Assembly: GCA_902800645.1 (NCBI GenBank) | Contig: CADCFC010000001.1 | Span: forward strand, 122,907 to 186,906 | Direction: 5' to 3' | DNA: 64,000 nt | Origin: an uncultured Erysipelotrichaceae bacterium | Lineage (GTDB): Bacteria > Bacillota_I > Bacilli_A > RFN20 > CAG-826 | Shown here: piece by piece, positions 1 through 64,000 of the stretch | How the letters are laid out: the number at the start of each line of letters is the position of its first letter | Numbering within the stretch: the first letter of the stretch is position 1 | Translations under genes and position numbers: made by a program | The notes under the pieces: generated by a model | Told to the model about the DNA's origin: nothing | The model's database searches: none | The model's input: only the letters and a program-made list of their open reading frames with translations

Positions 1-584
1 TCGATAAAGCACATATTAATTATGATAAGAGTGAAGATCGTCACTTCGACCATTTAAGCGCCTTAATGAAGTCGCTAAGAGGTAGTGATCCAGACGCCGC
101 AATTTTCTATTTAACAAAGATGCTTGAAGCAGGAGATATTATCTCTGTTTGTCGTAGATTATTATGCTCAGTTAATGAGGATGTAGGTCTTGCTTATCCT
201 TCTTTAATTCCAATTGTTAAATCATGTGTTGATATTGCCCTACAATTAGGATTACCAGAAGCTAAGCTTCCACTTAGTAACGCTGTTATTTTAATCGCTA
301 CAGCTCCTAAAAGTAATTCTGCTTATTTAGCGTATAACAAAGCGCTTGAAGATATTCATATGGGCAAAGGAATTTCTATTCCTCGTCATTTGCAAAACAC
401 TCATTACGACGGCAAAGATGATTTAGAAAAAGGACAAAACTATAAATATCCTCACGATTATAAAAATCACTATGTTAAACAACAATATCTACCAGATGAT
501 ATTAAAGACGCTCATTATTATGTTTATGGAAATAATAAGTTAGAACAAGCTAGCAAAGAATATTGGGATAAAATTAAGAAATAA
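1..584 (+). CDS. rarA: Replication-associated recombination protein A (RarA/MgsA), C-terminal part; the 5' end lies upstream of the window
   Basis: The frame is open from nt 3. The translation (...DKAHINYDKSEDRHFDHLSALMKSLRGSDPDAAIFYLTKMLEAGD...) matches the conserved MgsA C-terminal block (SMRGSDPDAA..Y.L.RML..GED). Confidence 0.75.
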   Translation, partial: DKAHINYDKSEDRHFDHLSALMKSLRGSDPDAAIFYLTKMLEAGDIISVCRRLLCSVNEDVGLAYPSLIPIVKSCVDIALQLGLPEAKLPLSNAVILIATAPKSNSAYLAYNKALEDIHMGKGISIPRHLQNTHYDGKDDLEKGQNYKYPHDYKNHYVKQQYLPDDIKDAHYYVYGNNKLEQASKEYWDKIKK

Positions 585-587
585 TTT

Positions 588-1493
588 ATGGATTCATTAA
601 AAACTTTAATTGATCAGAAAAAATATGATTTAGTGATTAAACTAACTGAAGGAAGCGAAACCGCTAATGATCTTTTTTATCGCATTTCAGCCTTTATATA
701 TTTAGGTAAATATGAAGATGCTTTATATATTATCCAAGATCATCAAAAAGTTTTAGAGACTAATTTAGTCAGTTTAATAAACGCTCACATCAATCTTCTC
801 TGTGTCCTTGGTCGATTTGATCAAGCCTATACAGCTTTAGATTATTACTCTAACCTACCTTATCAAAGCCAAGTAGTAGAAGAATTATTAAGAAGCATGC
901 CTGAAGTTATCGCTTTAGAAGAAAAGAAACAAAACACTGTTAGATATTACGATGACGAGCAAATTGAGAAATACCTTAAGAGTGATAAATTTGAAGAGGT
1001 TCTAATCGGATTAGACACAATTAGAAATAGAGACATTCTTTCATTTTTACCAATTCTTCAAGATATTTTATTGAACAATCCTCGTCAGATGATTAGAAGC
1101 TATACTTTAATGCTTCTTGTTCAAAAAGAAGTTGATAGAGAGCTTAAAATGAAAAGTGTTAATGAAATTATTGATGTTAACCCAAAACACTTAAATGCTC
1201 CATTTACTAGTGTTTTATTCAATGAAACTGTGAGATTAATTGATCAAGATTTTAAAGATCCATCATTATCTCAATCTGCAACACAGCTACTTTCTGAATA
1301 CGAGATGTATTTATATCCTCGTTCAATTCATCACGCACCGAAGGATTTATGTGCCGCCTTATATATAATTTCAAGAAAATACGCTAATAATCCTGTTCCA
1401 AATATCAAACAATATTATGATGCAATGGATCTAAATGAAAAGACCATCAACTCATTGATAATTGAAATTGAAGATATCCTTTCAAAGCTATAA
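588..1493 (+). CDS. Hypothetical alpha-helical protein of 301 aa, function unknown
   Basis: Long ORF that fills the gap between rarA and tig with the same coding strand and codon usage as its neighbours. No recognisable catalytic motif. Confidence 0.5.
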   Translation: MDSLKTLIDQKKYDLVIKLTEGSETANDLFYRISAFIYLGKYEDALYIIQDHQKVLETNLVSLINAHINLLCVLGRFDQAYTALDYYSNLPYQSQVVEELLRSMPEVIALEEKKQNTVRYYDDEQIEKYLKSDKFEEVLIGLDTIRNRDILSFLPILQDILLNNPRQMIRSYTLMLLVQKEVDRELKMKSVNEIIDVNPKHLNAPFTSVLFNETVRLIDQDFKDPSLSQSATQLLSEYEMYLYPRSIHHAPKDLCAALYIISRKYANNPVPNIKQYYDAMDLNEKTINSLIIEIEDILSKL

Positions 1494-1494
1494 A

Positions 1495-1525
1495 TTCAGG
1501 GTTCGTTCCTGAATTTTTTGTTTTT
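1495..1525 (+). terminator. Rho-independent terminator after the hypothetical gene
   Basis: Hairpin TTCAGG-gttcgtt-CCTGAA followed by TTTTTTgTTTTT. Confidence 0.7.
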
Positions 1526-1623
1526 AAACAATAAATTTTAAGTTTAAGTGCATTTCAATTGCCTTAAATCTAGATTTAATATATACTTTTTTTCGCATGT
1601 AAACATATTAAAGGAGAATTCTC

Positions 1624-2898
1624 ATGAAAATTACATTCAAAGAATTAGAAGCGTGTCATACACAAGTTGATGTTGTTATTGACGAAGCAAAATGGAAAGC
1701 TGCTCAAGAAGCCACTTTAAAGAAACTCATTAAAGATGTCCAAGTTGATGGCTTTAGAAAAGGCAAAGTCCCAGAAGAAATCGCCAAAAAACACGTCGAC
1801 CAAGGAAGATTACTCGATGATGCGATTAATTCATTATTACCAGAAGCTTATAAAGAAGCTTTAGAAAAAGGAAAACTTCAACCATACGCTCAACCGAAGG
1901 TTGATGTCACAAAATTAAGCGACACAAACCTCGAAGTTAGATTTATTGTTGTCACTGGACCAAAAGTGGAACTCGGACAATATAAAGGTTTAGAACTTGG
2001 TAAAAAAGCCGCAAAAGTAACTGCTAAAGAAGTCGAAGACGCTATTGAAGAACTTAGAAAAGCAAACGCTACCTTAGTTTTAAAAGAAGGTGCTGCTGAA
2101 AAAGGTGATACAGTTGTTATGGACTTCGTCGGTTCAGTCAACGGTGAAAAGTTTGAAGGCGGAAGCGCTCAAAATTATGAATTAGAACTTGGTAGTGGTT
2201 CATTCATTCCAGGATTTGAAGATCAATTAATTGGCGTTAAAGCTGAAGAACATCGTGATGTCAAAGTCAAATTCCCAGAACAATACACTCCAGAACTTGC
2301 AAATAAAGATGCAGTCTTTGCTTGCGATGTTCACGAAGTGAAAACCAAGAAATTACCAGAACTCGCTGATGAATTTGTTAAAGATTTAGCAATTAAAGGC
2401 GTAGAAACAGTTGAAGCTCTTAAAGAAAATAAAAAGGCTGAACTTCTTAATAAAAAAGAAGCCGAAGCCAAAAAAGAATATTTAACAAAGTTATACGCTG
2501 AAATCGCTAAGAGCAGCAAGATCGAAATCCCACAAGAAATGATTGATGAACAAGCTGAATCCATGAAAAAAGACATGGAAAACAGAATGAAACAATCCGG
2601 ATTAACTCTTGAACAATATTTACAATTCACTGGCGACACCGAAGAAAACTTTGTTAACAAGTTAAAAGTCGATGCAAAGAAAGATATTACCAATTACTTC
2701 ATCTTAGAAAAAGTTGGTGAAATCGAAAAACTTGAATTAAGCGATGCGGATGTTGAAAATGAATATGAAAAACTCGCAAAAGAATATCAAATGAAAGTTG
2801 AAGACGTGAAGAAAGCTCTTTCTGCTCAACTCGATCAATTCAAGCACAACCTTCGCATGACAAGAGTCGAAGAAAAATTAATTGAATTAAATAAATAA
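1624..2898 (+). CDS. tig: Trigger factor (ribosome-associated chaperone/PPIase)
   Basis: 424 aa. The N-terminal ribosome-binding region (FRKGKVP) and the central FKBP-like domain are recognisable. SD GGAGA lies upstream. Confidence 0.9.
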   Translation: MKITFKELEACHTQVDVVIDEAKWKAAQEATLKKLIKDVQVDGFRKGKVPEEIAKKHVDQGRLLDDAINSLLPEAYKEALEKGKLQPYAQPKVDVTKLSDTNLEVRFIVVTGPKVELGQYKGLELGKKAAKVTAKEVEDAIEELRKANATLVLKEGAAEKGDTVVMDFVGSVNGEKFEGGSAQNYELELGSGSFIPGFEDQLIGVKAEEHRDVKVKFPEQYTPELANKDAVFACDVHEVKTKKLPELADEFVKDLAIKGVETVEALKENKKAELLNKKEAEAKKEYLTKLYAEIAKSSKIEIPQEMIDEQAESMKKDMENRMKQSGLTLEQYLQFTGDTEENFVNKLKVDAKKDITNYFILEKVGEIEKLELSDADVENEYEKLAKEYQMKVEDVKKALSAQLDQFKHNLRMTRVEEKLIELNK

Positions 2899-2927
2899 TT
2901 ATTTAAAGTCTACAAGGAGGTAAATGT

Positions 2928-5258
2928 ATGGCTGAAAACCCATCATCCTTAACCTTGCCACTTCTTATCACTAAGGGTTTAATTTTATTCCCTAAAAATA
3001 CAAGACTTATTGACGCTGGTAGAGATTTCTCTATCAACGCCATTAAGGTTAGTAAAGAAAAAACTGATTCTTTAATCTTAATTAGCAGTCAAAAAGATAG
3101 TGATATAGAAAACCCAACCGCCGAAGATGTCTTTGCTGTTGGTGTACTTGCAAGAATTGTCTCAATTTCTGAAAGAGAAAAACGCATTAGAGCCAGAGTT
3201 GAAGTCATTGATAGAGTGGAATTATCTAATATCGCTCTAGATAACGATGACAAATGCTTTGCAGCAAATGCGGTTTTACTCAATCCAATTGATGTCGATG
3301 ATAAAAGCAGTGAGGCAGTTGTTAATGCAATCAATCACGAGCTTGAAAAATATCCATCAATTATTTCTCGATTGCCAAAAAACATCATTACTTTATGTGG
3401 CGATAAACACGCTGCACTCGAACTTTGCTATGCAATGGCGGGTTATTTTGATGCATCAATTGAGAACAAACAAAAATTATTAGAGACAAACGATTTCATT
3501 TCTTTAGCAGAGACTGTCACTGGTTTTATCAGTGGAGAAAACACCAAAGAAGAAATCGAAAAGAATATTTCTGAAACTGTAAGAGAAAATGCTGAAAAAT
3601 CTCAAAAAGAATATTTCTTAAGAGAAAAGCTTAAAGCGATTAAAAAAGAACTTGGAGAAGATGTTGGCGGAAATAATGATCCTGACCAAATCTTAGCAAA
3701 GCTCGATAAATTCCCTTATCCAGAAAATATTAAAGCAAAAGTAAGATCGGAAATTAAAAAATACGAAATGATGCCTCAAGGTTCTCTTGAAGCTGCTTTA
3801 ATCCTCTCTTATTTAGACGTTATTATGTCTATTCCTTGGTGGCAAAAAACCGAAGACAATAACGATTTAAAAAATGTCGAAGATATTTTAAACGAAGATC
3901 ATTACGGCTTAGACAATCCTAAAAAGAGAATTGTTGAATATTTAGCAGTTAAAAAATTAACTGGAAATTTAAAAAGCCCAATTCTTTGCTTTTATGGTCC
4001 ACCAGGAACTGGTAAAACTTCTTTAGGAAAATCAATCGCTAGAGCCCTTGGAAGAAAATTCTTCAAATGCTCTTTAGGCGGTATTTCTGATGAAGCTGAA
4101 ATTAGAGGTCATAGAAGAACTTATGTTGGTTCATTGCCAGGAAGAATTATTCAAGGCATGAGAAAAGCAGGAGTCAGCAATCCTGTCTTCCTTCTTGATG
4201 AAGTCGATAAATTAGCGTCCTCCTATAAAGGAGATCCTGCTAGTGCGCTCCTTGAAGTTTTAGATCCAGAACAAAACTTTATCTTTAATGATAACTATGT
4301 TGAAGAACCATATGACTTAAGTGATGTTTTATTCATCTGTACCGCTAACTATTTAGAGAATATTCCTGGGCCTCTTAGAGATCGTTTGGAATTAATCCAG
4401 CTTAATAGCTATACAGAAATTGAAAAAAAGCACATTGCCTTTGAACATTTAATCAAAAAGCAAATCGCTCTTAATGGTTTAAAAGAAGAAAACGTTACCT
4501 TTACTGAAAAGGCAATCGAATACATTCTTCATTATTACACTAGAGAAGCTGGTGTACGTGACCTTGAAAGAAAGATTGCTTCTTGTTTAAGAAAAGTTGC
4601 AGTTGCAGTGGTCAAAGACCCTTCAATTACTCATATTGAAATTGACGAGAAGAAGGTTAGAGAATACTTAGGTATTGAAATCTTTGATTACTCCAAAAAA
4701 GACAAAGAAAAACAAGTTGGAGTTATCACCGGACTTGCATATACAGAATATGGAGGAGATATTCTCCCTATTGAAGTCACTTATTTTAAAGGCAAAGGTG
4801 GACTTATACTTACCGGTAAATTAGGTGAAGTAATGAAAGAGAGTGCGACTATTGCTCTTGACTATGTCAAGGCAAACGCAGAAAAATATAAGATTGATCC
4901 ATCAATTTTCTTAGAAAATGATATTCATGTTCACGTTCCAGAAGGAGCAGTACCAAAAGATGGACCAAGCGCTGGAGTTGCAATGACTTTAGCGATTATC
5001 TCTGCATTAAGCAAAACTCCTGTTTCTCCTGACATTGCTTTAACTGGTGAAGTTACTCTTAGAGGTAACGCTTTACCAATTGGTGGGTTAAGAGAAAAAT
5101 CATTAGCTGCAACTAGAAGTGGCTTAAAAGAAATCATCGTTCCAAAAGACAACAAGAAGGATGTTGATGAGCTTCCAAAAGAAGTAAAGAAAGCTCTTAA
5201 AATCCATTATATGTCAAGTGTTGACGATGCTTATAAAATCGTATTTGGAGAAAATTAG
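2928..5258 (+). CDS. lon: ATP-dependent Lon protease (LonA)
   Basis: 776 aa with an N-terminal LON domain, Walker A GPPGTGKTS, and a protease domain with the catalytic Ser in PKDGPSAGVAM. Strong SD AAGGAGG. Confidence 0.95.
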   Translation: MAENPSSLTLPLLITKGLILFPKNTRLIDAGRDFSINAIKVSKEKTDSLILISSQKDSDIENPTAEDVFAVGVLARIVSISEREKRIRARVEVIDRVELSNIALDNDDKCFAANAVLLNPIDVDDKSSEAVVNAINHELEKYPSIISRLPKNIITLCGDKHAALELCYAMAGYFDASIENKQKLLETNDFISLAETVTGFISGENTKEEIEKNISETVRENAEKSQKEYFLREKLKAIKKELGEDVGGNNDPDQILAKLDKFPYPENIKAKVRSEIKKYEMMPQGSLEAALILSYLDVIMSIPWWQKTEDNNDLKNVEDILNEDHYGLDNPKKRIVEYLAVKKLTGNLKSPILCFYGPPGTGKTSLGKSIARALGRKFFKCSLGGISDEAEIRGHRRTYVGSLPGRIIQGMRKAGVSNPVFLLDEVDKLASSYKGDPASALLEVLDPEQNFIFNDNYVEEPYDLSDVLFICTANYLENIPGPLRDRLELIQLNSYTEIEKKHIAFEHLIKKQIALNGLKEENVTFTEKAIEYILHYYTREAGVRDLERKIASCLRKVAVAVVKDPSITHIEIDEKKVREYLGIEIFDYSKKDKEKQVGVITGLAYTEYGGDILPIEVTYFKGKGGLILTGKLGEVMKESATIALDYVKANAEKYKIDPSIFLENDIHVHVPEGAVPKDGPSAGVAMTLAIISALSKTPVSPDIALTGEVTLRGNALPIGGLREKSLAATRSGLKEIIVPKDNKKDVDELPKEVKKALKIHYMSSVDDAYKIVFGEN

Positions 5259-5830
5259 TGATTAATTTTAATAACACTAAATTTATTAAAAGCGCTCCGA
5301 GTTTGAGTGATGCACCTCAGGGTCAATTCCCTGAGGTTTTACTCGTCGGAAAATCTAATGTTGGAAAATCCTCATTAATCAATGCTTTATGCAATAAAAA
5401 GGCTTTAGCCTTTACAAGTAGTAAACCAGGTCATACACGTCTACTTAATTATTATAATGTCGATGACAAACTATATTTAGTCGATGCTCCTGGATATGGC
5501 TACGCTAAAGGCGGGTTTGATCTCGACAAACTCTTCGGAGAGATGATGGAAGATTATTTCTCTAAGGTTACTCGTCTTAAAATAGTGTTGGTGCTTCTTG
5601 ATTCTCGAAGAGAACTATCAGAAGACGATTTAGAAATAATTGATTACTTAAAAGCTCATAATTTCAATCATGCTTTAGTGTTTACTAAGGTTGATAAAAT
5701 TAATCAAAGCGAAAAACATAAGTTATTAGTTGAACTTAAGAAGCATAATGTTAGTGAAAGTGAATGCCTATTTACTTCAACTTTAAAACCAAGAACTTTT
5801 GATGATTTAAGAGATCTTTTAATGAAATAG
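5258..5830 (+). CDS. engB: Ribosome biogenesis GTPase YihA/EngB (YsxC)
   Basis: G1 motif GKSNVGKSSLINAL. GTG start overlaps the lon stop (TAGTG). The tig-lon-ysxC order matches Bacillus. Confidence 0.85.
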   Translation: MINFNNTKFIKSAPSLSDAPQGQFPEVLLVGKSNVGKSSLINALCNKKALAFTSSKPGHTRLLNYYNVDDKLYLVDAPGYGYAKGGFDLDKLFGEMMEDYFSKVTRLKIVLVLLDSRRELSEDDLEIIDYLKAHNFNHALVFTKVDKINQSEKHKLLVELKKHNVSESECLFTSTLKPRTFDDLRDLLMK

Positions 5831-5839
5831 GAGAATGAT

Positions 5840-6436
5840 ATGGCTTTAATCAAATGTCCTGAATGCGGAAAAGAGATTAGCAGTGTAGCAGAAAGTTGCC
5901 CTCACTGTGGTTATCCAATCCAAAGAAAGATAAAAGAAGAAACAAAAGCAGAAGCTACAAATACTGAACCAGTTAATCCTGAGTGGATTAATATTTGGAA
6001 AAATAAAAAAAGAAACACAATTATTGGTTGGTTTATTGCTACTGCTGTTTTGCTGGTCTCTTTTATCGTTTTTATTATTTTATTAAATAATGATGTCGAA
6101 ACATACCTATGGGGCTATGTTTATCATAAAACAGGGTGGGAGATGGCTACTTATTTATCTGGTATTCTCGCCTTTTTTTCTTTATTAATGTCCATTCTAC
6201 TAATATTTATTATTAAAGTCAGAGTAAGACAATATAACGGATATAACGTTTTAGTCTATGCTGGATTTAAAAACTTTTTAGTTATTGAAAATCAAGTGCA
6301 TGATTCTGGAATAATGAATAGATATTTATACGGCCAATTGCCAAATAAAAAGCAAGTTTGGACGTCTATATCTATTTGGGATAATTCCATTAAACTCGGT
6401 ATTGGTGCTGAGGGAGATGAAAAGCAAATTTTGTAA
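5840..6436 (+). CDS. Zinc-ribbon membrane protein (N-terminal CPxCG zinc ribbon plus about 4 TM helices), function unknown
   Basis: CPECG...CPHCG motif at the N-terminus, hydrophobic helices downstream, and an SD GGAGAA. Confidence 0.55.
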
Positions 6437-6454
6437 CATCTAAAAAGCTTATTG

Positions 6455-6682
6455 CTAAAAATCATCTATATTTATATAATAAATTCGTTCGTTGAAATAG
6501 AGGAGTAGTGTAGAGACTACTATTAGAGAGTTAGGGATGGTGGAAGCCTAACAGCAAGTCTACATGAAGGTCGCTATGGAGAACATAAATTAATAAGTGC
6601 TAATGGAGAAATTCTATTAGAACTAAGGTGGTACCACGTTAAATGCGTCCTTAGAAATAAGGGCGTTTTATTTTTAGGAGGT
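6455..6682 (+). promoter_or_regulatory. T-box riboswitch leader of valS
   Basis: Conserved T-box sequence AACTAAGGTGGTACCACG at 6621-6638. It is followed by a terminator hairpin GCGTCCTTA-gaaa-TAAGGGCG plus a T-run (6645-6675), immediately upstream of the valS SD. AGAGA-type stem I elements appear earlier in the leader. Confidence 0.75.
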
Positions 6683-6686
6683 CAAT

Positions 6687-9281
6687 ATGTTAGAAAAAAG
6701 ATATTCCCCACATGATGTTGAAAAAGGAAAATATGAAAAATGGAAGGAAAGCGGTTACTTTACTGCTGGAGATAAATCTAAGAACCCTTTTTCTATGGTT
6801 ATTCCTCCACCAAACGTTACCGGTAAATTACATTTAGGTCACGCTTGGAATACGACAATTCAAGATATCATTGCAAGATATAAAAAGATGCAAGGATATG
6901 ATGTTTTATGGCTTCCTGGAATGGATCACGCTGGTATTGCTACACAAGCTAAAGTTATGCAAAAACTCGTGAGCATGGGAATTGATGTCACTAAGATTAC
7001 CCGTGAAGAATTCCTGAAATACGCATGGGAATGGAAGAGTGAATATGCAAATAACATTCATGAGCAATGGTCCAAAATGGGATTAATGCTTGATTACACT
7101 CGTGAAAGATTCACTTTAGATGAAGGACTTAATCTCGCAGTGAGAAAAGTTTTCGTTGATTTATATAATAAAGGACTCATTTATCAAGGCGAAAGAATCA
7201 TTTCTTGGGATCCAGTTCAGCAAACTGCTTTAAGTAATATTGAAGTCATTCACCAAGATGATGAAGGTTATATGTATTACTTCAAATATCACATTGTCGG
7301 TAGCGATGATTATTTAGAAGTTGCAACGACTAGACCTGAAACAATGTTTGGAGATGTCTGCGTTGTTATTAACCCAAAAGATGAAAAATATAAAAAATAT
7401 CATAATAAAGATATTAAGGTTATTAATCCTGCTAATGGAGAAGCCATCCCTCTCATCGAAGATGAATACGTTGAAATTGGCTTTGGAACTGGAGCGATGA
7501 AATGTACTCCTGCTCACGATCCAAACGACTTTGTAATCGGTAAAAAATATGGTTTAGAAATGCCAATCATCTTTAACAAGGATGCCACAATGAATGAAAA
7601 ATGCGGTAAATACAAAGGTATGGACCGTTTTGCTTGTCGTGAAGCTCTATTAAAAGACATTGATAGTCGTGGTGATTTCATCAAGCAAGAAAAGATTATC
7701 CACGCGGTTGGTCACTCTCAAAGAAACAACTGCGTTGTTGAACCAATGCTATCCAAACAATGGTTTGTAAAAATGAAACCATTAGCATTAGAAGCAATAA
7801 AGAATCAAGAAGGGAATGACAAAGTCAATTTCGTTCCTCAAAGATTCGAGAACACCTTCTTACAGTGGATGAATAATATTGAAGACTGGTGCATCTCTCG
7901 TCAACTTTGGTGGGGTCATAGAATTCCTGCCTATTACCGTAAGGTAACAGGAGAAGTTGTGGTATCAATGGACCCTCCAAAAGATATCGAAAATTACGAA
8001 CAAGATAGCGATGTACTTGATACTTGGTTCTCTAGTGGGCTTTGGCCGTTTTCAACTCTAGGTTGGCCAGAAAAAACTGAAGATCTTAACCGCTATTTCC
8101 CAACTAGCTGTTTAGTTACAGCGTATGACATTATTTTCTTCTGGGTTAGTAGAATGATATTCCAATCTTTAAATGTCACCAAGAAATCTCCATTCAATGA
8201 TTGTGTGATTCACGGTTTAGTTCGTGATGAATTAGGCAGAAAAATGTCTAAATCTCTTGGCAATGGTGTCGATCCACTCGACGTTATTGATAAATACGGT
8301 GTTGACGCTTTGAGATATTTCTTAACGACTAATAGCACTCCAGGCCAAGACATGCGTTACTCTGATGAAAAAGTTCAAAGTAGTGCAAATTATTTAAATA
8401 AAATATGGAATAGTGCGCGTTATGTATTAAGCGTAATACCTGAAGGATTTTCCGAAGTTAAATTAGATACTTCTAATTTGTCTGAACTTGATAGGTGGTT
8501 ACTTAATCGCTTAATGCTCACAATAAATAATGTTCAAATGAACATGGATAAATATGATTTTAATGCGGCGAGTAGTCATTTATACAACTTTGTTTATGAT
8601 GATTTTTGCTCTCAATATCTTGAAATGAGCAAGGTCAAATTAAATGGAAATGATAAAAAAGCAAGCGAAGTTACTAGAACTGTTTTATTAAAAACACTTA
8701 AGACTATCATTCTTCTTATTTATCCTTACACTCCATTTATTGCGGAAGAGTTATATCAAAACTTGCCATCTCACCTCGATAGTGTAATGCTTGAGAGCTA
8801 TCCAAAAGTTGAAAAAGAATATCTTAATAATAGCGCTGATAAGGAAATTGAACTTCTTTTCTCAATGATTAAAGAAGTCAGAAATTATAAAATTTCTAAT
8901 CAATTATCTCCAAGCGCACCTCTTGGTATTTCAATTTCTTTAAAAACCCCTGTTAGCAGTGATTTCTTAACTTATTTGAATAGATTTACCTTCTCTAATG
9001 TAAGCGTCGTAGAAGATATCTCTACTCTTCAAGGAGAGCTATATTCATTCGCTTTTGGTTCTTTAATTATTACTAGTGGAGTTAATAAAGAAGAAATAAG
9101 AGCTAAATTAGAAAAGGACATCGCTTTTGAAAGAAGTGAAATTGAACGTGGAGAAAGGATGCTCAACAATCCTAACTTTATCGCTAAAGCTCCAAAAGAA
9201 AAGATCGATAATGAAAAAGCAAAATTAGCTCTTCATCAAGAGAACTTAGCAGAGTTAATGAGCAAACTTAAAAAAATTTAA
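6687..9281 (+). CDS. valS: Valyl-tRNA synthetase
   Basis: 864 aa with HIGH motif (PNVTGKLHLGHAW), KMSKS motif (KMSKSLGN) and a C-terminal coiled coil. Confidence 0.95.
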   Translation: MLEKRYSPHDVEKGKYEKWKESGYFTAGDKSKNPFSMVIPPPNVTGKLHLGHAWNTTIQDIIARYKKMQGYDVLWLPGMDHAGIATQAKVMQKLVSMGIDVTKITREEFLKYAWEWKSEYANNIHEQWSKMGLMLDYTRERFTLDEGLNLAVRKVFVDLYNKGLIYQGERIISWDPVQQTALSNIEVIHQDDEGYMYYFKYHIVGSDDYLEVATTRPETMFGDVCVVINPKDEKYKKYHNKDIKVINPANGEAIPLIEDEYVEIGFGTGAMKCTPAHDPNDFVIGKKYGLEMPIIFNKDATMNEKCGKYKGMDRFACREALLKDIDSRGDFIKQEKIIHAVGHSQRNNCVVEPMLSKQWFVKMKPLALEAIKNQEGNDKVNFVPQRFENTFLQWMNNIEDWCISRQLWWGHRIPAYYRKVTGEVVVSMDPPKDIENYEQDSDVLDTWFSSGLWPFSTLGWPEKTEDLNRYFPTSCLVTAYDIIFFWVSRMIFQSLNVTKKSPFNDCVIHGLVRDELGRKMSKSLGNGVDPLDVIDKYGVDALRYFLTTNSTPGQDMRYSDEKVQSSANYLNKIWNSARYVLSVIPEGFSEVKLDTSNLSELDRWLLNRLMLTINNVQMNMDKYDFNAASSHLYNFVYDDFCSQYLEMSKVKLNGNDKKASEVTRTVLLKTLKTIILLIYPYTPFIAEELYQNLPSHLDSVMLESYPKVEKEYLNNSADKEIELLFSMIKEVRNYKISNQLSPSAPLGISISLKTPVSSDFLTYLNRFTFSNVSVVEDISTLQGELYSFAFGSLIITSGVNKEEIRAKLEKDIAFERSEIERGERMLNNPNFIAKAPKEKIDNEKAKLALHQENLAELMSKLKKI

Positions 9282-9298
9282 TAATTTTTAAATATAAC

Positions 9299-9322
9299 GA
9301 CCATCTATTGATGGTCTTTTTT
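9299..9322 (+). terminator. Rho-independent terminator of valS
   Basis: GACCATC-tatt-GATGGTC followed by TTTTTT. Confidence 0.75.
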
Positions 9323-9384
9323 ATTAATGGAAAAAACTAAAAATATTTTGTGAACTTTTTTCGTTTTCGACCCTATTTAATTAG

Positions 9385-9494
9385 TGAGGGGGCAAAATAA
9401 GGACTTCTCTCCTTTCTTAGCTCATAACTTATTTCCCAAAATCCCAAAACAATCACAGAAAAGTCACAAATTCTATCCTCGCCCCCTCAGGAGG
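9385..9494 (+). promoter_or_regulatory. Candidate structured 5' leader: 9-bp GC-rich long-range stem enclosing a hairpin and an A/C-rich tract, ending at the SD
   Basis: TGAGGGGGC (9385-9393) is the exact reverse complement of GCCCCCTCA (9481-9489). An internal hairpin AAGGA-cttctc-TCCTT is present. The CUCCUUUCU tract is complementary to the SD AGGAGG at 9489-9494. Confidence 0.3.
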
Positions 9495-9499
9495 TTTCT

Positions 9500-9682
9500 A
9501 TGAATTACGAATTATTAAATGAAGAAGAACTTCGTAGTGAAGTTAGTGGTGCCGCATTTTCTTTAACAGCGGTAATGGCGGTATTAGCAAGCGCAGTTAT
9601 TGCGGTTATAATTTACAAATTATTCCTATCTAAAAAGGGAACAGCAAGTATCCCTGGCGGATGGAAGTTCACTTGGAATTAA
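9500..9682 (+). CDS. Small (60 aa) single-pass membrane protein, translationally coupled to radC
   Basis: Strong SD AGGAGG placed 6 nt upstream of the ATG, a hydrophobic core AAFSLTAVMAVLASAVIAVIIYKLFL, and a TAATG stop/start overlap with radC. Confidence 0.45.
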   Translation: MNYELLNEEELRSEVSGAAFSLTAVMAVLASAVIAVIIYKLFLSKKGTASIPGGWKFTWN

Positions 9683-10356
9683 TGGGAATAAAAGATTTAC
9701 CAAAATTAGATCAACCACGAGGAAAAGCCAAGCATTATGGAATCTCTTCTTTAAGTGATATTGAGTTATTAACTCTATTAATTGGCAGTGGATATAAAGA
9801 AGTAACCGCTTTAGAAATAGCGACAAGTTTATTAACTAAATTTAAAGGCCTAAAAAAGATTAGTGATGCCTCTATTGAGGAACTCGAAGAAATTAAAGGA
9901 ATTAAAGAAGCAAAAGCGATTTCTTTGCTCGCAATTTTTGAGTTTCACAAACGTCTTTCATTTAAAGAAAATGAAGAGAATGAATTAGAAGTAAATGAAG
10001 ATTATTTATATAATAAATACAAAGACATTTTACTTTCATCACATCAAGAAAATTTGGTGATTATAATCCTTAATAAATTTCATAAAATTATCCATGAAAA
10101 AACATTATATGTAGGAACAGAAAATAACGTCGCTTTTTCCTATAAAGACATTTGGAGAGAATTGCTCACTCATAAGGGCAAATGTTATTATTTAATTCAT
10201 AATCATCCAGGTGGAAAATGTACTCCATCAAAAGAAGACATTATTTTTACTAGTGAATTATTTTTGGAGAGTAAGCGTATCAAAATTCCTCTAATTGATC
10301 ACCTAATTATTGGAGATAACGGATATTATTCTTTTCAAAAATTGAAAAAAGAGTAA
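9682..10356 (+). CDS. radC: RadC-family JAB/MPN domain protein (UPF0758)
   Basis: N-terminus MGIKDLPKLDQPRGKAKHYGISSLSDIELLTLLIGSG and the JAMM motif HNHPGG. The ORF track starts at 9661, but the family-typical N-terminus and the TAATG coupling favour 9682. Confidence 0.8.
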   Translation: MGIKDLPKLDQPRGKAKHYGISSLSDIELLTLLIGSGYKEVTALEIATSLLTKFKGLKKISDASIEELEEIKGIKEAKAISLLAIFEFHKRLSFKENEENELEVNEDYLYNKYKDILLSSHQENLVIIILNKFHKIIHEKTLYVGTENNVAFSYKDIWRELLTHKGKCYYLIHNHPGGKCTPSKEDIIFTSELFLESKRIKIPLIDHLIIGDNGYYSFQKLKKE

Positions 10357-10394
10357 AAACAATGTTGTCTTAACTTGTTAAGTTATGGTAATAT

Positions 10395-10500
10395 AACTAA
10401 CGTTGTCGCCTCACTAGCTACAACCGCATAGAAAAGGTTTATAAAACCTTATGGTTACCTTCATAGCGAGTCCTTAGTGAAATTTCTAAAGAAGGAGGGA
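10395..10500 (+). promoter_or_regulatory. Candidate ribosomal-protein L21 leader (5' UTR of rplU-prp-rpmA)
   Basis: A 148-nt untranslated region with the hairpin AAGGTTTATAAAACCTT lies before rplU. A conserved L21 leader is known at this position in Bacillus-like Firmicutes. Assigned by position and structure only. Confidence 0.3.
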
Positions 10501-10504
10501 CATT

Positions 10505-10813
10505 ATGTACGCAATCATTGAAACTGGTGGAAAACAAATCCGCGTTGAAGTTGGTGCTAAAATTTTCGTTGAAAAGTTAGACGCCAAAGTCGGAGAAAAA
10601 GTTACCCTAGACAAAGTACTTCTCGTTTGCGATAAGAAAGCAAAAGTTGGCACCCCATATGTTGAAGGAGCTAATGTTGTTGCAAAAGTTGAAAAACAAG
10701 GAAAGTCCAAAAAGATTCGTGTTTTCACTTATAAGAACAAGGCTAACGAAAGACGCACTTTAGGTCACCGTCAACCTTACACATGCTTATTAATTGAAAG
10801 CATTAACGCTTAA
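10505..10813 (+). CDS. rplU: 50S ribosomal protein L21
   Basis: N-terminus [17 protein letters not shown] with SD AAGGAGG. Confidence 0.9.
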
Positions 10814-10819
10814 TTAACG

Positions 10820-11128
10820 ATGGTAAAAATTGTTATTAAAAGGGACGTTAGTTCAGACAAAATCACTTCAATTGAGGTTAAAGGTCACGCCGGCAGCGAT
10901 GCTTATGGAAAAGACCTTGTGTGCGCTGCAATAAGCGCTGTCATAACTGGTGGATTTAACGCATTAACTGATAAGGAATACGATTTCAAACTAGAAAGCG
11001 GTCATTCCTATGTTAAAGCCTTAGATATTCCAAGCGATTATGACGCAGTTGTCTTAAAGACAATTGAGACACAACTTAAAACCATTGAAGAAAGTAATTC
11101 TGAATTCGTCCGAATCGAAAATCTATAA
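10820..11128 (+). CDS. prp: Ribosomal-processing cysteine protease Prp (YsxB)
   Basis: 102 aa with the GHAG...DLVCAAISAV motif, located between rplU and rpmA. Confidence 0.85.
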   Translation: MVKIVIKRDVSSDKITSIEVKGHAGSDAYGKDLVCAAISAVITGGFNALTDKEYDFKLESGHSYVKALDIPSDYDAVVLKTIETQLKTIEESNSEFVRIENL

Positions 11129-11134
11129 GAAAGG

Positions 11135-11431
11135 ATGAATCACAATATGATGTTTAAACTTAATTTACAACTCTTCGCTTCTAAAAAAGGTGTTGGTTCT
11201 ACTAAAAACGGACGTGATTCCGCTGGTCGTAGGTTAGGTGCTAAAGTAGCAGATGGACAATGGTGCCATGCTGGTAGCATCATCTATAGACAAAGAGGAA
11301 CTCGTATCTATCCAGGTGAAAATACCAAAAAAGGTAAAGATGACACAATCTTTGCAACCGTTAACGGTGTCGTTAAATACGAACGCTTAGGCAAAGATCG
11401 CAAAAGTGTTAGAGTTATCGCTGATAAATAA
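11135..11431 (+). CDS. rpmA: 50S ribosomal protein L27 with N-terminal propeptide
   Basis: ...[25 protein letters not shown] is the Prp cleavage context. The true start is probably one of the two Met codons at 11147 or 11150. Confidence 0.9.
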
Positions 11432-11455
11432 TTATTATTGGCAATAGTTACATTA

Positions 11456-11482
11456 GACCACATTAATTTGTGGTCTTTTTAT
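11456..11482 (+). terminator. Rho-independent terminator after rpmA
   Basis: GACCAC-attaattt-GTGGTC followed by TTTTT. Confidence 0.7.
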
Positions 11483-11507
11483 TATATTTTTATTATAATA
11501 ATCTTAT

Positions 11508-12785
11508 ATGTTTATCGATCGAGCAATTATTGAAGTTAGAAGTGGAAAAGGTGGCGATGGCGCTATCGCTTTTAGACGTGAAAAGTACGTTCCTAAAGGC
11601 GGACCAGCTGGAGGTAATGGAGGCCGTGGTGCTTCTGTTATTTTAAGAGCTAATAGCAAAATCAATACTTTATTCAATTTCCGTCACTCCAAATGCTTCA
11701 TCGGACAAGATGGAGAAAAAGGTGGGATTAAAAATCAATACGGGAGACACTCAGATGACATATATGTTGATGTTCCTGTCGGCACTGTTGTCTATGAAGA
11801 GAAAGACCACAAATTCTTGGGAGATTTATCGAAGGATGGTTTAACTCTTAAAGTCGCAAAAGGTGGAAGAGGTGGTAGAGGAAACACTTGCTTTAAAAGC
11901 TCTACCAATCGCGTTCCTAAAATTGCTGAAAATGGTGAACCGGGTGAACAAAAAAGATTAATTTTAGAATTAAAATTACTTGCCGATGTTGGCTTAGTTG
12001 GATTTCCAAGCGTTGGAAAATCCACTTTGTTATCAGTTGTGAGTTCTGCTCGTCCTGAAATCGCTGATTATCCATTTACTACAATCATCCCTAATCTAGG
12101 CGTTGTTACTTCAAAAGATGGAAGAAGTTTTGTAATGGCAGATCTTCCAGGAATTATTGAAGGTGCACATGTTGGTAAAGGACTAGGCTTACAATTTTTA
12201 AGACACATCGAAAGATGCCGTATCATCGTTCATGTAATTGATATGGGTGAAAGTGGTAGAGATCCATATGAGGATTTCAAAATTATCAATAAAGAACTTG
12301 AAGAATACGGTTTTGGATTAGTTAAACGACCTGTCATTTATGTTGCTAGCAAAATGGATGAAGAAGGTGCAAAAGAACGTTTAAAAGCTTTTGAAAAGAA
12401 GAGCAAAGTTAAATGTATTCCAATTTCATCTTTAACTGATGAAGGCATCGAAGAATTAGTGTATAAATGCGTCGATTTACTCGATGTAACTCCTATCTTC
12501 CCACTCGTTGATAGTGAAGAAGAAGTTCTCGAAAATAAAGTATATAAGCTCGATGAAGAAGAGAAAGAATTTGAAATCAAACATCCAAATCTTCATACTT
12601 GGGAGATTACCGGAGATAAAATTATTAAATTTTATCGTATGACAAATATTTCTACCGATGAAGGAATGATGAAGTTATTAACCAAATTAAGAAAACTTAA
12701 GGTTGATGACATTTTGGATGAAATGGGTGCTCAAGATGGCGATACAGTCATCTTGGATGATTTCTCATTTGATTATTACCGTTAA
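11508..12785 (+). CDS. obg: GTPase Obg/CgtA
   Basis: Gly-rich Obg fold (GGDGAIAFRREKYVPKGGPAGGNGGRG), a G domain, and a C-terminal OCT/TGS-like domain. Confidence 0.9.
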   Translation: MFIDRAIIEVRSGKGGDGAIAFRREKYVPKGGPAGGNGGRGASVILRANSKINTLFNFRHSKCFIGQDGEKGGIKNQYGRHSDDIYVDVPVGTVVYEEKDHKFLGDLSKDGLTLKVAKGGRGGRGNTCFKSSTNRVPKIAENGEPGEQKRLILELKLLADVGLVGFPSVGKSTLLSVVSSARPEIADYPFTTIIPNLGVVTSKDGRSFVMADLPGIIEGAHVGKGLGLQFLRHIERCRIIVHVIDMGESGRDPYEDFKIINKELEEYGFGLVKRPVIYVASKMDEEGAKERLKAFEKKSKVKCIPISSLTDEGIEELVYKCVDLLDVTPIFPLVDSEEEVLENKVYKLDEEEKEFEIKHPNLHTWEITGDKIIKFYRMTNISTDEGMMKLLTKLRKLKVDDILDEMGAQDGDTVILDDFSFDYYR

Positions 12786-12787
12786 TT

Positions 12788-13525
12788 ATGAAACTTAAAG
12801 ATTATTTAAAAGTTATCGAAAAATTTGTAAAAGACTATTTAGAGACTACGCACCAAAAGCAATATGTCTTAGGTCTTTCTGGTGGAGTTGATTCATCTTT
12901 AGTTGCAGCAATCACTAAGGCCGCCGTAGGAAAAGATAAATTGACTTGTATTATGATGCCAATCGATTCTCATCCAGATGATTTAAATGATGCAATAGAT
13001 TTAGCAAATCAATTGGATTTAAATTACTTTGTAATTGATGGTTCAAAATCTTTTCATGAAACATTGAAGAGATTTGAAGAACTTGGAATTGAACTAGATA
13101 GAGGCACGCAAGCAAATCTTAAAGTACGTATTCGAATGACAATTCTTTACGCATATGCCCAAAAAGTAGGTGGTCTTGTAATTGGTACGGACAATAAAGA
13201 TGAAAGATATACTGGTTATTTCACCAAATATGGTGATGGTGGTGTTGATTTGCTCCCAATTGTTCATTTAGTTAAAAGCGAAGTAGTTGAAGCTTGTAAA
13301 ATGTATGGCATAAGCGATCGCCTAGCGGAAAGAACTCCATCCGCTGGTTTATTTGAAGGACAGACTGACGAAAAAGAAATGGGAGTCACATATAAAGATT
13401 TAGACAAATATCTATTAGGTGGAGACATCGACGAATCTAGCAAAGCTAGAATCGAACATCTACACCGAATAAGTGAACATAAAAGAGTAGATATTCCTAC
13501 TCCTGAGGAGTTTATAAGAGACTAA
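12788..13525 (+). CDS. nadE: NH3-dependent NAD+ synthetase
   Basis: PP-loop LGLSGGVDSSLVAAI; 245 aa. Confidence 0.85.
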   Translation: MKLKDYLKVIEKFVKDYLETTHQKQYVLGLSGGVDSSLVAAITKAAVGKDKLTCIMMPIDSHPDDLNDAIDLANQLDLNYFVIDGSKSFHETLKRFEELGIELDRGTQANLKVRIRMTILYAYAQKVGGLVIGTDNKDERYTGYFTKYGDGGVDLLPIVHLVKSEVVEACKMYGISDRLAERTPSAGLFEGQTDEKEMGVTYKDLDKYLLGGDIDESSKARIEHLHRISEHKRVDIPTPEEFIRD

Positions 13526-13617
13526 TGAAAAAGAAGATAGATATCGCTTTATATTCAGGCCTCTTTTCTGCTTTTATCGGATTAGTGATTTTACTCTTAT
13601 TTATTTTAATAAATTAA
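13525..13617 (+). CDS. Candidate 30-aa hydrophobic micro-protein (MKKKIDIALYSGLFSAFIGLVILLLFILIN)
   Basis: ATG overlaps the nadE stop (TAATG). It forms a single predicted TM helix and ends 10 nt before the ruvA SD. Not in the ORF track because it falls below the size cutoff. Confidence 0.3.
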   Translation: MKKKIDIALYSGLFSAFIGLVILLLFILIN

Positions 13618-13627
13618 GGAGGTAACT

Positions 13628-14179
13628 ATGATTTATTTTCTTAAAGGAAAAGTAGCGTTAATCGAAGACGACTCTATCGTAATAGATGTTAGAGATGTCG
13701 GCTATCAAATGCTTGTTTCTCATATCAACGACTATAGAGTCGGTGAAGAAGTTTTAGTTTACACTCATAACGTTGTTAGAGAAGATGAGAACTATCTCAT
13801 CGGATTTAAAGATTTAGAAGAAAAGAAAGTCTTTATGTCTTTGATCAAAGTCAAAGGTTTAGGACCAAAAACTGTTATTGGAGCGTTAAGCGCCACTTCA
13901 CCTAACGAAGTAATTAACGCTATTAGCAGTAATAATGTCGCTTTCCTAAAGAAATTACCAGGATTAGGCGCTAAAGCCGCTGGTCAAATTATCTTAGACT
14001 TAAAAGGCGAATTAACAGGTAGTAAGGGAAATCCAAAGCAATATGAAGAAGTGTATGAAGCACTTAAAACTCTCGGCTTTAAAGGTGCAGCAATCGATAG
14101 AGTATTAGCTGAAATTAATGAGCCAGGAGCGACAAACGAAGATATTTTACGTATCGCACTCAAGAGGCTTAAAAAGTAG
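13628..14179 (+). CDS. ruvA: Holliday junction DNA helicase RuvA
   Basis: 183 aa with OB domain, two HhH motifs (GLGPKT, GLGAKAA) and a C-terminal domain. SD GGAGG. Confidence 0.85.
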   Translation: MIYFLKGKVALIEDDSIVIDVRDVGYQMLVSHINDYRVGEEVLVYTHNVVREDENYLIGFKDLEEKKVFMSLIKVKGLGPKTVIGALSATSPNEVINAISSNNVAFLKKLPGLGAKAAGQIILDLKGELTGSKGNPKQYEEVYEALKTLGFKGAAIDRVLAEINEPGATNEDILRIALKRLKK

Positions 14180-15184
14180 ATGAGTAGATTACTTGATGCT
14201 AAACCAAATATTACCGAAGAATCATTTGATTCTTCTTTAAGACCGCTTACTTTAAAAGAATATGTAGGTCAAAAAGACTTAAAAGAAAACCTTAAGGTTT
14301 TTATTGGAGCGGCTCTTCATCGAAATGAACCCTTAGACCACGTTTTATTATACGGTCCTCCAGGATTAGGTAAGACAACCTTAGCGCATGTCATTGCTCA
14401 CGAAATGGGTAGTAACATCAAAGTCGTTACAGGTACTACAATTGAAAAAACCGGTGACTTAGCCGCCATTCTTTCAGAATTAGAGCCTGGCGATGTCTTG
14501 TTTATCGATGAAATACATCGCTTACCTAGAGTAGTCGAAGAATCGCTTTATAGTGCGATGGAAGATTTCCGTTTTGATATCGTCATTAATCGCGAATCAA
14601 ATTCTAAATCATTATCAATTAATCTTCCTCCTTTCACTTTGATAGGAGCGACTACAAGAGCGGGCGATTTAAGCGCACCTTTACGCGCTAGGTTTGGCAT
14701 TGTCGAAAAGTTAAATTTTTATACGGTTGATGAAATCAAAGATATCGTCAAACGCACATCAAGAGTACTAAATACTCAAATAGATGAAGAAGGGCAATTA
14801 GAAATTGCTAAAAGAAGTCGTGGAACACCTAGAATTGCAAATAGGTTATTTAAGCGAGTAAGAGATTTTGCTAATTACGAACATAAAGACTACATTACTT
14901 ATAGTGACGCTCTTAATGCGCTTAACGCACTCAAGGTCGATTCAATTGGTCTAGATGATGTTGATATTCGATACTTAAGAACGCTGATTGAAAGATTTAA
15001 GGGTGGACCTGTTGGACTTGAAAGCCTAGCCAATGCAATTGGGGAAGAAATTATGAATCTAGAAGATGTCTACGAACCATATCTATTGCAGATTGGTTTT
15101 ATTGATCGTACTCCTAGAGGTAGAGTTGCTAGAGACTTAGCTTATAAGCACCTAAAAATATCGTATCAAGAAACGTTATTGTAG
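14180..15184 (+). CDS. ruvB: Holliday junction DNA helicase RuvB
   Basis: Walker [10 protein letters not shown], Walker B DEIHRL and a winged-helix C-terminus. Confidence 0.95.
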
Positions 15185-15312
15185 TGTATATCACTACATG
15201 TTTTATATACGCGCACATACATAAATGTGTTGAAATGTGCGTGAAGTTAATGTATTTTAGTGATTAGCGTTTTACGTTATAGGTTTAGTATAAACCTTGG
15301 AGGTATTAACAA

Positions 15313-18057
15313 ATGAGAAGACTATGGGCACACATCATTATCGCTGCTAGTGCATTGATTGCGGTTTTCGCATCATTTCCTAGCATGATAAAAGGTATCA
15401 GAGCAGATGGCGATCATGAAGTTCGTCGTCAGTTCACATTCCAATTATCCGAAAGAGAAAAAGACGAAAAAGGAAATGCAGGCAAAAAGCTTAACGGAAA
15501 TTCCGCTAAAGAGATTGCAAGTATCATGGAGCAAAGATTAATTTCTTATGGTATTGAATCCTACGACATTAAAACTAGTGGAAACGCCGATAAGAGTGAC
15601 GTTATTACCGTCGCCTTTACTGCCGATAATGAAGATCAATATCAACAAATCACTAACTATTTAAGTTTTAGTGGTTCCTTTGCTTTAATGAATAACCAAG
15701 GTACTGTTATTCCTGCAAAAGATTTTAGAAATGGCCCAGCATATCAAAAAGAAGCAACTTTAAATACCTTCCCAACCATAATTCTTCCAATCGTTACTAC
15801 TTCCGAAGACTGGGACACATTATTAGAAAAAGCCAGATTAAATCCAGTCGCTAACGAAGATACAAGTGAAGCTGCTGAAAGCACAGTCGCTAGAGTGTGG
15901 CTTATTTTCAACTACACTGATGGAGATGACTACACAATTCTTACTGAGCAAAATAAATTAGCAGAAAAAACTTTATTAACATATGACTTCAGCCCAGAAG
16001 ATAAAGAATACAAATCCTTCTATGGTGACGAAAATAAAAATTCTTTATGGACCACAGTTGGCTCTGAAGACACTAATAGCAATGGATATACAGATCCTGA
16101 TGAAGTCAGAAGCGCTTATAACCGCGCTAAATATTTATTAAATTTATTCAACGCTTCAGCACTCGACTACGAAGTAGAATGTGTTGCTGGATTAAGCGAA
16201 TCTACAAGGGTATGGCTTGATCCAACCATTGAAAAGATTAATTACGAAGGAAAGATTGTTTGGAATGCATCCTTAACAGCTTGCGTTGCTGCAGTCATTA
16301 TTATTTCCTTACTCCTCGTCGTCTTCTATAGACTTGGAGCGCTCAGTGCAATTACAACCTCTGTAGTTACTATCTTCCTCGCTTTCTTATTCATGATTCG
16401 TTCAGGAATGGTTTATAACATGCTTGCGCTCGTCGCCTTTGTACTCGTGGCGATCGTATCCTTAGTCAGCTCAATAATTTATTTGAATAAATTAAAAGAA
16501 GATGCTTATCGTGGACACACCTTAAAGAAAGCAAATACTGAAGCTAGTAAAAAGAGTTTACTCCCAATCATTGATATCAACGTTGTCGGTGTTATTGTTG
16601 GAGTTATGATCTATTTATTAGGTGGAGCATCCTTACATACATTCGGTGCAATTGTCGGCATTGGTTCTTTAATCTCCTTAGTCGTCAACACCTTTGGCTT
16701 AAAAGGTCTTATGTGGTTATCTACAAACGCGACAAGCTTGATCGGAAAATATGAATATTTTGGAATTAATTCTGAAAATGTTCCAAACCACATGGCAGAA
16801 GAAAAACAAAGATACTTTGGTGCCTACGCCGATAGAGACTTCACAAAGAAGAAAAAAGTTTCTGCTATTGGCTTTTCAAGCGCATTATTAGTGTCTATTG
16901 TAGGTGTTATTCTTGCATCTAGTTTAATGGGAGGCAACTTGCTTAAAGCAAAGAGTTCATCCACTGTTAGTAATCAGATGTATGTCTCTAACAAAATCAA
17001 AGTTAATGGTGATACTAAAACCGAACTCGATGAAACTTCTTTAACAAAGAAAGTTTTAACTTATTTAGAAATCGAGACAACTAAAGAAGATAACACCAAA
17101 GAATATGTTCCATTTAAGAATTATGTTGTCGGTTACAATAAAAACGATGACATGGTAAATGAATACAAGACATATGAAGTAGTTGATTACATCGTTGAAG
17201 AAGGTGTTGGAACTGTTACTTATAGAACCACATATTATGTTGTTAATTTATCTAAGGCCTTCAATTTAGAAACTACAATGGCGCGCATCAATAAAGAAGG
17301 CGGCACTCCTAGTAGTGTTGAAACTTTAAAAGACACACTTGAAAACTTCTTCTCAACATCTGAATTATTCAAATCTTCCGAAGGAAGCATAATTGATTAT
17401 AAACAAACAAGTACATACGTTAATGAGCCAACTGTTGAATGGAAGAAAGTATTATTAGCCTCTTCAATTGCAGTTGCAATCTTAACTGTTTATTTCTTAA
17501 TCAGATACCGTTTAACTCGTGGATTAGCTTCCTTAGTTACTCCAATGGTTACTATCTTAGTCACACTTGCTCTAACCACTTTATTAAGTGTTATTGGTCT
17601 ATCAATTCCAGGAAGCGCGTTCTCTGCGGTCTTTATTGGAGTTATCTTAGCTTACGCCTTTGAGATTCTCTTCATGAATAGAGAAAGAGAACTTATTATC
17701 GAAGATAAGAATAATGAAATGACTAGTGAACATCGCGCTGAAATTGCTAATAGAGCAATGGGCATGGCTCTTACTCCAATTTTAGCTAGTGCCGTCATTG
17801 GAATTTATTTATTAATCAATTTCTTTGGATTTGGTACAGCAATTGCTTCTTATACTTATTTAATTGCAATCCTTGGTGGATTACTCGCTTTAGCGATTGT
17901 CTATTTTGCTTACGTGCCATTATGTGACTTACTTATTTCCTTATTCTCCAAGGTCAAAATTAATATTAAGCCTAGAGAAAGAAAGAATAAGAAAAAGGTC
18001 GCAGTCAAGAAATCCGCTGAACCTGAAGAAGCAATCTTCATCGGTATCAACGACTAA
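15313..18057 (+). CDS. secDF: Fused protein-export membrane protein SecDF
   Basis: 914 aa. The layout is TM1, a large extracytoplasmic domain, 5 TM helices, a second extracytoplasmic domain, then 6 TM helices (SecD/SecF-like RND architecture). Its position between ruvB and recJ matches B. subtilis. The sequence is divergent, so the call rests on topology and synteny. Confidence 0.7.
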   Translation: MRRLWAHIIIAASALIAVFASFPSMIKGIRADGDHEVRRQFTFQLSEREKDEKGNAGKKLNGNSAKEIASIMEQRLISYGIESYDIKTSGNADKSDVITVAFTADNEDQYQQITNYLSFSGSFALMNNQGTVIPAKDFRNGPAYQKEATLNTFPTIILPIVTTSEDWDTLLEKARLNPVANEDTSEAAESTVARVWLIFNYTDGDDYTILTEQNKLAEKTLLTYDFSPEDKEYKSFYGDENKNSLWTTVGSEDTNSNGYTDPDEVRSAYNRAKYLLNLFNASALDYEVECVAGLSESTRVWLDPTIEKINYEGKIVWNASLTACVAAVIIISLLLVVFYRLGALSAITTSVVTIFLAFLFMIRSGMVYNMLALVAFVLVAIVSLVSSIIYLNKLKEDAYRGHTLKKANTEASKKSLLPIIDINVVGVIVGVMIYLLGGASLHTFGAIVGIGSLISLVVNTFGLKGLMWLSTNATSLIGKYEYFGINSENVPNHMAEEKQRYFGAYADRDFTKKKKVSAIGFSSALLVSIVGVILASSLMGGNLLKAKSSSTVSNQMYVSNKIKVNGDTKTELDETSLTKKVLTYLEIETTKEDNTKEYVPFKNYVVGYNKNDDMVNEYKTYEVVDYIVEEGVGTVTYRTTYYVVNLSKAFNLETTMARINKEGGTPSSVETLKDTLENFFSTSELFKSSEGSIIDYKQTSTYVNEPTVEWKKVLLASSIAVAILTVYFLIRYRLTRGLASLVTPMVTILVTLALTTLLSVIGLSIPGSAFSAVFIGVILAYAFEILFMNRERELIIEDKNNEMTSEHRAEIANRAMGMALTPILASAVIGIYLLINFFGFGTAIASYTYLIAILGGLLALAIVYFAYVPLCDLLISLFSKVKINIKPRERKNKKKVAVKKSAEPEEAIFIGIND

Positions 18058-18064
18058 TCAATAT

Positions 18065-18089
18065 AGCTACACGTTTGTGTAGCTTTTTA
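18065..18089 (+). terminator. Rho-independent terminator after secDF
   Basis: AGCTACAC-gttt-GTGTAGCT followed by TTTTT. Confidence 0.7.
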
Positions 18090-18096
18090 CTATTAT

Positions 18097-19656
18097 ATGA
18101 ATAAATCTTTGCTTGAGAGTTTACTCGATTATTACGGAATAACATATGAGGAATATCTTCTTTTAAATAAAGAAGTGAATCTTTCTAATTTTCGTAGTGG
18201 CCATGAGTTTGATTCAATTAACGAAGCAACCTCTTTAGTAAATGAAGTGATTGCTAAAAAAGGAAAGATAATTATCTATGGGGATTATGATTGTGATGGA
18301 ATAATGGGAACATCGATACTTGTTAAAATGTTCGAGTATTTAGATGTTGTCTCTGATTATTACATTCCTAGCCGATATATAGACGGCTATGGCTTAAATT
18401 TAGCTCACGCCAAGGAATATGTTTCTCTTGGATATGATTTAGTTATTACCGTTGATAACGGTATAACCGCTTTTGAGGCTATTGAGTATTTACATAATAA
18501 TGGCGTAAAAGTCTTAGTTTTAGATCATCACCAAGCAAGCGATATTTTGCCATTAGCAGATGCGATATGTCATCCGATTGTTTCTCATTTTGGTGATGTC
18601 GCTTCTAGCGGTGCATTTACCGCCTTTATATTCGCAACCGCATTAATCAGACGAGTCGATAAATATTTAGCGCTACTCGCCTCTATTTCCGTTATTAGCG
18701 ATATGATGCCTCTAAAAGAATATAACCGTTACTTATTACAGGCGATGTTTAAAGAATATAAAGCCGGGGAATTTTTACCTATTGATTTACTAGCAGATAA
18801 TGAGCAAATCGACGAAGTCACAATCGGCATGAAAATCGCTCCTCGAATCAATTCAATTGGAAGAATTATTGAAGACCAATCGGTCAATAAAATCATTAAA
18901 TATTTCACAACTAATGACAAAGATTTTATATTAAACTACTTTAGTTTCATTTTAGAGACTAATGAAAATAGAAAAAACTACTCAAAAGTTGATATAACCA
19001 CTCTCGGTTTATCAGGCAAAGAAAGAGCTATTATTATCAAAGGTGACTATAAAGAAGGAATCATCGGACTAGTCGCTAATAGTGTCATGGTTAAATACGG
19101 TGTTCCTGTTGTCGTTTTTACTAAATCCATTGACAATTCTTTAAAAGGAAGCGCAAGAGCACCAGAAGGATATGACATCGTTGAAGCGTTCAATGAAGTA
19201 AACTCTTTACTATTAACTAGCGGTGGTCATTCTAGCGCTGCAGGTTGCTCGATTAAAGAAGAAGATTTTGAGATTTTTAAAGAAAAGTTTACTGACGCAA
19301 TCACAAGAAAGCCTATAAAGGCTATCGAACATAAATCAATCGATATCAAAATGAATGATTTAAGTTTTGAAAATTATGAACTCATTAAATCCTTTTCGCC
19401 TTTTGGAGAAGGTTGGCCAGTTCCTCTATTAAAGATTAAGCACATCAAAGTTGATCAATTAATGTATTCAAAAGATCATAAGCACATAATTACAACTCTA
19501 GGCAATAACTTAAAGCTAGTGTTTTTCAATTATCCCGCTGATTTATTAGCCAATTTCAAATTCATCGATATTGTTGGTACTTTAGATTTAAAAAGCTATC
19601 GCGGAAACACTTATTTAGAATTCAGTGGAAAAGAATTATTTGAATCTTTAAATTAA
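18097..19656 (+). CDS. recJ: DHH-family single-stranded-DNA exonuclease RecJ-like
   Basis: DHH motifs (YGDYDCDGI, VITVDNGI, LDHHQ) and a DHHA1 domain (GGGHSSAAG). Its position after secDF and before relA matches Bacillus recJ. At 519 aa it is shorter than canonical RecJ. Confidence 0.7.
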   Translation: MNKSLLESLLDYYGITYEEYLLLNKEVNLSNFRSGHEFDSINEATSLVNEVIAKKGKIIIYGDYDCDGIMGTSILVKMFEYLDVVSDYYIPSRYIDGYGLNLAHAKEYVSLGYDLVITVDNGITAFEAIEYLHNNGVKVLVLDHHQASDILPLADAICHPIVSHFGDVASSGAFTAFIFATALIRRVDKYLALLASISVISDMMPLKEYNRYLLQAMFKEYKAGEFLPIDLLADNEQIDEVTIGMKIAPRINSIGRIIEDQSVNKIIKYFTTNDKDFILNYFSFILETNENRKNYSKVDITTLGLSGKERAIIIKGDYKEGIIGLVANSVMVKYGVPVVVFTKSIDNSLKGSARAPEGYDIVEAFNEVNSLLLTSGGHSSAAGCSIKEEDFEIFKEKFTDAITRKPIKAIEHKSIDIKMNDLSFENYELIKSFSPFGEGWPVPLLKIKHIKVDQLMYSKDHKHIITTLGNNLKLVFFNYPADLLANFKFIDIVGTLDLKSYRGNTYLEFSGKELFESLN

Positions 19657-19781
19657 ACTACAACATCTATAAATCGTATTAGTAAATTAAGCAAAATTAT
19701 AAATTAAATAATTTTGTTTTTTTATATTTCGTCGCTTTATTACTTTAATAAAGAAATAAAAAAATATACAATATAAACGAT

Positions 19782-21989
19782 ATGAGTAAAGAAGCATTAG
19801 TTAATGGTGGATATCCACTTCATACCTTCGAACAGCTCAAAGAAATATATCAGACATATATCACTGAGCCCAAGGATCGCCAGAGCATAGAAGATGCTTA
19901 TTCTTTTATTTTGGAAAAGCATAATGGTCAAATGCGCAAAAGCGGTGAACCATATTACCATCATCTTTTAGAAGTTGCTTATATTCTCGCTAATTTACAA
20001 GCTGGACCAGCAACAATTATTGGCGGTTTATTACACGATGTAGTGGAAGACACCGACGTCACAGTGGAAGATATCGAGAAAAGATGGGGTACAGACGTTG
20101 CTAAACTCGTCGATTCATTAACTAAAATTCAACGTTTGAAATTATCAAAAATTGAAAGTGAAGATTTTGAAGCCGAAGATCATCGAAAAATCTTTATCGG
20201 AATGGCGAAAGACATCCGTGTCATTATCATTAAACTCGCTGATAGATTACACAACATGAGAACATTAGGTTCTTTATCTCCGGAAAGACAAATCGCTCTT
20301 TCTAAAGAGACAAAAGAAGTCTTTGTTCCAATTGCTCATAGACTAGGTTTAGATAACATTAAATGTGAACTCGCTGACCTCTGTTTAAAATATTTAGAGC
20401 CAGAAAAATATAAAGAAATTACAATGCTTCTTTCTAAGAAAGAAAAAGCGACAACAAAGTCTCTTTCTATCTTCCAAAAGAAACTTGCTGATATTCTATT
20501 TGAACACAATATTCCTTTTGAAATCTTCTCAAGGGTGAAATCAATTTCTTCAATCTATGACAAGATGTATATCAAAGGACATTCATTCGATGATATCTAT
20601 GATATTCTTGCCTTAAGAATCATCACAGATACAGAAATGCGTTGTTATGAAATCCTTGGACTTATTCACCAAAGCTATAAGCCGGTCCCAATGAGATTTA
20701 AGGATTATATTGCTATGCCTAAACCAAACATGTATCAATCGCTTCACACAACAGTTATTTCAGGTGATGGCAACTTCTATGAAGTACAAATCAGAACCAA
20801 ATATATGGATGAAATCGCTGAAGCAGGTGTTGCTGCTCACTGGGCGTATAAAGAAAAGCGCGGATACGATCCTCAAGTCGAACAAAAAGAAATTGAAGAT
20901 AAATTACACTGGTTTAGAGACTTTGTCTCTATGAGTAATGAAAGCGACGGAAACGCTTCAGAGTACATGGAGACTCTTACGCACGATATTTTCGATGCGA
21001 ATGTTTATGTCTTTACTCCAAATGGCAAAGTCATTGAACTCCCTCAAGGTTCAACGCCAATCGACTTCGCCTATCGAATTCATACAAAAGTTGGTGATAG
21101 CGCAGTTGGAGCTTTAGTCAATGGCAGTATGGTTCCGCTTAATACAGTTTTAAAAACTGGTGATATGGTGGAGATTAAAACGAGCAAATCCTCGCCAGGT
21201 CCATCCGAAGGATGGTTAGACTTCGTTAAATCAAATTTAGCAAAATCACAAATCAAAAAATTCATCGCAAAGAAAAATGCCGAACTCATTAGAGATGAAA
21301 AGATTGCTAAAGGCAAACAATCTTGTCTAGATGCATTTAAAGATCGTGCGATTGAAGAAACCGAAATGATGGAGTTATTGACCCAGGACAAAGTCCTTAC
21401 TCAATTTGAATTTGAAACAGTTGATGACCTATTCATTGGCGTCGCTAATCGTAAACCAACTCCAGCAGCGATTATTGAGTTCTTAAAGATTAAGAAACCA
21501 CTTGTCCTTCCTACTGGAAAAGCAAAGATTAAAGGTAATGATTCTTGCCCAGTTTACTGTAGAGGTGCAGATCGCATTGCAATTAGTCTAGCAAGTTGTT
21601 GCACTCCAATTCCTGGAGATATGATTAAAGGCTATATCACTAGAGGAAAAGGAATTACTGTTCATAGAATTACTTGTCCAAATATTCTCAATTCTACCAG
21701 TAGACTTATCGATGTTTATTGGAAAGAAGACATTGAATATGCAACATATCCTGTTGATATTGCACTAGAAGCAAACGATCGACCAAACTTACTCGTTGAT
21801 ATTATGAATACAATGAGCAGTGCAAAAGTTACAGTGAGCTCAATTCACGCTCAACTGCAGCATCATAATCGTTCAATTACAATTGTGAATATCACAATTT
21901 ATGTAAGCGACTCAAAAAGATTAAGTGACATCTTCAACATTTTACAAAACGTTAAAGGCGTATACGATGTTAAACGTGTCATTCACTAG
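19782..21989 (+). CDS. relA: Bifunctional (p)ppGpp synthetase/hydrolase RelA/SpoT
   Basis: HD hydrolase domain (HLLEVAYILANL...LLHDVVEDT), synthetase domain, and TGS and ACT domains; 735 aa. Confidence 0.9.
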   Translation: MSKEALVNGGYPLHTFEQLKEIYQTYITEPKDRQSIEDAYSFILEKHNGQMRKSGEPYYHHLLEVAYILANLQAGPATIIGGLLHDVVEDTDVTVEDIEKRWGTDVAKLVDSLTKIQRLKLSKIESEDFEAEDHRKIFIGMAKDIRVIIIKLADRLHNMRTLGSLSPERQIALSKETKEVFVPIAHRLGLDNIKCELADLCLKYLEPEKYKEITMLLSKKEKATTKSLSIFQKKLADILFEHNIPFEIFSRVKSISSIYDKMYIKGHSFDDIYDILALRIITDTEMRCYEILGLIHQSYKPVPMRFKDYIAMPKPNMYQSLHTTVISGDGNFYEVQIRTKYMDEIAEAGVAAHWAYKEKRGYDPQVEQKEIEDKLHWFRDFVSMSNESDGNASEYMETLTHDIFDANVYVFTPNGKVIELPQGSTPIDFAYRIHTKVGDSAVGALVNGSMVPLNTVLKTGDMVEIKTSKSSPGPSEGWLDFVKSNLAKSQIKKFIAKKNAELIRDEKIAKGKQSCLDAFKDRAIEETEMMELLTQDKVLTQFEFETVDDLFIGVANRKPTPAAIIEFLKIKKPLVLPTGKAKIKGNDSCPVYCRGADRIAISLASCCTPIPGDMIKGYITRGKGITVHRITCPNILNSTSRLIDVYWKEDIEYATYPVDIALEANDRPNLLVDIMNTMSSAKVTVSSIHAQLQHHNRSITIVNITIYVSDSKRLSDIFNILQNVKGVYDVKRVIH

Positions 21990-21999
21990 GAGATAAATT

Positions 22000-23301
22000 A
22001 TGGAAATCATCAAAAATGTTAAAGGAACTCACGATATATTCGGTGGAGAAAGTAACAGCTACGATTACGTCGAATCAATAATGAAATCAATCGCTGAACT
22101 TTACGCCTATAATGGAGTTAGACCTCCAGTTCTCGAATATAGCCAAGTCTTCTCTAGAGGAGTTGGAGAAAGCAGTGATATCGTTAGAAAGGAAATGTAT
22201 ACATTTCCAGACAAAGGTGGCAGAGATTTAACTCTCCGTCCAGAATTCACTGCTGGCATCATGAGATTGGTTGTACAAAACAAGCTATACGCAACTAACG
22301 AACTTCCACTTAAACTTTACTATAATGGTCCAGTTTTTAGATATGAAAGACCACAATTAGGAAGATATAGACAATTCAACCAATTCGGCGTTGAATCAAT
22401 TGGAAATAATTCTGCGATGAATGATGTTGAAGTCATCGCTTTGGCATACACAATTTTATGTTCTCTTGGTTTAGAAGACGTCACCATTAAGTTAAATACC
22501 CTAGGTGACGATGAATCAAGAAATAATTATCGCAAAGCCCTTAAAGAATTTTTTGCAAATCATATTGAAAATATGTGTGAAGATTGCAAGAGCAGATATG
22601 AACTCAATCCTTTAAGAATATTGGACTGTAAGGTTCCAGAAGACCAAGAAATTGTTAAAGACGCTCCTAGTATTGGAAATTATTTAACAGAAGCAAGCAA
22701 ATTGAGATTTGAAGATGTGCAAGACGCTCTAAGCGCATTACATATCCCATATGAAATTGATGAAAGCTTAGTTAGAGGATTAGACTACTATTCTGAGACT
22801 GTTTTTGAGTTCCATTACAAGAGTAAAACCGGACAAGACTATGGCGCTGTCGGTGCTGGCGGACATTACGGTAAACTCATGATGGAATTAGGTGGCCCTG
22901 AACTTCCAGGTGTTGGTTTCTCTTTCGGCATTGAAAGAATTGTATCCGTCCTTAAGGACGATGGTCTATTAGTAGACAAAAATAACGAATTAGACTGCTA
23001 CATAATGCCTTTAGGAGAAAACGAAAGATTATTCGCTGAAGAAGTTGCTGTCCTATTAAGAAACAGTGGTGGCTACCGCGTTGATATGTGCTTTGATAAA
23101 ACCAAAGTCGGCAATATGTTTAAGCGCGCAAGTAATAAAGGTGCAAAATTCGCCGTTATTGTCGGTGAAGAAGAAGCTAAAAACGACTCAGTCGTTCTCA
23201 AGAATTTAGCAACACAAGAACAAGAAACTGTGAAACTAGAAAACATCATTGATAAACTCGATGAATTCTTTGATTCACAAGAAGAGGAGACTCAAAAATA
23301 A
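22000..23301 (+). CDS. hisS: Histidyl-tRNA synthetase
   Basis: Class II motifs, a HisRS-specific region and an anticodon-binding C-terminus; 433 aa. Confidence 0.9.
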   Translation: MEIIKNVKGTHDIFGGESNSYDYVESIMKSIAELYAYNGVRPPVLEYSQVFSRGVGESSDIVRKEMYTFPDKGGRDLTLRPEFTAGIMRLVVQNKLYATNELPLKLYYNGPVFRYERPQLGRYRQFNQFGVESIGNNSAMNDVEVIALAYTILCSLGLEDVTIKLNTLGDDESRNNYRKALKEFFANHIENMCEDCKSRYELNPLRILDCKVPEDQEIVKDAPSIGNYLTEASKLRFEDVQDALSALHIPYEIDESLVRGLDYYSETVFEFHYKSKTGQDYGAVGAGGHYGKLMMELGGPELPGVGFSFGIERIVSVLKDDGLLVDKNNELDCYIMPLGENERLFAEEVAVLLRNSGGYRVDMCFDKTKVGNMFKRASNKGAKFAVIVGEEEAKNDSVVLKNLATQEQETVKLENIIDKLDEFFDSQEEETQK

Positions 23302-25034
23302 TGGAAAGAACATGTTTTAACACTGAACTCAGTGAAAAAAACGTCGGTCAAGAAGTAACTCTTGTTGGCTGGGTAAGTAAAAAGAGAAATTTAGGCTCAA
23401 TTGTTTTCATCGATCTTAGAGATCGTAGTGGTATTATCCAAATCACCGCGAACGAAAACGTTAAGATTCCTGATATTCGTAACGAATATATCATTCAAGT
23501 TAAGGGGAAGGTTTCTTTAAAAGAAAAAGCCAATCCAAATCTTAAAACTGGTGCAATTGAAATTATCGCAAGTGAGATTAATATTATTAATACTGCTAAA
23601 ACAACTCCATTAATCATCGCAGACGAAACCGATGCGCTTGAAGATACTAGATTAAAATATCGTTACTTAGATTTGCGTAGACCAATTATGCAATCTTATT
23701 TAGATATTCGTCACCATATCAAAATGGCTGTTCACGAGTATTTATCAAAAGAACACTTCATAGAAGTGGAAACACCAATATTAACTCTTTCCACACCCGA
23801 AGGTGCACGTGATTATCTCGTGCCTAGCCGTGTACATCATGGAAAGTTCTATGCTCTTCCTCAATCTCCACAAATCTTTAAACAACTTTTAATGATTGGT
23901 GGTATGGAAAGATATTATCAAATCGCAAGATGCTTTAGAGATGAAGATTTAAGAGCGGATCGTCAACCAGATTTTACCCAAATCGATATTGAAACCTCTT
24001 TCCTTGATCAAGATCAATTCCTTACGATGATGGAAGGATTAATTAAAGAAATCTTTAAAAGGACAATCAATTACGATGTAAAACTTCCATTAAGAAGGCT
24101 TTCCTATAAGGACGCAATGGATAATTATGGTAGTGATAAACCAGACACTCGTTTTGATCTTAAATTAAACGAAGTTAAATCTATCTTCGCTAAAAGCGAA
24201 TTCGGTGGATTTAAGGATGTTGAAGCAATTAAAGCCTTGGTTATTCCTTCAGTAGCGTCTTCTACAAGTAGAAAAGTTATTGATGAATTAACTCTTGAAG
24301 CCAAAAAATTCGGATTAGGCGGTTTAAGCGTTATTAAATGTGAAAACGGTGAGTTTACAGGCTCCTTCGTTAAATTCCTCTCAGAAGAAGAAAAAGCGGC
24401 CTTAAAATCAACTTTAAGCATCAAAGATAATGATTTATTAATCATTGCTGCTGGCAAATATAATCGCGTATGCCCACTTTTAGGTGCGTTACGTCTTAGA
24501 TACGCTCGTGAACTTGGGCTTATTAAACCAAACACCTACGATTTATTATGGGTAGTGGACTTCCCGCTTTTTGAAAGAGATGTTGAAAACGGACAAATTA
24601 CTTCAACTCACCACCCATTCACTCGTCCTAGAGACGAAGATTTAAAATATTTAGATACAGATCCAACTAAGATTCTTAGCTATGCTTATGACATAGTCAT
24701 AAATGGTTATGAAGCTGGTGGTGGATCATTAAGAATCTATAACCAAGATGTTCAAAAGAAAATCTTTGAAGTTCTCGGATTAAGCGATGAAGATATCAAA
24801 CGTAAATTTGGCTTCTTTGTTGACGCTTTCCAATATGGAACTCCTCCTCATGCAGGTATGGCTTTTGGTCTTGATAGATTAACGATGATTTTAGGAGGAA
24901 CTGACAACATTCGTGATGTTATTGCCTTCCCTAAAAACCTCGCTGCTGTCTGTCCTATGTCTCTTGCCCCAAATGTGGTTGATCAAGCGCAACTTGACGA
25001 CCTCGGAATCGCTGTAACAGATTTCGAAAAATAA
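23301..25034 (+). CDS. aspS: Aspartyl-tRNA synthetase
   Basis: OB anticodon domain, QSPQIFKQLLM, FRDEDLRADRQPDFTQID, an insertion domain, and motif 3 (GMAFGLDR). Stop/start overlap with hisS (TAATG). Confidence 0.95.
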   Translation: MERTCFNTELSEKNVGQEVTLVGWVSKKRNLGSIVFIDLRDRSGIIQITANENVKIPDIRNEYIIQVKGKVSLKEKANPNLKTGAIEIIASEINIINTAKTTPLIIADETDALEDTRLKYRYLDLRRPIMQSYLDIRHHIKMAVHEYLSKEHFIEVETPILTLSTPEGARDYLVPSRVHHGKFYALPQSPQIFKQLLMIGGMERYYQIARCFRDEDLRADRQPDFTQIDIETSFLDQDQFLTMMEGLIKEIFKRTINYDVKLPLRRLSYKDAMDNYGSDKPDTRFDLKLNEVKSIFAKSEFGGFKDVEAIKALVIPSVASSTSRKVIDELTLEAKKFGLGGLSVIKCENGEFTGSFVKFLSEEEKAALKSTLSIKDNDLLIIAAGKYNRVCPLLGALRLRYARELGLIKPNTYDLLWVVDFPLFERDVENGQITSTHHPFTRPRDEDLKYLDTDPTKILSYAYDIVINGYEAGGGSLRIYNQDVQKKIFEVLGLSDEDIKRKFGFFVDAFQYGTPPHAGMAFGLDRLTMILGGTDNIRDVIAFPKNLAAVCPMSLAPNVVDQAQLDDLGIAVTDFEK

Positions 25035-25060
25035 GATGTTATATACTCTGTATATATAAA

Positions 25061-25089
25061 TACTAAATGAATACTAATTTTGTACTAAA
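25061..25089 (+). repeat. Phased heptamer array TACTAAA-N4-TACTAAT-N4-TACTAAA (11-bp period) upstream of tkt
   Basis: Repeat starts at 25061, 25072 and 25083. The third copy abuts the tkt SD GGAG. Confidence 0.5.
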
Positions 25090-25101
25090 GGAGATTTATT
25101 C

Positions 25102-27075
25102 ATGAAAGACATTAAAGAGTTAAGTGTCGCTACGATTAGAAGCTTATGTATCGACATGATTAACAAAGCAAATTCTGGTCACCCAGGAATGGCTTTAGGA
25201 AGTGCGCCAATTCTTTACACTTTGTTTACAAAGCATTTAGTCGCAAACCCTGAAGTTCCTGAATGGAGCAATCGTGATCGTTTTGTTTTATCGGCAGGTC
25301 ATGCATCTAGCTTACTTTATGCAATGCTTCACTTATGTGGATACAACATTTCACTCGATGATTTGAAACGTTTTAGACAACTCGATTCTTTAACTCCAGG
25401 ACATCCAGAATACCACTGGACACCAGGAGTTGATGCCACAAGTGGTCCTTTAGGACAAGGTATTGCTCAAGCTGTAGGTATGGCACTTGCAGAAGAATCT
25501 ATTGCTGCTAACTATACTGATGGTAAAAAGATTATGAATCATTACACATATGTTTTATGTGGAGATGGATGCTTGCAAGAAGGTCTTTCACAAGAAGCAA
25601 TCTCTTTTGCAGGACATCAAAAACTAAATAAATTAATTCTCTTCTATGACGCTAATCAAGTTACACTTGATGGCGGTCTTGATTTATCTTTCTCTGAAAA
25701 TGTTAAAGCAAGATTTGTTGCTAGTGAATGGAACGTGTTAGAAGTCAAAGATGGAAATGACTTAGTTGCAATTGATGAAGCGATTAAAGAAGCTAAAAAG
25801 TCTAAAGATAAGCCAACCATGATTCTCGTTCACACCGTTATTGGATTTGGCAGTGCTAAACAAGGAACTAGCAAAGTACACGGTTCTCCTTTAGGACTTG
25901 AAGACGGCAAACACGCCAAAGTGGAAGTTTATGGTTTTGATCATGAAGACTTCTTTGTTCCTGAAGAAGTTAGAAAGCATTTCCAAGAAACATTTGTTAG
26001 TCGCGGTAAGAAAGCTTATAGCGATTATCAAAAGAGTTTTGAAGAATATCGTGCAGAGCACGAGCAAGAAGCTAAACGCTTTGAAACTCTCGAACATTTA
26101 GATGTCTCTAGTTACATTCCAGAAGAGTTACCAGATTTCGTTGAAGGAAGCGCGACAAGCACACGTGTCGCAAGCGGAAAGGCACTTAACGCCTATATGC
26201 TCGCATGCCCAATGCTTGTTGGCGGCAGCGCTGACGTCGCTGGTTCGGTTATGACAAAACTTGATGGTGGAGTGAATTTCACTCCAGAGCACCGTGAAGG
26301 TCATAACGTTAACTGGGGCATTAGAGAATTCGCTATGGGATGTATGCAAAACGGTATGCTTCTCCATGGTGGAATTAGAAGCTATGTCGGTTGCTTTGCT
26401 GTTTTCTCAGATTATATGAAACCTGCAATTAGAATGGCGGCTTTATCTCATTTACCAGCAATATATTTATTCTCTCACGATAGTATCGCTGTCGGCGAAG
26501 ATGGTCCAACCCATCAACCAATCGAGCAACTCGCGATGCTTAGATCGATTCCAAACATGAGAGTTATTAGACCAGCAGACGAAAGAGAAACTTATGCTGC
26601 TTGGAAAGTTGCTCTTAAGAGCACAAAAACTCCAACCGCATTAATTCTATCTCGTCAAAATCTTCCATTACTCCCTAATAGTAGTGATGAAGGAGTGAGC
26701 AAAGGTGCTTATGTCGTTTCTTACGAAAAGAAGAAAGCTGATTTAGTTTTAATTGCCACTGGTAGTGAAGTTGCTTTAGCAATTGAAGCTCAAGAAAAAT
26801 TACTATTAAGACATATCGATGTCCGTGTAGTTTCTATGCCAAGCTGGGAAATCTTCCAAGAGCAAGATATTGAATATCGTCGTAGCGTTTTGCTTTTACC
26901 AAGTGAAAGAAGAGTGTCTGTTGAGATGCTTTCAACCTTCGGTTGGGGTAAATGGGCAAAATACCATATGGGCATTGATGGATTTGGTACATCCGCTCCA
27001 GCTAAAGATGCGATTAATAAATTCAAATTTAATAGCGACACTTTAGTTGAACTTTGTGCAAATATATTCAAGTAA
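25102..27075 (+). CDS. tkt: Transketolase
   Basis: TPP-binding GHPG...GDGCLQEG and a pyrimidine-binding domain; 657 aa. Confidence 0.95.
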   Translation: MKDIKELSVATIRSLCIDMINKANSGHPGMALGSAPILYTLFTKHLVANPEVPEWSNRDRFVLSAGHASSLLYAMLHLCGYNISLDDLKRFRQLDSLTPGHPEYHWTPGVDATSGPLGQGIAQAVGMALAEESIAANYTDGKKIMNHYTYVLCGDGCLQEGLSQEAISFAGHQKLNKLILFYDANQVTLDGGLDLSFSENVKARFVASEWNVLEVKDGNDLVAIDEAIKEAKKSKDKPTMILVHTVIGFGSAKQGTSKVHGSPLGLEDGKHAKVEVYGFDHEDFFVPEEVRKHFQETFVSRGKKAYSDYQKSFEEYRAEHEQEAKRFETLEHLDVSSYIPEELPDFVEGSATSTRVASGKALNAYMLACPMLVGGSADVAGSVMTKLDGGVNFTPEHREGHNVNWGIREFAMGCMQNGMLLHGGIRSYVGCFAVFSDYMKPAIRMAALSHLPAIYLFSHDSIAVGEDGPTHQPIEQLAMLRSIPNMRVIRPADERETYAAWKVALKSTKTPTALILSRQNLPLLPNSSDEGVSKGAYVVSYEKKKADLVLIATGSEVALAIEAQEKLLLRHIDVRVVSMPSWEIFQEQDIEYRRSVLLLPSERRVSVEMLSTFGWGKWAKYHMGIDGFGTSAPAKDAINKFKFNSDTLVELCANIFK

Positions 27076-27168
27076 TATCGCTTAGATAAATAAGAAGGAA
27101 TGGTTAAGCCATTTCTTTTTATTTTGAAGTCTTGATATATTTTATATATAATAGTTGCGGTTATAGAG

Positions 27169-27591
27169 ATGGAAAACTTATCAAGAAACAAACAGCACTT
27201 CATAATCATGACAGCGATTTATAACGAACTCGTTGATTTTTCTTTTGGAGAAGGAAAGCTTGTTAGAGACGCAACCGAGATGATTGCAGAGTTATGTGAA
27301 TGTGATAAAAGTGAAATCAAACCATATATTTTAGATACAGTTTTGGTTTCCTTACAAAAATATAGTGAAATCAAAACCGCCTATTCCAAATACTTAAAGA
27401 ATTGGAAATGGGAAAGATTGCCATTATTAACACAATCTATTTTGATGATGAGTTACACTCATTTCTATTACGTTGATAAAGCTGACAAGGCGGTTGTAAT
27501 TAATACCGCTGTTAGTTTATCAAAGGAATATATTGACGACAAACAAGCTAAATTCATCAATGGCATTTTAGATTCAGGCGTCTTAGCCTAG
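27169..27591 (+). CDS. nusB: Transcription antitermination factor NusB
   Basis: 140-aa all-alpha protein with a C-terminal ...FINGILD motif. The nusB-xseA-xseB-dxs order matches Bacillus. Confidence 0.7.
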   Translation: MENLSRNKQHFIIMTAIYNELVDFSFGEGKLVRDATEMIAELCECDKSEIKPYILDTVLVSLQKYSEIKTAYSKYLKNWKWERLPLLTQSILMMSYTHFYYVDKADKAVVINTAVSLSKEYIDDKQAKFINGILDSGVLA

Positions 27592-27595
27592 TTTT

Positions 27596-28732
27596 ATGAA
27601 TAGTTCTCCTATTTATTCCGTTAGTGACATAAATACATATGTTAAGGCTATCCTTTCTCAGGATGAGAAATTGAAATTCATCCATATTAGAGGAGAGATA
27701 AGCAACTTCAAAATGTATCCAAGTGGTCACTTTTATTTTTCTCTCAAAGATGAAAACTCAACGATCAGTGCGGTGATGTTTAATAGCTACGCTAAGCGTG
27801 TAACGTTTTCTCCTAAAAATGGAGATGAAGTGGTCGTGCTTGCTTCTATTGACGCTTATGTTCCTAGAGGCAGCTATAACTTAAACGTCTATGAGATGGA
27901 AGAAGTTGGCTTAGGTCAACAATTAGTAGAGCTAGAAAAGCTCAAAAAGAAACTTGCTAGTGAAGGTCTATTTGATGAATCGAGAAAAAGACCGATTAAT
28001 ATCTATCCAAAAGCAATTGGAGTTATTACCGCTCCTAATGGAGCCGCTATTAGAGATATCGTCACTAATATTAAACGTCGATATCCAATTGCAGATATAT
28101 ATGTCTTCCCTTCCTTGGTGCAAGGAGAACAAGCTCCTGAAAGCCTATTAAAGGCATTCTATAAATCTCAGGAATATGAATTAGATACCTTGATTATTGG
28201 TCGAGGTGGAGGCGCTAGTGAAGATTTAAGCGCGTTTAACGACGAAAAATTAGTAAGAGCGGTAGCAACAAGCAAAATGCCAATAATCGCTGCTGTAGGT
28301 CACGAAATCGATACTACATTAATCGATTGTATTGCTGATAAAAGAGCGTCAACCCCAACTGGAGCGGCAGAACTCGCTACTATTGATAGAAGAGAAATAG
28401 AAAAACAGTTCGAATATGCTTCATTAACTCTTGAGCAATCATTAACTGATGTAGTGAATGAGAAAAAAGAAGAATTAGAGTCTCTAAAAGAAGACTTAAT
28501 TGAGTCTTTAAGAGATATTATCAAAGATAAAAAAGAAGAAATTGATCATTTAAATAAGCAACTACAGTTGACTAATCCAAAAAATATATTGGAGAGGGGC
28601 TATTCGATTTCGCTAGATGAAAACGGGAAAGCAATATCATCAGTTAAAAATATAAAAGCTACTAGTAAAATCAAAACCATTCTAAGCGATGGCGAGGTTA
28701 TAAGTGAAGTTATTGAAATAAAAGGAGAATAA
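27596..28732 (+). CDS. xseA: Exodeoxyribonuclease VII large subunit
   Basis: N-terminal OB fold (VKAILSQDEKLKFIHIRGEISNFKMYPSGHFYFSLKD), a catalytic core and a C-terminal coiled coil. Confidence 0.85.
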   Translation: MNSSPIYSVSDINTYVKAILSQDEKLKFIHIRGEISNFKMYPSGHFYFSLKDENSTISAVMFNSYAKRVTFSPKNGDEVVVLASIDAYVPRGSYNLNVYEMEEVGLGQQLVELEKLKKKLASEGLFDESRKRPINIYPKAIGVITAPNGAAIRDIVTNIKRRYPIADIYVFPSLVQGEQAPESLLKAFYKSQEYELDTLIIGRGGGASEDLSAFNDEKLVRAVATSKMPIIAAVGHEIDTTLIDCIADKRASTPTGAAELATIDRREIEKQFEYASLTLEQSLTDVVNEKKEELESLKEDLIESLRDIIKDKKEEIDHLNKQLQLTNPKNILERGYSISLDENGKAISSVKNIKATSKIKTILSDGEVISEVIEIKGE

Positions 28733-28929
28733 TGATGGAAAAAGAAATTAATTTTCAAGAGGAACTCAATCGTTTAAATCAAATCGTGAACGATATCCAA
28801 CAAAAAGACGTCTCTATTGATGAAAGCTTAAAGCTTTTTGAAGAAGGAAACAAAATCATCAAAATTCTCCAAGAAGAACTAAAAAAAGCTGAAGCAAAGG
28901 TTGAAAAAATAATCGAAAGTAGTAAATAA
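28732..28929 (+). CDS. xseB: Exodeoxyribonuclease VII small subunit
   Basis: 65-aa helical protein, TAATG-coupled to xseA. Confidence 0.8.
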   Translation: MMEKEINFQEELNRLNQIVNDIQQKDVSIDESLKLFEEGNKIIKILQEELKKAEAKVEKIIESSK

Positions 28930-28940
28930 TACTATTTAAT

Positions 28941-30785
28941 ATGTCAAAAAAAGAAGTTCGCCGTTTTGAAATAGATAAAATTCAAAATCCAGATTTCCTT
29001 AAAGATTTGTCTTATAAGGAGCTAGATCTTTTAAGCGACGATATTAGAAAATATATCATAGATATAACAAGTAAAAATGGTGGGCACTTATCAAGTAATT
29101 TGGGCACCGTTGAAGCAACTATTTCTCTATGCAAAAATTTTGATTTCACTAAAGATAAAATCATCTTTGATGTAGGACATCAATGTTATACATATAAATT
29201 GCTCACTGGTAGAAATCTCAAAGATTTAAGACAAAAAGATGGAACGAGCGGATTCCAAAAAATGAATGAGTCTATCTACGATCATTATGAAGCCGGACAT
29301 TCTTCTACAAGTATTAGCGCAGCAGCTGGTATGGCGACCGCTAGAGATTTGAAGGGAGAAAAATATGACATTATCGCCTTTATTGGTGATAGTTCCATTC
29401 AAAACGGTTTGGCCTTTGAAGGATTAAACGAATTAGCGACGAGTGGACATAAAGTAATTATCGTTTTAAACGATAATGATATGTCTATTTCTAAAGGTGT
29501 CGGTGGATTGTCCAAGATATTTAGGAATTTTTCAACATCATTTATTTATCGCAAAACCAAAGGCTTCTTACACTTTATCTTACGCGGAAGATTTGGCCGC
29601 TATTTGCTTGTTAAATTTACCAAATTTAAAAACTGGTTTAAACGTAAGGTCATTAATATGACAATATTCGATAATTTAGGTTATTCAGTCATTGGACCAA
29701 TTGATGGTCATTATATCCGCCATATCGATCACGCCATAGAGAAAGCTAAAAAAATCAATCACTCTGTTGTCATTCATATTAAAACAATAAAGGGCAAGGG
29801 CTATGAATACGCCGAAGAAGACGTAGAAGGTGACTGGCACGGTGTTGGTAAATTCAATATTCAAACAGGTGAAATATCGACTAAGCAAGCAGAGGTTACT
29901 TGGAGTAGCCAATATGCAGTTTTATTAAAAAATGAAATGTCAATTAACGATAAAATCGTTACTATAGTACCTGCTACAGGTCACGGTAGTGCTTTGGATT
30001 CATTATTTAGCATTTATCCAAAACGTGTTATCGATGTTGGAATCAGTGAAGAACACGCTTTTACCTTTGCTAGTGGTTTAGCAGTTTCTTCATTTCATCC
30101 AGTAATTTCCATTTATTCAACCTTCTTACAAAGAAGTTATGATGAACTGTCTCATGATTTAGCGAGAATGAATTTATCTTGCACAATTTTAATCGATCGT
30201 TCTGGGCTTGTTGGTAACGATGGGGAAACTCATCAAGGAATTTATGATGAAGCCTTCTTATATACAATTCCTAACGTTACAATTGCGATGGCAAGTAGAA
30301 GTAACGAAGCTCTTTCTTTATTAAAAGAATCTACATGTAACCATGGAGTTTTCGCAATCAGATATCCTCGTGAATATTGTCTAAGTGAAACCCAAGAAGT
30401 CAAAAAGATCGCTTATGGTAGTTGGAAAAGTGAACTTGAAGGTAAAAATACCGCGATTGTTTCTACAGGTCCTTTAACTTTAAAGTTAAAGAAAGCTTTA
30501 ATAGAAGCAAAAAAGAATGTTACTTTGCTTAATGCAATATATCTTAGACCAATGGATGAAAATAAAGTTATTAGTCTCCTTAAATATGAGCGAGTCATTA
30601 TTTATAACCCTTACGCTACAAAAGAAGGCTTTGCTAATGCTTTAACTGAAAGACTTGCCGAGCTCGGCTATAAGGGTGAAATCATCATCAAATGTGTTCC
30701 TACAGAGTTCGTTAAACAAGCAACAATAGAAGAACAACGCAAATATTTTGGCATTGATATTAGTGACATTGTCTCACTTATTTAA
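28941..30785 (+). CDS. dxs: 1-deoxy-D-xylulose-5-phosphate synthase
   Basis: N-terminus ...GGHLSSNLGTVEATISL, TPP-binding GDSSIQNG...NDN, and transketolase-like pyrimidine and C-terminal domains. Confidence 0.9.
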   Translation: MSKKEVRRFEIDKIQNPDFLKDLSYKELDLLSDDIRKYIIDITSKNGGHLSSNLGTVEATISLCKNFDFTKDKIIFDVGHQCYTYKLLTGRNLKDLRQKDGTSGFQKMNESIYDHYEAGHSSTSISAAAGMATARDLKGEKYDIIAFIGDSSIQNGLAFEGLNELATSGHKVIIVLNDNDMSISKGVGGLSKIFRNFSTSFIYRKTKGFLHFILRGRFGRYLLVKFTKFKNWFKRKVINMTIFDNLGYSVIGPIDGHYIRHIDHAIEKAKKINHSVVIHIKTIKGKGYEYAEEDVEGDWHGVGKFNIQTGEISTKQAEVTWSSQYAVLLKNEMSINDKIVTIVPATGHGSALDSLFSIYPKRVIDVGISEEHAFTFASGLAVSSFHPVISIYSTFLQRSYDELSHDLARMNLSCTILIDRSGLVGNDGETHQGIYDEAFLYTIPNVTIAMASRSNEALSLLKESTCNHGVFAIRYPREYCLSETQEVKKIAYGSWKSELEGKNTAIVSTGPLTLKLKKALIEAKKNVTLLNAIYLRPMDENKVISLLKYERVIIYNPYATKEGFANALTERLAELGYKGEIIIKCVPTEFVKQATIEEQRKYFGIDISDIVSLI

Positions 30786-30793
30786 AAGATATT

Positions 30794-30821
30794 AGTTAAC
30801 ATAATAAATAGATTCATTATA
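30794..30821 (-). other. Partial dif-like sequence (pseudo-dif): perfect XerD-arm TTATGTTAACT with a non-canonical XerC arm
   Basis: Minus-strand reading is TATAATGAATC-TATTTA-TTATGTTAACT. It shares a 15-nt identical core plus similar flank (about 19 of 20 nt) with the dif site at 36694-36721. Confidence 0.35.
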
Positions 30822-30831
30822 AAATAATGAT

Positions 30832-32019
30832 ATGGCAAAAGTTATTGTTCATATCGATTTAAATGCTTTCTTTGTTCGCGCCGAAGAACTTAAAGACCAC
30901 TCATTAGAAAATAAAGCTGTTGCTGTTGGTCATTTAGGAAGAGGCGGGATTGTTTCCACTTGCTCATATGAAGCGAGAAAATATGGCGTGAGAAGTGGAA
31001 TGCCAATGAATAAAGCGGTCAAACTTTGCCCATCTTTAATAATCATCCGTCCTGATTATCGTTTTTATGTTACTTTGTCACATAAATTCAGAAATTATAT
31101 TTCAACAATTACTCCAATAATTGAGATGGCCTCAATCGATGAACTATTCGCCGATTTCACCGATGTTGTAAAAAAACAAAGAAATGTCGAGGAGTATTTT
31201 AGAAATATCCAAAACACTTTATATGATTTAACAGGTTTAAAGTGTTCTATCGGTATTGGCCCAACAAAATTTTTAGCGAAGATGGCAAGCGACTATCAAA
31301 AGCCGATGGGCTTAACAATTATTAGAAGAAAAGATATCTCAAAAATCTTATATCCTCTTCCTTTGGAAGATATGTTTGGAATTGGCAAGAAAACTTGTCC
31401 TCGTCTTAAATATATCGGAATAAAAACTATCGGTGATTTAGCAAACGCTTTAAATAATAACGATCCAAAAGTTTATGACCTTCTTGGTAAATATTCTTAT
31501 GACTTGAAAGAATGGCTTAACGGCAAAGGAAGCGACAAGGTTATTACTGAATATGACGATCCTAAATCAATAGGTAATTCCACAACATTAAAAGAAGACA
31601 CTGATAACTATGAAACTATTTCTAATACTTTTGAAATAATTGCAGAAGAAGTGAGTGAACGCGCAAAAAAAGAAAATATGATCGGTAACACCATTCAAAT
31701 AATGGTTAAAGATCTCAATTACCGCGCTCACAATAAATCAATAACATTTGTTAACCACACAAATCACGCTAAAGAGATTTATGATTATGCAATTAAGCTA
31801 TACGAAAAGAATTTCCTCGGTTTACCAATAAGAGCCCTTGGAATCACACTTCAAAACTTAATCAATATCAAAGATATGAAAGTGCAGATGACTTTTTTTG
31901 ATTATCAAATGCACGAAGAAGAAAACAAAACTAAACTATTAATTAATGATCTGAATAGAAAAATTAAAGGTAAACCTTTAAAAAGAGCTAGCGAGGTAAA
32001 GAGCAATGGAAATAAGTGA
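30832..32019 (+). CDS. dinB: DNA polymerase IV (Y-family, DinB)
   Basis: N-terminus IVHIDLNAFFVRAEE and the IMS core ...SYEARKYGVRSGMPM, with a little-finger domain. Confidence 0.85.
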   Translation: MAKVIVHIDLNAFFVRAEELKDHSLENKAVAVGHLGRGGIVSTCSYEARKYGVRSGMPMNKAVKLCPSLIIIRPDYRFYVTLSHKFRNYISTITPIIEMASIDELFADFTDVVKKQRNVEEYFRNIQNTLYDLTGLKCSIGIGPTKFLAKMASDYQKPMGLTIIRRKDISKILYPLPLEDMFGIGKKTCPRLKYIGIKTIGDLANALNNNDPKVYDLLGKYSYDLKEWLNGKGSDKVITEYDDPKSIGNSTTLKEDTDNYETISNTFEIIAEEVSERAKKENMIGNTIQIMVKDLNYRAHNKSITFVNHTNHAKEIYDYAIKLYEKNFLGLPIRALGITLQNLINIKDMKVQMTFFDYQMHEEENKTKLLINDLNRKIKGKPLKRASEVKSNGNK

Positions 32020-32887
32020 TGCGATCAGTAATTTTGCCCAACACCTCATCGCCGAAAAAGGATTATCCAAATTAACAGTGGATTCATATCTTAAAGACTT
32101 AGAGCTTTTCTTTGATTTTTATAAAGATAAGAAAATGGTGGAAGACCTTTTACCAACCGACTTGAATGAATTCGTTCAATATCAAAAATCAATTGGTAGA
32201 AGCTCAAGCACAGTGATGCGTAGGATGTCTTCTATTAAGAATTTCTATATTTTTCTTAAGCGCGAAGGATTATATAAAGATGAACTTCCTGAACTTGATC
32301 CATTTAAAAAAGAAAGCACCCTTCCTAATTGTTTATCAGTTGAAGAAGTTGAGGCTTTATTAGACGCTCCAAAGATGGAAAATCCAAGTTCAATTAGAGA
32401 TAAGGCGATGCTCGAACTTATGTATGCGAGTGGATTACGTGTTAGTGAATTACTTTCTTTAGAAAAGAAAAATGTAAATCTCAATAAAGGAATAGTCACA
32501 ATCTTTGGTAAAGGCGCAAAAGAAAGAAAAGTACCAATAGGGGATTTCGCTCTTGAATATATAGTTAAATATCTTAACGAAGCGAGAAGTCTTCTTAATG
32601 GTGACAAATCAAAATATCTTTTTGTGAACAAAAAAGGGCAACCATTAAGTAGAGTATATTTCTTTAAACAAATAAGAAAATACGCCAAAGAAGTAGGAAT
32701 AGAAGAAACTATCTCTCCTCATACATTAAGGCACTGTTTTGCTACACACATGCTTGAAGGCGGAGCAGAACTAAGAGCGGTTCAAGAGATGCTTGGACAC
32801 ACCAATATAGCAACAACACAAATCTATACGCATGTTTCTAGTAGAAGAATAATTAGTGCATATGATTTGTTTATGAATAAAAAATAG
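32006..32887 (+). CDS. xerD: Tyrosine recombinase XerD
   Basis: N-terminal SAM-like domain; catalytic R..HxxR..Y context (LRHCFATHMLEGGAELRAVQEMLGHTNIATTQIYTHV). Lies upstream of deoB, as ripX-drm does in Bacillus. Confidence 0.85.
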   Translation: MEISDAISNFAQHLIAEKGLSKLTVDSYLKDLELFFDFYKDKKMVEDLLPTDLNEFVQYQKSIGRSSSTVMRRMSSIKNFYIFLKREGLYKDELPELDPFKKESTLPNCLSVEEVEALLDAPKMENPSSIRDKAMLELMYASGLRVSELLSLEKKNVNLNKGIVTIFGKGAKERKVPIGDFALEYIVKYLNEARSLLNGDKSKYLFVNKKGQPLSRVYFFKQIRKYAKEVGIEETISPHTLRHCFATHMLEGGAELRAVQEMLGHTNIATTQIYTHVSSRRIISAYDLFMNKK

Positions 32888-32922
32888 TTTAGACTATTTA
32901 CTGTTGAAAGGAGACATCAATA

Positions 32923-34146
32923 ATGTCATTCCCATATAAAAGAATATTTGTCGTCGTAGCGGATTCTGCAGGAATTGGTTACGAGCCTGACGCTGATAAA
33001 TTTTTTAATGCTGGTCACTCTGATTGGGGAAGCAATACCTTCGTCCACATCGCTGAAAAAATGCCTAACGGATTAAATATTCCAAATATGAATATGATGG
33101 GCATTGCTGATTTGGCAGATATTAGAGGTACTCACAAAGTGAGTCACCCTCATTCTTATGTTGCTAGAGCAAGAGAAAGAAGCAACGGAAAAGACACGAT
33201 GACAGGTCACTGGGAAATGATGGGCATAAACACTCAAGTCCCATTTAAAACCTTTACTGACACCGGATTCCCTAAAGAATTAATTGATGAGCTTGAAAAA
33301 CGCACAGGACATAAAGTGATTGGCAATTGCGCTGCTAGTGGAACCCAAATCATTCAAGAGCTTGGAGAAGAACAAATGAGAGATAATTCTCTTATCGTTT
33401 ATACTTCAAGTGATTCAGTGCTACAAATTGCTGCAAGTGAAGAAGTAACAGGCCTAGAAGAACTATATAGATGTTGCGAAATCGCTAGAGAAATCTGCAT
33501 GAAGCCTGAATGGATGGTCGGTAGAGTTATTGCTCGTCCATATGTCGGAAAGACCCCAGATACTTTTAAAAGAACAAGTAATCGTCACGATTTAGCCCTA
33601 AAACCAACTCTCCCTACAGTAATGAACGTTTTACAAGATAACGGTCTATTAACTAATTGCGTTGGTAAAATAGGTGACATCTTTGATGGCTATGGAGTTG
33701 GTAAGACTCAAAAAACCGTTTCTAATGAAGATGGAATGGATAAAACCATTAACGAATTAGTAAATGTTGATTTCACTGGTCTATGCTTTGTTAACTTAGT
33801 TGAATTTGATAGTGAATATGGTCATAGAAGAGATCCAATAGGATATGGTGAATGTTTAGAAAGATTTGATAAAAGGGTTGGTGAATTCATCTCCAAGATG
33901 CACGATGATGATTTATTAATCATCACCGCAGATCACGGTAACGACCCAACTTGGCCAGGAACCGATCACACAAGAGAAAAAATTCCTCTACTCATGTATT
34001 CTCCATCAATTAAAAATGGAAGATATTTAGAAGAGAGAGAATGCTTCGGTGATATCGGGGCAACCGTTCTTAAAAACTTCAATTTTGAGATGCCTAAAAA
34101 TCTCATTGGCGAGCCAATTGAAGAATTATTAGAAAACGAAAGATAA
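32923..34146 (+). CDS. deoB: Phosphopentomutase
   Basis: Alkaline-phosphatase-like metal-site residues; 407 aa; SD AAGGAGA. Confidence 0.9.
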   Translation: MSFPYKRIFVVVADSAGIGYEPDADKFFNAGHSDWGSNTFVHIAEKMPNGLNIPNMNMMGIADLADIRGTHKVSHPHSYVARARERSNGKDTMTGHWEMMGINTQVPFKTFTDTGFPKELIDELEKRTGHKVIGNCAASGTQIIQELGEEQMRDNSLIVYTSSDSVLQIAASEEVTGLEELYRCCEIAREICMKPEWMVGRVIARPYVGKTPDTFKRTSNRHDLALKPTLPTVMNVLQDNGLLTNCVGKIGDIFDGYGVGKTQKTVSNEDGMDKTINELVNVDFTGLCFVNLVEFDSEYGHRRDPIGYGECLERFDKRVGEFISKMHDDDLLIITADHGNDPTWPGTDHTREKIPLLMYSPSIKNGRYLEERECFGDIGATVLKNFNFEMPKNLIGEPIEELLENER

Positions 34147-34153
34147 TAATAAG

Positions 34154-34177
34154 CGACTCATTTATGAGTCGTTTTTA
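34154..34177. terminator. Bidirectional intrinsic terminator at the convergence of deoB (+) and the ABC permease gene (-)
   Basis: GACTCAT-tt-ATGAGTC flanked by A-run/T-run (taataataaGCGACTCATTTATGAGTCGTTTTTATT). Confidence 0.7.
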
Positions 34178-34937
34178 TTAGCTTTTTTAATAAATCTAAA
34201 ATTAAAGTGACAAAAAGCATCACAATAATAGCAATAAGAGAATAAGCAAAAGTTGGAACCATGCCTTTGTCTGAATTGATGTAGGCACTTCTAATCGCAA
34301 TTCCAATTCCATCCGCAGTGGAACCCGAAATAACTTCCGCCATTATTTCAATTTTAAATGAAAGAGCAAAACTAGAAACTAAGCCAAGAATAATAGTGGG
34401 CAACGCTAACGGAAACTTGATAAAAGCATTACTTCTAAATCTATTCGCTCCATCAATTCTAGAAGACATAATCACGAATTCATCTATAGATGAATAACCA
34501 GCAATAGTGGCTTCATAAACAATTGGAAAAACAATGACTCCAACAATATAAATTGGAGCATTTTTTAATCCTGTTAACATCAAAAACAAAAAGACAAGAG
34601 CAGCGGTGGGGACAGCTTTTATTGCAACCATTGTTGGATTAAAAACATATTTTAGCGATGAATAATTTCCAACAACAATTCCTAAAACAATTGCTAAAAC
34701 TGAAGCGGTCACAAATCCGATCAGCATTCTCTTAAGAGACTCCCAAATACATAGATATGTATAAGAGTCTTTTAAATAGATGAACATTTCATTAAAAGTT
34801 TCTATTGGTTCGGGAAAAATAATTCGATTTGAACCCGCTAAATAATAAATAGCAATCCAAATTAAAAAGAAAAGCAAAACACCAACGGCGGTTAAAAGAT
34901 ATTTGTTAGTTATCACTTTTCTTAATGCTTTTTTCAT
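34158..34937 (-). CDS. ABC transporter permease (binding-protein-dependent inner-membrane component, NitT/TauT-like)
   Basis: 259 aa with 6 TM helices and an EAA-like cytoplasmic loop (SSRIDGANRFRSNAFIKFPLALP). Confidence 0.75.
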   Translation of the reverse strand: MKKALRKVITNKYLLTAVGVLLFFLIWIAIYYLAGSNRIIFPEPIETFNEMFIYLKDSYTYLCIWESLKRMLIGFVTASVLAIVLGIVVGNYSSLKYVFNPTMVAIKAVPTAALVFLFLMLTGLKNAPIYIVGVIVFPIVYEATIAGYSSIDEFVIMSSRIDGANRFRSNAFIKFPLALPTIILGLVSSFALSFKIEIMAEVISGSTADGIGIAIRSAYINSDKGMVPTFAYSLIAIIVMLFVTLILDLLKKLIKTTHK

Positions 34938-34939
34938 TA

Positions 34940-35896
34940 CTAGACTCTTAAGATTCCTTTATTTTCAATTACGAGTTTAGTGTTATTGGCGTTCTCAACA
35001 GCATATGTATTGAGCTCTAAATCACCATAAACATATTCAAAAATTTTGCCTGGTAAATCATTCTTTTGGAAATAGAGAACTCGATCACCTTTATTAAGCT
35101 CGTTATCGGCATCTGTTCCCGTGGAAACAATATACATATTACCAAAGGTAATAGTAGCGGCAATTTTATAGTTTGCTTGATTATTAATAATTTGCATTAG
35201 TCCTCCGTGAGTTGGAGCGACAATAACGTCATATGCTCCTTTACTAAACGCTGGGATAATAACATCTGATGGACTACCAGTAGTCTCAAAATTTGCATTA
35301 GTTGCGTAATTATAAAACGCGATTGCAGGTGCGCCTGTTGGAACAAGAATCTTTAAATCTGAAAAACTCTCAGTTTCGGAAACACTCATATTAAAAATAT
35401 GATCATCAGTTAATTCGCCAATTTTTGGATTCAATAGCTTAGCAAATGTTGAAGTTTCTTCTTTAACTAAAGACGTTTCTTCATAGCCTAAAGAAAACCC
35501 ATTACTAGAGTTAGTTACCTTAAAAGCCATCGCTCCAGGAACTCCATATTTTGCTTGTTGTTGCTGAGGTGAAGTTAATGCTTCAATTCCAGTTTTAATC
35601 AACCCTGGATTATTTAATCCATTTTGAATATCGCTCTTAAGACTGTTTAAAAAATTTGATAGTTTATTGCTTGAAGTAGCTTTCTTAACAAAGATTGATG
35701 CTTGCATTATGCGCTTGCCTGAACTCTTTAAAACGAAGTCTGATTGTACATTTTTAAAAATGGTGGAATTTGTGGCAGACAAAACAGGTTGAGCAGTGAA
35801 TACATAATCAAACTGCATAACTGTTGGTTCAGATCCTTTTGAACAGCCAATTAATGAAATTAGCATAGCTGGTAATAATAGAATAGTTTTTTTCAT
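34940..35896 (-). CDS. Lipoprotein, probable ABC transporter substrate-binding protein
   Basis: Signal peptide plus lipobox (LISLIGC). The C-terminal half resembles a type-II periplasmic binding protein. Separated from the permease gene by 2 nt. The N-terminal 150 aa are low-complexity. Confidence 0.5.
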   Translation of the reverse strand: MKKTILLLPAMLISLIGCSKGSEPTVMQFDYVFTAQPVLSATNSTIFKNVQSDFVLKSSGKRIMQASIFVKKATSSNKLSNFLNSLKSDIQNGLNNPGLIKTGIEALTSPQQQQAKYGVPGAMAFKVTNSSNGFSLGYEETSLVKEETSTFAKLLNPKIGELTDDHIFNMSVSETESFSDLKILVPTGAPAIAFYNYATNANFETTGSPSDVIIPAFSKGAYDVIVAPTHGGLMQIINNQANYKIAATITFGNMYIVSTGTDADNELNKGDRVLYFQKNDLPGKIFEYVYGDLELNTYAVENANNTKLVIENKGILRV

Positions 35897-35944
35897 AATT
35901 TGTTTTCCTCGTTGCTATTCTACAAGAATAAATATTACAATATA

Positions 35945-35960
35945 TGTGATTTAAATCACG
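35945..35960. promoter_or_regulatory. CRP/FNR-family binding site TGTGA-tttaaa-TCACG
   Basis: Near-perfect TGTGA-N6-TCACA palindrome in the 67-bp divergent region. On the transporter-operon side it is centred about 41-42 bp upstream of the inferred start point (-10 TAGAAT). On the other side it ends 3 nt before the ATG of the Crp-like gene. Confidence 0.5.
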
Positions 35961-35963
35961 AAT

Positions 35964-36548
35964 ATGAACAAAATTATTAATTTTATAACCAATAATAATG
36001 ATATTAAATATGAAGAGTTTACTGCCGCTAAGAATCAGACATTATTCTTTGAAGGCGATAAATGTGAAAACATAGGCATTGTAAGAAAAGGAAAAGTTAG
36101 TATCATTTCATATTTTTCTGACGGACAAGAAGTCATATATAACACATTAGAAAAAGGTGGCATGTTCGGTAACAACCTCATTTTTTCATCCAGTCCATTT
36201 TATAGAGGAGATGTTGTTGCGATTGAAGAAACCGAAATCATCTACATTAAAAAAGATGAACTATTAAAAGCGTTAACAAGTAGCAAAGAATTATTAGAGC
36301 TTTACCTAAAGGAACAATCCGATTTTTCTAAAAAGCTCAATTTCAAGATAAAATTATTATCAATTCAAAATGCAGAAGACAGAATAATTTATTATCTTAC
36401 ATTTCATAAAAGAGAAATCGAATATAAATCGATATTAAAACTATCAAAAGAATTATATCTTGCACGAGAAACGCTAAGCAGAACAATCTATAAAATGGAA
36501 CGCAATGGTATAATAAAAATACAAAACAAAAAGATCACGCTATTGTAG
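35964..36548 (+). CDS. Crp/Fnr-family transcriptional regulator (cNMP-binding domain plus C-terminal HTH)
   Basis: 194 aa with a beta-roll cNMP-binding fold (GMFGNNLIF...) and a C-terminal HTH (RETLSRTIYKMERNGII). Confidence 0.8.
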   Translation: MNKIINFITNNNDIKYEEFTAAKNQTLFFEGDKCENIGIVRKGKVSIISYFSDGQEVIYNTLEKGGMFGNNLIFSSSPFYRGDVVAIEETEIIYIKKDELLKALTSSKELLELYLKEQSDFSKKLNFKIKLLSIQNAEDRIIYYLTFHKREIEYKSILKLSKELYLARETLSRTIYKMERNGIIKIQNKKITLL

Positions 36549-36559
36549 TGGAAATACAA

Positions 36560-36577
36560 ATTAGTAGATTTTTAGTA
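36560..36577 (+). repeat. Two phased copies ATTAGTA-N4-TTTAGTA of the recurring heptamer
   Basis: Copies start at 36560 and 36571, an 11-bp period. Same motif as the other arrays, in reverse orientation. Confidence 0.35.
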
Positions 36578-36693
36578 GGTGGATAAATTAACAAATTGTG
36601 GATAAAATTTAGCAATTAGATAATTATTCATCTATTTTTTATTATTTTAAAAGCAATCACTTAGATATCTAAATCGCTGTTTTTATCATATTA

Positions 36694-36721
36694 AGTTAAC
36701 ATAATAAACATTATGCGAAGT
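36694..36721 (-). other. dif: Chromosome dimer resolution site dif (XerC/XerD recombination site)
   Basis: Minus strand reads ACTTCGCATAA-TGTTTA-TTATGTTAACT. That is 22 of 28 identical to E. coli dif GGTGCGCATAA-TGTATA-TTATGTTAAAT. The XerD arm is 10 of 11 versus B. subtilis TTATGTAAACT, and the XerC arm starts ACTTC as in B. subtilis. It sits in a convergent intergenic region 2.5 kb from the global strand switch and 3.8 kb from xerD. Confidence 0.7.
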
Positions 36722-36791
36722 TATCTATATTTTTAAAAAAGCCTGGTGTATTAACCAAGCACTTATAAATTCACAGCAAACTATTACGCTG

Positions 36792-37886
36792 TTACTTTTT
36801 ATAGTAACGATCTAAGCAAGCTTTTGTTAAAGGATTCAAGTAGTCTACTTTATGATTCACATAGTATTCAATGTTACTAGTCATTACATCATCAAACCCT
36901 TTCTTTAAACTACTTTTCATTGAATTTATTAACTTTTCTGAGCCGAATCCTCTTGTTGGCTCTATTTTATCTGCACAATACACTATTTTTGCAATATCAT
37001 CCATCTCTCCACACGCTGTTGTATGGTATTTAATTGCGTTTAAAATGCTTGGATCCTCTATACCAAACACTTTTTTTGCTAAATATTCGCCTGTGAATTG
37101 ATGATAAACAATGCTATCAAGGTATAAATACTCACTATAATGAGTTTTCATTATCTCCGCTTCAATCTCTTTTGGTAATTCCTTGCCACAATCATGAACT
37201 AATCCAGCTATAAGCGCTCTTTTTGGGTTATCCACACTATTGCTTTTGGCAATTTCGTAGGAAAGAAGGGCCACACTTTTTGAATGAATGTATCTATCTT
37301 TGTGCATTCTAGATTTAATTTCTTGCATGAAATATAAATCATTATCAATTATATAATTGATAACTCCATCAGTTGTATCCAAAGAATGCAAATTCCTAAT
37401 ATCTGTAGAATTATAGTTATTTATCTCCCCATCTATCACCATCATATTAAAACGCTTAACATTTTCGCTTCTTGAGTAAGTTTCTCTACCAAAATAAATA
37501 ACTTTAACGAGTTTAGCTAATTCGTCTGCATCTTTCCAATCATGGAAGCTATTTACCTGATCTTGGCCAATCAGTAGATAGATTTCACTATTTGGATATG
37601 CTTTTTTGAAATGTTTTACAGTGTCTATTGTGTAATTTGTGTCATTTTCTAGGCTTGCTTCGTAATCTGAGACATCAAAAACGTTTTCGCGATTAAAATC
37701 CTTGATCGCCAGTTTTATCATCTCAATTTTGTCTTTTACAGGGGCCGATTCATTTTTCCATACAGATATTTTTGCAGGAATAAAAAGGACTTTCGCCCCA
37801 AGCTGTTTACTAGCACATTCCGCCATTTGTAAATGGCCGAAATGAATTGGATCGAAAGCACCACCAAATAAAATAATTCTTTCCAT
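36792..37886 (-). CDS. nadD: Fused nicotinate-nucleotide adenylyltransferase NadD / HD-domain hydrolase YqeK
   Basis: N-terminal half GGAFDPIHFGH (HxGH) ... SSTDIRN is NadD-like. C-terminal half carries the HD motif (H..HSKSVA...VHDCGK), which is YqeK-like. These are separate adjacent genes in Bacillus. Confidence 0.85.
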   Translation of the reverse strand: MERIILFGGAFDPIHFGHLQMAECASKQLGAKVLFIPAKISVWKNESAPVKDKIEMIKLAIKDFNRENVFDVSDYEASLENDTNYTIDTVKHFKKAYPNSEIYLLIGQDQVNSFHDWKDADELAKLVKVIYFGRETYSRSENVKRFNMMVIDGEINNYNSTDIRNLHSLDTTDGVINYIIDNDLYFMQEIKSRMHKDRYIHSKSVALLSYEIAKSNSVDNPKRALIAGLVHDCGKELPKEIEAEIMKTHYSEYLYLDSIVYHQFTGEYLAKKVFGIEDPSILNAIKYHTTACGEMDDIAKIVYCADKIEPTRGFGSEKLINSMKSSLKKGFDDVMTSNIEYYVNHKVDYLNPLTKACLDRYYKK

Positions 37887-38176
37887 TATTTTAGTTTAAT
37901 CTTTGGATTTTCTTTGTTTTTACGATACAAAACAACAACTCTACCTATGGTAGAAACAACATCAGCGTGCAATTTACTAGATAAATCTAGAGTTAATTCC
38001 ATAATCGGAGTTACTGCACTTTTTAATACTTCAACGCGAATTAATTCCCTAGCTTCTAATGCTTTATCAAGCATAACTAAAAGAGCATCGTTAATCTCGT
38101 TTTTGCCGATTTGATACTTTGTCTTATCGGTATTAATTATTGCCTTAAGCTGCTTCTTTTGTTCTTTTGTTAACAT
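37886..38176 (-). CDS. yhbY: CRM-domain RNA-binding protein YhbY (YqeI)
   Basis: 96 aa with LTKEQKKQLKA...IGKNEINDALL...IRVEV. Position matches yqeI. Confidence 0.75.
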   Translation of the reverse strand: MLTKEQKKQLKAIINTDKTKYQIGKNEINDALLVMLDKALEARELIRVEVLKSAVTPIMELTLDLSSKLHADVVSTIGRVVVLYRKNKENPKIKLK

Positions 38177-38178
38177 AG

Positions 38179-39315
38179 TTATCTCACTTTAGATAAGCAT
38201 TCCTTAACAGCGACACCTTTTGGTAAAAGAACTCTGAATTTTTGTCCCTTTCCTCTAGTAGAGAACCAACATAATCCTTCAACAGAAATATCGTGTCTTA
38301 AATCATCGTCTTCTAATTCGTATTCAAACATATCGTAGTCTCTGAAAGATAGGAATCTTTCACTGACTGGACGGCAATATTTATGACGGAGGTCACTCGC
38401 TAACGCTTCATCTACTTTATCGCATGCCACTACTTTAGCTTCGGCTTTCTCACCCATGAATACGCGGATGGATCCACGTTTGCCCTTGACTACGTAAAGA
38501 ACAGCAAGGTTACCAACCATAATTGCGCTGCCCTCACCAATAAATTTTCTAGTCATGACGATTTCTTTTTTAGGAGTAATAAGCTTTTGGATTTCCTTTT
38601 CAACTTTAGAAATAGTTGAAGTTGAATTACTTAAATCAGGAAGTTCGTAGAAGAATGAAGAATTAGAAAGAGGAATTTCTAAAACATCAGAGCTTGTTCC
38701 TGGATATAATTCGGTTTTAATTTGCCACTTGGTCTTATTTTCATATCCCTTAAGGAACTTGTTAATTAATGTAGTCTTGCCACTATTAAACTCACCAATA
38801 AGGTAGATATCTCTACCTTTTCTCATTTCCTTAAAGTTCTTGTAGAATGTTTCAACATCAATTTTATCTTCGTTTCCGATTAATCTAATTAAAACTGGAT
38901 TAATACCAACTTCAGAAAATCTTTCGTCTAAGTATCTGATGAGCATATCATCAGTTACACCTGATGGGAATAAATCTCTTTTAGAGCCAATAACAACAAC
39001 ATTCAATTTCTTAACTTTTTTAACAACATCTGGATTTAATGTTCCATTAAAGCTAAATAAATCCACCATCCAAACAACTAAAGCGTCAGTTGCGATAGCG
39101 TCATTTAAAATTTTGATGATGTCTTTATCGGTGTCGTGTTGAAGATTGCCTGCGTTTAAAGTAAGCATTTTATCGTAACAACGGTTACAATAAGGAATCT
39201 TTGGAACACCGTTTTCAACGATGTTTCTACTAATAAAGCCGGAATCGTTTTTGCGATCTGTTTGTAGAATTGCTCCACAGTTGTGACATCTTAAGACTCT
39301 TTTTGCTGTTGCCAT
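38179..39315 (-). CDS. yqeH: Ribosome biogenesis GTPase YqeH (circularly permuted GTPase with N-terminal zinc ribbon)
   Basis: CHNCG...CNRC zinc ribbon, a G4-G1-G3 permuted order (GSKRD ... GEFNSGKTT) and a C-terminal domain. Confidence 0.8.
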   Translation of the reverse strand: MATAKRVLRCHNCGAILQTDRKNDSGFISRNIVENGVPKIPYCNRCYDKMLTLNAGNLQHDTDKDIIKILNDAIATDALVVWMVDLFSFNGTLNPDVVKKVKKLNVVVIGSKRDLFPSGVTDDMLIRYLDERFSEVGINPVLIRLIGNEDKIDVETFYKNFKEMRKGRDIYLIGEFNSGKTTLINKFLKGYENKTKWQIKTELYPGTSSDVLEIPLSNSSFFYELPDLSNSTSTISKVEKEIQKLITPKKEIVMTRKFIGEGSAIMVGNLAVLYVVKGKRGSIRVFMGEKAEAKVVACDKVDEALASDLRHKYCRPVSERFLSFRDYDMFEYELEDDDLRHDISVEGLCWFSTRGKGQKFRVLLPKGVAVKECLSKVR

Positions 39316-39836
39316 TATTTATTCCTCCAATCGATTAGATTGTTTCTTTTGCGGTGATATTTTCTTATAGGGCGATCAAATAGACGATTGATATGGGTTG
39401 TCCATTGGTCTTCCTTAACTAACTTTTCAGTTAGAACTACTCTTATTTTAGCACCTTTTGCTGCTAAAACATCAGTCATTAGTTGATCTCCAACTAACAT
39501 TACGTTTTCTTTGTCGACATTACGCCTAGCGATTTCTTGATTGATTTTTTTAGAAAATGGTTTTCTAGCGCTGCTCAGAAATTCAACTCCAAGAAGATTA
39601 GCGTACCCTGACACTCTATGTGCTTTGTTATTACTAATAATAACAGGAGTAAGCCCGGCTTCTTTTAGTCTATTGACATAATCAATAGTCTCTTTCTTTG
39701 GTTCCCTAGCGCGATAGCTATCTAACGTATTGTCTAAATCCATGAATAAGACTTTAACGCCATGATTAACAAAAAAGCTTGGTTCGATTTCATAAATCGA
39801 TTTGCTGTGTGCGAATGGGATAAATTTCTTAAACAT
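39315..39836 (-). CDS. yqeG: HAD-superfamily (IIIA) phosphatase YqeG
   Basis: DxD motif FMDLDNTL, 173 aa, first gene of the yqeG-yqeH-yhbY-nadD block. Confidence 0.75.
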   Translation of the reverse strand: MFKKFIPFAHSKSIYEIEPSFFVNHGVKVLFMDLDNTLDSYRAREPKKETIDYVNRLKEAGLTPVIISNNKAHRVSGYANLLGVEFLSSARKPFSKKINQEIARRNVDKENVMLVGDQLMTDVLAAKGAKIRVVLTEKLVKEDQWTTHINRLFDRPIRKYHRKRNNLIDWRNK

Positions 39837-39946
39837 TGACGAACCTAAATATGATTTTAACTGAAAAAGTCATTTTATAATAGACTTTTATATATAAAGT
39901 GCGAATTTTGTTTTCTATATAAGAAAAAAGTAGTCAATAAGTCTCA

Positions 39947-39975
39947 AACTAATTAACTACTAATTTTCTACTAAT
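39947..39975 (+). repeat. Phased heptamer array AACTAAT-N4-TACTAAT-N4-TACTAAT
   Basis: Starts at 39947, 39958 and 39969. Lies between the parC end and the yqeG operon promoter. Confidence 0.5.
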
Positions 39976-40003
39976 TTTTAATGATATATAACAAAGTTAT
40001 ATC

Positions 40004-42625
40004 TTAGTCTAAATCATCAAATATTGATATCTGTTCAAAGCTACCTGCTTCTTTTTCACTCTTCTCTTCTTCCTGAGTGTCTTCTGGTTCAACTGTTTCA
40101 GCAGGAGCAGTTTCACTTTGAGGAACTTCTTTAACCACTATTGGGTGGGAAATATTGGATTTACCAATATTTGTGATTGTTGTGTCAAAGACGAACGCCA
40201 CACTTTGTTTTAAAGTCATTCCCTCAATATTTTTCTTCGCGTATTGAGCTTCTGTATTTCTCAAGTCATCAACTTTAAGATTTTTAATGGTTCGATCATT
40301 CATATAAAGGTTGAGAATGAGTTCTTCGTCTTTAGACACTCTCATAGCATATATAATGCTATGTGGGTCACCCTTAAATGATTGAAGGATATTTTGGACT
40401 TTGCCTAATCTATTGGTTCTAAAGAACTTAGAAGAATCCGTTACGCGCATATGTCCTTTATTTGTAATTAATAATAATTTAGTTCTCTCATCCTTTTCTA
40501 AAGCGATAAGGGCGGCGTCTTGATTACTTCCTAATGAAGAAATCGATTTGACACCTCCAGCTTTACTTCCAAGGATTGTTAATTCATTCTCGTTGAATAG
40601 AGAGCAATTACCATTATTAGTTATAACTAATAAATCGCTATCTCCAGTCAAGAGCTCAACGCCAACAATCTCATCATTGGTGAGGAGTTTCATATATCTT
40701 GCAGGGCGTGATCGTCTTTGCATTTCAAGAGAAGAAACAGCCATACGTTTGATTTGACCAAATTTAGTTAAAATCGCTAAATATAAGTCGTTTCTCATCT
40801 CACTAAGAGACATAACTTTAATAATCTTTTCGCCACTAGCTAATGTCGTAAACTCATTAATATGAGTTCCTTCATCTTTCCACTTATTATCAGTGAGATT
40901 ATGAACGCCTATTACCGCGTAGTTACCCTGATTTGTAAAACAAATCAGGTAATCGGTGGTAAATGCTTTACCGATTCCCACTACCATATCACCGTCTTTT
41001 AAGCCTGGTAGCTCATTATTATAGCTACTATAACTTCTAATCGAACTACGTTTTAAATATCCATCATAAGTAACCGCGACCATTACTTCTTCTTTAGCGA
41101 TCAATTCACGCTTATCAATTTCCTTGGTCTCACCTTTTTCGATGATTTGGGTTCTTCTATCATCACCATATTTCTCGCTAATCGCTTTTAAATCACGAAC
41201 TAATACGCGATTAAGTTTATTTGGATCTTCAAGAATACCCATAAGGGTATTAATTGTGATTTCTAATTGTGATTTCTCTTTTTCTAAAATAAGTTCATCA
41301 GTGTGACTTAATTTATATAATGGCATGGTCACAATCGCTTCTGCTTGTTCGTTAGTTAAAGAATAACGTTTAATCAAATTCTCTTTGGAATCTGCTTTAT
41401 CTTTACTTTTGCGAATGATTTCAACAACTTCATTAATGTTTAAAGACGCTAAAATCAAGCCTTCAACGATGTGTAAACGATCATTGCATTTCTTTAAGTC
41501 GAATTTGCTTTTTCTAGTGATTACATCAACTTGATGAGCGATATAAGCATCAATATAGTCGAGTAAATTAATGGTTTTTGGTCTGCCATCAACAATTGCA
41601 ACCATATTAGCGGTATAGCCACATACAAGATTGGTTTTCTTCATTAAATATTGAAGAATGAGATCAACTTTTGCGTTCTTTTTAACATCGACAACAATAC
41701 GAATTCCTTTGTAATCGGATTCATCTCTTACTTCAATAATGCCATCAATGGCTTTAGAATGCCTAATTTTGTCTATTTCATAGACAAGTTGAATTTTCAC
41801 CACTTTATAAGGTATTTCTGTAATGATGATTTGATTAATTTCTTTCTTTTCAACGATTTCCGTTTTACTAGCAACTTCAATTCTGCCTCTACCTGTTTGA
41901 TAGATACTATCAAGTCCACTAGAGCGGTAAATATAGCCTCCACCTGGGAAATCAGGACCTTGTACAAAATTCATCAAATCTTCAACTGTGGCGGTTTTAT
42001 GACCGATGCGATATATAGTCGCATCAATGATTTCTCTTAGGTTATGTGGAGGAATCTCAGTTGCTAAAGCAACTGCAATACCTTCAGTACCATTCACTAA
42101 TAAGTTAGGAAAACGAGAAGGAAGTACAACTGGTTCTTGCTCTGTATCATCAAAGTTGAGTTGCATATCCACTGTTGATTTCTCAATATCACAAACAAGT
42201 TCATTAGATAATTCAGAAAGTCTACTTTCTGTATAACGATAAGCAGCAGGAGAGTCTCCATCAATTGAACCATTATTACCTTGGAAATCAATTAAAGGAT
42301 ATCTAACTTTCCAATCTTGACTCATTCTAGCGAGGGCTTCATAAATTGATGTATCGCCATGTGGGTGATAAGTTCCCATGACCGCTCCAACGGTATGAGC
42401 ACACTTCTTTGTTGGCTTATTAAAAGTGTTACCACTTTTATACATAGAAAAAATGATTCTTCTTTGAACCGGTTTTAATCCATCTCTAACATCTGGAATA
42501 GCACGATCTTGAATAACATATTTAGCATATGTAGCGTATCGATCGCTCATTACATCTTCAAGAGGTTCAGTCGAAATATTTTCTTCAATAATTTCTTCTT
42601 CAATGACTTCTTTTTTCTTTGCCAT
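40004..42625 (-). CDS. parC: DNA topoisomerase IV subunit A (type IIA topoisomerase A subunit; ParC favoured over GyrA)
   Basis: Catalytic Tyr context AAYRYTE. No canonical GyrA box (QRRGGKG) in the C-terminal domain. Adjacent downstream of the B-subunit gene and next to plsY, as parE-parC is in Bacillus. Acidic C-terminal tail. Confidence 0.75.
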   Translation of the reverse strand: MAKKKEVIEEEIIEENISTEPLEDVMSDRYATYAKYVIQDRAIPDVRDGLKPVQRRIIFSMYKSGNTFNKPTKKCAHTVGAVMGTYHPHGDTSIYEALARMSQDWKVRYPLIDFQGNNGSIDGDSPAAYRYTESRLSELSNELVCDIEKSTVDMQLNFDDTEQEPVVLPSRFPNLLVNGTEGIAVALATEIPPHNLREIIDATIYRIGHKTATVEDLMNFVQGPDFPGGGYIYRSSGLDSIYQTGRGRIEVASKTEIVEKKEINQIIITEIPYKVVKIQLVYEIDKIRHSKAIDGIIEVRDESDYKGIRIVVDVKKNAKVDLILQYLMKKTNLVCGYTANMVAIVDGRPKTINLLDYIDAYIAHQVDVITRKSKFDLKKCNDRLHIVEGLILASLNINEVVEIIRKSKDKADSKENLIKRYSLTNEQAEAIVTMPLYKLSHTDELILEKEKSQLEITINTLMGILEDPNKLNRVLVRDLKAISEKYGDDRRTQIIEKGETKEIDKRELIAKEEVMVAVTYDGYLKRSSIRSYSSYNNELPGLKDGDMVVGIGKAFTTDYLICFTNQGNYAVIGVHNLTDNKWKDEGTHINEFTTLASGEKIIKVMSLSEMRNDLYLAILTKFGQIKRMAVSSLEMQRRSRPARYMKLLTNDEIVGVELLTGDSDLLVITNNGNCSLFNENELTILGSKAGGVKSISSLGSNQDAALIALEKDERTKLLLITNKGHMRVTDSSKFFRTNRLGKVQNILQSFKGDPHSIIYAMRVSKDEELILNLYMNDRTIKNLKVDDLRNTEAQYAKKNIEGMTLKQSVAFVFDTTITNIGKSNISHPIVVKEVPQSETAPAETVEPEDTQEEEKSEKEAGSFEQISIFDDLD

Positions 42626-42626
42626 C

Positions 42627-44561
42627 TTACTTGACCTCCTTCATAAATGTATCGATTTTGTTAAAATCGACATTCTCTTCTACCCATTTCCTACGAATGC
42701 TAGCGTCATTACCCATGAGGATTTTGACTCTTTTTTCAACTAAGAATGGGTCATTAATATCAACTTGGATTAAAAAACGTGTTCTAGGATCCATAGTTGT
42801 TTCCTTTAATTGGATAGCGTCCATTTCACCAAGACCTTTATAACGATTAATCTTATAACCGCCGCCAACTTTTTTCTTTGCGGCTTCTAAACCTTCATCA
42901 TCCCAAGCGTATTCTTGGATGAGCTTTTTTCCATCTTCTTTATATACTCTATATAAAGGTGGTACAGCAATATAGATGTGACCACTAGTAATTAGAGTTC
43001 TCATATAATGGTAAAAGAAGGTTAATAACAAAGTTTGAATGTGAGCACCATCAGTATCAGCATCGGTCATAATAATGATCTTGCCATAATGAATGTCTTC
43101 AATATCAAAACTTTGTCCAAATCCAGCACCAACTGTATTAATAATTGTGGCAATTTCTTCGTTATGCAAAAGTTTATCTAAAGAAATAGAATCTGTATTT
43201 AGTGGTTTACCACGAAGCGGTAGAATTGCTTGATGAATTCTGTCTCTACCTTTTTTAGCGGTTCCACCAGCGGAATCACCCTCAACAATAAAAAGTTCAT
43301 TTTTCAAATAGTCTTTTGATTGAGCTGGAGTGAGTTTATCAGAAAGAATTACTTCTTGCTTTGCTTTTTTAGAGCTTCTTGCTTCATCTTTAGCTTTTCT
43401 TGCTGCGATACGTGCTTGTTGAGAATCCATGCACTTTTTAATAATTTTCATCGCATTTTCCTTATTTTCTGTTAGATAATAAGTAAACTTATTATAAATA
43501 AGGTTAGAGACAACAGAGTTAGCAACAGGAGTTCCTAATTTTCCTTTGGTTTGACCTTCAAATTCAAGAAGTTCCTCAGGAATCTTTAACGAAACAATAG
43601 CAGTCAATCCTTCACGAATATCGCTTCCTTCAAGCTTTTTGCCCTTTAATAATCCTTGAGCTTCCGCAAAATCGTTGACCGCTCTAGTGATACCAGTTCT
43701 AAAACCAGATTCATGAGTACCACCATCACTAGTTTTTACGTTATTAACGTAAGAGTAAACAGTTTCGTTATAGTCTTCATAGCAATATTGAAGAGCAATT
43801 TCGGTTTCAATATTAGTGATCGAATCTATTTCTGAGAAGCTAACAACATCAATTATTGGCTTCTTTTCTTCGTTAAGTATTGAGATATATTCAACGAGTC
43901 CGTCTTGATAGAAAAATTCTTGTTTTTCTCCACTTCTTTCATCATTTATGATGAAACGAACACCTTTCATAAGGAAAGCAGACTCTCTTAAATGTGAGGC
44001 AATGGTATCGTATTTAAAATCGACAGTCGAAAAGATTCTGGCATCAGGTTTGAAACGAACTAATGTTCCATGTTTTTTGGTATCACCAAGTCTTTCTAAT
44101 GGAGTAACAAGTTTTCCTCCATCTTCAAATCTAAGGTGATAAACACCACCATTTTGATAAACTGTAACATCACACCATTCACTTAATGCGTTTGTTACTG
44201 AAGCACCGACACCGTGAAGACCACCAGCACTCTTATAGACTGCTGAATTAAACTTTCCACCAGCATGAAGCTCAGTAAAAACAATCTCCACGCCAGGACG
44301 ACCAGTTTCCTTGTTTATGTCAACAGGAATACCTCTTCCTTCATCTAATACCGAGCAGCTTCCATCTTTATACAAGGTAACTGTAATGTTTTTACCGTAA
44401 CCACTTAATGCTTCATCGACTGCGTTGTCGACAACTTCCCATACTAGATGATGTAGTCCTTGGACATTGGAGCTTCCGATATACATCGCAGGTCTTTTTC
44501 TAACGCCTTCAAGGCCTTGCAAAATGTGAATATCATTAGCTGTATATTTCTTTTCTGCCAT
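42627..44561 (-). CDS. parE: DNA topoisomerase IV subunit B (GyrB-family ATPase)
   Basis: GHKL ATPase (HLVWEVVDNAVDEA), a transducer, TOPRIM (EGDSAGG) and a C-terminal tail; 644 aa. Separated from the A-subunit gene by 1 nt. Confidence 0.75.
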   Translation of the reverse strand: MAEKKYTANDIHILQGLEGVRKRPAMYIGSSNVQGLHHLVWEVVDNAVDEALSGYGKNITVTLYKDGSCSVLDEGRGIPVDINKETGRPGVEIVFTELHAGGKFNSAVYKSAGGLHGVGASVTNALSEWCDVTVYQNGGVYHLRFEDGGKLVTPLERLGDTKKHGTLVRFKPDARIFSTVDFKYDTIASHLRESAFLMKGVRFIINDERSGEKQEFFYQDGLVEYISILNEEKKPIIDVVSFSEIDSITNIETEIALQYCYEDYNETVYSYVNNVKTSDGGTHESGFRTGITRAVNDFAEAQGLLKGKKLEGSDIREGLTAIVSLKIPEELLEFEGQTKGKLGTPVANSVVSNLIYNKFTYYLTENKENAMKIIKKCMDSQQARIAARKAKDEARSSKKAKQEVILSDKLTPAQSKDYLKNELFIVEGDSAGGTAKKGRDRIHQAILPLRGKPLNTDSISLDKLLHNEEIATIINTVGAGFGQSFDIEDIHYGKIIIMTDADTDGAHIQTLLLTFFYHYMRTLITSGHIYIAVPPLYRVYKEDGKKLIQEYAWDDEGLEAAKKKVGGGYKINRYKGLGEMDAIQLKETTMDPRTRFLIQVDINDPFLVEKRVKILMGNDASIRRKWVEENVDFNKIDTFMKEVK

Positions 44562-44579
44562 ACTATACCATCCTTTTCG

Positions 44580-44596
44580 CCGTTTATTATAAACGG
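44580..44596. promoter_or_regulatory. Perfect 17-bp palindrome CCGTTTATtATAAACGG in the divergent parE/plsY promoter region (candidate operator)
   Basis: Exact 8+1+8 palindrome placed 19 bp upstream of the parE ATG. It overlaps the probable plsY promoter (-35 TTGCAA, -10 TAGAAT). Confidence 0.3.
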
Positions 44597-44646
44597 AAAT
44601 TGTTGCAAATATAAAGTAATTTAGTAGAATAGATAGGGGTTAAAAA

Positions 44647-45414
44647 ATGGATATTATATTTTATAATATTTTGGTCGCAATTTTAGTAATTTTGGTGGGC
44701 TATATCTTCGGATCAATACCAAATGGAATTTGGATTGGAAAGGTCTTTTTTCACAAAGATCCTCGTGATTTTGGCTCAGGAAACTCAGGCGGCACAAACG
44801 TTGGAAGAGTTTTTGGAAAAAAGGTAGGCGTGATCGTCATTCTTTTAGATGCAATAAAAGCTGTCCTCCCACTATATTTAACTTGGTTATTCCTCATTAG
44901 AGTCCCTTTATATAATAATTTGCCATTAATGCCTGATATCATCACAAAATATTCCGGTTATGATATAAGCGGATACGCAATTACTTGGCCAGTCTATTGG
45001 CTATCAATTATTGGCAGTAGCTTAGGACATTGTTATCCACTTTTCTTCGGATTCAACGGAGGAAAAAATGTTGCAGTCTATTATGGAGTAGCAATTTCTG
45101 CTGGTTGGTTATTCGGAATTATTCCTGGATTATTCTTCTTCTTAATCTTAAAGATTAAGAAATGGGTATCTTTAGCTAGTGTATCAGGAGCATGGTTCTC
45201 TGTACTTTTATCCTGGATATGGGCAATTCTACTCGAAACTCATGTCCTAGTAGGCGCAAATGTTTATCTGTGCTCTTATGGACCAGGACTCGAATGCAAT
45301 TATGTGTTTGCTTTAGTGATGACATTTGGCGCTACAATTTTAACCATCAAGCATCGTTCCAATTTTGAAAGAATTAAAAACGGCACTGAAAGCAAAATCA
45401 AATGGATGAAATAA
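44647..45414 (+). CDS. plsY: Glycerol-3-phosphate acyltransferase PlsY
   Basis: SGNSGGTNVGRV motif, multi-pass membrane protein, 255 aa with an extended C-terminus. Confidence 0.85.
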   Translation: MDIIFYNILVAILVILVGYIFGSIPNGIWIGKVFFHKDPRDFGSGNSGGTNVGRVFGKKVGVIVILLDAIKAVLPLYLTWLFLIRVPLYNNLPLMPDIITKYSGYDISGYAITWPVYWLSIIGSSLGHCYPLFFGFNGGKNVAVYYGVAISAGWLFGIIPGLFFFLILKIKKWVSLASVSGAWFSVLLSWIWAILLETHVLVGANVYLCSYGPGLECNYVFALVMTFGATILTIKHRSNFERIKNGTESKIKWMK

Positions 45415-45417
45415 ACC

Positions 45418-45446
45418 ATTAGTAAAAAATTAGTAGATTATTAGTA
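45418..45446 (+). repeat. Phased heptamer array ATTAGTA-N4-ATTAGTA-N4-ATTAGTA
   Basis: Starts at 45418, 45429 and 45440. Lies in a convergent (non-promoter) intergenic region. Confidence 0.5.
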
Positions 45447-45600
45447 ATTAAAACTATATGTTAATAAGGTTTTCCACATCGCGTAGAAATGCCTTATTTT
45501 AATTTATATTATATATAAATCAGTTTTCGTTGACTTTTATCTTATTTTTAGCCAATCTAAGAAACTTTTCATCCATTCCACTACATTTATTAGATCAAGG

Positions 45601-45644
45601 CAAAATAAAAGCGTCAAATCAGTTGTTTGACGCATCTATTTTTT
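45601..45644. terminator. Bidirectional terminator hairpin shared by yneF (-) and plsY (+)
   Basis: GCGTCAAA-tcagttg-TTTGACGC with T-runs on both strands. Confidence 0.6.
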
Positions 45645-45660
45645 AACCTAACAATTTCAA

Positions 45661-45879
45661 TTAACGTTGTTGTCTTTTAACAGCGTTCATTGTACGTTGA
45701 ATGTCGGCTTCTGATGGCTTTCTTCCAACGCTTTGATATAAGGCTCTAATCATGCCTTCGTTAATTGGAGGATTCTTTTCTAATTGTCTCTTGAGTAGCC
45801 ATCTTGCAAAGAAGAAACCTGCAATCGCTCCAACTACTAAAGCAGCAACTAATAATCCAATCCATGCACCGGTATCCAT
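45661..45879 (-). CDS. yneF: UPF0154-family small membrane protein YneF
   Basis: 72 aa with N-terminal TM (WIGLLVAALVVGAIAGFFFARWL) followed by KRQLEKNPPINEGMIRALYQSVGRKPSE. yneF is a neighbour of plsY in Bacillus. Confidence 0.7.
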   Translation of the reverse strand: MDTGAWIGLLVAALVVGAIAGFFFARWLLKRQLEKNPPINEGMIRALYQSVGRKPSEADIQRTMNAVKRQQR

Positions 45880-45891
45880 TATTAATACCTC

Positions 45892-46449
45892 CTAGGCTCT
45901 TCCGTCGTAATCACCATTATCGGTTCTGACCAAGATAACTTCGCCTTCTTCGATAAATAATGGGACACGGACTTTAAGTCCGGTTTCAAGTTCAGCATCC
46001 TTCATTGCTTTATTGACTGTATCACCTCTAATAGCAGGTTCGCAGTGTGTAATCTTTAAAGCAACTTTAGCTGGTAAGTTGATACCAAGGACTTCACCTT
46101 CATAGCTGGTAATTTCAACTACCTCTTCACCTTTCAAGAATTGAACTTCCCAAGCGAGTCTATCTTTAGAAATCTCAATTTGGTCATATGTTTCTTGATC
46201 CATGAAGCAAAGGGCGTCGCCAGTATCATATAAGTATTGCATTTGACGTTTTTCTAATCTGATTGTTTCAATTGCGTAACCAGAGTTACGTGCCATTTCA
46301 GTAACAGCACCTGTTCTAAGGTTTTTAACTTTGACTTTGGCAACCATTTTTCTCATCGCAGTTTTATTCAATAAAATGTCTAAAACTTGATAGATATTAC
46401 CGTCTTCAGTAAAGTAGTTTCCTGGTCTTAATTCTGTAACGTTAACCAT
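45892..46449 (-). CDS. efp: Elongation factor P
   Basis: 185 aa with three OB/KOW-like domains and conserved blocks (YLYDTGD...FMD.ETYDQ, GDTV, KVPLFI). Confidence 0.9.
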   Translation of the reverse strand: MVNVTELRPGNYFTEDGNIYQVLDILLNKTAMRKMVAKVKVKNLRTGAVTEMARNSGYAIETIRLEKRQMQYLYDTGDALCFMDQETYDQIEISKDRLAWEVQFLKGEEVVEITSYEGEVLGINLPAKVALKITHCEPAIRGDTVNKAMKDAELETGLKVRVPLFIEEGEVILVRTDNGDYDGRA

Positions 46450-46497
46450 GTATTTAATTCCTTTCTTTATAAATTCCTTTGGTATTATACCAAATAA

Positions 46498-47130
46498 TTA
46501 TTTAAGTAAAAAGCGATTTAGCATGAACTCAGTCTTTAGGACTGTGTTTGGTCCATGTCCCGGATAGACTTTTGTATTCTCATCTAGCTTCTTAAGTTTT
46601 TCTAAAGAGGCATAAACGCTTCTAGGATCAGAGCCGGGCAAATCATCTCTTCCTATAGAAAACTTGAATAGCGTATCTCCAGAAAAAAGAGCACCACAAT
46701 CTTCTATATAAAAGCAAACGCTCCCTTTTGTGTGAAATGGAGTATGAATGACTCTAATTCTTTCTTTTAACAAAGAAAGTATGTCGTTATCATGAAGTAA
46801 AATCGGATCTTTATTTATCATTATTTCCTTGCCTTCAGATATAGAACAATTGAGATATGAATTGGTTAGAAATTCTTTATCATATTCATGAATATATAAA
46901 GGTACTTCGAATTCTTTTAATAGGCGGTTTACACCTCTAATATGATCAAAGTGACCATGGGTCAATAAAACTGCTTTTAAATTATATTTATGAGCAATAA
47001 TAAAACTAATTAGGCGATCATTATCCACGGACGGGTCAATAATAATCGCGTCATTATTTTCGTCACTCACTAAATAAGTATTAGCGAATAAATCATCAAT
47101 ATCGTTATAGTCAAATTTTTCTATTCTCAT
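46498..47130 (-). CDS. Metallo-beta-lactamase-fold hydrolase
   Basis: THGHFDH zinc-binding motif plus downstream His/Asp ligands; 210 aa. Confidence 0.75.
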   Translation of the reverse strand: MRIEKFDYNDIDDLFANTYLVSDENNDAIIIDPSVDNDRLISFIIAHKYNLKAVLLTHGHFDHIRGVNRLLKEFEVPLYIHEYDKEFLTNSYLNCSISEGKEIMINKDPILLHDNDILSLLKERIRVIHTPFHTKGSVCFYIEDCGALFSGDTLFKFSIGRDDLPGSDPRSVYASLEKLKKLDENTKVYPGHGPNTVLKTEFMLNRFLLK

Positions 47131-47156
47131 AATAGCAATAAAAAAATAGGTATAAC

Positions 47157-47321
47157 CTATTTCTTTTTCTCACGATGTAGTGTTTTCTTTTGGCAGCGTG
47201 GGCAATATTTCATCTTTTCTAAACGATCAGGATTGCTTTTCTTATTTTTAGATGTGAGATAATTTTCCTCACCGCATTCTGTACACTTTAATGTGATTGA
47301 GATTCTTTCTTCTTTGGCCAT
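47157..47321 (-). CDS. rpmG: 50S ribosomal protein L33 (not present in the supplied ORF track)
   Basis: Minus-strand translation is [54 protein letters not shown], which carries the L33 CxxC...CxxC zinc ribbon. SD GGAG sits 8 nt upstream. A terminator hairpin AATAGGT-ata-ACCTATT lies at its 3' end. Confidence 0.8.
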
Positions 47322-47417
47322 AGATAGTTTCTCCTTAAATTGCTATGTAATAGTAGCACAACAAATAAAATAATAAAAGTATATTTTTATTAGTTATAAA
47401 TGTAAAATAATCATGCT

Positions 47418-48467
47418 ATGAAAAGAAATGAAACTAGACAAGTAAAAGTCGGCAATATTGTTATTGGTGGACAAAATAAAGTTGTCATCCAATCAATGTG
47501 CAATATCAAGACAGAGAATTATCTCGCTGTAAGCGAACAAATTAATGAATGCGCTAAGTTAGGCGCACAATTAATGCGTGTTTCAGTAATGGATGAAAAA
47601 GACGCTTTAGCGATTAAGGAAATCAAAAAGAGAATTTCTATTCCACTCGTGGTTGATATTCATTTTGATTATCGATTAGCTCTCTTGGCGATGGAAAACG
47701 GTGTAGATAAGATTAGAATCAACCCAGGAAATATTGGTGACATCGAAAACATCAAAAAAGTCGTTTCCATGGCTAAAGAAAAACATATTCCAATTAGAAT
47801 TGGGGTTAATTCTGGTTCTTTAGATAAAAACATCCACGATTATTCAACTCAATATACAGCAGAAAAGTTAGTAGCGTCCGCTAAAAGACATGTCGATATT
47901 TTAGAATCATTGGATTTCCATGATATCGTCATTTCCCTAAAGGGAAGTAATGTACTAGAAACCGTCGCAGCGTATCGATTAGCAAGCGAAACATTCCCTT
48001 ATCCACTTCATTTAGGCATTACGGAAGCTGGTTTTAAAGATATCGCTGTTATTAGAAGCTCTGCTGGACTAGCGCCTTTATTACTTGATGGTATTGGAGA
48101 TACAATCCGTATTTCGATATCCGGAAGCGTCAAAGACGAAATCATCACTTGTAAAAGACTTCTCCATGATTGTGGACTTTACGATAACTATCCAACCCTT
48201 GTTGCCTGCCCAACATGTGGACGTACGCAAGTAGATGTTGAATCTTTAGCGAGAAAAGTCATGGAATATCTAGAAACTGTTAATAAACCAATTCACGTCG
48301 CTGTTATGGGATGTGTAGTAAATGGACCTGGCGAAGCCAAAAACGCTGATATCGGTATAGCTGGCGGCCATCACGAATACGTCATTTTCAAAAAAGATAA
48401 AGTAATTAAAAAAGTTCCAGAAGCCGAAGCTTTTGAAACTTTAGTAGAAGAGATAAAGAAACTTTAG
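47418..48467 (+). CDS. ispG: 4-hydroxy-3-methylbut-2-enyl diphosphate synthase IspG (GcpE)
   Basis: TIM-barrel N-domain and a C-terminal 4Fe-4S domain with CPTCGR...GCVVNGPGE. Confidence 0.9.
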   Translation: MKRNETRQVKVGNIVIGGQNKVVIQSMCNIKTENYLAVSEQINECAKLGAQLMRVSVMDEKDALAIKEIKKRISIPLVVDIHFDYRLALLAMENGVDKIRINPGNIGDIENIKKVVSMAKEKHIPIRIGVNSGSLDKNIHDYSTQYTAEKLVASAKRHVDILESLDFHDIVISLKGSNVLETVAAYRLASETFPYPLHLGITEAGFKDIAVIRSSAGLAPLLLDGIGDTIRISISGSVKDEIITCKRLLHDCGLYDNYPTLVACPTCGRTQVDVESLARKVMEYLETVNKPIHVAVMGCVVNGPGEAKNADIGIAGGHHEYVIFKKDKVIKKVPEAEAFETLVEEIKKL

Positions 48468-49378
48468 TTTCTCCAGTCAATGAATTTACCGCTCCTTAGC
48501 ATTTCAATTTCTTGCTTATAAGGAGCTTTTTCATTTACATAAGGCGTTTCAAGAATCATTGGTATTCCAATGAGTTTAGGATGATGTACAACATGATATA
48601 AAGTGTCAAAACCTAAATAGCCATATCCAATGTTTTCATGCCTGTCTTTATGAGCGCCTATTGGATTCTTACTGTCATTAACATGAACGACCAATAAACG
48701 ATCAAGTCCAATGATTTTATCGAATTTTTCGATAACACCATCAAAATCGTTTTTCACATCATAACCAGCATCGGAAATATGACATGTATCGAGGCAAACT
48801 CCTAAACGGTCTTTATGTTCACACTTATCGATAATTGCTTTAACTTGTTCAAAAGTAATTCCAATTTCATGACCCTTGCCCGCCATTGTTTCAATAGCGA
48901 TTTTTACATCAGTGCCATCAACTTTAAAAACTAAATCAAGGGCTTTGGCTAAAGCCAATATTCCAGCCTCGCTCCCCATACCAACATGGCTTCCTGGATG
49001 AAGAACCATGATTTTAACACCAAATCCTGCGGTTCTTCTTAGCTCATTTACAATTGTGTTGATTGACATTTCATATAGGTCTTCTCTAGAGAAATTAGCA
49101 GCATTAATAATGTAAGGAGCGTGAACAATTAATTTTGATTCATCAATTCCTGCTTCCTTAATAAGTTTTCTACCTTCCTGAATTTTTAATTCAGATAATG
49201 GTTTTCTAATTGAATTCTGAGGAGCTCCTGTATAAAACATAAATGTATTTGAATTATATGAAAGTGCTTCTTTAACACTCCCTAAATAGAAATCAGGTCC
49301 GCTTAAACCAACATGACTTCCAAGATAAATAGTTTCTTTAGTTTCCATATTTTTATAACCTGTCAAATATGTTAACAT
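48464..49378 (-). CDS. nfo: Endonuclease IV
   Basis: TIM-barrel Zn-dependent AP endonuclease (LGSHVG..., HAPYIINAAN, metal-ligand His/Asp/Glu). The start is more likely the internal ATG at 49345 (METKETIYLGSHV). Confidence 0.85.
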   Translation of the reverse strand: MLTYLTGYKNMETKETIYLGSHVGLSGPDFYLGSVKEALSYNSNTFMFYTGAPQNSIRKPLSELKIQEGRKLIKEAGIDESKLIVHAPYIINAANFSREDLYEMSINTIVNELRRTAGFGVKIMVLHPGSHVGMGSEAGILALAKALDLVFKVDGTDVKIAIETMAGKGHEIGITFEQVKAIIDKCEHKDRLGVCLDTCHISDAGYDVKNDFDGVIEKFDKIIGLDRLLVVHVNDSKNPIGAHKDRHENIGYGYLGFDTLYHVVHHPKLIGIPMILETPYVNEKAPYKQEIEMLRSGKFIDWRN

Positions 49379-49384
49379 ATTTTC

Positions 49385-50245
49385 ATGAAAACTGCATTAA
49401 TCAAACCTCAAGGTTTTTGTTCTGGTGTCACCCGTGCTGTTGCTCTTGCAAAGCAAGCAAAGCTCGAAAATAAAGATAAGAACATCTACATTTTAGGAAT
49501 GTTAGCTCATAATCAAATCCTCATTGATGATCTTACAAAGGATGGCTTTATTACCTTAATAGGTAATGAGGAAGAGGAAATCAATAAGCTTAAAAAAGGT
49601 GACATCTTAATATTCACAGCGCATGGCCATGATGAAAAATTGGATCGATTAGCAAAAGCAAAAGGTTTAATTACATATGATGCAACCTGCCCGAAAGTAA
49701 AAAGCAATCTCGATAAAATCAAAAAAGAAATCAATGATAATCATCAAGTCATTTATATTGGACAATCAGGCCATAAAGAAGCAAGTGCTGCTTTGTCGAT
49801 TTCTAAAAATGTATCATTATATGATACACAACTACTAATTAACTACCAATTAATTACTGATGAGTCGCCTTTTGTTTTAAATCAAACAACACTCAATTTT
49901 TATGAGCTGTCAAAGTATCATAAAGACATAAAAGATCATATTCCTGATGCAAGAATTGCCAACGAAATATGTAACGCTACTAGATTAAGGCAAGAAGCTA
50001 TGCTTACTATCGATAAAGATACAGATTTAATCGTTATTGTCGGTCACCATAAATCGAGCAACTCAAACAAATTGTTTGACATTGCAAAAGCAAATTATAA
50101 AGATGCTCTTGTTGTAATGATTAATAATCTGGATGAACTAAAGAAGATAGACATTAGAGGCAAGAAAAAAGCCGCCATAGGATCAGGGGCTTCAACTCCA
50201 CAATGTATTGTGGACGAAATATATAACTACTTACTTAAAATATAA
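49385..50245 (+). CDS. ispH: 4-hydroxy-3-methylbut-2-enyl diphosphate reductase IspH (LytB)
   Basis: KPQGFCSGV, ATCPKV and the three conserved Cys; 286 aa. Confidence 0.9.
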   Translation: MKTALIKPQGFCSGVTRAVALAKQAKLENKDKNIYILGMLAHNQILIDDLTKDGFITLIGNEEEEINKLKKGDILIFTAHGHDEKLDRLAKAKGLITYDATCPKVKSNLDKIKKEINDNHQVIYIGQSGHKEASAALSISKNVSLYDTQLLINYQLITDESPFVLNQTTLNFYELSKYHKDIKDHIPDARIANEICNATRLRQEAMLTIDKDTDLIVIVGHHKSSNSNKLFDIAKANYKDALVVMINNLDELKKIDIRGKKKAAIGSGASTPQCIVDEIYNYLLKI

Positions 50246-51005
50246 TTTTAGGTTCAATTTCGTGGTCAACTTCAACGATCTCAATTGACTCGTCCATCTC
50301 ACGGATGAGTTTTTTCATTGTTGGGATGAAGATTTTTTCAATTTCATGAGGCATATCTAAATAATTATATTTAGCATTCACTATTTCTCTTCTAACATGA
50401 TGAGGAGCATCACCGCTAATGAAAATATCATATCCTTTTTCTTTTGCTAACGGCCAATAGCCAGAACCTGCTCCACCGATAATCGCCACTCTTCTAATTT
50501 TATTAGAACCTTTATCTATTAGATGAGAATACGAAACATTCAAACATTTATTTGCGTATTTAGCAAATTCCTCTAGGCTCATCTCTTTAGGAAGTTCACC
50601 ACCACGCATCATTTTGTTGCCTTCAACAACTTCAATATTACATAAATGTAAAGCATTAGCTAATGCGTCATTCATTCCTCCATTACCCGTATCAAAATTG
50701 GTGTGCATGCTATAAACTGGTACACCGATTTCATCTAGCGCGTCACAAAGTTCTTTTTTGGAAGGATCGCGTTCAAACACTTTAGAGCGATATCCATACA
50801 CTAATGGATGATGAGTTAAAACGAGATCAGGTTTAATCTCTTTGATTTTATCAAAAATCTCCCAATCACAGTCCAAAGCAAGAATGATTTTATTAACTTC
50901 TTCAGGCAACTTGCCTGTCATTAGTCCGACAAAATCGTGATTTTCCTTTGCGTAACGTTTTGGAAATCTCTTGGCTAGTTTAGTTAATAAACTCTTTGTG
51001 TTCAT
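50235..51005 (-). CDS. Nif3-family dinuclear metal centre protein (YqfO)
   Basis: NIF3 N- and C-terminal halves (HHPLV...GHYATE-like) and position after trmK, as yqfO is in Bacillus. Confidence 0.7.
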   Translation of the reverse strand: MNTKSLLTKLAKRFPKRYAKENHDFVGLMTGKLPEEVNKIILALDCDWEIFDKIKEIKPDLVLTHHPLVYGYRSKVFERDPSKKELCDALDEIGVPVYSMHTNFDTGNGGMNDALANALHLCNIEVVEGNKMMRGGELPKEMSLEEFAKYANKCLNVSYSHLIDKGSNKIRRVAIIGGAGSGYWPLAKEKGYDIFISGDAPHHVRREIVNAKYNYLDMPHEIEKIFIPTMKKLIREMDESIEIVEVDHEIEPKIIF

Positions 51006-51658
51006 AAAACTGATCTAATCCTCTCTTTTTCGTTGGTCAATTCTTTGACTTTGCTTTGAGGAATGTTTTTATTAGATAACAAGTTATCTATTTCATTAAT
51101 TCTTGATTGATACTTTTCTTTGAAAGTAATACATTTTTCATTTCTTAAAACTGGACCAAATTCTAAATCGGGATCATCCAAGTATTTTGCTTCACCAGCA
51201 ATGAATTTAATAATCTCGTAATAAACACCGCTTTCACAAATAATATCTTCATCAGCAATGACATACCCCATCTTACAAACTTGTTTTCTAAGTTGAGGAA
51301 TTGCATTATGAGCATCAACAATAATAGTTCCGACATTTTTAAGTTTTCTAGGATTCTTTTTTAGAATGTCTATGACATTAAAACCGCCCATACCAGCAAT
51401 AACAATAATGTTTACATCGCTAGGTAGTTGACTAATGCCGTCAGAAAGCATCGGAGTAATTCCATCCGCTTTATTATCTTCAATCGCCTTTTTTAAATGA
51501 TTAAAAGGTCCAACTTTATTTTCGATTGCGTATCCTTTAGTGATTACACCATTTTGAAATAAGGAAATTATTAATTTCCCATGATCGCTTCCGACATCGG
51601 CAACAACTCCGGAAGGAACCATATCATAAATAGCTTGTAATCTCTTGGATAATTTCAT
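51002..51658 (-). CDS. trmK: tRNA (adenine22-N1)-methyltransferase TrmK (YqfN)
   Basis: SAM-binding VADVGSDHG motif and position downstream of sigA. Confidence 0.75.
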   Translation of the reverse strand: MKLSKRLQAIYDMVPSGVVADVGSDHGKLIISLFQNGVITKGYAIENKVGPFNHLKKAIEDNKADGITPMLSDGISQLPSDVNIIVIAGMGGFNVIDILKKNPRKLKNVGTIIVDAHNAIPQLRKQVCKMGYVIADEDIICESGVYYEIIKFIAGEAKYLDDPDLEFGPVLRNEKCITFKEKYQSRINEIDNLLSNKNIPQSKVKELTNEKERIRSVL

Positions 51659-52944
51659 TATGAGTTACGGTAATCCCCTAATTTCTTACGTCTTGTTGGA
51701 TGTTTAAGTTTCTTAATGGCTTTTGCTTCAATTTGACGAATACGTTCACGAGTAACACCGAATTCTTTACCAACTTCTTCGAGCGTTCTTGGACGATTGT
51801 CGTCTAATCCATAACGTAATCTCAAAACTCTTTCTTCTCTTGGTGTGAGATCCTTAAGAATAGAGTCCAACTCTTCCTTAAGAAGTTCTTTAGTTGTATA
51901 TTCAACAGGAGATTCATTATCTTTATCTTCGATAAAGTCGATTAAGTGAGAATCATCTTCTTCACCAATTGGTGTTTCAAATGAAACTGGCTCCAAAGCA
52001 ATTCTTTGAATCTCTCTAATTCTTTTTGGAGTTAATTCTCCTCCCATAGCTTCAGAAATTTCTTCTGCGGTTGGGTCTCTATCTAAATCTTGAACTAGTT
52101 GACGTTGCACTCTAGTCATCTTGTTAATAGTTTCAACCATATGGACAGGAATACGAATGGTACGAGCCTGGTCTGCGATAGCACGAGTGATTGCTTGTCT
52201 AATCCACCATGTAGCGTAAGTTGAAAACTTAAATCCTTTAGTGTAGTCAAATTTATCAACCGCTTTCATTAAACCGAGGTTACCTTCTTGAATTAAATCT
52301 AAGAAGAGCATGCCTCTACCAACGTAGTGCTTAGCAATGTTGACGACCAAACGCAAGTTAGCGTTAATGAGTCTTTGTTTAGCTTCTTCATCACCTTGAA
52401 GGATTTTAGCCGCCAAGATTGGCTCTTCTTCTGGCTTTAATAACTCATATTTACCAATTTCTTTAAGATAAATCTTAACTGAGTCATTAACTTTGACATC
52501 ACCACCAACGGCAATATCCAAATTATCAATATCAAAATCAAGTTCTTCAGACTCAGCCTCGTCATTATCAAAGAAGTCATCATCATCTTCTTCTAAATCA
52601 GACATTTTGCTCTCGTCAAACTCTTCATCGTCGAGATCTTCATCTTCTTCAGGTTCATCTTCTGAAATAACTTCAATGTTTTGCTTTGCAAAGTATTCAA
52701 TTAAATCATCGATAACATCATCTTCGAGTTCATAATTATTTAAAGCATCATAAATATCACTTTGATCTAATGAATCGCCGTTATTCTTAGCTTTCTTAAG
52801 AAGTTTGGCTTCGATTTCCGCTAAAGTAGCAAGAGTTTCAGTATCTCTTTTCTTTGTGGCCTTCTTAGGCTTCTTTGCTACTTCCTTAGTAGCCACTTCA
52901 CTTTTCTTTGGTCTTCCCATTGTCGTATTCTCCCTTATCAACAA
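51658..52944 (-). CDS. sigA: RNA polymerase sigma factor SigA (sigma-70, RpoD)
   Basis: Acidic region 1, then regions 2-4 ([19 protein letters not shown]..., a region 4.2 HTH). Confidence 0.9.
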
Positions 52945-52952
52945 TCTTCGAT

Positions 52953-54743
52953 CTATTTTTTCTTCGCCAATTCTCTTTGGCGGAATTCTTTAATAATTCT
53001 TGCCTGTTCAAGTTCACTTTTTCCTTCTAGAGAACTTGCAAGGATATCTTCGTCAGTAATTCTTGTCTTCTCACCATTAATGGTGTCTAACAAATTCTCA
53101 AGCAATTGTTCAGAGCACTGACTTGGATGAGTCTCCACCATTAGTGAGGTCAAATCATTAATGATGTCATCTCGATTCTCTTCTTCATTCTGCATGAGCA
53201 AGAGCACTCCATTAACATCCATCTCATCATGATTTTCGGCATATTCAATCATGAAGTTTGCAATTTGACGGTAGTTATCATCATAGAAACCACCCACCTT
53301 TTGTTCATAAAAGCTCACAGCACGCTTGTTTTGACTCATTTGGTATAAAAGTTCGCGCTCAGCAGTTACGAGCTTCTGAAGGGCTTCTCTTTCAGGATGG
53401 AAATTTTGAAAAACAGCTTTAGTTGTTTCTTCTCCTTGACTGACAGTCACACGTGCACGCTTCAATAAATCACGAATGCTTTCAGCGTCGAAGCCAGTAA
53501 TCTTCTGCAACTTTCTCAAATAATTATCAAGTTCTAGTTGCGAATCAATTCTTAGAAGGATTGGTAAGAATTCTTTAATTAATGTTTTCTTTTCTTCATT
53601 GGTCTTAAGAGGATTGCTTCTTAAATAATAATTTAAGGCGAAATCGGTTTGACTAACGAGCTTATTCAAATACTCCTCTAAGGCAGCTTTTCCGTCTTCA
53701 TTTAAGATTTCATCTGGATCGCGGTCGCTTCCTTGATTATCCACAACTCTAAAGTTGATTCCACTTTTTGCTAGAACTTTAGCGATTTTCATCATCGCAC
53801 TTTGTCCAGGCAGGTCGCCGTCAAGACATAGTCTTAGCTCAACGTTCAAGCTTCTTAAAATCTGAATGTGCTCGCTTGTTAAGGCAGTGCCCATTATTGC
53901 CACAGCAGCATCAATTCCGATTTTACCTAGTGCATAGACGTCCATGAATCCTTCACATATGTAGATAAACTCTTTTAATTTACATGCATCTTTAGCGATA
54001 TGAATGTTGTATAAATTGTTAGTCTTATGAAACAAATATGTTTCAGGTGTGTTCATATATTTAGGCGAATTATCGTCCACTAGTCGTCTAGCGCTAAATC
54101 CAATAACATTGCCATCGATATCACAAATTGGGAAAGTCACTCTTCCTTCATTCATGTCTCGATAGTTTCCAGGAGAAAGCATCTTAGCAATTCCTGTATC
54201 TTCGATAGTTTTAATTGAGTGCCCTTTTTTAAGAAGGAAATCAATTGTAGCCTTTCCATCTTCAGGAGCATATCCAAGCTTATACTTATTTCTTAAGGTA
54301 TTATCTAGCTTCCTTGATTCTAGATAATCAAGGCCTTTTTTACCTTCTTGTGTATTAAGCGCAAACTGATAATAAAGATTTAAATCGTAGAGGCACTTAA
54401 GGATTTGATCCCTTCTCTCATCAACTTTAACAGGGCGTCCAACTCTTTCTAGTCCAGCTGGATGATAGTCGACAATATCTGCAACTTTTCTGAGTGCTTC
54501 TCCAAAGGAGATATGCTCATATTTTTGAACGAAGGTGATGGCGTTACCACCAGTACCACAAACAAAGCATTTGAACATTTGTTTTTCTGGAGACACGACT
54601 AAAGAAGGATTTGTATCGTCATGGAATGGACAAACACCTTTATAGTTCTTGCCAGCTTTAATAAGAGGCATGTAACTTTCCACAACTTTAACAATATCAG
54701 CGTGTTTTAAGATGTCTTCAGCTAATGTATTGTTTCCGCTCAT
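52953..54743 (-). CDS. dnaG: DNA primase
   Basis: Zinc-binding [10 protein letters not shown]...C..C, TOPRIM (EGFMD), and a C-terminal helicase-interaction domain. Confidence 0.9.
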
Positions 54744-54761
54744 ATAATAAAATTATAAATA

Positions 54762-54790
54762 TACTAATTTAATACTAATTTGATACTAAT
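54762..54790 (+). repeat. Phased heptamer array TACTAAT-N4-TACTAAT-N4-TACTAAT between the glyQS stop and the dnaG start
   Basis: Exact copies start at 54762, 54773 and 54784. The intergenic space is only 42 bp, and dnaG has no recognisable SD. Confidence 0.55.
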
Positions 54791-56156
54791 AGAATAATTT
54801 GACAGATAGGTATTCAACAAGCTTTTGAATTGGCATACGAACTTGATTCATTGTATCTCTGTCTCTAATTGTAACTTCGTTATCTTCTAAGGTTTGGAAG
54901 TCAACAGTGATACAGAATGGGGTGCCAATTGCATCTTGTCTACGATATCTCTTACCGATGCTTCCTGTTTCATCATATTGAACAGGGAAATATTTTGATA
55001 AAATATTTTGAATCTCTCTTGCTTTATCTCCAAGAGCCTTGCTCAATGGAAGAATCGCAGCTTTAACAGGTGCAATATATGGAGATAAGTGCATAACGAT
55101 ACGAGTTTCCTTTTCGCCAACTTCTTCATCATAGGCATTGCATAGACACATTAATACGAGTCTATCTAAGCCAACCGAAGGTTCAATACAATAAGGAACA
55201 TATTTCTCATTGGTTTCTGGGTCTAAATATTCAAGGCTTTCACCACTATAAGACATATGGCGGTTTAAGTCGTAATCTGTTCGATCAGCAATGCCCCAAA
55301 CTTCGCCCCATCCAAATGGGAATTTAAATTCAATATCAGTTGTTGCTTTTGAATAAAAAGCAAGTTCTTCTGGATCGTGATCCCTATAACGTAAATTTTC
55401 TTCTTTAATACCTAAGTCCTCAATAAAGAGCAAGCATTGTTTCTTCCAATGTTCAAACCACTCTAAGTCAGTTCCTGGTTTACAGAAGAATTCCATTTCC
55501 ATTTGATCAAACTCACGAGTTCTAAAGGTCATTTGACCTGGAGTAATTTCATTTCTAAAGGCTTTACCAGTATTACAAATACCAATAGGTAATTTTCTAC
55601 GTGTTGTTCTTATAACATTTTTGAAATTAACGAAAACACCTTGAGCGGTTTCAGGTCTAAGATAGACCGTAGATTTACTATCTTCAGTTACACCAATATG
55701 TGTTTTAAACATCATATTGAATTGACGAATATCAGTGAAATCTTCTGCTCCACAATTAGGACAGGTAATGTGATTGCCTCTAATAAATTCCATCATTTGT
55801 TCATTAGTCATTGATGTTACTGGAGCGTCTGGTCTTTCTTGTTCAATTAATTGATCGGCTCTAAAACGTTGTTTACATTTCTTGCAATCAATTAAAGGAT
55901 CATTGAATGTTTGAACGTGTCCAGTAGCTTCCCAAACTTTTGGGTTCATTAGGATAGCAGCGTCAATTCCTACATTAGTAGGACTTTCTTGAACAAACTT
56001 CTTCCACCACATCTTTCTGATGTTGTTTTTTATTTCACTACCTAAAGGACCGTAATCCCATGTATTAGATAAGCCACCATAAATTTCGCTTCCTTGGAAA
56101 TAATATCCAGAAGTAATAAAGTGGCTGCATAATTTATCAAAACTATAATCGCTCAT
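54786..56156 (-). CDS. glyQS: Glycyl-tRNA synthetase, alpha2 single-chain type
   Basis: 456 aa with class II motifs and the Gly-specific insertion ([13 protein letters not shown]..., FRNEITP). Confidence 0.9.
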
Positions 56157-56252
56157 TTAACAAGCCTCCAAAATAATACGCAAGGAAAAATATAGATAAA
56201 AAACACTATCTTGTCAACCTATTATCAGTGTTATAAAAAATCAGTTATAAAT

Positions 56253-56969
56253 TTATTTATATAGTTGATTGATTGAGTGAATGAACACGCCTAAATCACA
56301 ATCAATACAATCTTGAAGGTGCTTTAAGATTTCAATTTTATCTTCTTTAGAATATCTTTCAGAGCCGACACACGAATAATTTGGTGCTTTAAAAATATAC
56401 CTGATTAAAAGCTTTTGACTGCCTGTAAAAGAAGGCAAATCCAAAGTAGGATCTAAGCAATCTTCACAAATGAATCCACCATCTCTAAAAGAGAAAGCGG
56501 CAATTTTATGAGTAGATCCGCAAAAGACACACGAATCAACTTCCGGGCTAGCTCCCGCTATTTTTATTGCTCTTGCTAGAAAAATCAATAATGCTAATAG
56601 CTTGTCTGGAGCGGTCTTTAAGGCGCTTAGTCCCTCTTCTATCTCTTTAAATAAGAGATGCTTGTCATCATCAGGCAAGAGCTTATTAGCGATTTCAATT
56701 ATCACTGAGAGAATAGTTAACTCCTCTAAAGATTCTTTGCCATTAATTGGAGATGAAATTAATTTTGCTTCTTTTAAAGTTGGATACTTATAGCGGCGAT
56801 CCGAGAATTCGGCATCCGCAATCGTTAAAGGATTATTTAACCACATTACTTGTGATTTTCCACTTAACGCTCCAGGTGCTTTAAAAGAAACATAGCCGTT
56901 CTCAGTTATGGCGTTATAAATCACATCATTTTCTTTATATTTTGTATTATTTAATACAATGATTTTCAT
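56253..56969 (-). CDS. recO: DNA repair protein RecO
   Basis: N-terminal OB fold and C-terminal zinc finger CxxC...CxxC (CVFCG...CEDC). Positioned era-recO-glyQS as in Bacillus. Confidence 0.8.
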   Translation of the reverse strand: MKIIVLNNTKYKENDVIYNAITENGYVSFKAPGALSGKSQVMWLNNPLTIADAEFSDRRYKYPTLKEAKLISSPINGKESLEELTILSVIIEIANKLLPDDDKHLLFKEIEEGLSALKTAPDKLLALLIFLARAIKIAGASPEVDSCVFCGSTHKIAAFSFRDGGFICEDCLDPTLDLPSFTGSQKLLIRYIFKAPNYSCVGSERYSKEDKIEILKHLQDCIDCDLGVFIHSINQLYK

Positions 56970-56971
56970 TT

Positions 56972-57859
56972 TCAGCGTTTTTTGTTTTTATATCCGTATG
57001 TTTCTAGTAACTCATCGCTATTGCGCCAATCAGATTGCACTTTAACAAATAGTTCTAAAAACACGTGTTTGTTTAATAACTTCTCAATGTCTCTTCTTGC
57101 CTTTAATCCGATTTCTTTAATTCGCTTTCCGCCAGCGCCAATCACTATTCCCTTTTGGGAATCTTTTTCAACAATAATCGTTGCGTGGATATGTAATGGA
57201 TTTTCTTCCCACGCAATATTATTCACGTAGATTGCAATACTATGTGGAACTTCATCCCTTAGAGTCTTTAAAACTTTTTCACGGATGATTTCTTTGATCT
57301 GAAATATTTCATCTTTATCAGTGACAACTTCACTTGGATAATATTCAGGGCCCTCTGGAAGGAGTTTTTCCACCAAGGCGATTAATTCCTCTAAATTGAA
57401 TCTTTCGCTTGCTACAGTGTCAATAAAGTGGCTTTCTGGGAGTTTTTCACGATAAGTTGCCTTAAGTTTTTCAGCTTCATTAATTCTCGCTTGGTCAATT
57501 TTATTAAAAACGACGACTAAAGGAGCGTTATTAATGTCTAAATGAGACAAAAGGAATTCGTCTCCTTCATTCCACGATTTGCTCGCATCCACAACCAAAA
57601 CATTAACATCGGCCTCATGAGCACTACTATATGCCATGTTATTCATCTCAACACCAAGTTTAGCGTGAGGTTTATGGATACCAGGAGTGTCGACAAAGAT
57701 AATTTGGCTATCTTTGCCACGATAAACACCCTTAATTACATTACGAGTAGTTTGGCTTTTATCGGTGACAATAGAAATCTTACGATTAATAATCCCATTT
57801 AAAATTGTAGACTTGCCGACATTTGGATGTCCGAGAATAGCAACAAATCCAGATTTCAT
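56972..57859 (-). CDS. era: GTPase Era
   Basis: G1 GHPNVGKST, G3 DTPG, G4 NKID and a C-terminal KH domain. Confidence 0.9.
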   Translation of the reverse strand: MKSGFVAILGHPNVGKSTILNGIINRKISIVTDKSQTTRNVIKGVYRGKDSQIIFVDTPGIHKPHAKLGVEMNNMAYSSAHEADVNVLVVDASKSWNEGDEFLLSHLDINNAPLVVVFNKIDQARINEAEKLKATYREKLPESHFIDTVASERFNLEELIALVEKLLPEGPEYYPSEVVTDKDEIFQIKEIIREKVLKTLRDEVPHSIAIYVNNIAWEENPLHIHATIIVEKDSQKGIVIGAGGKRIKEIGLKARRDIEKLLNKHVFLELFVKVQSDWRNSDELLETYGYKNKKR

Positions 57860-58260
57860 TATTTCAAATCGTCCTCACTAAATGCGAATGGTAAGAGCTC
57901 TTCTACGTTAGTTTCTTGCACTGCTCCTTTAAGATTTGTCATAATAATGGCTCCATCTTTAGGGAATAGTTCACTAATAACTTGACGGCACGCTCCACAA
58001 GGGGAACATGGTCCATCAGTATCAGCACTTAATGCAAGAACGAGAAAGTCACTCTTTTTATAACCGTGCATCATCGCGTTATATAGCGCGTTTCTTTCTG
58101 CACACATACATAATGGGTAAGAAGAATTCTCAACGTTTGCGCCTAAAAACACCTTACCATCCTTAGTGAGTAACGCTGCTCCAACAGCGAAATGACTATA
58201 TGGTGAATATGAGAGACTTCTAGCCTCAATTGCTTTTTGAATCAATTCTTTCTTATCCAT
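57859..58260 (-). CDS. cdd: Cytidine deaminase
   Basis: CAE (C.CAERNA) and PCGACRQ zinc-ligand motifs. Confidence 0.85.
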   Translation of the reverse strand: MDKKELIQKAIEARSLSYSPYSHFAVGAALLTKDGKVFLGANVENSSYPLCMCAERNALYNAMMHGYKKSDFLVLALSADTDGPCSPCGACRQVISELFPKDGAIIMTNLKGAVQETNVEELLPFAFSEDDLK

Positions 58261-58262
58261 GA

Positions 58263-58718
58263 TTAGATACCTCTTTCTTTAAGAATTTGTTCTTGTAAAG
58301 AAAACATCACTTCTTCGTCTTCTTTATTCATGTGGTCATATCCGAGTAGATGAAGTAGACCATGAACAAAGAGGAAACAAAGTTCTCGCTTTAATGAATG
58401 TCCATATTCTATAGCTTGCTCTTTTGCTTTTTCTAAAGAGATATAAATATCTCCTAGAGCCACCATTCCTTCTTTATAGAGGACTTTGTCATATAGATGG
58501 CCATCATCTAAAAAGGCGAAACTAATGACGTCAGTTGGACGATCAATATTGCGATATTTTTTATTGATGCGATGGATGTAACGATTATCAACAATAGAAA
58601 CAGAAACAATTGGATCGCACTTAATCTTGAGTGTTGAAAGTGCGATTTCCATTAAGGAATTGTATTCTTCTTCGTAAGATTCTGCTTCTTTAAATTTTGA
58701 GTTAAAATCGAGTTCCAT
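58263..58718 (-). CDS. ybeY: Endoribonuclease YbeY
   Basis: HGLLHLLGYDH metal-binding motif. Confidence 0.85.
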   Translation of the reverse strand: MELDFNSKFKEAESYEEEYNSLMEIALSTLKIKCDPIVSVSIVDNRYIHRINKKYRNIDRPTDVISFAFLDDGHLYDKVLYKEGMVALGDIYISLEKAKEQAIEYGHSLKRELCFLFVHGLLHLLGYDHMNKEDEEVMFSLQEQILKERGI

Positions 58719-58762
58719 CTAAATTAGTTTATCATAGATAAGTACTTATAATCTATATCGAA

Positions 58763-59959
58763 TTATAGTTTAAAATCGATTTGATTTATCAATCTAGCTT
58801 TTGTCTTTTCAAATTCCTCGCTTTGTAATGAATACTCAAGCATCTTTGTGAAAGTTTGTTTAAGAAAGATTGAGATGCATAGGTATACGAGAACATAAGT
58901 GATATTGATAACTCTAGTTATCATCATCATAAGAACAATCGTGAGCAAGATAACCGCAACCTCTAAATAGGTATAGGTATTCTTGTTAAATCCAATTTGA
59001 TATGCGACATCATGAGCGTCTCTACTTTTTGTCTTGAACTGAAAGTCAGTCTCTACTTCCACTACTTCATTTTCTTTTTCGATGATTTCTATTGACTTAT
59101 TTTTAAAGTATGGCTTATAGAAAAATACATCAATAACCGCTAAAGCAAGTGGGAGAAAAATGTAAATCATGTTTAGCGAATCATTGATAACTGTAATTAT
59201 AGAGACGAATGTAGCGATTAAAGTTGCCCCGATAAAATTGGGCGTTGTCGATAAAGCGTGGTATCGATAGTTTTCAATCGTTTTATAAAGTTCTAAATAA
59301 TTCAGATTTTCTCTTCTAAAGTCATACTCGTAAATATTGTCATCCATTCTTTTCATCGCGTTAACTAATTGCCATCTAAATATGATCTCAAAGATAACGA
59401 ATAAGGCAAAGAATGCAATTGGAAGGAAATAGATTGTCTTGTCGCTTACAAAGTAAGCGCCTAAAAGAAGCGAGATTCCACTAATAACTTGCAAGATTGG
59501 GAGAATAATCTTGTCTCGCGTATCAACGAAATCAGGGTAAATGATTTCACATTTCTTCTTTTTAGGCTCTTCTTCTGCTATCAGTGCTCTACCATTCCAT
59601 TCATCTAAAAATATTTCTGTTGATATTCGATGTTTACCAACCGAAGGATCATAAACTGTCACGTATTTTGGATTTGCTTTAAGAATGAGAACCGCGTGTT
59701 TTATTCCCTTTTTTCTTTCAAGGGTGATGATGAATGGAAATTTCTTACACGAATAAAGTTCCTTTGGGTCAGTAACTTTGACCCCGAGAAGTTTTAAATC
59801 ATAAATGCCGGCAATCTTTATCAACTCTAAAAAACTATAAGGACGATCTTCTGGGCACTGAAGATAAAGATAGTTTTTATCGCGATGATAATTTGCGAGC
59901 ATCATTTTTAAGCAAGCAAAGGCGCAATCATGCTTGCCTAACTGTGATATAAAATACAT
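58763..59959 (-). CDS. Peptidase C39-domain protein fused to an ABC-type transmembrane domain but lacking a nucleotide-binding domain (truncated PCAT-like)
   Basis: N-terminal 130 aa align with the bacteriocin-processing C39 fold: Q-x4-DC-x2-AC-L (ISQLGKHDCAFACLKMML), catalytic His context HAVLIL, DPSVG, and W.G. Then 5-6 TM helices follow. The protein stops about 25 aa after the last helix. Strong SD AGGAGG. Confidence 0.6.
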   Translation of the reverse strand: MYFISQLGKHDCAFACLKMMLANYHRDKNYLYLQCPEDRPYSFLELIKIAGIYDLKLLGVKVTDPKELYSCKKFPFIITLERKKGIKHAVLILKANPKYVTVYDPSVGKHRISTEIFLDEWNGRALIAEEEPKKKKCEIIYPDFVDTRDKIILPILQVISGISLLLGAYFVSDKTIYFLPIAFFALFVIFEIIFRWQLVNAMKRMDDNIYEYDFRRENLNYLELYKTIENYRYHALSTTPNFIGATLIATFVSIITVINDSLNMIYIFLPLALAVIDVFFYKPYFKNKSIEIIEKENEVVEVETDFQFKTKSRDAHDVAYQIGFNKNTYTYLEVAVILLTIVLMMMITRVINITYVLVYLCISIFLKQTFTKMLEYSLQSEEFEKTKARLINQIDFKL

Positions 59960-60132
59960 AATTCCTCCTATTCCGGGACAATTTTTGCCCCTTCATTACT
60001 TAAATAGGGTGGAAAGATAAAAAACTTTATTTTTAATTTTTGTTAGTTCTTTGAACTAAAAAATTTTTATAGAAACAAAAAAAGCAGTGAAATATTCATC
60101 GCTAGTAAAGAAAAGTCCTTCACGAGGAAGAA

Positions 60133-61266
60133 CTATTTCTTAAATTTCTTTTTAAACTTTTCAAATAAGGAATCGCTATCTTTGCTCACATCTTTATAAG
60201 CTTGAAGCGCTTCTTTTTGTTTTTTTGTTAATGATGTTGGTCCTTTAATATCTAAGTGGATATATTGGTCACCAGGTTTACCAGTTCTCAAATCTTTAAT
60301 ACCTTGGCCTTTAAGTCTTAAGACTTGACCAGGTTGAGTGCCTTCAGGAACAGTGACAATCATTTCTCCGTAGACTGTAGGGACTTCAATCTTGGTTCCT
60401 AAAATCGCATCGACGAAATCAAGAGGTACTTCTAGATGGATATCATTTCTTTCGCGCTTGAAGTATGGATGTTCTTTAACATTAATCTCAACATAGAGAT
60501 CTCCGTGTTCTCCACCATTTTTTCCAGCGCCACCCATTCCTTGAAGTCTAATTTGTTGACCATTATTAATACCAACCGGTATATGAATCTTGGTTGTCTT
60601 TTTAATACGTTTAGTACCGCTGCCACCACAGACAGAGCATTTCTTTGAAATGGTCTTTCCACTGCCACCACAATCAGGACACACCGTTTCAGTATTCACA
60701 GTGCCGAATAAGCTTCTTGTTTGTCGAGTAACAGATCCGCGTCCATGACATGTACTACAAGTTTTAATATCGCTTGGACTTTCCGCTCCGCTTCCGTGGC
60801 AATGAGGACAATCATCATCAAAATCAAATTGAATCTCTTCGTCTTTTCCATTGACTACGTCCATGAAATCAACGCGCAATCGCATTAATACATCATCGCC
60901 TCTAATCGGGCCAGTCTGTCTTCTTGAAGAACTTCTTCCTCCACCAAAGAATTGTGAGAAGATGTCTCCTAAATTAATATCTTCACCAGAGAATCCGCTA
61001 AATCCACCAAATGGGTTTCCACCAGCAGGGCCTCCTCCGGTTTGCTCAAATGCCGCATGACCAAACTGGTCATATGCACTACGTTTTTGGTCATCATAAA
61101 GGATGTCATATGCTTCTTGAACTTCCTTAAACTTGGTTTCATCGCCTGTCTCTTTATTATCAGGATGATACTTTTTTGCAAGTTTACGGTAGCTCGATTT
61201 GATTTCGTCTTTGGAAGCAGTTTTACTCACTCCAAGGATTTCATAATAATCTCTTTTTGTTGCCAT
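60133..61266 (-). CDS. dnaJ: Chaperone DnaJ
   Basis: J domain with HPD, G/F region, four CxxCxGxG repeats and a C-terminal domain. Confidence 0.95.
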   Translation of the reverse strand: MATKRDYYEILGVSKTASKDEIKSSYRKLAKKYHPDNKETGDETKFKEVQEAYDILYDDQKRSAYDQFGHAAFEQTGGGPAGGNPFGGFSGFSGEDINLGDIFSQFFGGGRSSSRRQTGPIRGDDVLMRLRVDFMDVVNGKDEEIQFDFDDDCPHCHGSGAESPSDIKTCSTCHGRGSVTRQTRSLFGTVNTETVCPDCGGSGKTISKKCSVCGGSGTKRIKKTTKIHIPVGINNGQQIRLQGMGGAGKNGGEHGDLYVEINVKEHPYFKRERNDIHLEVPLDFVDAILGTKIEVPTVYGEMIVTVPEGTQPGQVLRLKGQGIKDLRTGKPGDQYIHLDIKGPTSLTKKQKEALQAYKDVSKDSDSLFEKFKKKFKK

Positions 61267-61292
61267 ATTGATCCTTTCTATTCGCCACTAAA

Positions 61293-61308
61293 GAGGGCAA
61301 CTGCCCTC
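61293..61308 (-). terminator. Hairpin GAGGGC-aact-GCCCTC between dnaK and dnaJ (possible partial terminator/attenuator)
   Basis: GC-rich 6-bp stem 25 nt downstream of the dnaK stop. It is followed by only a short U tract on the transcribed strand. Confidence 0.35.
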
Positions 61309-61333
61309 CTTGTGGTAAATTGTTGTTAAATTA

Positions 61334-63154
61334 TTAAGCTTTATTCTTGTCAGAGAAATCAGCGTCAACGACATCATCAGGATTGCTTCCTGGGGTCGCT
61401 CCTTCATTTGGTTTTGCCCCACCAGCTTGAGCGTTAGCCATATAAGCAGCAGCTTGTTCAAGCTCAGAGATACGTTTCTTAAGTGTTTCGATGTCGTTAT
61501 TATCTAAAGCAGTCTTAAGTTCATCTCTAAGTTTTTGAGTTTGCTCTTTTTGAGCTGGGTCGATAGAATCACCTTTCTCTTGTAAAGAGATGTCGATGTC
61601 ATTGATCAAAGTTTCTGCTTTATTTTTGATTTCGGTTTCTTCTTTACGTTTGGCGTCTGCTTCCGCGTTTTCTTCCGCTTCTCTTACCATTCTATCGATA
61701 TCTTCCTTAGAAAGACCGTTACTACCAGTAATAGTAATCTCTTGTTCTTTTTGTGTATCTAAGTCTTTAGCGGATACTTTAACGATACCGTTAACATCGA
61801 TTGAGAATGTGACTTCAATTCTTGGTTCACCACGTCTTGCTGGTTTAATACCAGTTAATTGGAAGTGACCTAAGAGTTTATTATCATGCGCCATTGGTCT
61901 TTCACCTTGGTAGACCATGATATCAACTGCAGGTTGATTGTCCGCAGCAGTTGAGAAGATTTGGCTTTGAGTGGTTGGAATTGTAGTATTTCTCTTAATG
62001 AGAGGAGTGAGAACTCCACCTAAAGTTTCAATACCTAAGGTTAATGGAGTGACATCGAGAAGAACGACATCTTTGACATCACCACTAACGACACCACCTT
62101 GATAAGCAGCACCGATAGAAACAGCTTCATCTGGGTTGACGGATAAGTTTGGTTTCTTACCTGTTAATTGAGCGACTAATTCTTGAACTGCTGGCATACG
62201 GATAGAACCACCGATTAATAAGACTTGATCGAGTTCGCTTGGTTTCATACCAGCATCGCTTAAAGCACGTCTAACAGGTTCTTCACATCTCTTTAAGAGA
62301 TGTCTTGTTAAATCTTGGAATTTAGCACGAGTTAAAGTTGTTTCAAAGTTAACAGGACCCGCACTAGTCATAGAAATGAATGGGAGAGAGACCACTGTTT
62401 CTAAGCTAGAAGATAATTCAATCTTTGCTTTTTCAGCAGCTTCTCTAATTCTTTGTAAGCTACCTTTATCAGTAATATCGATACCGTTTTCGATCTTAAT
62501 TTGTGCTTTGATGTAATCAGCAACGACTTGATCCCAGTCATCACCACCTAAGCGGTTATCACCAGCAGTAGAAACAACTTCAAATGTTCCATCTCCAATA
62601 TCAAGGATAGAGACATCGAATGTGCCACCACCTAAGTCGAACACTAAAATCTTCTCAGATTTTTCTGTTTGTAAACCATAGGCTAAAGCCGCAGCGGTTG
62701 GTTCGTTAATAATACGGACGACATCAAGTCCCGCGATTTGACCAGCGTCTTTAGTTGCTTGTCTTTGCGCATCGTTGAAGTAAGCTGGGACAGTAATAAC
62801 TGCCTTGTCTACTTTGTGACCGATATTTGTTTCAGCATATTTCTTCATGTAAGCAAGAATCTTTGCGGAGATTTCTTGTGGAGTGAAGTCCTTATTCACA
62901 CAGTTAATGTGAACTTTTTCTGCACTACCCATTTTTCTTTTAATAGAACTGACGGTGTCTGGGTTAGTAATTGCTTGTCTTTTAGCAGCGTTACCAACAA
63001 TTTCTTCACCACTTGCCTTGAAGGCAACAACAGATGGAGTAGTCATTGTTCCTTCTGGAGAAGGGATGACTTTAACAGTGCCATCAGCTTGTAAATAAGA
63101 GACAACTGAATTAGTTGTACCAAGGTCAATACCTAAGATAATTTCTTTTGCCAT
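61334..63154 (-). CDS. dnaK: Chaperone DnaK (Hsp70)
   Basis: [18 protein letters not shown], and substrate-binding and lid domains; 606 aa. Confidence 0.97.
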
Positions 63155-63166
63155 AATTTTTTCCTC

Positions 63167-63739
63167 CTATGCATCCATGTTTTCTTCGGATGTTTCTTTA
63201 TTTTCTTTATTTTCCTTTTCAAGAACGCTTACTTGTACCATCGCTGGGCGAATAATGCGATCATGAAGTTTGTAACCATTTCCATAAACCTTTGTAACGA
63301 GGTTTTCTCTTTCACCGACTACTGTATCAACAGCGTTCATCGTATTCGGATTAAACTTCTCATCAACCTTAGGTTGAATCTCAGCAACTCCTTCGTTTTC
63401 TAAGATTGTTACGAGATTGCGATAAACGTATTGGAAACCGGTGAGGTAATTCTTGAGCGCTGGATCGGTTGGCTCATTAGCGAGAGCCATATGGAAGCTA
63501 TCGAGTACAGGAAGTAATTCTTCAATGAATCCTTCACTACGATACTTAAGAGCTTCGCGATAATCTCTTTCGATATTATTTCTTAAGTTCTTCGTATCAG
63601 CGTAAGCACGATAGTATTCATTTTTCCAGTGTTCTGCATCCGCTTTTAGTTTTTCATTTTCTTCTAAAAGCTTATCGACTTTTTTCTTTTCTTTCTTTGA
63701 AAGATTTTCTTCTTCGTTAAGTTTAGTCTCTTCCACCAT
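63167..63739 (-). CDS. grpE: Nucleotide exchange factor GrpE
   Basis: Coiled-coil N-terminus and a conserved C-terminal beta domain; 190 aa. Confidence 0.9.
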   Translation of the reverse strand: MVEETKLNEEENLSKKEKKKVDKLLEENEKLKADAEHWKNEYYRAYADTKNLRNNIERDYREALKYRSEGFIEELLPVLDSFHMALANEPTDPALKNYLTGFQYVYRNLVTILENEGVAEIQPKVDEKFNPNTMNAVDTVVGERENLVTKVYGNGYKLHDRIIRPAMVQVSVLEKENKENKETSEENMDA

Positions 63740-64000
63740 TCGTGTGACCTCCTTTGTCGTTAAAGTATTTATCTAATTCCGAGGAGAGATACTCCAATGC
63801 GGAAAGAGCTTTGTCGTAATCCATTCTTTTTGGTCCGACCAATGTGATGGTGTTTTCACTATCGGGACCGATTTTGATTTTAGCAGTTACAAGAGCGACA
63901 TCTGGATTACCTTCAACATCGCCAATACTCACACCCATATCACTATCTTCTTCGATTTGATAATCTGCTTTCCTTAATAAGGAAGCATCATCTAAGAGCT
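63723..64000 (-). CDS. hrcA: Heat-inducible repressor HrcA, C-terminal part; the 5' end lies beyond the window
   Basis: The frame is open to the window edge. The tail ...ITLVGPKRMDYDKALSALEYLSSELDKYF matches the HrcA C-terminus (IGPTRMDY). The hrcA-grpE-dnaK-dnaJ order supports it. Confidence 0.7.
   Translation of the reverse strand, partial: LLDDASLLRKADYQIEEDSDMGVSIGDVEGNPDVALVTAKIKIGPDSENTITLVGPKRMDYDKALSALEYLSSELDKYFNDKGGHTNGGRD

Follow-up and report, generated by a model that had tools for sequence, protein, structure and literature searches.

A probable chromosomal dif site with conserved flanking motifs in uncultured low-GC Bacilli

Background

The chromosomal dif site is normally treated as a self-sufficient 28-mer that acts under FtsK control. 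In the plasmid sites cer and psi, accessory sites flank the XerC side of the core; at psi, the accessory protein ArcA recognises direct repeats that recur every 11 bp. A preprint names PepA, ArcA and ArgR as accessory proteins (bioRxiv 10.64898/2026.02.23.706985). For the XerS/difSL system, a tight linkage between recombinase gene and site has been described (PMC2731167, PMC5357621), and GAAGAAG is the FtsK guide motif of L. lactis (PMC3384302). In the terminus of B. subtilis, SMC is unloaded at XerD binding sites (XDS), according to PMC11894783, which cites Karaboja 2021.

Here we analyse a 28-bp site in a 64-kb stretch of DNA from an uncultured low-GC Bacilli bacterium (the whole stretch is referred to below as the window). 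Judging from its sequence and surroundings, the site at 36694-36721 is very probably the chromosomal dif of this organism, with a core of known kind. Such a core reliably marks the terminus in many gut and rumen Bacilli, a large uncultured group known only from fragmentary MAGs, and it can be used to orient contigs, to check assemblies and to spot elements integrated at dif.

Results

Sequence and position of the core

Re-reading the sequence bore out the 28-mer ACTTCGCATAA-TGTTTA-TTATGTTAACT that an earlier note on this DNA had reported on the minus strand (Table 1). The core has an 11-6-11 layout in which the arms form an imperfect inverted repeat, with 8 of 11 positions common to both arms when one is reverse-complemented and with palindromic inner arm bases (CATAA/TTATG). 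It lies in a 243-bp gap between a Crp/Fnr-family gene on the plus strand and nadD-yqeK on the minus strand. The earlier note had placed it in this convergent intergenic region, 3.8 kb from xerD and 2.5 kb from the flip in gene orientation, and had pointed out that a site that is not a gene would be missed by protein-based annotation; the gene coordinates (Table 1; first minus-strand gene at 34158) and the non-coding position agree with all of this.

Table 1. Coordinates of the core, its flanking motifs and the neighbouring genes in the window
Feature	Position	Strand	Remarks
Predicted dif core, 28 bp	36694-36721	minus	ACTTCGCATAATGTTTATTATGTTAACT, the reverse complement of the window letters
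XerC-type arm	36721-36711	minus	ACTTCGCATAA; part of dif core
Central region, 6 bp	36710-36705	minus	TGTTTA; between XerC-type and XerD arms
XerD arm	36704-36694	minus	TTATGTTAACT; part of dif core
Intrinsic terminator of nadD-yqeK operon	36741-36760	minus	7-bp stem, then TTTTTT
DnaA-box-like 9-mer	36597-36605	minus	TTATCCACA; perfect consensus match, 89 bp beyond XerD arm
Second DnaA-box-like 9-mer	36578-36586	minus	TTATCCACC; 8/9 match
Direct repeat TACTAA-N6-TACTAA	36560-36578	minus	CTACTAAAAATCTACTAAT; two units, 11-bp period
Crp/Fnr-family regulator gene	35964-36548	plus	right-hand convergent neighbour of dif
nadD-yqeK fusion gene	36792-37886	minus	NF005519, 327.5 bits (cut-off 315)
xerD, tyrosine recombinase, 293 aa	32006-32887	plus	TIGR02225 XerD, 330.9 bits (cut-off 329.6)
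Lone XerD-arm half-site	30794-30804	minus	TTATGTTAACT; no XerC arm

We compared the core with reference dif sequences verified against PMC2731167 and PMC3025954. On recount it matches E. coli dif at 23/28 positions, rather than the 22/28 claimed previously, and B. subtilis dif at 22/28. The same recount upheld a XerD arm that matches both species at 10/11 positions, as well as an ACTTC start of the XerC arm in common with B. subtilis; of the parts of the core, the XerD arm most resembles the experimentally defined sites. Identity rises to 26/28 with the Thiobacillus denitrificans site and 25/28 with that of Methylobacillus flagellatus, both of which are predictions rather than tested sites (Carnoy and Roten 2009, PMC2731167). 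Four independent queries, the dif sequences of E. coli (23 of 28), B. subtilis (22), H. influenzae (23) and T. denitrificans (26), each returned 36694-36721 as the top match in the window, and all four scores exceed the maximum of 200 Markov shuffles (21-22). The 28-mer is unique, there being no other site with three or fewer mismatches in the 64 kb (0 in 100 shuffles), and relaxed scans of the window found no second dif-like site with at least 17 of 22 arm positions.

The terminator of the nadD-yqeK operon ends 13-19 nt ahead of the XerC arm, and relatives have an equivalent hairpin and T-run in the same place. Within the intergenic DNA, which is 28-30% GC, Rfam returned matches below the gathering threshold only, which we regard as noise, and RNAalifold on 45 loci recovered the dif palindrome alone, with no covariation.

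Conservation and synteny

We scanned one genome per species (596 Gb) with both arms fixed and the spacer free, and found the arms in at least 119 genomes, against a calculated expectation of about 0.07 chance matches for 22 fixed bases; as these loci were picked for carrying the arms, conservation within the set is partly by construction. The genomes range from 24 to 70% GC, belong to many phyla and have unrelated flanks. The matches listed include Bacilli, Peptococcaceae, Polyangiaceae, Planctomycetia, Omnitrophota and Gammaproteobacteria, and identical arms also occur there in Gracilibacillus, Lacticaseibacillus and Heliophilum. Among these listed matches the spacer takes at least 48 forms while the arms are invariant, and there is one match per genome, except in one MAG with a contig fork. 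A Polyangiaceae MAG has an assembly fork exactly at its dif, and three contigs labelled as viral carry the same arms.

Among the matches listed, 62 related Bacilli MAGs have dif at one syntenic position, dinB-xerD-deoB -> dif <- nadD-yqeK-yhbY-yqeH-yqeG-parC-parE. The MAGs come from gut and rumen and carry the labels Bacilli, Erysipelotrichaceae or Ca. Enteromonas; the proteins of their loci are only 30-90% identical, yet the dif arms are identical. The left-hand convergent neighbour, nadD-yqeK, is on the XerC-arm side in all syntenic loci. In an alignment of 45 loci (A1) the arm columns are invariant, whereas spacer and flanks are not conserved. Fetching orthologous loci from metagenome contigs through NadD-YqeK alone gave a motif-blind sample of three loci, of which two were informative; downstream of the gene, these two also have a dif-like site, whose arms match at 21/22 and 20/22 positions.

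Evidence for a terminus

Gene orientation switches at 34.1-36.8 kb: among genes encoding 100 aa or more, the 26 to the left of 34146 are all on the plus strand, and 22 of the 25 from 36792 rightward are on the minus strand. On the scale of the window, purine excess switches at dif, the turn in the cumulative A-T curve is at 36623 (71 bp away from dif), and the cumulative G-C curve has a plateau at 34.3-36.5 kb and then falls. Gene by gene, GC skew tracks the coding strand, with right-arm plus-strand genes staying positive, and third-position skew is negative on the coding strand in both arms. The compositional evidence is thus not independent of gene orientation; we dropped GC skew as independent proof of a terminus and based the case on gene orientation, on the turn in A-T and on the comparison with other loci.

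For the comparison we used 69 listed loci in which a same-arm site has 1.5 kb or more of sequence to either side. Flanking genes are convergent in 46 and divergent in 6, and skew is (+,-) in 42 and (-,+) in 6; the non-syntenic listed loci alone give 16 (+,-) against 2 (-,+). Within the window, GAAGAAG points toward dif in 46 of 47 copies and switches strand between 33439 and 40066. Since the motif encodes Glu-Glu, this polarity is confounded with gene orientation; in plsY, however, one dif-pointing copy occupies the non-coding strand. The annotated genes of the 64-kb window include no ftsK. The orientation switch and the A-T turn, on the scale of the window, together with the mostly terminus-like switches at same-arm sites, support the earlier proposal that dif most likely marks the replication terminus.

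The linked xerD gene and a lone half-site

The xerD product exceeds the cut-off of the XerD model (Table 1) and falls below those of XerC (294, cut-off 335) and XerS (NF003462, 122.7 bits, cut-off 267). Its translation contains GLRVSE, HTLRH, LGH and IYTH, which we take to be the catalytic motifs of a tyrosine recombinase. The start of the gene overlaps the 3' end of dinB (30832-32019); it is situated on the side of the XerD arm, with transcription directed toward dif. Linkage of this kind is seen in 35 of the 119 listed loci, where xerD is 0.07-4.2 kb from dif, always on the XerD-arm side and transcribed toward it; in non-syntenic Peptococcaceae MAGs among the matches listed, xerD is 71-95 bp from dif and beside pcrA. 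A tblastn search of the 64-kb window found neither XerC nor any second Xer paralogue, so that the window documents one half of the XerCD pair.

We also identified a lone XerD-arm half-site that overlaps the -35-like TTAACA of a promoter-like site ahead of dinB-xerD. It is kept in 12 relatives at the same position and orientation (7 perfect, 5 at 10/11), and some relatives have several extra XerD half-sites within 3 kb of dif. Since it overlaps the -35 of the promoter-like site of the xerD operon, its position points more toward XerD autoregulation than toward an XDS role.

Motifs beside the XerD arm

The DnaA box has the consensus TTWTNCACA, with degenerate positions 3 and 5. On the XerD-arm side of the window core, two DnaA-box-like 9-mers stand in tandem, their starts 19 bp apart. 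The second, which abuts the TACTAA repeat, is also found in the closest relatives (L039, L123, L079, L080, L100, L061 and L042). Clade-wide, a DnaA-box-like TTWTCCACA lies about 87 bp from dif on this side, and its columns are nearly invariant in alignment A1. Across the 62 related loci, 43 of 75 DnaA-box-like 9-mers fall at +60 to +130 from dif and 21 more at -30 to -49, and one sub-clade has further DnaA-like boxes on the XerC side. These are matches by sequence consensus, and they vary mainly at the two degenerate positions. The dnaA gene is not in the 64-kb window, and the window holds no excess of DnaA-box-like 9-mers (23 vs 17.5 +/- 3.8), which makes the signal a positional one.

In the window, 117 bp separate the TACTAA repeat from the XerD arm, and 12 bp separate it from the stop codon of the crp-like gene. 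It is present in 50 of 57 syntenic loci at +97 to +136 (mode 116-119), its columns are invariant in A1, and 57 of the 66 forward-strand repeats in 958 kb of loci fall at +90 to +140. Distances between motifs and dif cluster, with a periodicity peak at 10.5-11 bp that is broad and comes from loci that are not independent; helical phasing is only suggestive.

We rejected a polar Ter-like fork trap as an explanation for the TACTAA repeats because strands are mixed on both sides of dif. An origin-type unwinding element made of a DnaA box and a DnaA-trio has been described (PMC8287927). Reading the box and CTACTA as such an element is not supported, given that box and repeat are separated by differing distances (0-2, 10 or 20-22 bp), and it is weakened further by the occurrence of the repeat without boxes. 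B. subtilis Rok prefers TACTA/AACTA (PMC6212790), and a link between Rok and the repeat may be taken as a lead only.

Discussion

Proposed role and alternatives

Every sequence-level feature of a chromosomal XerCD-type dif that could be examined was found at this site, which supports its assignment to that type. By analogy with E. coli and B. subtilis, the XerD encoded nearby would bind the TTATGTTAACT arm, and a XerC-type partner encoded outside the window would bind the ACTTCGCATAA arm. When sister-chromosome recombination produces a dimer, two dif copies would synapse at the closing septum, a translocase of the FtsK/SpoIIIE type, steered by dif-pointing polar motifs, would activate XerD, and exchange of one strand pair at each edge of TGTTTA would yield two monomers. 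What the analysis establishes is the sequence, its unusual conservation, its place in non-coding DNA at the replichore junction and the presence of xerD; binding, catalysis, the XerC partner and FtsK dependence at dif are all inferred by this route.

A real dif might instead be served by a single recombinase, the cis-linked XerD-like protein binding both arms as in XerS/difSL or XerH/difH. The proximity of xerD to dif, which extends to the non-syntenic Peptococcaceae MAGs and resembles the linkage described for XerS/difSL, is consistent with this, as are the likeness of the two arms, the bare margin by which XerD passes its own equivalog cut-off and the lack of a second Xer paralogue in the window, except that this lack means little because 64 kb is a small part of the genome. 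We nevertheless consider a single recombinase improbable: the ACTTCGCATAA arm is identical to that of predicted dif sites of beta-proteobacteria, which encode both XerC and XerD, the same asymmetric arms are found in ordinary Bacillota (Gracilibacillus, Lacticaseibacillus, Heliophilum), and the spacer has the canonical length of 6 bp, where difSL has 11 bp.

A Xer-mobilised element (IMEX or dif module) that ends at this site, rather than a resident terminus site, and that carries the crp/ABC-transporter block as cargo, is very unlikely. The crp/SBP/permease insert (34158-36548, between deoB and the dif module) is indeed present, absent or inverted among relatives, and the forked Polyangiaceae assembly and the three viral contigs could be read in the same way. 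However, an IMEX or dif module requires two bracketing dif-like sites and the 64 kb contain one, the 11-bp deoB/permease junction has no second site, the variable block lies beyond the conserved boxes and repeat and not directly against the core, and the 62 listed syntenic loci keep the same position whether the block is present or not. An AT-rich palindrome that arose by chance, or a piece of a transcription terminator, in either case unconnected with recombination, might be suggested by the low GC content of the intergenic DNA and by E. coli and B. subtilis scores just 1-2 matches above the shuffle maximum, yet this explanation is effectively refuted by arm conservation across phyla, the 22 arm bases being invariant even in genomes of 60-70% GC; moreover, the real terminator is a separate hairpin, no conserved RNA structure or covariation was seen, and no Rfam family reached its gathering threshold.

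A possible module around the core

Returning to a chromosomal XerCD-type dif, the core in this clade appears to belong to a conserved module of about 190 bp, with DnaA-box-like and TACTAA sites on the XerD-arm side, that looks like a new variant. The motifs at fixed distances, the linked xerD and the half-site in the dinB-xerD promoter-like region are less expected than the core itself. We tentatively hypothesize, as a possibility that may well prove wrong, that the terminus carries a nucleoprotein module of this size rather than a bare 28-mer, comprising one or two DnaA boxes, the TACTAA repeat, the cis-linked xerD and the half-site over the -35-like element. Through it, Xer recombination might be coupled to DnaA or to a protein that recognises the repeat, the module serving as an architectural filter like those of cer and psi and taking over part of the control by FtsK; alternatively, it might act as a site of DnaA titration or timing at the terminus. 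If these elements act together, the locus would combine a chromosomal Xer site with accessory architecture and autoregulation, and through it the replication initiator might be physically connected to the terminus.

Comparison with known Xer sites

The E. coli dif, served by XerC/XerD and FtsK, resembles the present site in its 28-bp length and 11-6-11 layout, in its overall identity including 5/6 spacer positions, in its non-coding position at the replichore junction and in the encoding of a XerD equivalog. It differs in the outer half of the XerC arm (GGTGCG, against ACTTCG here), in its motif GGGNAGGG, which has no occurrences in the window, and in that conserved DnaA-box-like and TACTAA-repeat sites stand beside the XerD arm here; xerD is unlinked to dif in E. 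coli, whereas it is cis-linked in the window. The B. subtilis dif, with CodV as XerC and RipX as XerD, comes from the same phylum and shares the ACTTC start and the XerD arm, and the adjacency of xerD and deoB also exists in B. subtilis as ripX-drm. Its inner XerC arm is CTAGAA where ours is GCATAA, its SRS motif GAGAAGGG is without polarity in the window, and here dif is less than 4 kb from xerD. The predicted sites of T. denitrificans and M. flagellatus have an identical XerC arm, ACTTCGCATAA, and differ in phylum and at the end of the XerD arm (AAAT vs AACT).

Likeness to the XerS/difSL system of streptococci and lactococci lies in the linkage of recombinase gene to site and in a GAAGAAG motif strongly polar toward it. 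Unlike our core with its 6-bp centre, difSL is 31 bp with an 11-bp centre, and the recombinase here scores as XerD, not XerS; we therefore rejected an XerS/difSL-type system, linkage being the sole likeness between site and recombinase in the two cases. The B. subtilis XDS, as described in the source cited above, are comparable to the half-site at 30794-30804 in having a XerD arm alone, away from dif, and differ from it in that ours sits over the -35 of a promoter-like site upstream of the xerD operon. The plasmid sites cer and psi have a Xer core accompanied by some 100-150 bp with sites for other DNA-binding proteins at constrained distance, a plan that the putative protein sites beside our core may resemble, while the site described here is chromosomal and its conserved motifs lie on the XerD-arm side and are different in sequence.

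A dif core between convergent genes

The reverse complement of window 36694-36721 reads ACTTCGCATAA-TGTTTA-TTATGTTAACT, and the observation of this 28-mer in the earlier note was borne out by the sequence itself, by its uniqueness in the window and by independent dif queries. Specifically, no other position in the 64 kb lies within three mismatches of it (0 in 100 shuffles), and no second dif-like site matching at least 17 of the 22 arm bases was found elsewhere in the 64-kb window. The dif sequences of E. coli, B. subtilis, H. influenzae and T. denitrificans, each used separately, had their best window match at this position, with scores of 23, 22, 23 and 26 that all exceeded the maxima of 21-22 from 200 first-order Markov shuffles. 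The sites quoted previously for E. coli K12 (PMC2731167, PMC3025954) and B. subtilis (PMC3025954) are correct; identity to the former is 23 of 28 on recount, rather than the 22 of 28 first given, identity to the latter is 22 of 28, and the XerD arm matches both at 10 of 11, as had been claimed. In the predicted dif of Thiobacillus denitrificans 26 of 28 positions match and the XerC arm is identical (PMC2731167). The bare 28-mer belongs to a very well known kind of site, and we consider it very probably a functional chromosomal dif.

As previously described, dif lies between convergent genes, a Crp/Fnr-family gene and a nadD-yqeK fusion; the gap is 243 bp (see table). The window is ordinary chromosome by gene content, including tig, lon, valS, obg, ruvAB, secDF, recJ, relA, hisS, aspS, tkt, nusB, xseAB, dxs, dinB, xerD, deoB, nadD-yqeK, yhbY, yqeH, yqeG, parC, parE, plsY and efp. 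Left of 34146 all 26 accepted gene ORFs (at least 100 aa) are on the plus strand, and to the right, starting at 36792, the minus strand holds 22 of 25. Orientation first flips 2.5 kb from dif, an offset explained by a small block between deoB and dif that comprises permease and binding-protein genes (minus strand) and the crp-like gene (plus strand). Plus-strand GC skew is +0.07 left of dif and -0.09 right of it, with AT skews of +0.08 and -0.08; cumulative G-C peaks at 34285, holds a plateau until about 36.5 kb and then declines, and cumulative A-T turns at 36623, 71 bp from dif. Convergent genes and an excess of G and A on the strand heading to dif are the signature of a terminus, not of an origin. 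The earlier note had looked to cumulative GC skew of the complete chromosome as a check on this point; within the window the skew does switch near dif, but the three plus-strand genes on the right arm retain positive plus-strand skew and third-codon-position skew is negative (C-rich) on the coding strand of both arms, so that the skew is mostly an effect of the coding strand rather than of replication direction, and not evidence independent of gene orientation.

We also noted recombination and segregation genes within about 23 kb of dif (ruvA, ruvB, recJ, xseA, xseB, dinB, xerD, parC and parE). Two leaders score above the Rfam gathering threshold, a T-box (6483-6655) upstream of valS and an L21 leader (10412-10484) upstream of small genes at 10505-11128. 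A small ORF of about 70 aa between plsY and efp (about 45660-45880, minus strand), absent from the gene list, comes with a strong ribosome-binding site (AGGAGG) and a terminator of its own.

Coordinates of features at and around dif (window positions unless a comparison locus, L plus number, is named)
Feature	Coordinates	Strand	Remarks
dif core	36694-36721	-	
Crp/Fnr-family gene	35964-36548	+	
nadD-yqeK fusion	36792-37886	-	
Intrinsic terminator, nadD operon	36741-36760		dif lies 13-19 nt beyond it
Recombination/segregation genes	13628-15184; 18097-19656; 27596-28732 and adjacent 65-aa gene; 30832-32887; 40004-44561		
xerD ORF	32006-32887		XerD equivalog model 330.9 bits, cut-off 329.6
Linked xerD genes in other loci	L029 3304-4188; L048 366-1268		examples
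Lone perfect XerD arm, no XerC arm	30794-30804	-	46-bp dxs/dinB gap
Relatives with the promoter half-site	L011, L026, L072, L066, L017, L073, L079		and five more
DnaA-box-like TTATCCACA	36597-36605	-	perfect consensus, 89 bp past XerD arm
DnaA-box-like TTATCCACC	36578-36586	-	19 bp beyond first box; abuts direct repeat
Direct repeat CTACTAAAAATCTACTAAT	36560-36578	-	ends 12 bp from crp-like stop codon
Repeat copies elsewhere in window	25060-25078; 39946-39975; 45418-45447; 49832-49850; 54761-54790		
Loci with box and repeat beside dif	L039, L123, L079, L040, L060		examples

Conservation of the arms across phyla and within a syntenic clade

A scan of GTDB representatives (one genome per species, 596 Gb) for both arms exact around any six central bases found them in at least 119 genomes, where by our calculation about 0.07 matches would be expected for 22 fixed bases. 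Among the matches listed, GC content ranges from 24% to 70%, and the taxa include many Bacilli MAGs, Peptococcaceae, Heliophilum, Gracilibacillus, Lacticaseibacillus, Polyangiaceae, Planctomycetia, Omnitrophota, Spirochaetia and Gammaproteobacteria, with at least 48 distinct central hexamers and unrelated flanks. Fixed arms with a free centre and free flanks are the pattern expected of a Xer core. Moreover, in the 69 loci among the matches listed with at least 1.5 kb on both sides, flanking genes are convergent in 46 and divergent in 6, and skew runs from plus to minus in 42 and from minus to plus in 6 (16 and 2 in the 33 non-syntenic loci), counts that distinguish a terminus-like from an origin-like setting and not the orientation of the site, because they are symmetric under reverse complement.

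Two contigs of the Polyangiaceae MAG JAICQL01 (L041 and L075) share a left flank and end at one and the same dif, but their right flanks differ; an assembly fork exactly at dif is as expected if an element were integrated in part of the population. Three IMG/VR contigs classed as viral (L126, L127 and L128) carry the same arms and could be host fragments or elements using Xer, and L127 encodes a Xer-like tyrosine recombinase (3108-4016; 27% identity to the window XerD) 4.8 kb from its site.

Sixty-two loci among the at least 119 matches listed share genes with the window, with dinB-xerD-deoB converging on dif from one side and nadD-yqeK-yhbY-yqeH-yqeG-parC-parE from the other. They come from rumen, horse, chicken and human gut MAGs labelled Bacilli, Erysipelotrichaceae, Mollicutes, Ca. 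Enteromonas, Ca. Alloenteromonas or Ca. Onthovivens, and their proteins are about 30% to 90% identical to those of the window at GC contents of 29% to 58%; the arms are nonetheless identical. ENA metagenome contigs match the window exactly. This clade was selected for the dif motif, and loci fetched through the NadD-YqeK protein alone served as a control: only two were true orthologues (70% and 46% identity), and downstream of the gene each has, in the same orientation, a dif-like site, with 21 and 20 of 22 arm positions matched. Relatives may have the crp/binding-protein/permease block, lack it or carry it inverted; dif always adjoins nadD-yqeK. In L037, for example, the block at 34158-36548 is inverted (3731-6023), and in the many relatives lacking it deoB faces dif directly. 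The arms are invariant, and the spacer and flanks unconserved, both when the ten closest loci are compared with dif as anchor and when 45 loci are aligned with MAFFT; over 60 bp past the XerD arm, ungapped pairwise identity was 0.38 versus 0.35 expected from composition.

A chance palindrome or terminator is excluded by this cross-phylum arm conservation, the real terminator of the nadD operon being a separate element, and neither conserved RNA structure (45-locus alignment) nor an Rfam family above threshold was found in the intergenic region. That the site instead marks the end of an IMEX or dif module is highly improbable, given that it is single in 64 kb, that the deoB/permease junction is only 11 bp and that the variable block lies outside the conserved module.

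The recombinase and its linkage to dif

The xerD ORF passes the XerD model and falls below the XerC (294 versus 335) and XerS (122.7 versus 267) cut-offs; its translation contains GLRVSE, HTLRH, LGH and IYTH, which we take to be the active-site motifs of tyrosine recombinases that carry, in this order, the arginine, the histidine and arginine, the histidine and the tyrosine. In at least 35 loci among the at least 119 matches listed, a lower bound because the loci are 8-kb blocks, dif has a XerD homologue at a distance of 71-4172 bp; in all 35 the gene lies on the side of the XerD arm and is read toward dif. The syntenic clade supplies most of these cases. The gene context is different in two MAGs labelled Peptococcaceae, where the XerD-like gene (323-325 bits) comes after pcrA and its end is 71-95 bp from dif. 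This linkage is the main support for the only serious rival, a single-recombinase system, as a recombinase gene linked to its site, like xerD to dif here, is a described feature of the single-recombinase XerS/difSL module (PMC2731167, PMC5357621); we regard this reading as unlikely.

We infer a XerC partner because the dif arms are asymmetric. The same arms occur in organisms having both XerC and XerD. No second Xer paralogue was found within the 64-kb window by tblastn, so that of the XerCD reading the dif site is supported and the xerD gene is present, while XerC is inferred and its gene was not seen. With this correction, and those on identity count and skew independence, the dif interpretation of the earlier note is supported.

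In the proposed mechanism, XerD would bind TTATGTTAACT and the XerC-type partner ACTTCGCATAA; at division two sister dif sites would synapse, and an FtsK-type translocase would control the exchange of strands at either edge of TGTTTA. In Lactococcus lactis the FtsK guide motif has been defined by experiment as GAAGAAG (PMC3384302); of the 47 copies of this motif in the window 46 are directed toward dif, switching strand between 33439 and 40066, a polarity that is only consistent with the FtsK model because the motif encodes Glu-Glu and follows gene orientation; one copy (45135) is on the non-coding strand of plsY. In the window the G-rich guide motifs known from E. coli and B. subtilis either do not occur or show no polarity.

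The lone XerD half-site between dxs and dinB is, with its adjoining spacer bases, identical to dif at 16 of 17 nt. Upstream of dinB and xerD, which overlap, there is a single promoter-like site, and its -35-like hexamer is the TTAACA of this half-site. Twelve relatives keep it in the same place and orientation (7 perfect, 5 at 10 of 11). The simplest reading is a candidate XerD autoregulation site; alternatively, it may be a site of the same kind as the XDS of B. subtilis, at which XerD unloads SMC (cited in PMC11894783). Loci L087, L046 and L055 have several extra XerD half-sites (TTATGTTAACT or TTATGTTAACC) within 3 kb of their dif, a scatter that recalls the terminus-region XerD sites of B. 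subtilis.

A DnaA-box-like and TACTAA module beside dif

On the XerD-arm side of dif, two DnaA-box-like 9-mers are followed by a direct repeat, which the second of them abuts, with positions given here from XerC arm to XerD arm. In about 50 related loci TTWTCCACA typically lies about 87 bp, and TACTAA-N6-TACTAA about 117 bp, past the XerD arm. Across the 62 listed loci (450 kb), 43 of 75 forward-strand TTWTCCAC[AC] boxes fall at +60 to +130 from dif (mode 85-91), and a sub-clade accounts for 21 more on the side of the XerC arm, between -30 and -49; boxes at -30, -39 and -54 were noted there. Box variation is concentrated at positions 3 and 5, the two that are degenerate in TTWTNCACA, the classical DnaA-box consensus. 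The repeat was found at +97 to +136 (mode 116-119) in 50 of the 57 syntenic loci examined, and 57 of 66 forward-strand copies lie at +90 to +140 (958 kb of loci). Sequence conservation of the module is solid: in the 45-locus alignment dif, box and repeat are the only conserved islands. Since the repeat abuts the stop codon of a neighbour that differs by locus (crp, deoB or an ABC permease gene), the module goes with dif and not with a gene. In many loci the neighbour's terminator hairpin lies between box and dif, and by eye a weaker palindrome of GATnnnATC or TTACnnnnGTAA type occurs about 20-35 bp past the XerD arm. Module distances fall in classes about 10-11 bp apart; given a broad peak of periodicity and loci that are not independent of one another, helical phasing is only suggestive. 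Among the matches listed, the module is absent from non-syntenic genomes with the same arms.

With up to two mismatches, the repeat CTACTAANNNNCTACTAAT, with its period of 11 bp, has 9 copies in the window versus 0.18 expected. Most lie in short intergenic gaps beside stop codons or ribosome-binding sites, and one is intragenic; they include copies between the aspS stop and the tkt ribosome-binding site, between parC and yqeG (a position kept in relatives, 3.2-3.7 kb from dif), just past the plsY stop, 22 nt from an inverted box, and at 54.8 kb between two co-directional genes. As it is not exclusive to dif, the repeat looks like the putative site of a chromosomal DNA-binding protein with several targets. 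Three other readings are not favoured: a polar fork trap, as on either side of dif copies occur in both strands; an origin-type DnaA-box/DnaA-trio unwinding element (PMC8287927), as spacing varies and the repeat occurs without boxes; and a structured RNA, as no conserved RNA structure was found.

The module may be a terminus-located putative DnaA-binding site, or may consist of unrelated regulatory sites kept near dif by chance in a compact genome. With a module specific to its clade, a xerD gene linked in cis and a half-site at the promoter, the locus as a whole is a variant worth a bench test. By analogy with cer and psi, which recruit global regulators as architectural factors, one of them a binder of direct repeats of 11-bp period, the module may also provide accessory architecture for Xer recombination, with the difference that the accessory sites of cer and psi are on the XerC side, whereas here they lie on the XerD-arm side.

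Follow-up and report, generated by a model that had tools for sequence, protein, structure and literature searches.

The matS sites of enterobacteria and vibrios, few in number, short and clustered around dif, are bound by MatP, which organises the Ter macrodomain. These sites occur in intergenic regions as well as in coding sequences, and it is their position that matters, not the neighbouring gene. Each is a 13-bp palindrome (GTGACRNYGTCAC) that accepts one dimer, and approximately 23 of them are spread over about 800 kb. We know of no MatP homologue in Firmicutes and, besides the RTP/Ter system of the Bacillus group, of no terminus-specific organising system in these bacteria. The Ter sites of Bacillus subtilis (consensus KMACTAANWNNWCTATGTACYAAATNTTC) are bipartite, with overlapping A and B parts that together cover about 30 bp and take up two RTP dimers, and they are arranged in two opposed polar groups that form a fork trap. 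Protein bridging has been proposed as one possible way in which B. subtilis sister termini stay together (PMC7515245).

Other described systems employ phased direct repeats or related short sequences. Pho boxes and similar sites of OmpR/PhoB-type regulators are built from 7-bp direct repeats with 4-bp AT-rich spacers and thus have an 11-bp period; Pho boxes are paired, lie at a fixed distance from the -10 element and may replace the -35 element. MraZ boxes, located upstream of mraZ, are three phased direct repeats that contain GTG, have a 10-bp period and are bound by the oligomeric MraZ protein. In iteron and centromere-like arrays (pSC101-type origins, R1 parC and the pMV158 bind locus), phased direct repeats, 17-22 bp long in the case of iterons, lie beside an inverted repeat that overlaps a promoter; plasmid-type iterons are further accompanied by a rep gene and an AT-rich unwinding region. 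Rok, a nucleoid-associated winged-helix protein of B. subtilis, binds broadly in AT-rich foreign DNA and is clustered on the chromosome; no reports place its family outside the B. subtilis group. The pentamers preferred by B. subtilis Rok are AACTA and TACTA (PMC6212790).

We analysed a window of 64,000 nucleotides (the whole stretch of DNA under study) from the AT-rich genome (~35% GC) of an uncultured Erysipelotrichaceae bacterium. It carries arrays that most likely represent a previously undescribed element composed of putative protein-binding sites. The unit is (A)ATTAGTA, or TACTAAT on the other strand, and is followed by a 4-bp spacer of any sequence. Between two and five of these identical direct 7+4 bp repeats, with a period of 11 bp, make up an array. 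The following sites occur in the window.

25061..25089, plus strand: triple array TACTAAA TGAA TACTAAT TTTG TACTAAA in the aspS|tkt spacer
30791..30819, plus strand: decayed array ATTAGTT AACA TAATAAA TAGA TTCATTA upstream of dinB
36560..36577, minus strand: two-heptamer array (ATTAGTA GATT TTTAGTA on the plus strand), the first element of a terminus module
39947..39975, plus strand: triple array AACTAAT/TACTAAT/TACTAAT with one mismatch in the parC|yqeG spacer
45418..45446, minus strand: perfect triple array (ATTAGTA x3 on the plus strand) in the convergent plsY/yneF spacer
49833..49861, plus strand: triple array TACTAAT TAAC TACCAAT TAAT TACTGAT with two mismatches inside the ispH coding sequence
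54762..54790, plus strand: triple array TACTAAT TTAA TACTAAT TTGA TACTAAT in the 42-bp glyS|dnaG spacer

These sites follow one another at intervals of 5.7, 5.8, 3.4, 5.5, 4.4 and 4.9 kb, and no further array with three or fewer mismatches was encountered when the window was extended by 9.4 kb and 9.7 kb. With the same tolerance, the triple pattern matches the window five times, whereas dinucleotide shuffles yield an expectation of 0.01; there is one two-heptamer site besides these five. Matches to the double pattern with at most one mismatch number 10 against 0.11 expected, and all 10 are located inside the same six loci. In 228 kb of DNA from the lineage, exact heptamer pairs are found 53 times at a distance of 11 bp and 25 times at 22 bp, and none occur at other distances between 7 and 30 bp. 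When 32 arrays are aligned, the heptamer columns are identical in 28-32 of them (mostly 30-32) and the spacer columns are mixed; the heptamer variants found are TACTAAT, AACTAAT, TACTAAA and AACTATT. The glyS|dnaG array, which is common to nine species, gives the same picture in its own alignment, and this pattern of variation suggests selection on the heptamers and their phase rather than on the spacers.

The initial annotation had listed five of these loci, with coordinates that hold on re-reading and an exact 11-bp phasing that proves to be strict throughout the lineage DNA. All five are real and their assignments to tkt, yqeG, plsY/yneF and dif are correct, but the sixth locus, at 49833-49861 inside ispH, was overlooked. 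The annotation also proposed that the count be compared with expectation and that the arrays be sought in orthologous spacers: the count lies far above chance (5 versus 0.01), and the arrays are kept in relatives. Thus, neither of the outcomes named there as fatal to the idea, a frequency expected from composition alone or absence from every related genome, was found. Clustering around dif, an orientation rule, a companion palindrome and a module of array, DnaA box and dif are features that the annotation did not contain.

Over 20 related metagenomic species, all uncultured Bacilli from rumen or gut, have arrays at matching gene junctions. Conserved locations are glyS|dnaG, the plsY 3' end, parC|yqeG, xseB|dinB, the interior of ispH, aspS|tkt, the dif-adjacent site and the region upstream of ftsA, and the proteins that flank orthologous arrays have diverged to 35-90% identity. 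Three loci retrieved through PlsY homologues, without use of the motif, likewise carry arrays. Scans made with the pattern alone recovered lineage arrays almost exclusively from the terminus region. A whole-genome scan returned 14 exact arrays from metagenome-assembled genomes that bear the label Bacilli, Erysipelotrichaceae, Mollicutes, Bacillales, Firmicutes or Staphylococcaceae, and 12 of them fall in the region syntenic with the window. A metagenome scan produced eight syntenic matches and one more (L278), which is an ftsA-upstream site matching that of the Bacilli-labelled genome L110.

The window contains the replication terminus, as is evident from converging genes, a GC-skew switch (the sign changes at about 34-36 kb) and a dif site. 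Two further elements of the terminus module accompany the array at 36560..36577.

36578..36605, minus strand: two DnaA boxes, GGTGGATAA (36578-36586) and TGTGGATAA (36597-36605), as read on the plus strand
36694..36721, unstranded: dif site AGTTAACATAA-TAAACA-TTATGCGAAGT

The dif-adjacent array lies 11 nt after the stop codon of a Crp-like gene, and its third phased slot is occupied by the DnaA box GGTGGATAA. Both DnaA boxes point in the ATTAGTA direction, and comparison with the dif sites of E. coli and B. subtilis identifies the XerD-type arm of dif as the one nearest the array. The module reads as gene stop, two or three ATTAGTA units, DnaA box, approximately 100 bp, and dif with its XerD arm nearest. 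It is found in the window, in L112, L099, L258, L312, L313 and L314, and, without the DnaA box, in L281. Order and direction are constant in these roughly eight species, and the flanking gene is crp-like, deoB or pemK-like; a DnaA box at the same position and in the same direction is present in L112, L099, L312, L313 and L314. DnaA boxes were considered as a general partner of the arrays and rejected in that role, because only six of 34 arrays have one within 80 bp (about three expected); the association is confined to the dif-adjacent and plsY sites. Such boxes are not enriched in the window as a whole (23 versus 17.5 expected).

Clustering of the arrays around dif is strong but not absolute. 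One ftsA-upstream array lies approximately 69 kb from dif, on a contig common to L313 and L315, and a weak copy with four mismatches follows lepA about 31 kb from dif. Because gene order around dif is conserved throughout the lineage, attachment of the arrays to the region and attachment to particular genes are not fully separable.

The initial annotation described the orientation of the arrays as variable, yet it is far from haphazard: read as ATTAGTA, the arrays of nine in 10 site classes share the transcriptional direction of the gene whose end immediately precedes them, and aspS|tkt is the only class that is inverted. The distance from the preceding stop codon is mostly between overlap and 28 nt (67-75 nt at deoB sites and 280 nt in L281), whereas the next start codon may overlap the array or lie up to 167 nt away. 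Arrays in L112 and L099 are situated downstream of deoB terminators, and plsY arrays between the plsY stop codon and its terminator. Many of the genes beside arrays act in DNA metabolism or cell division.

Several sites in the window are accompanied by palindromes, a DnaA-box-like sequence or a hairpin.

25040..25056, unstranded: 7-3-7 palindrome TATATAC-TCT-GTATATA, 4 bp from the tkt array
39923..39968, minus strand: intrinsic-terminator-like hairpin and U-run, whose 5' arm is heptamer 2 and its spacer
39987..40001, unstranded: perfect palindrome TATAAC-AAA-GTTATA between the parC stop codon and the array
45470..45478, plus strand: DnaA-box-like 9-mer TTTTCCACA, 24 bp beyond the plsY array
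49810..49828, unstranded: 8-3-8 palindrome TGTATCAT-TAT-ATGATACA, 4 bp from the ispH-internal array
54743..54757, minus strand: 6-3-6 palindrome TATAAT-TTT-ATTATA, 4 bp from the glyS|dnaG array

At glyS|dnaG, the glyS stop codon TAG lies within heptamer 1 on the gene strand, which is the ATTAGTA strand. The adjoining palindrome contains a -10-like TATAAT and terminates in the dnaG ATG, whose translation is probably leaderless because no Shine-Dalgarno sequence precedes it. Most relatives have TATAAC-AAA-GTTATA here, and the clade of the window has changed on both arms (C:G to T:A). The tkt array, which directly precedes the tkt Shine-Dalgarno sequence and is conserved in L148, has a palindrome with the same internal layout as that of dnaG (TATATAC-TTT-GTATATA in L148). 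More generally, 290 kb of DNA contain 17 perfect TATAWN-N3-NWTATA palindromes, 11 of which fall within 12 bp of an array, and the 6-3-6 form TATAAC-N3-GTTATA, which overlaps the leaderless dnaG promoter, is often 4 bp away. Inside ispH, ATTAGTA is read on the minus strand, towards nfo, and the palindrome carries the -10-like hexamers TATCAT/TATAAT on that strand; this array is kept in L103 and L312 and is weaker in L106 and L314.

The plsY array lies 3 nt past the plsY stop codon and also occurs in L092, L118, L181, L182, L265, L312, L313 and L314; orthologous spacers of L118 and L182 have DnaA boxes with zero or one mismatch. At parC|yqeG, ATTAGTA is located on the gene (minus) strand, 28 nt past the parC stop codon. 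Orthologous arrays exist in L182, L258, L281 and L300, with degenerate versions in L312 and L314. The minus strand of 39880-40010, which includes the hairpin, folds with -25.2 kcal/mol (z = -2.76), and in L110 and L317 what appears, by eye only, to be a similar ACTACT and T-run comes after the ftsA-site array. The decayed dinB copy has intact counterparts at xseB|dinB or xseB|dxs in L099, L170, L187, L211, L245 and L281.

Each of the described systems resembles the arrays in part. Like matS, they are few, short, concentrated around dif and found in both intergenic and coding DNA, and their position would likewise count for more than the gene beside them, but their direct ATTAGTA repeats do not conform to the matS palindrome. 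They consist of three direct 11-bp units with transcription-linked orientation, and they span roughly 40-100 kb. With Ter they share the terminus location and a TACTAA-like core; however, they have no A/B asymmetry, and each chromosome arm carries both polarities. Homologues of RTP (PF02334), sought with a query sequence verified against PDB, were retrieved only at 45% identity or more in a search to which remote homologues are invisible; the named ones are of Bacillaceae type, and none is linked to this lineage. The AACTA/TACTA core that every heptamer variant keeps corresponds exactly to the pentamers preferred by Rok, which does not bind in phased triplets. A Rok-like avoidance of TACTA/AACTA was also considered, but the depletion of TACTA in the window (0.38) is unspecific, as other TA-rich pentamers are depleted too.

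Resemblance to OmpR/PhoB boxes is close in the repeats themselves, since these boxes are defined by 6-7 bp direct repeats with a 10-11 bp period, and the arrays have both. A fixed promoter position around -35 is seen only at dnaG, where the array stands in place of the -35 element. Moreover, the arrays have another consensus, comprise two to five units (commonly triplets) rather than pairs, abut stop codons, and also occur at gene 3' ends and beside dif. No regulator gene is located near the arrays among the neighbouring genes examined. As with MraZ boxes, there are three phased direct repeats, and one array even resides in the dcw cluster. The arrays are set apart by their sequence, their period and their many locations; the canonical MraZ boxes of the lineage (AAGTGGNAGA x3 with a 10-bp period; written as AAGTGG x3, 10-11 bp) are distinct and lie upstream of mraZ in L315, L316, L317 and L110. 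Iteron and centromere-like arrays are matched by the phased repeats near a promoter-overlapping inverted repeat and by the DnaA box beside one copy. The arrays differ from them in their 11-bp units and in their many chromosomal copies at housekeeping junctions, and no rep or par gene is adjacent.

Other candidates were rejected. The palindromic LexA (Cheo) motif of SOS promoters, CGAAC-N4-GTTCG, has nine matches in the window (13 expected), none of which falls in an array-bearing spacer. Sites of HutP or TRAP contain UAG or GAG with a period of 5-7 nt, in contrast to 11 for the arrays, and belong to a leader RNA beside a terminator, whereas terminators overlap only one of five folded window sites (parC|yqeG). 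No Rfam 15 family overlaps an array; at the gathering threshold, the window matches just two families, a T-box (6483-6655) and the L21 leader (10412-10484). We found nothing relevant in the literature on the heptamer or on terminus repeats in Firmicutes.

We favour, at a probability of roughly 40%, the interpretation that the arrays are DNA-level docking sites of a putative sequence-specific protein and that they mark the terminus region. Action at the DNA level is indicated by the strict phase, the invariant heptamers and the free spacers, by copies that lie past intrinsic terminators, inside a coding sequence or in inverted yet conserved form, and by the association with DNA palindromes, DnaA boxes and dif. 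The deoB, plsY, ispH and inverted tkt placements would make no sense if the arrays acted as RNA or merely as promoter elements. The initial annotation had likewise argued for a DNA-level protein-binding array, and this remains the best reading. Its more specific suggestion of an OmpR/PhoB- or WalR-type regulator is not sustained, given the arrays that abut stop codons, the absence of a fixed promoter distance and three site classes that have no downstream gene; an iteron-like array is disfavoured by the lack of a rep gene.

We infer that two to five protomers, usually three, would line up head-to-tail along one helical face. Genomes of the lineage carry a small and conserved complement of about 8-10 sites, concentrated within approximately 20 kb on either side of dif and placed some 3-6 kb apart at transcription-unit boundaries, with outliers, notably that upstream of ftsA-ftsZ. 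The bound protein might mark or organise the terminus, by analogy with matS/MatP in E. coli or with parS clusters near origins. Where an array and palindrome cover a promoter (dnaG, nfo, tkt) or an array meets a terminator (yqeG, ftsA), transcription is probably affected as well. No candidate binder is encoded beside the arrays among the neighbouring genes examined: a 318-aa ORF proved to be a lipoprotein gene, and the Crp-like gene has a palindromic operator of its own. Several observations count against a terminus-marking role. The strong transcription-linked orientation bias is not predicted by a purely architectural function, clustering around dif has its outliers, several arrays occupy operator-like positions (at dnaG, and 1-5 nt ahead of the dinB and dxs start codons), and the many neighbours with roles in DNA metabolism or cell division would suit an ordinary regulon too.

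A more elaborate version of the terminus-marking interpretation, which we consider doubtful, would make the arrays the cis-sites of a Firmicutes analogue of matS/MatP. In this model, a protein coating the dif-centred sites would cooperate with DnaA and XerCD/dif, and completion of replication would be coupled to division and to the expression of DNA-metabolism genes. The coupling could run through the sites at the ftsA-ftsZ, dnaG and dinB junctions, possibly by titration of the protein once the terminus cluster is duplicated.

The alternative that deserves most attention, although we hold it to be somewhat unlikely, is that one tandem-repeat-binding transcription factor, such as a PhoB/OmpR-like winged-helix protein or an oligomeric repressor, uses the arrays as ordinary operators or activator sites. 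Its small regulon of replication, repair and division operons would comprise dnaG-sigA, dinB-xerD, nfo, the yqeG operon, tkt and ftsA-ftsZ, and proximity to dif would merely reflect the location of these genes. A 7+4 layout with an 11-bp period is typical of PhoB-type boxes, and in nine species the dnaG array spans about -17 to -45 of a leaderless TATAAT-N8-ATG promoter whose -10 and +1 are overlapped by the palindrome. Arrays frequently have a -10-like hexamer 4 bp beyond them, orientation is constant relative to all downstream genes but tkt, and one array, some 69 kb away from dif, stands upstream of ftsA. Many of these targets are DNA-metabolism genes without a LexA box in the window. However, three conserved classes, at the 3' ends of plsY and deoB and beside dif, have no downstream gene, and the module next to dif is fixed with respect to dif and not to a gene. 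It is the stop-codon distance that is mostly small, whereas the start-codon distance varies, and an array 1-5 nt before the dinB or dxs ATG, or overlapping the yqeG start in L281, leaves no room for a promoter. Confinement to about 3% of the chromosome is rare for a regulon, and three units are odd for dimeric response regulators. An RNA element is less probable still. AUUAGUA x3 might serve as a processing site, a translation insulator or an antiterminator site in the manner of HutP or TRAP, and the sense AUUAGUA in nine of 10 classes, next to or containing the upstream stop codon, accords with this. In addition, 11-nt spacing gives each reading frame a UAG (UAA on the opposite strand), an intrinsic terminator at parC|yqeG has its 5' arm built from the heptamers much as in HutP-type control (ftsA is similar by eye), and an array that touches the next ATG is necessarily within mRNA. 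Yet copies persist past deoB terminators, the inverted tkt copy is conserved along with its palindrome, and neither dnaG (z = +1.9) nor tkt (z = -0.5) has a stable or conserved structure. The absence of an Rfam match, a period that coincides with the helical repeat of DNA (periods of 3-7 nt are read by known RNA-binding rings) and the nature of the partner features (palindromes, DnaA box and dif), which are DNA elements, argue in the same direction.

We regard it as very improbable that the arrays are Ter-like replication fork barriers, at which a contrahelicase would create a trap around dif as RTP does in B. subtilis. The concentration of arrays around the terminus and the likeness of the heptamer to the TACTAA core of the Ter consensus are compatible with such barriers, and no termination system is known beyond the Bacillus and enterobacterial groups. 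Orientation is, however, mixed relative to the fork direction defined by GC skew: yqeG, ispH and dnaG on the right arm face one way and plsY the other, and tkt on the left arm is oriented against dinB and deoB, such that either polarity would stall normal forks before they reach dif. Three direct 11-bp units also differ from a bipartite 30-bp A+B site, and the RTP homologues recovered by a search of limited sensitivity were Bacillaceae-type proteins. That the arrays arose by chance in AT-rich DNA, as a simple tandem repeat or as a small mobile repeat (MITE/REP-like) has a negligible likelihood, even though the genome is AT-rich and unrelated 11-bp tandem repeats with TACTAAT exist in other organisms. 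This origin is refuted by the conservation data, which place arrays at orthologous positions in more than 20 species with diverged flanks. Shuffle statistics also oppose it, the spacers differ within each array and hence do not reflect tandem duplication, and the approximately 8-10 copies per genome have neither terminal repeats nor target duplications.

These arrays provide a short, sharply defined and deeply conserved cis-element that is concentrated around dif, a fixed module of array, DnaA box and dif, and a 33-bp probe with which the search for the binder becomes directly testable. If the arrays are instead ordinary operators, they would reveal an undescribed regulon in a large lineage of uncultured gut and rumen bacteria, with links between primase, Pol IV, endonuclease IV and FtsA/FtsZ.

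Stop-codon reassignment was also considered and rejected; stop-codon usage is normal (TAA 38, TAG 15, TGA 4). The pattern has 62 matches in viral contigs, and unrelated 11-bp tandem repeats that contain TACTAAT are present in many other organisms.

The window carries five arrays of three phased ATTAGTA heptamers (reverse complement TACTAAT) when up to three mismatches to the triple pattern are allowed, where dinucleotide-preserving shuffles of the window yield an expectation of 0.01. The two-unit pattern, at no more than one mismatch, gives 10 matches in the window against 0.11 expected, all 10 falling within the five triple sites or at 36560-36577. Coordinates and gene assignments in the initial annotation proved correct on re-examination, and the recurrence it described does exceed what composition predicts. 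Its list of sites was incomplete: the array inside ispH and a decayed array upstream of dinB had been overlooked.

Arrays and dif in the window
25061, + strand: triple array, aspS|tkt
30791-30819: decayed array, upstream of dinB
36560-36577: two-unit array, beside dif
36694-36721: dif, AGTTAACATAA-TAAACA-TTATGCGAAGT
39947, + strand: triple array, parC|yqeG
45418, - strand: triple array, plsY 3' end
49833, + strand: triple array, inside ispH
54762-54790, + strand: triple array, glyS|dnaG, TACTAAT-TTAA-TACTAAT-TTGA-TACTAAT

With the decayed dinB copy included, the intervals between arrays are 5.7, 5.8, 3.4, 5.5, 4.4 and 4.9 kb. The window is the replication terminus, because GC skew switches from positive to negative at about 34 kb, genes lie on the + strand to the left and the - strand to the right, and dif is present at 36694-36721. 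Gene order runs aspS, tkt, nusB, xseA, xseB, dxs, dinB, xerD, deoB, an ABC transporter and a crp-like gene, dif, nadD-yqeK, yhbY, yqeH, yqeG, parC, parE, plsY, yneF, efp, a metallo-beta-lactamase-fold gene, ispG, nfo, ispH, nif3, trmK, sigA, dnaG, glyS, recO, era. GC is about 35%. The genome is very compact, with only about 3.2 kb of intergenic DNA in the 64-kb window, and proteins identical to those of the window come solely from rumen and gut metagenome assemblies, one contig being 323 kb.

Across 32 arrays from the window and its relatives, the columns A-T-T-A-G-T-A are identical in 28-32, mostly 30-32; the base preceding the second and third heptamers is usually A, and the spacers are AT-rich and otherwise free. 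Arrays hold 2-5 units, usually three, and most variants (AACTAAT, TACTAAA, AACTATT, TACCAAT, TACTGAT) retain WACTA as their core. In the window and retrieved loci, exact heptamer pairs stand 11 bp (n = 53) or 22 bp (n = 25) apart, with no other spacing seen between 7 and 30 bp; this pattern partly reflects motif-based retrieval, with additional arrays in the same loci fitting the same rule. Many arrays are accompanied by a 6-3-6 palindrome, TATAAC-N3-GTTATA (variants TATAAT-N3-ATTATA, TATATAC-N3-GTATATA and GTATCAT-N3-ATGATAC), lying 4 bp past the array as ATTAGTA reads. Of the 17 perfect palindromes of this type in 290 kb of lineage DNA, 11 are within 12 bp of an array. At dnaG, which has no Shine-Dalgarno sequence, the palindrome includes a -10-like hexamer and its end is the dnaG ATG; its arms have changed jointly between clades (C...G, T...A, A...T).

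When one genome for each GTDB species was scanned for the exact pattern, the matches listed included at least 14 stretches with variable AT-rich spacers in MAGs labelled Bacilli, Erysipelotrichaceae, Bacillales, Mollicutes, Firmicutes or Staphylococcaceae, 12 of 14 being syntenic with the window. These retrieved loci (L numbers) carry arrays at glyS|dnaG (L103, L105, L106, L165), aspS|tkt (L148), the plsY 3' end (L092, L118, L181, L182), xseB|dinB (L170) and the deoB 3' end (L099, L112). Second arrays lie inside ispH in L103, at parC|yqeG in L182, upstream of dinB in L099 (three mismatches) and, in L112, at the spo0A 3' end with a MATE transporter gene downstream. A metagenome scan, whose pattern was built to leave out a Bacteroidales spacer type, added eight window-syntenic matches and one upstream of ftsA. 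Three 20-kb loci reached independently of the motif, via PlsY homologues of 45-55% identity, all hold arrays with 1-4 mismatches (glyS|dnaG, plsY 3' end and beside dif), most with others at parC|yqeG or within ispH. Such recurrence at the same junctions bears out the conservation in related genomes that the initial annotation's reading implies. The arrays are kept next to proteins whose identity across relatives spans 35% to 90%, and are therefore old and under purifying selection.

The initial annotation held that orientation varies relative to the nearest gene. Instead, in 9 of 10 site classes ATTAGTA reads in the direction of transcription of the gene ending just before the array, whose stop codon often lies within or overlaps the first heptamer (TAG for glyS and plsY, TAA for xseB). 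The tkt array is inverted, with its internal array-N4-palindrome layout retained, and is conserved in L148. Distances to the next start codon vary widely, from overlap (yqeG in L281; dinB in L099 and L170) through 1 nt (dxs in L187), 1-5 nt (dinB) and 18-19 nt (dnaG) to 97-167 nt (ftsA and yqeG). The plsY, deoB and dif arrays have no downstream gene. In RNA folding, the 5' arm of an intrinsic terminator at parC|yqeG is built from the heptamers, ftsA-site arrays have the same terminator-like look by eye, and the deoB arrays of L112 and L099 come after the terminator. The ispH-internal array occupies a variable protein loop without an insertion and, on the - strand, contains a sigma-70-like promoter toward nfo (TTGGTA, 17 bp, TATCAT).

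Beside dif the arrays belong to a module whose order and direction are the same in the window, L112, L099, L258, L312, L313 and L314: the last gene's stop codon, two or three ATTAGTA units, 0-31 bp, a DnaA box (TGTGGAWAA, same direction as ATTAGTA), about 85-120 bp of unconserved DNA, and dif. The array-proximal dif arm is the XerD half by correspondence with E. coli and B. subtilis dif. L281 shows this layout minus any recognisable DnaA box. Because the preceding gene differs between species (crp-like, deoB, PemK-like), the module goes with dif rather than with any gene. A terminus is an unexpected place for DnaA boxes; conserved ones, one or two per locus, stand about 100 bp from dif on the side of its XerD arm (window 36578-36605; L112, L099, L258, L312-L314), and L258 has another cluster of three on the opposite side. 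Such boxes are also found with the plsY-site array of three species and are not a general partner, lying within 80 bp of only 6 of 34 arrays. In several relatives the gene ending at the dif-adjacent array encodes an unusually long protein of 185-220 aa with no visible antitoxin partner (L313 1258-1815; L314 1124-1681; L281 6854-7411; L258 4838-5500). It is PemK/MazF-like by Pfam in L313 and L314 and by position, size and our own sequence reading in L281 and L258; the window has its Crp-like gene in this place.

Extending the window by 9.4 kb to the left and 9.7 kb to the right revealed no further array at up to three mismatches. A degenerate array with four mismatches (ATTGGTT GAAA ATTAGTA GATT TTTAGTT; L306 5978-6006, about window coordinate 67.7 kb, past the right end) immediately follows the lepA stop codon in the usual orientation, about 31 kb from dif. 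The ftsA-upstream array, conserved in L110, L278, L315, L316 and L317, is the sole array in its 21-kb locus and lies about 69 kb from dif on a 114-kb contig common to L313 and L315. Among the matches listed, each Bacilli-type species had one stretch and Bacteroidales MAGs had many. The picture is of about 8-10 sites per genome concentrated strongly, though not exclusively, within about 20 kb of dif, where synteny is too conserved for separating region effects from gene effects.

Like the initial annotation, we favour double-stranded DNA, recognised on one helical face by a putative protein, over an RNA motif, because the period is that of the helical repeat, copies lie past terminators, an inverted copy is conserved, one copy is embedded in coding sequence, and the partners (palindrome, DnaA box, dif) are DNA elements. 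No Rfam family matches the arrays in the window, and those at dnaG and tkt fold as unstructured RNA. The predicted protein would use the arrays as a mark of the terminus, a position-dependent role that we rank first at a probability of roughly 40%. Operators of an ordinary regulon, a somewhat less probable reading ranked second and compatible with a terminus mark, would suit the array and palindrome layout at dnaG, the -10-like hexamers that follow many arrays, the ftsA site and the neighbouring genes in DNA metabolism. However, most sites are confined to about 3% of the chromosome, the module is anchored to dif, three conserved classes have no downstream gene and the relation to start codons is loose, all of which fit a position-dependent role better. 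A replication fork trap around dif is unlikely, because each arm has both polarities and, with either, normal forks would stall before dif.

The arrays are real, conserved and unannotated. Their kind is already known, both as phased direct-repeat binding sites and as a terminus-centred site cluster; the system itself appears undescribed, and a literature search found no description of a phased ATTAGTA array element. The Ter consensus presumably has a TACTAA core similar to the heptamer, but identity with RTP/Ter was rejected on failed architecture and polarity tests, and a homologue search, with hits at 45% identity or more, found RTP homologues only in Bacillaceae-type proteins. The positional logic of the arrays would match that of the matS/MatP system, with a different motif and symmetry. 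As for the OmpR/PhoB-type recognition proposed initially, the 7+4 layout is indeed common to Pho boxes, whereas the arrays come as triplets and keep no constant distance from a promoter. MraZ boxes were also rejected: the lineage has its own, unrelated canonical set (AAGTGGNAGA x3, AAGTGG x3, 10-bp period) immediately upstream of the mraZ start (L315 8013-8042; L317 8019-8048; also L316 and L110). LexA boxes are absent from the array-bearing spacers and not in excess in the window. The preferred pentamers of Rok, AACTA and TACTA (PMC6212790), match the invariant core of the heptamers, so that a winged-helix protein reading the minor groove as Rok does is an attractive candidate binder; depletion of these pentamers in the window was not specific as a Rok-like signal. 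The value of the arrays lies in a sharp motif, a dif-DnaA-box module and a testable prediction, namely that a large uncultured lineage of Firmicutes has a binding protein associated with the terminus.

Also among the matches listed by the genome scan are many MAGs of Paludibacteraceae/Bacteroidales whose 11-bp units are true tandem repeats (TACTAATCACA, -CACC, -AACC), a different element. These share heptamer and period with the Bacilli arrays, but their spacer is conserved and their orientation follows no obvious rule. These repeats (L067-L185, e.g. L074 83-126, L089 145-206, L179 4537-4598) come from rumen and gut MAGs, in 3-7 copies, several per genome, within larger intergenic regions and with recurring flanks (...CGTTAATCACA[repeat]CACATACACTTAACCCGA). 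A recurrent locus of about 42% GC, unrelated to the window lineage, holds GTACTAAT x4 at an 11-bp period (...TTGTACTAATCGACTTGTACTAATAGTGTACTAATAATGTACTAATGTACC...) with flanks identical in many samples (L194, L224, L225, L229, L243, L262, L267, L268, L270, L283; two contigs labelled human gut metagenome).

Several other features were observed. Several window genes (11482-11510, 19757-19784, 30815-30834, 35939-35966, 47393-47420, 54741-54760) have no Shine-Dalgarno sequence and carry a -10-like hexamer 8-9 nt ahead of the start codon (TATAAT-N8-ATG), which suggests that leaderless mRNAs are frequent in this organism. The start codons of nfo (- strand) and ispH (+ strand) diverge 6 bp apart (49376-49387), and therefore each promoter must be inside the other gene; ispH is a single + strand gene within a long - strand string, and its end overlaps nif3. 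The CRP-type palindrome TGTGATTTAAATCACG (35945-35960), immediately upstream of the Crp/Fnr-like gene (35964-36548), is probably its autoregulatory operator. Rfam places a T-box leader at 6483-6655, upstream of the gene for an 864-aa class I aminoacyl-tRNA synthetase, and an L21 leader at 10412-10484, upstream of rplU. Among the relatives, a Spo0A C-terminal DNA-binding domain (recognised by eye) is encoded just before the array in L112 (7729-7998; an Erysipelotrichaceae-labelled MAG), so the lineage appears to retain Spo0A. L317 has an inserted IS605 OrfB/TnpB (Cas12f-like) gene at 2656-3816, with a SpoU-family methylase gene on one side and pheS on the other.

Follow-up and report, generated by a model that had tools for sequence, protein, structure and literature searches.

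A complete gene without an ATPase domain

The classic example of proteolysis tied to ATP-driven export is the peptidase-containing ABC transporter (PCAT). The locus described here raises the question of what a C39 peptidase joined to an exporter-like membrane domain may do without a nucleotide-binding domain (NBD). In the 64-kb window, by which we mean the whole stretch of DNA that was analysed, a 398-aa open reading frame (ORF) with an ATG start fills positions 58763..59959 of the minus strand exactly. The ORF list and the homologues mark it as a complete gene for a C39 peptidase plus six-helix membrane protein with no NBD, and its product is 100% identical to a protein in the public collection (P0001). 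A Shine–Dalgarno sequence AGGAGG (59964..59969, minus strand; read directly as CCTCCT on the plus strand) lies 4 nt 5′ of the ATG, in agreement with the strong ribosome-binding site claimed in an earlier sequence-only reading of this DNA.

That reading had also placed the gene among housekeeping genes between dnaJ and ybeY, as the ORF list confirms. The upstream neighbour is dnaJ (60133-61266, minus strand), with dnaK, grpE and the end of hrcA 5′ of it on the same strand. Downstream, after a gap of 44 nt, comes ybeY (58263..58718, minus strand), followed by cdd, era, recO, glyQS, dnaG, sigA, trmK and a NIF3 gene. The window has 35% G+C, and its gene content is almost only housekeeping. A pattern scan picked up a weak terminator-like hairpin that overlaps the dnaJ stop codon (60114..60134, minus strand), a consensus match that is not evidence of function; its position suggests that the C39 gene may be the first gene of a ybeY-cdd-era-recO transcription unit.

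The N-terminal domain is a C39 peptidase

The N-terminal 132 residues (59564..59959, minus strand), predicted to be cytoplasmic, form a C39 (double-glycine) cysteine peptidase domain. The match to PF03412 scores 65.3 bits (cut-off 22; E = 6.4e-18) and pairs residues 2–132 with profile positions 3–132 of 133, and distant members of the family match the same profile. A sequence search of solved structures returned the ComA peptidase domain (E = 1e-4), the LahT double-glycine protease and PCAT1. Residues Q6, C12, H88 and D104 align with Q11, C17, H96 and D112 of ComA, which are the oxyanion Gln and the Cys/His/Asp triad, and the motifs read as Q6-x4-D11-C12, K87-H88-AVLILKANPKYVTVYD104-PSVG and W121-N-G123. 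The C39 signature noted earlier, with its catalytic Cys, His block and W-G, is thereby confirmed. Among 215 full-length members of the family, the oxyanion Gln6 (codon 59942-59944), the catalytic Cys12 (59924..59926), the catalytic His88 (59696..59698) and the catalytic Asp104 of the ‘DP’ motif (59648..59650; all on the minus strand) are conserved at 98, 99, 100 and 99%, respectively. Foldseek searches with predicted models recovered the C39 fold in 5xe8, 3k8u, 6mpz and 7n87 (target TM-scores of 0.66–0.80), the model of the window protein reaching 0.7–0.8 on the ComA and LahT domains. By profile, catalytic residues and predicted papain-like alpha/beta fold, the protein belongs to peptidase family C39, and its C39 domain, as judged from the sequence, is catalytically complete and active-looking.

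In the family alignment, the peptidase is followed by a Lys-rich linker (residues 133–146; 59522..59563, minus strand) that includes Cys137, a residue invariant within the close subfamily only and present in 51% of members family-wide. The peptidase carries no signal sequence and is N-terminal to TM1; the linker between them is rich in Lys, and the Lys and Arg residues are mostly found in the long loops after TM2, TM4 and TM6. This probably puts the peptidase, as well as the two long helical extensions, in the cytoplasm, as in PCATs.

A predicted exporter-like membrane domain

The remainder of the protein, residues 147–392 (58784..59521, minus strand), is a six-helix membrane domain with the predicted fold of a type-IV ABC-exporter transmembrane domain (TMD), as indicated by AlphaFold2 (AF2), Foldseek, hydropathy and conservation. 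The sequence-only reading had counted five to six TM helices; hydropathy and AF2 support the helices and set the number at six. The hydrophobic cores (about residues 151–169, 176–194, 240–258, 262–280, 335–353 and 353–371) sit in predicted helices spanning residues 147–169, 178–210, 221–259, 261–300, 305–348 and 353–392. The AF2 model, based on a 47-sequence family alignment, has a pLDDT of 88.3 and a pTM of 0.78 and consists of an alpha/beta N-domain and six long helices. When this model was searched against the PDB with Foldseek, PCAT1 ranked first, over both the peptidase and the membrane domain (E = 4.6e-14). Lower ranks held HlyB and isolated C39 domains, and then the TMDs of IrtAB, CydDC, MsbA, TM287/288, McjD, PglK and TAP, whose alignments span about 300 columns. 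As an independent test of the PCAT1-like fold, we folded a 24%-identical homologue (P0215) from another alignment; this second model (pLDDT 81.7) again found PCAT1 first (E = 1.2e-13, TM-score 0.65). Both models resemble the inward-facing, peptidase-docked form of PCAT1, with query TM-scores of 0.62–0.65 against this state and 0.45–0.49 against the ATP-bound, outward-facing state.

Sequence comparison gave a different picture. Pfam found no match to PF00664 at E ≤ 1 for the query, for its isolated C-terminal part or for three distant members. A 748-aa full PCAT from locus L032, which carries PF03412, PF00664 and PF00005, served as control, and hhalign aligned the family profile with only its C39 part (residues 3–125). 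The earlier proposal of a PCAT-like membrane domain thus holds for the predicted structure and fails for sequence similarity, and we describe the TMD as PCAT-like on the strength of the structure predictions.

Two features of the domain bear on its function. In both AF2 models, the cytoplasmic TM2–TM3 and TM4–TM5 connections are non-helical, tight turns of 4–10 residues; in these monomer models, the coupling helices at which an NBD would dock are absent from ICL1 and ICL2. Furthermore, the best-conserved TMD residues are polar, namely D206 (97%), N259 (97%), E296 (95%), N263 (89%) and E191 (88%) in the 215 members. N259 and N263 lie at the outer TM3–TM4 turn, E191 inside TM2, and D206 and E296 near the cytoplasmic tips. 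The conservation of N259, N263 and E191 hints at gating or ion coupling.

The missing ATPase and the favoured reading

The absence of an NBD, which the sequence-only reading had noticed, is borne out. Pfam gave no match to PF00005 in the 398-aa protein, which ends 6 residues past the last predicted helix and about 27 past the last hydrophobic core, and since ybeY starts 44 nt past the stop codon there is no room for a hidden NBD remnant. No window ORF of 100 aa or more contains the ABC signature motif. Walker A matches in the window were considered as candidate ABC ATPases and rejected, as they belong to GTPases, Lon, RuvB and similar proteins. No linked NBD gene was found at any of 41 loci spanning the family, and family alignments show the C-terminal tail after TM6 to be poorly conserved. 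An ABC importer permease encoded in the same window likewise has no ATPase gene next to it, so unlinked ATPases exist in this genome.

Because no coupling helices are predicted, the tail is unconserved and a linked NBD gene is missing from every lineage, we tentatively favour an ATP-independent, membrane-bound leader peptidase of the double-glycine type whose exporter-like domain docks the substrate, and put its probability at roughly 0.45; here we infer both the ATP independence and the double-glycine specificity. By analogy with PCAT1, the membrane domains would form a homodimer in the inward-open state, and the peptidase would dock against a chamber formed by the long cytoplasmic helices. 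This chamber could hold the leader of a substrate whose gene lies at another place in the genome, and Cys12/His88/Asp104 would cut it. The membrane domain would then serve to capture the substrate, activate the peptidase and place the reaction at the membrane, and would not be an ATP-driven pump. According to work cited in PMC6363468, association with the TMD raises C39 protease activity in PCAT1 and NukT, and an equivalent enhancement here would be a role for the membrane domain that has no need of ATP.

The importer permease speaks against this leader peptidase and for another arrangement, in which the protein would be the peptidase–TMD subunit of a split PCAT, with processing and export driven by a separate ATPase polypeptide encoded elsewhere. 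The predicted TMD retains the full-length cytoplasmic helical extensions of type-IV exporters, and the strongly conserved D206 and E296 near their tips could be a docking site. However, a linked NBD gene is missing from all 41 loci despite deep divergence and otherwise frozen synteny, and the window holds no ABC signature. The predicted ICL1 and ICL2, as tight turns, would offer no coupling helices, and the tail after TM6 is unconserved; to our knowledge, type-IV exporters are TMD–NBD fusions. We consider a split exporter unlikely.

The conserved polar residues raise a further difficulty for the leader peptidase, as they are not obviously explained if the TMD is a docking scaffold. They would be easier to place in a secondary or facilitated peptide exporter, which would cut its substrate and export it without ATP, by alternating access powered by the proton-motive force or a substrate gradient. 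SbmA, which is proton-driven and structurally related to ABC TMDs, sets a precedent (PMC13316013); the acidic E191 in TM2, the asparagines at the outer TM3–TM4 turn and the constraint on the whole TMD are in keeping with this mode of action. On the other hand, SbmA-type structures are absent from the top 50 fold matches of either model, one conserved carboxylate in the membrane is little to base proton coupling on, and the models favour only the inward-facing state, which leaves such an exporter doubtful. A PCAT that has lost its motor and exports the cleaved product of a double-glycine-leader precursor by the proton-motive force or facilitated diffusion, as a core and possibly essential secretion or maturation route across the clade, likewise seems improbable to us.

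Neighbouring genes and candidate substrates

Regex scans found no ORF with a double-glycine leader in the window or in 40 related loci totalling 669 kb, which extends the earlier remark that none is visible in the flanks; this is an argument against the leader-peptidase reading. The matches that the regex did return were dismissed as antisense ORFs, a zinc-ribbon CPFCGG motif and an internal ispH start. Relatives have a small conserved ORF that lies between lepA and hemW; it was rejected as cargo, being a single-pass membrane protein with no GG motif. Three ORFs of about 880 aa 5′ of the homologue in L023 were likewise dismissed as GG cargo, as they proved to be lipoproteins with lipoboxes. 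In the window and the related loci, no precursor, immunity or accessory genes lie beside the C39 gene.

The position of the gene is nearly constant. In 40 of the 41 loci, it lies directly upstream of ybeY-cdd-era-recO(-glyQS-dnaG-sigA). This order is kept in close relatives (L001–L022, L024, L029 and L031), at 26–30% identity (L025–L028 and L030) and in the most divergent subfamilies (L033–L040), and the synteny does not change between 58% and about 24% identity. Only L023 departs from it, with an alpha-amylase gene between the C39 gene and ybeY; in L037 and L038, the C39 gene and ybeY overlap as called. On the other side, dnaJ is the neighbour in the window's own clade, and rsmE, mtaB, rpmF, deoC and rpsU lie between dnaJ and the C39 gene in distant clades. 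This is the order expected from Bacillus, in which phoH and pgpH precede ybeY. As adjacency to dnaJ is limited to the window's clade and ybeY is constant, the invariant partner is ybeY and not dnaJ, a point that goes beyond the sequence-only reading, as does the existence of a large, vertically inherited family.

A single-copy core gene in the ybeY/era housekeeping operon, with no bacteriocin-type neighbours in any lineage and no leader-peptide genes in the window or the 669 kb of related loci, could also encode a signal-transducing or regulatory protease. The exporter-like domain would in this case be a membrane or extracellular sensor, and C39 would cut a cytoplasmic or membrane-tethered housekeeping protein instead of a secreted precursor. 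No candidate target was found, however, and operon position alone is weak functional evidence; all characterised C39 domains known to us process double-glycine leaders. We regard a regulatory protease as quite unlikely, and retain the ATP-independent leader peptidase as our preferred reading.

A large family under selection on both domains

A first search retrieved 78 clusters of full-length homologues with 40–58% identity, nearly all of them 395–434 aa long. An exhaustive HMMER search with the family profile in a database of 1.84 billion representatives gave 1454 matches at E ≤ 1e-3, 475 at E ≤ 1e-10 and 215 at E ≤ 1e-30, the last being cluster representatives at 50% identity. Fragments aside, the best 150 of the 1454 matches are all 390–415 aa long and match from end to end, and none among these 150 has a form of about 700 aa. 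When aligned, the 215 full-length members share 22–100% identity with the query (median 29%), and the mean column identity is 0.40 in the membrane domain and 0.50 in the C39 domain, which puts the former under almost the same constraint as the latter. Uniform length and the conservation of the catalytic residues and the TMD indicate that the protease, as an active enzyme, and the membrane domain are both under selection.

These data leave practically no chance for the earlier suggestion of a pseudogenised or truncated PCAT that is decaying and still translated: the bare absence of an NBD is all that favours it, and it is refuted by the size of the family, its uniform form of about 400 aa, the conserved catalytic residues and TMD, the unchanged synteny, the lack of an NBD remnant before ybeY and the finding of no full-length gene at this position in relatives. 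The protein is a real, intact gene product and not a broken transporter.

The carriers found were all uncultured metagenome-assembled genomes (MAGs) of rumen, gut or faecal origin, which bear the labels Bacilli, Erysipelotrichaceae, Bacillales, Mollicutes or Coprobacillus. Word-indexed searches and a cluster look-up for named or cultured carriers gave only MAG labels; the scan of reference genomes used peptide patterns of the close subfamily, so distant members are underrepresented in it, and it cannot establish that cultured taxa lack the gene. The homologues are named in their sources only as ‘hypothetical protein’ or ‘predicted double-glycine peptidase’. The SecDF encoded in the window is of the mycoplasma type (NF046001). 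The carriers and the mycoplasma-type matches fit the uncultured orders RFN20, RF39 and ML615J-28, which branch beside Mycoplasmatales and Erysipelotrichales (PMC10868615). The family is a large, vertically inherited, single-copy core gene of a deep clade of uncultured, Mollicutes-related Bacilli.

Comparison with known systems

The closest known relatives by architecture are the AMS/PCAT proteins, i.e. PCAT1 of Clostridium thermocellum, ComA, LahT, NukT and CvaB, which likewise have an N-terminal cytoplasmic C39 domain with intact Gln/Cys/His/Asp. PCAT1 also shares the six long helices and is the best match to the predicted fold (E of about 1e-13, with the TM-scores of 0.62–0.65 given above). 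The TMD of the window protein, however, has about 250 aa, as against the 266 aa matched to PF00664 in the L032 PCAT. Unlike PCATs, the window protein has neither an NBD nor predicted coupling helices, and its gene belongs to a core housekeeping locus instead of an accessory bacteriocin or quorum-sensing cluster, with no linkage to a leader precursor seen. Strictly speaking it is no PCAT, since it lacks the NBD that defines them. The best NCBIfam match is to NF045998, the Mbov_0121-family mycoplasma PCAT from a related Mollicutes lineage (E = 1.4e-8, over the peptidase and the first two helices). This profile has 673 positions and, going by the family name, includes the ATPase; at 33.5 bits against a cut-off of 500, the window protein is not a member.

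Other systems share single features. LahT150, the ComA PEP and FapD have the same catalytic domain and presumably the same chemistry; they are soluble or small, whereas the peptidase of the window protein is fused to a conserved six-helix membrane domain. The C39-like domains (CLDs) of the HlyB type have a related fold, and HlyB is among the Foldseek matches. In type 1 secretion ABC transporters, CLDs have no catalytic Cys (PMC6363468), in contrast to the window protein with its 99% conserved Cys12; HlyB also has an NBD, which the window protein does not. SbmA/BacA (SLiPT) is similar in concept as an ABC-TMD-related protein that works without an NBD (PMC13316013). SbmA/BacA proteins, however, are importers with no peptidase domain and are absent from the 50 best Foldseek matches of either model, and the relationship is one of analogy, not membership. 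In the open-access literature, we found C39 peptidases described only in full ABC transporters or as soluble domains, and no account of a PCAT homologue that occurs naturally, is conserved and has no NBD.

Implications

A family that combines a peptidase with an exporter-like domain and lacks the NBD is a natural experiment on the membrane domain's own role, which may be substrate docking, protease activation or a conduit. A specialist in ABC transporters would be surprised both by its architecture and by its fixed place among the core genes, and the question of what a PCAT membrane domain does without ATP is directly testable. Should the family export without ATP, it would, after SbmA, be a second link between primary and secondary transporters. 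The setting of the gene, which is single-copy and fixed in place ahead of ybeY-era in uncultured mycoplasma relatives with reduced genomes, argues for a housekeeping role and not for bacteriocin warfare. It suggests that the bacteria that carry the locus have a conserved substrate of maturation or secretion that has gone unrecognised.

Flanks of the C39 gene

The gap between dnaJ and the C39 gene in the window is 173 nt long and holds two small hairpins on the minus strand, one at 60040-60056 and the other at 60114-60134, the latter overlapping the dnaJ stop. A search of the minus strand of this spacer for a sigma-70-like promoter found none.

Among the loci of other genomes that carry homologues of the C39 gene, the adjacency of this gene to ybeY is interrupted only in L023, a locus from a Coprobacillus-labelled MAG, where an alpha-amylase gene (11291-12925) separates the two. 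The subfamily that diverges most is represented by L037 and L038, where the ybeY call encodes 177 aa, compared to the usual ~151 aa, and shares 44 nt with the 3′ end of the C39 gene (1488-1531 and 1492-1535, respectively). Either the overlap is genuine, with translational coupling, or the ybeY start has been mis-called.

Other genes in the related loci

Directly upstream of the C39 homologue, L023 also encodes three tandem paralogues of ~880 aa (1589-9849). They are lipoproteins with a lipobox Cys, and the one of the three that was searched against Pfam gave no match. In the C39-carrying clade, lepA and hemW are separated by two additional conserved genes, in an interval that lies outside the window (L004 318-2021, L001 242-1978, and L035 2244-4016). 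The first encodes a soluble protein of ~490 aa and the second a single-pass membrane protein of 73-91 aa whose tail is acidic; both lack a Pfam match and a double-glycine leader. In L025, a further C39-carrying locus, a GFO/IDH/MocA oxidoreductase appears as two neighbouring ORFs (7979-8925), an N-terminal Rossmann part and a C-terminal part; the split may reflect a frameshift or mark a pseudogene.

Other features of the window

Rfam matches across the window were limited to a T-box leader upstream of valS (6483-6655, plus strand) and an L21 leader preceding the rplU-ysxB(prp)-rpmA unit (10412-10484, plus strand), and the 64 kb contain no tRNA genes.

Between ruvB and recJ, a slot that secDF occupies in Bacillus, the window encodes a 914-aa membrane protein (15313-18057, plus strand). 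It has no Pfam match at E≤0.001, matches the mycoplasma-type SecDF model NF046001 at E=1.8e-48 with a score far below the cut-off, and resembles E. coli SecD (5mg3, E=3e-8). The protein appears to be a highly divergent SecDF.

A two-gene unit at 34158-35896 (minus strand) encodes a lipoprotein-like protein of 318 aa, with neither a Pfam nor an NCBIfam match, and an ABC importer permease (PF00528, SaoP/TauC-like). Its neighbours, deoB and a Crp-like regulator gene, are both on the opposite strand. As no ATPase gene adjoins this permease unit, the genome may hold unlinked or shared ABC ATPases.
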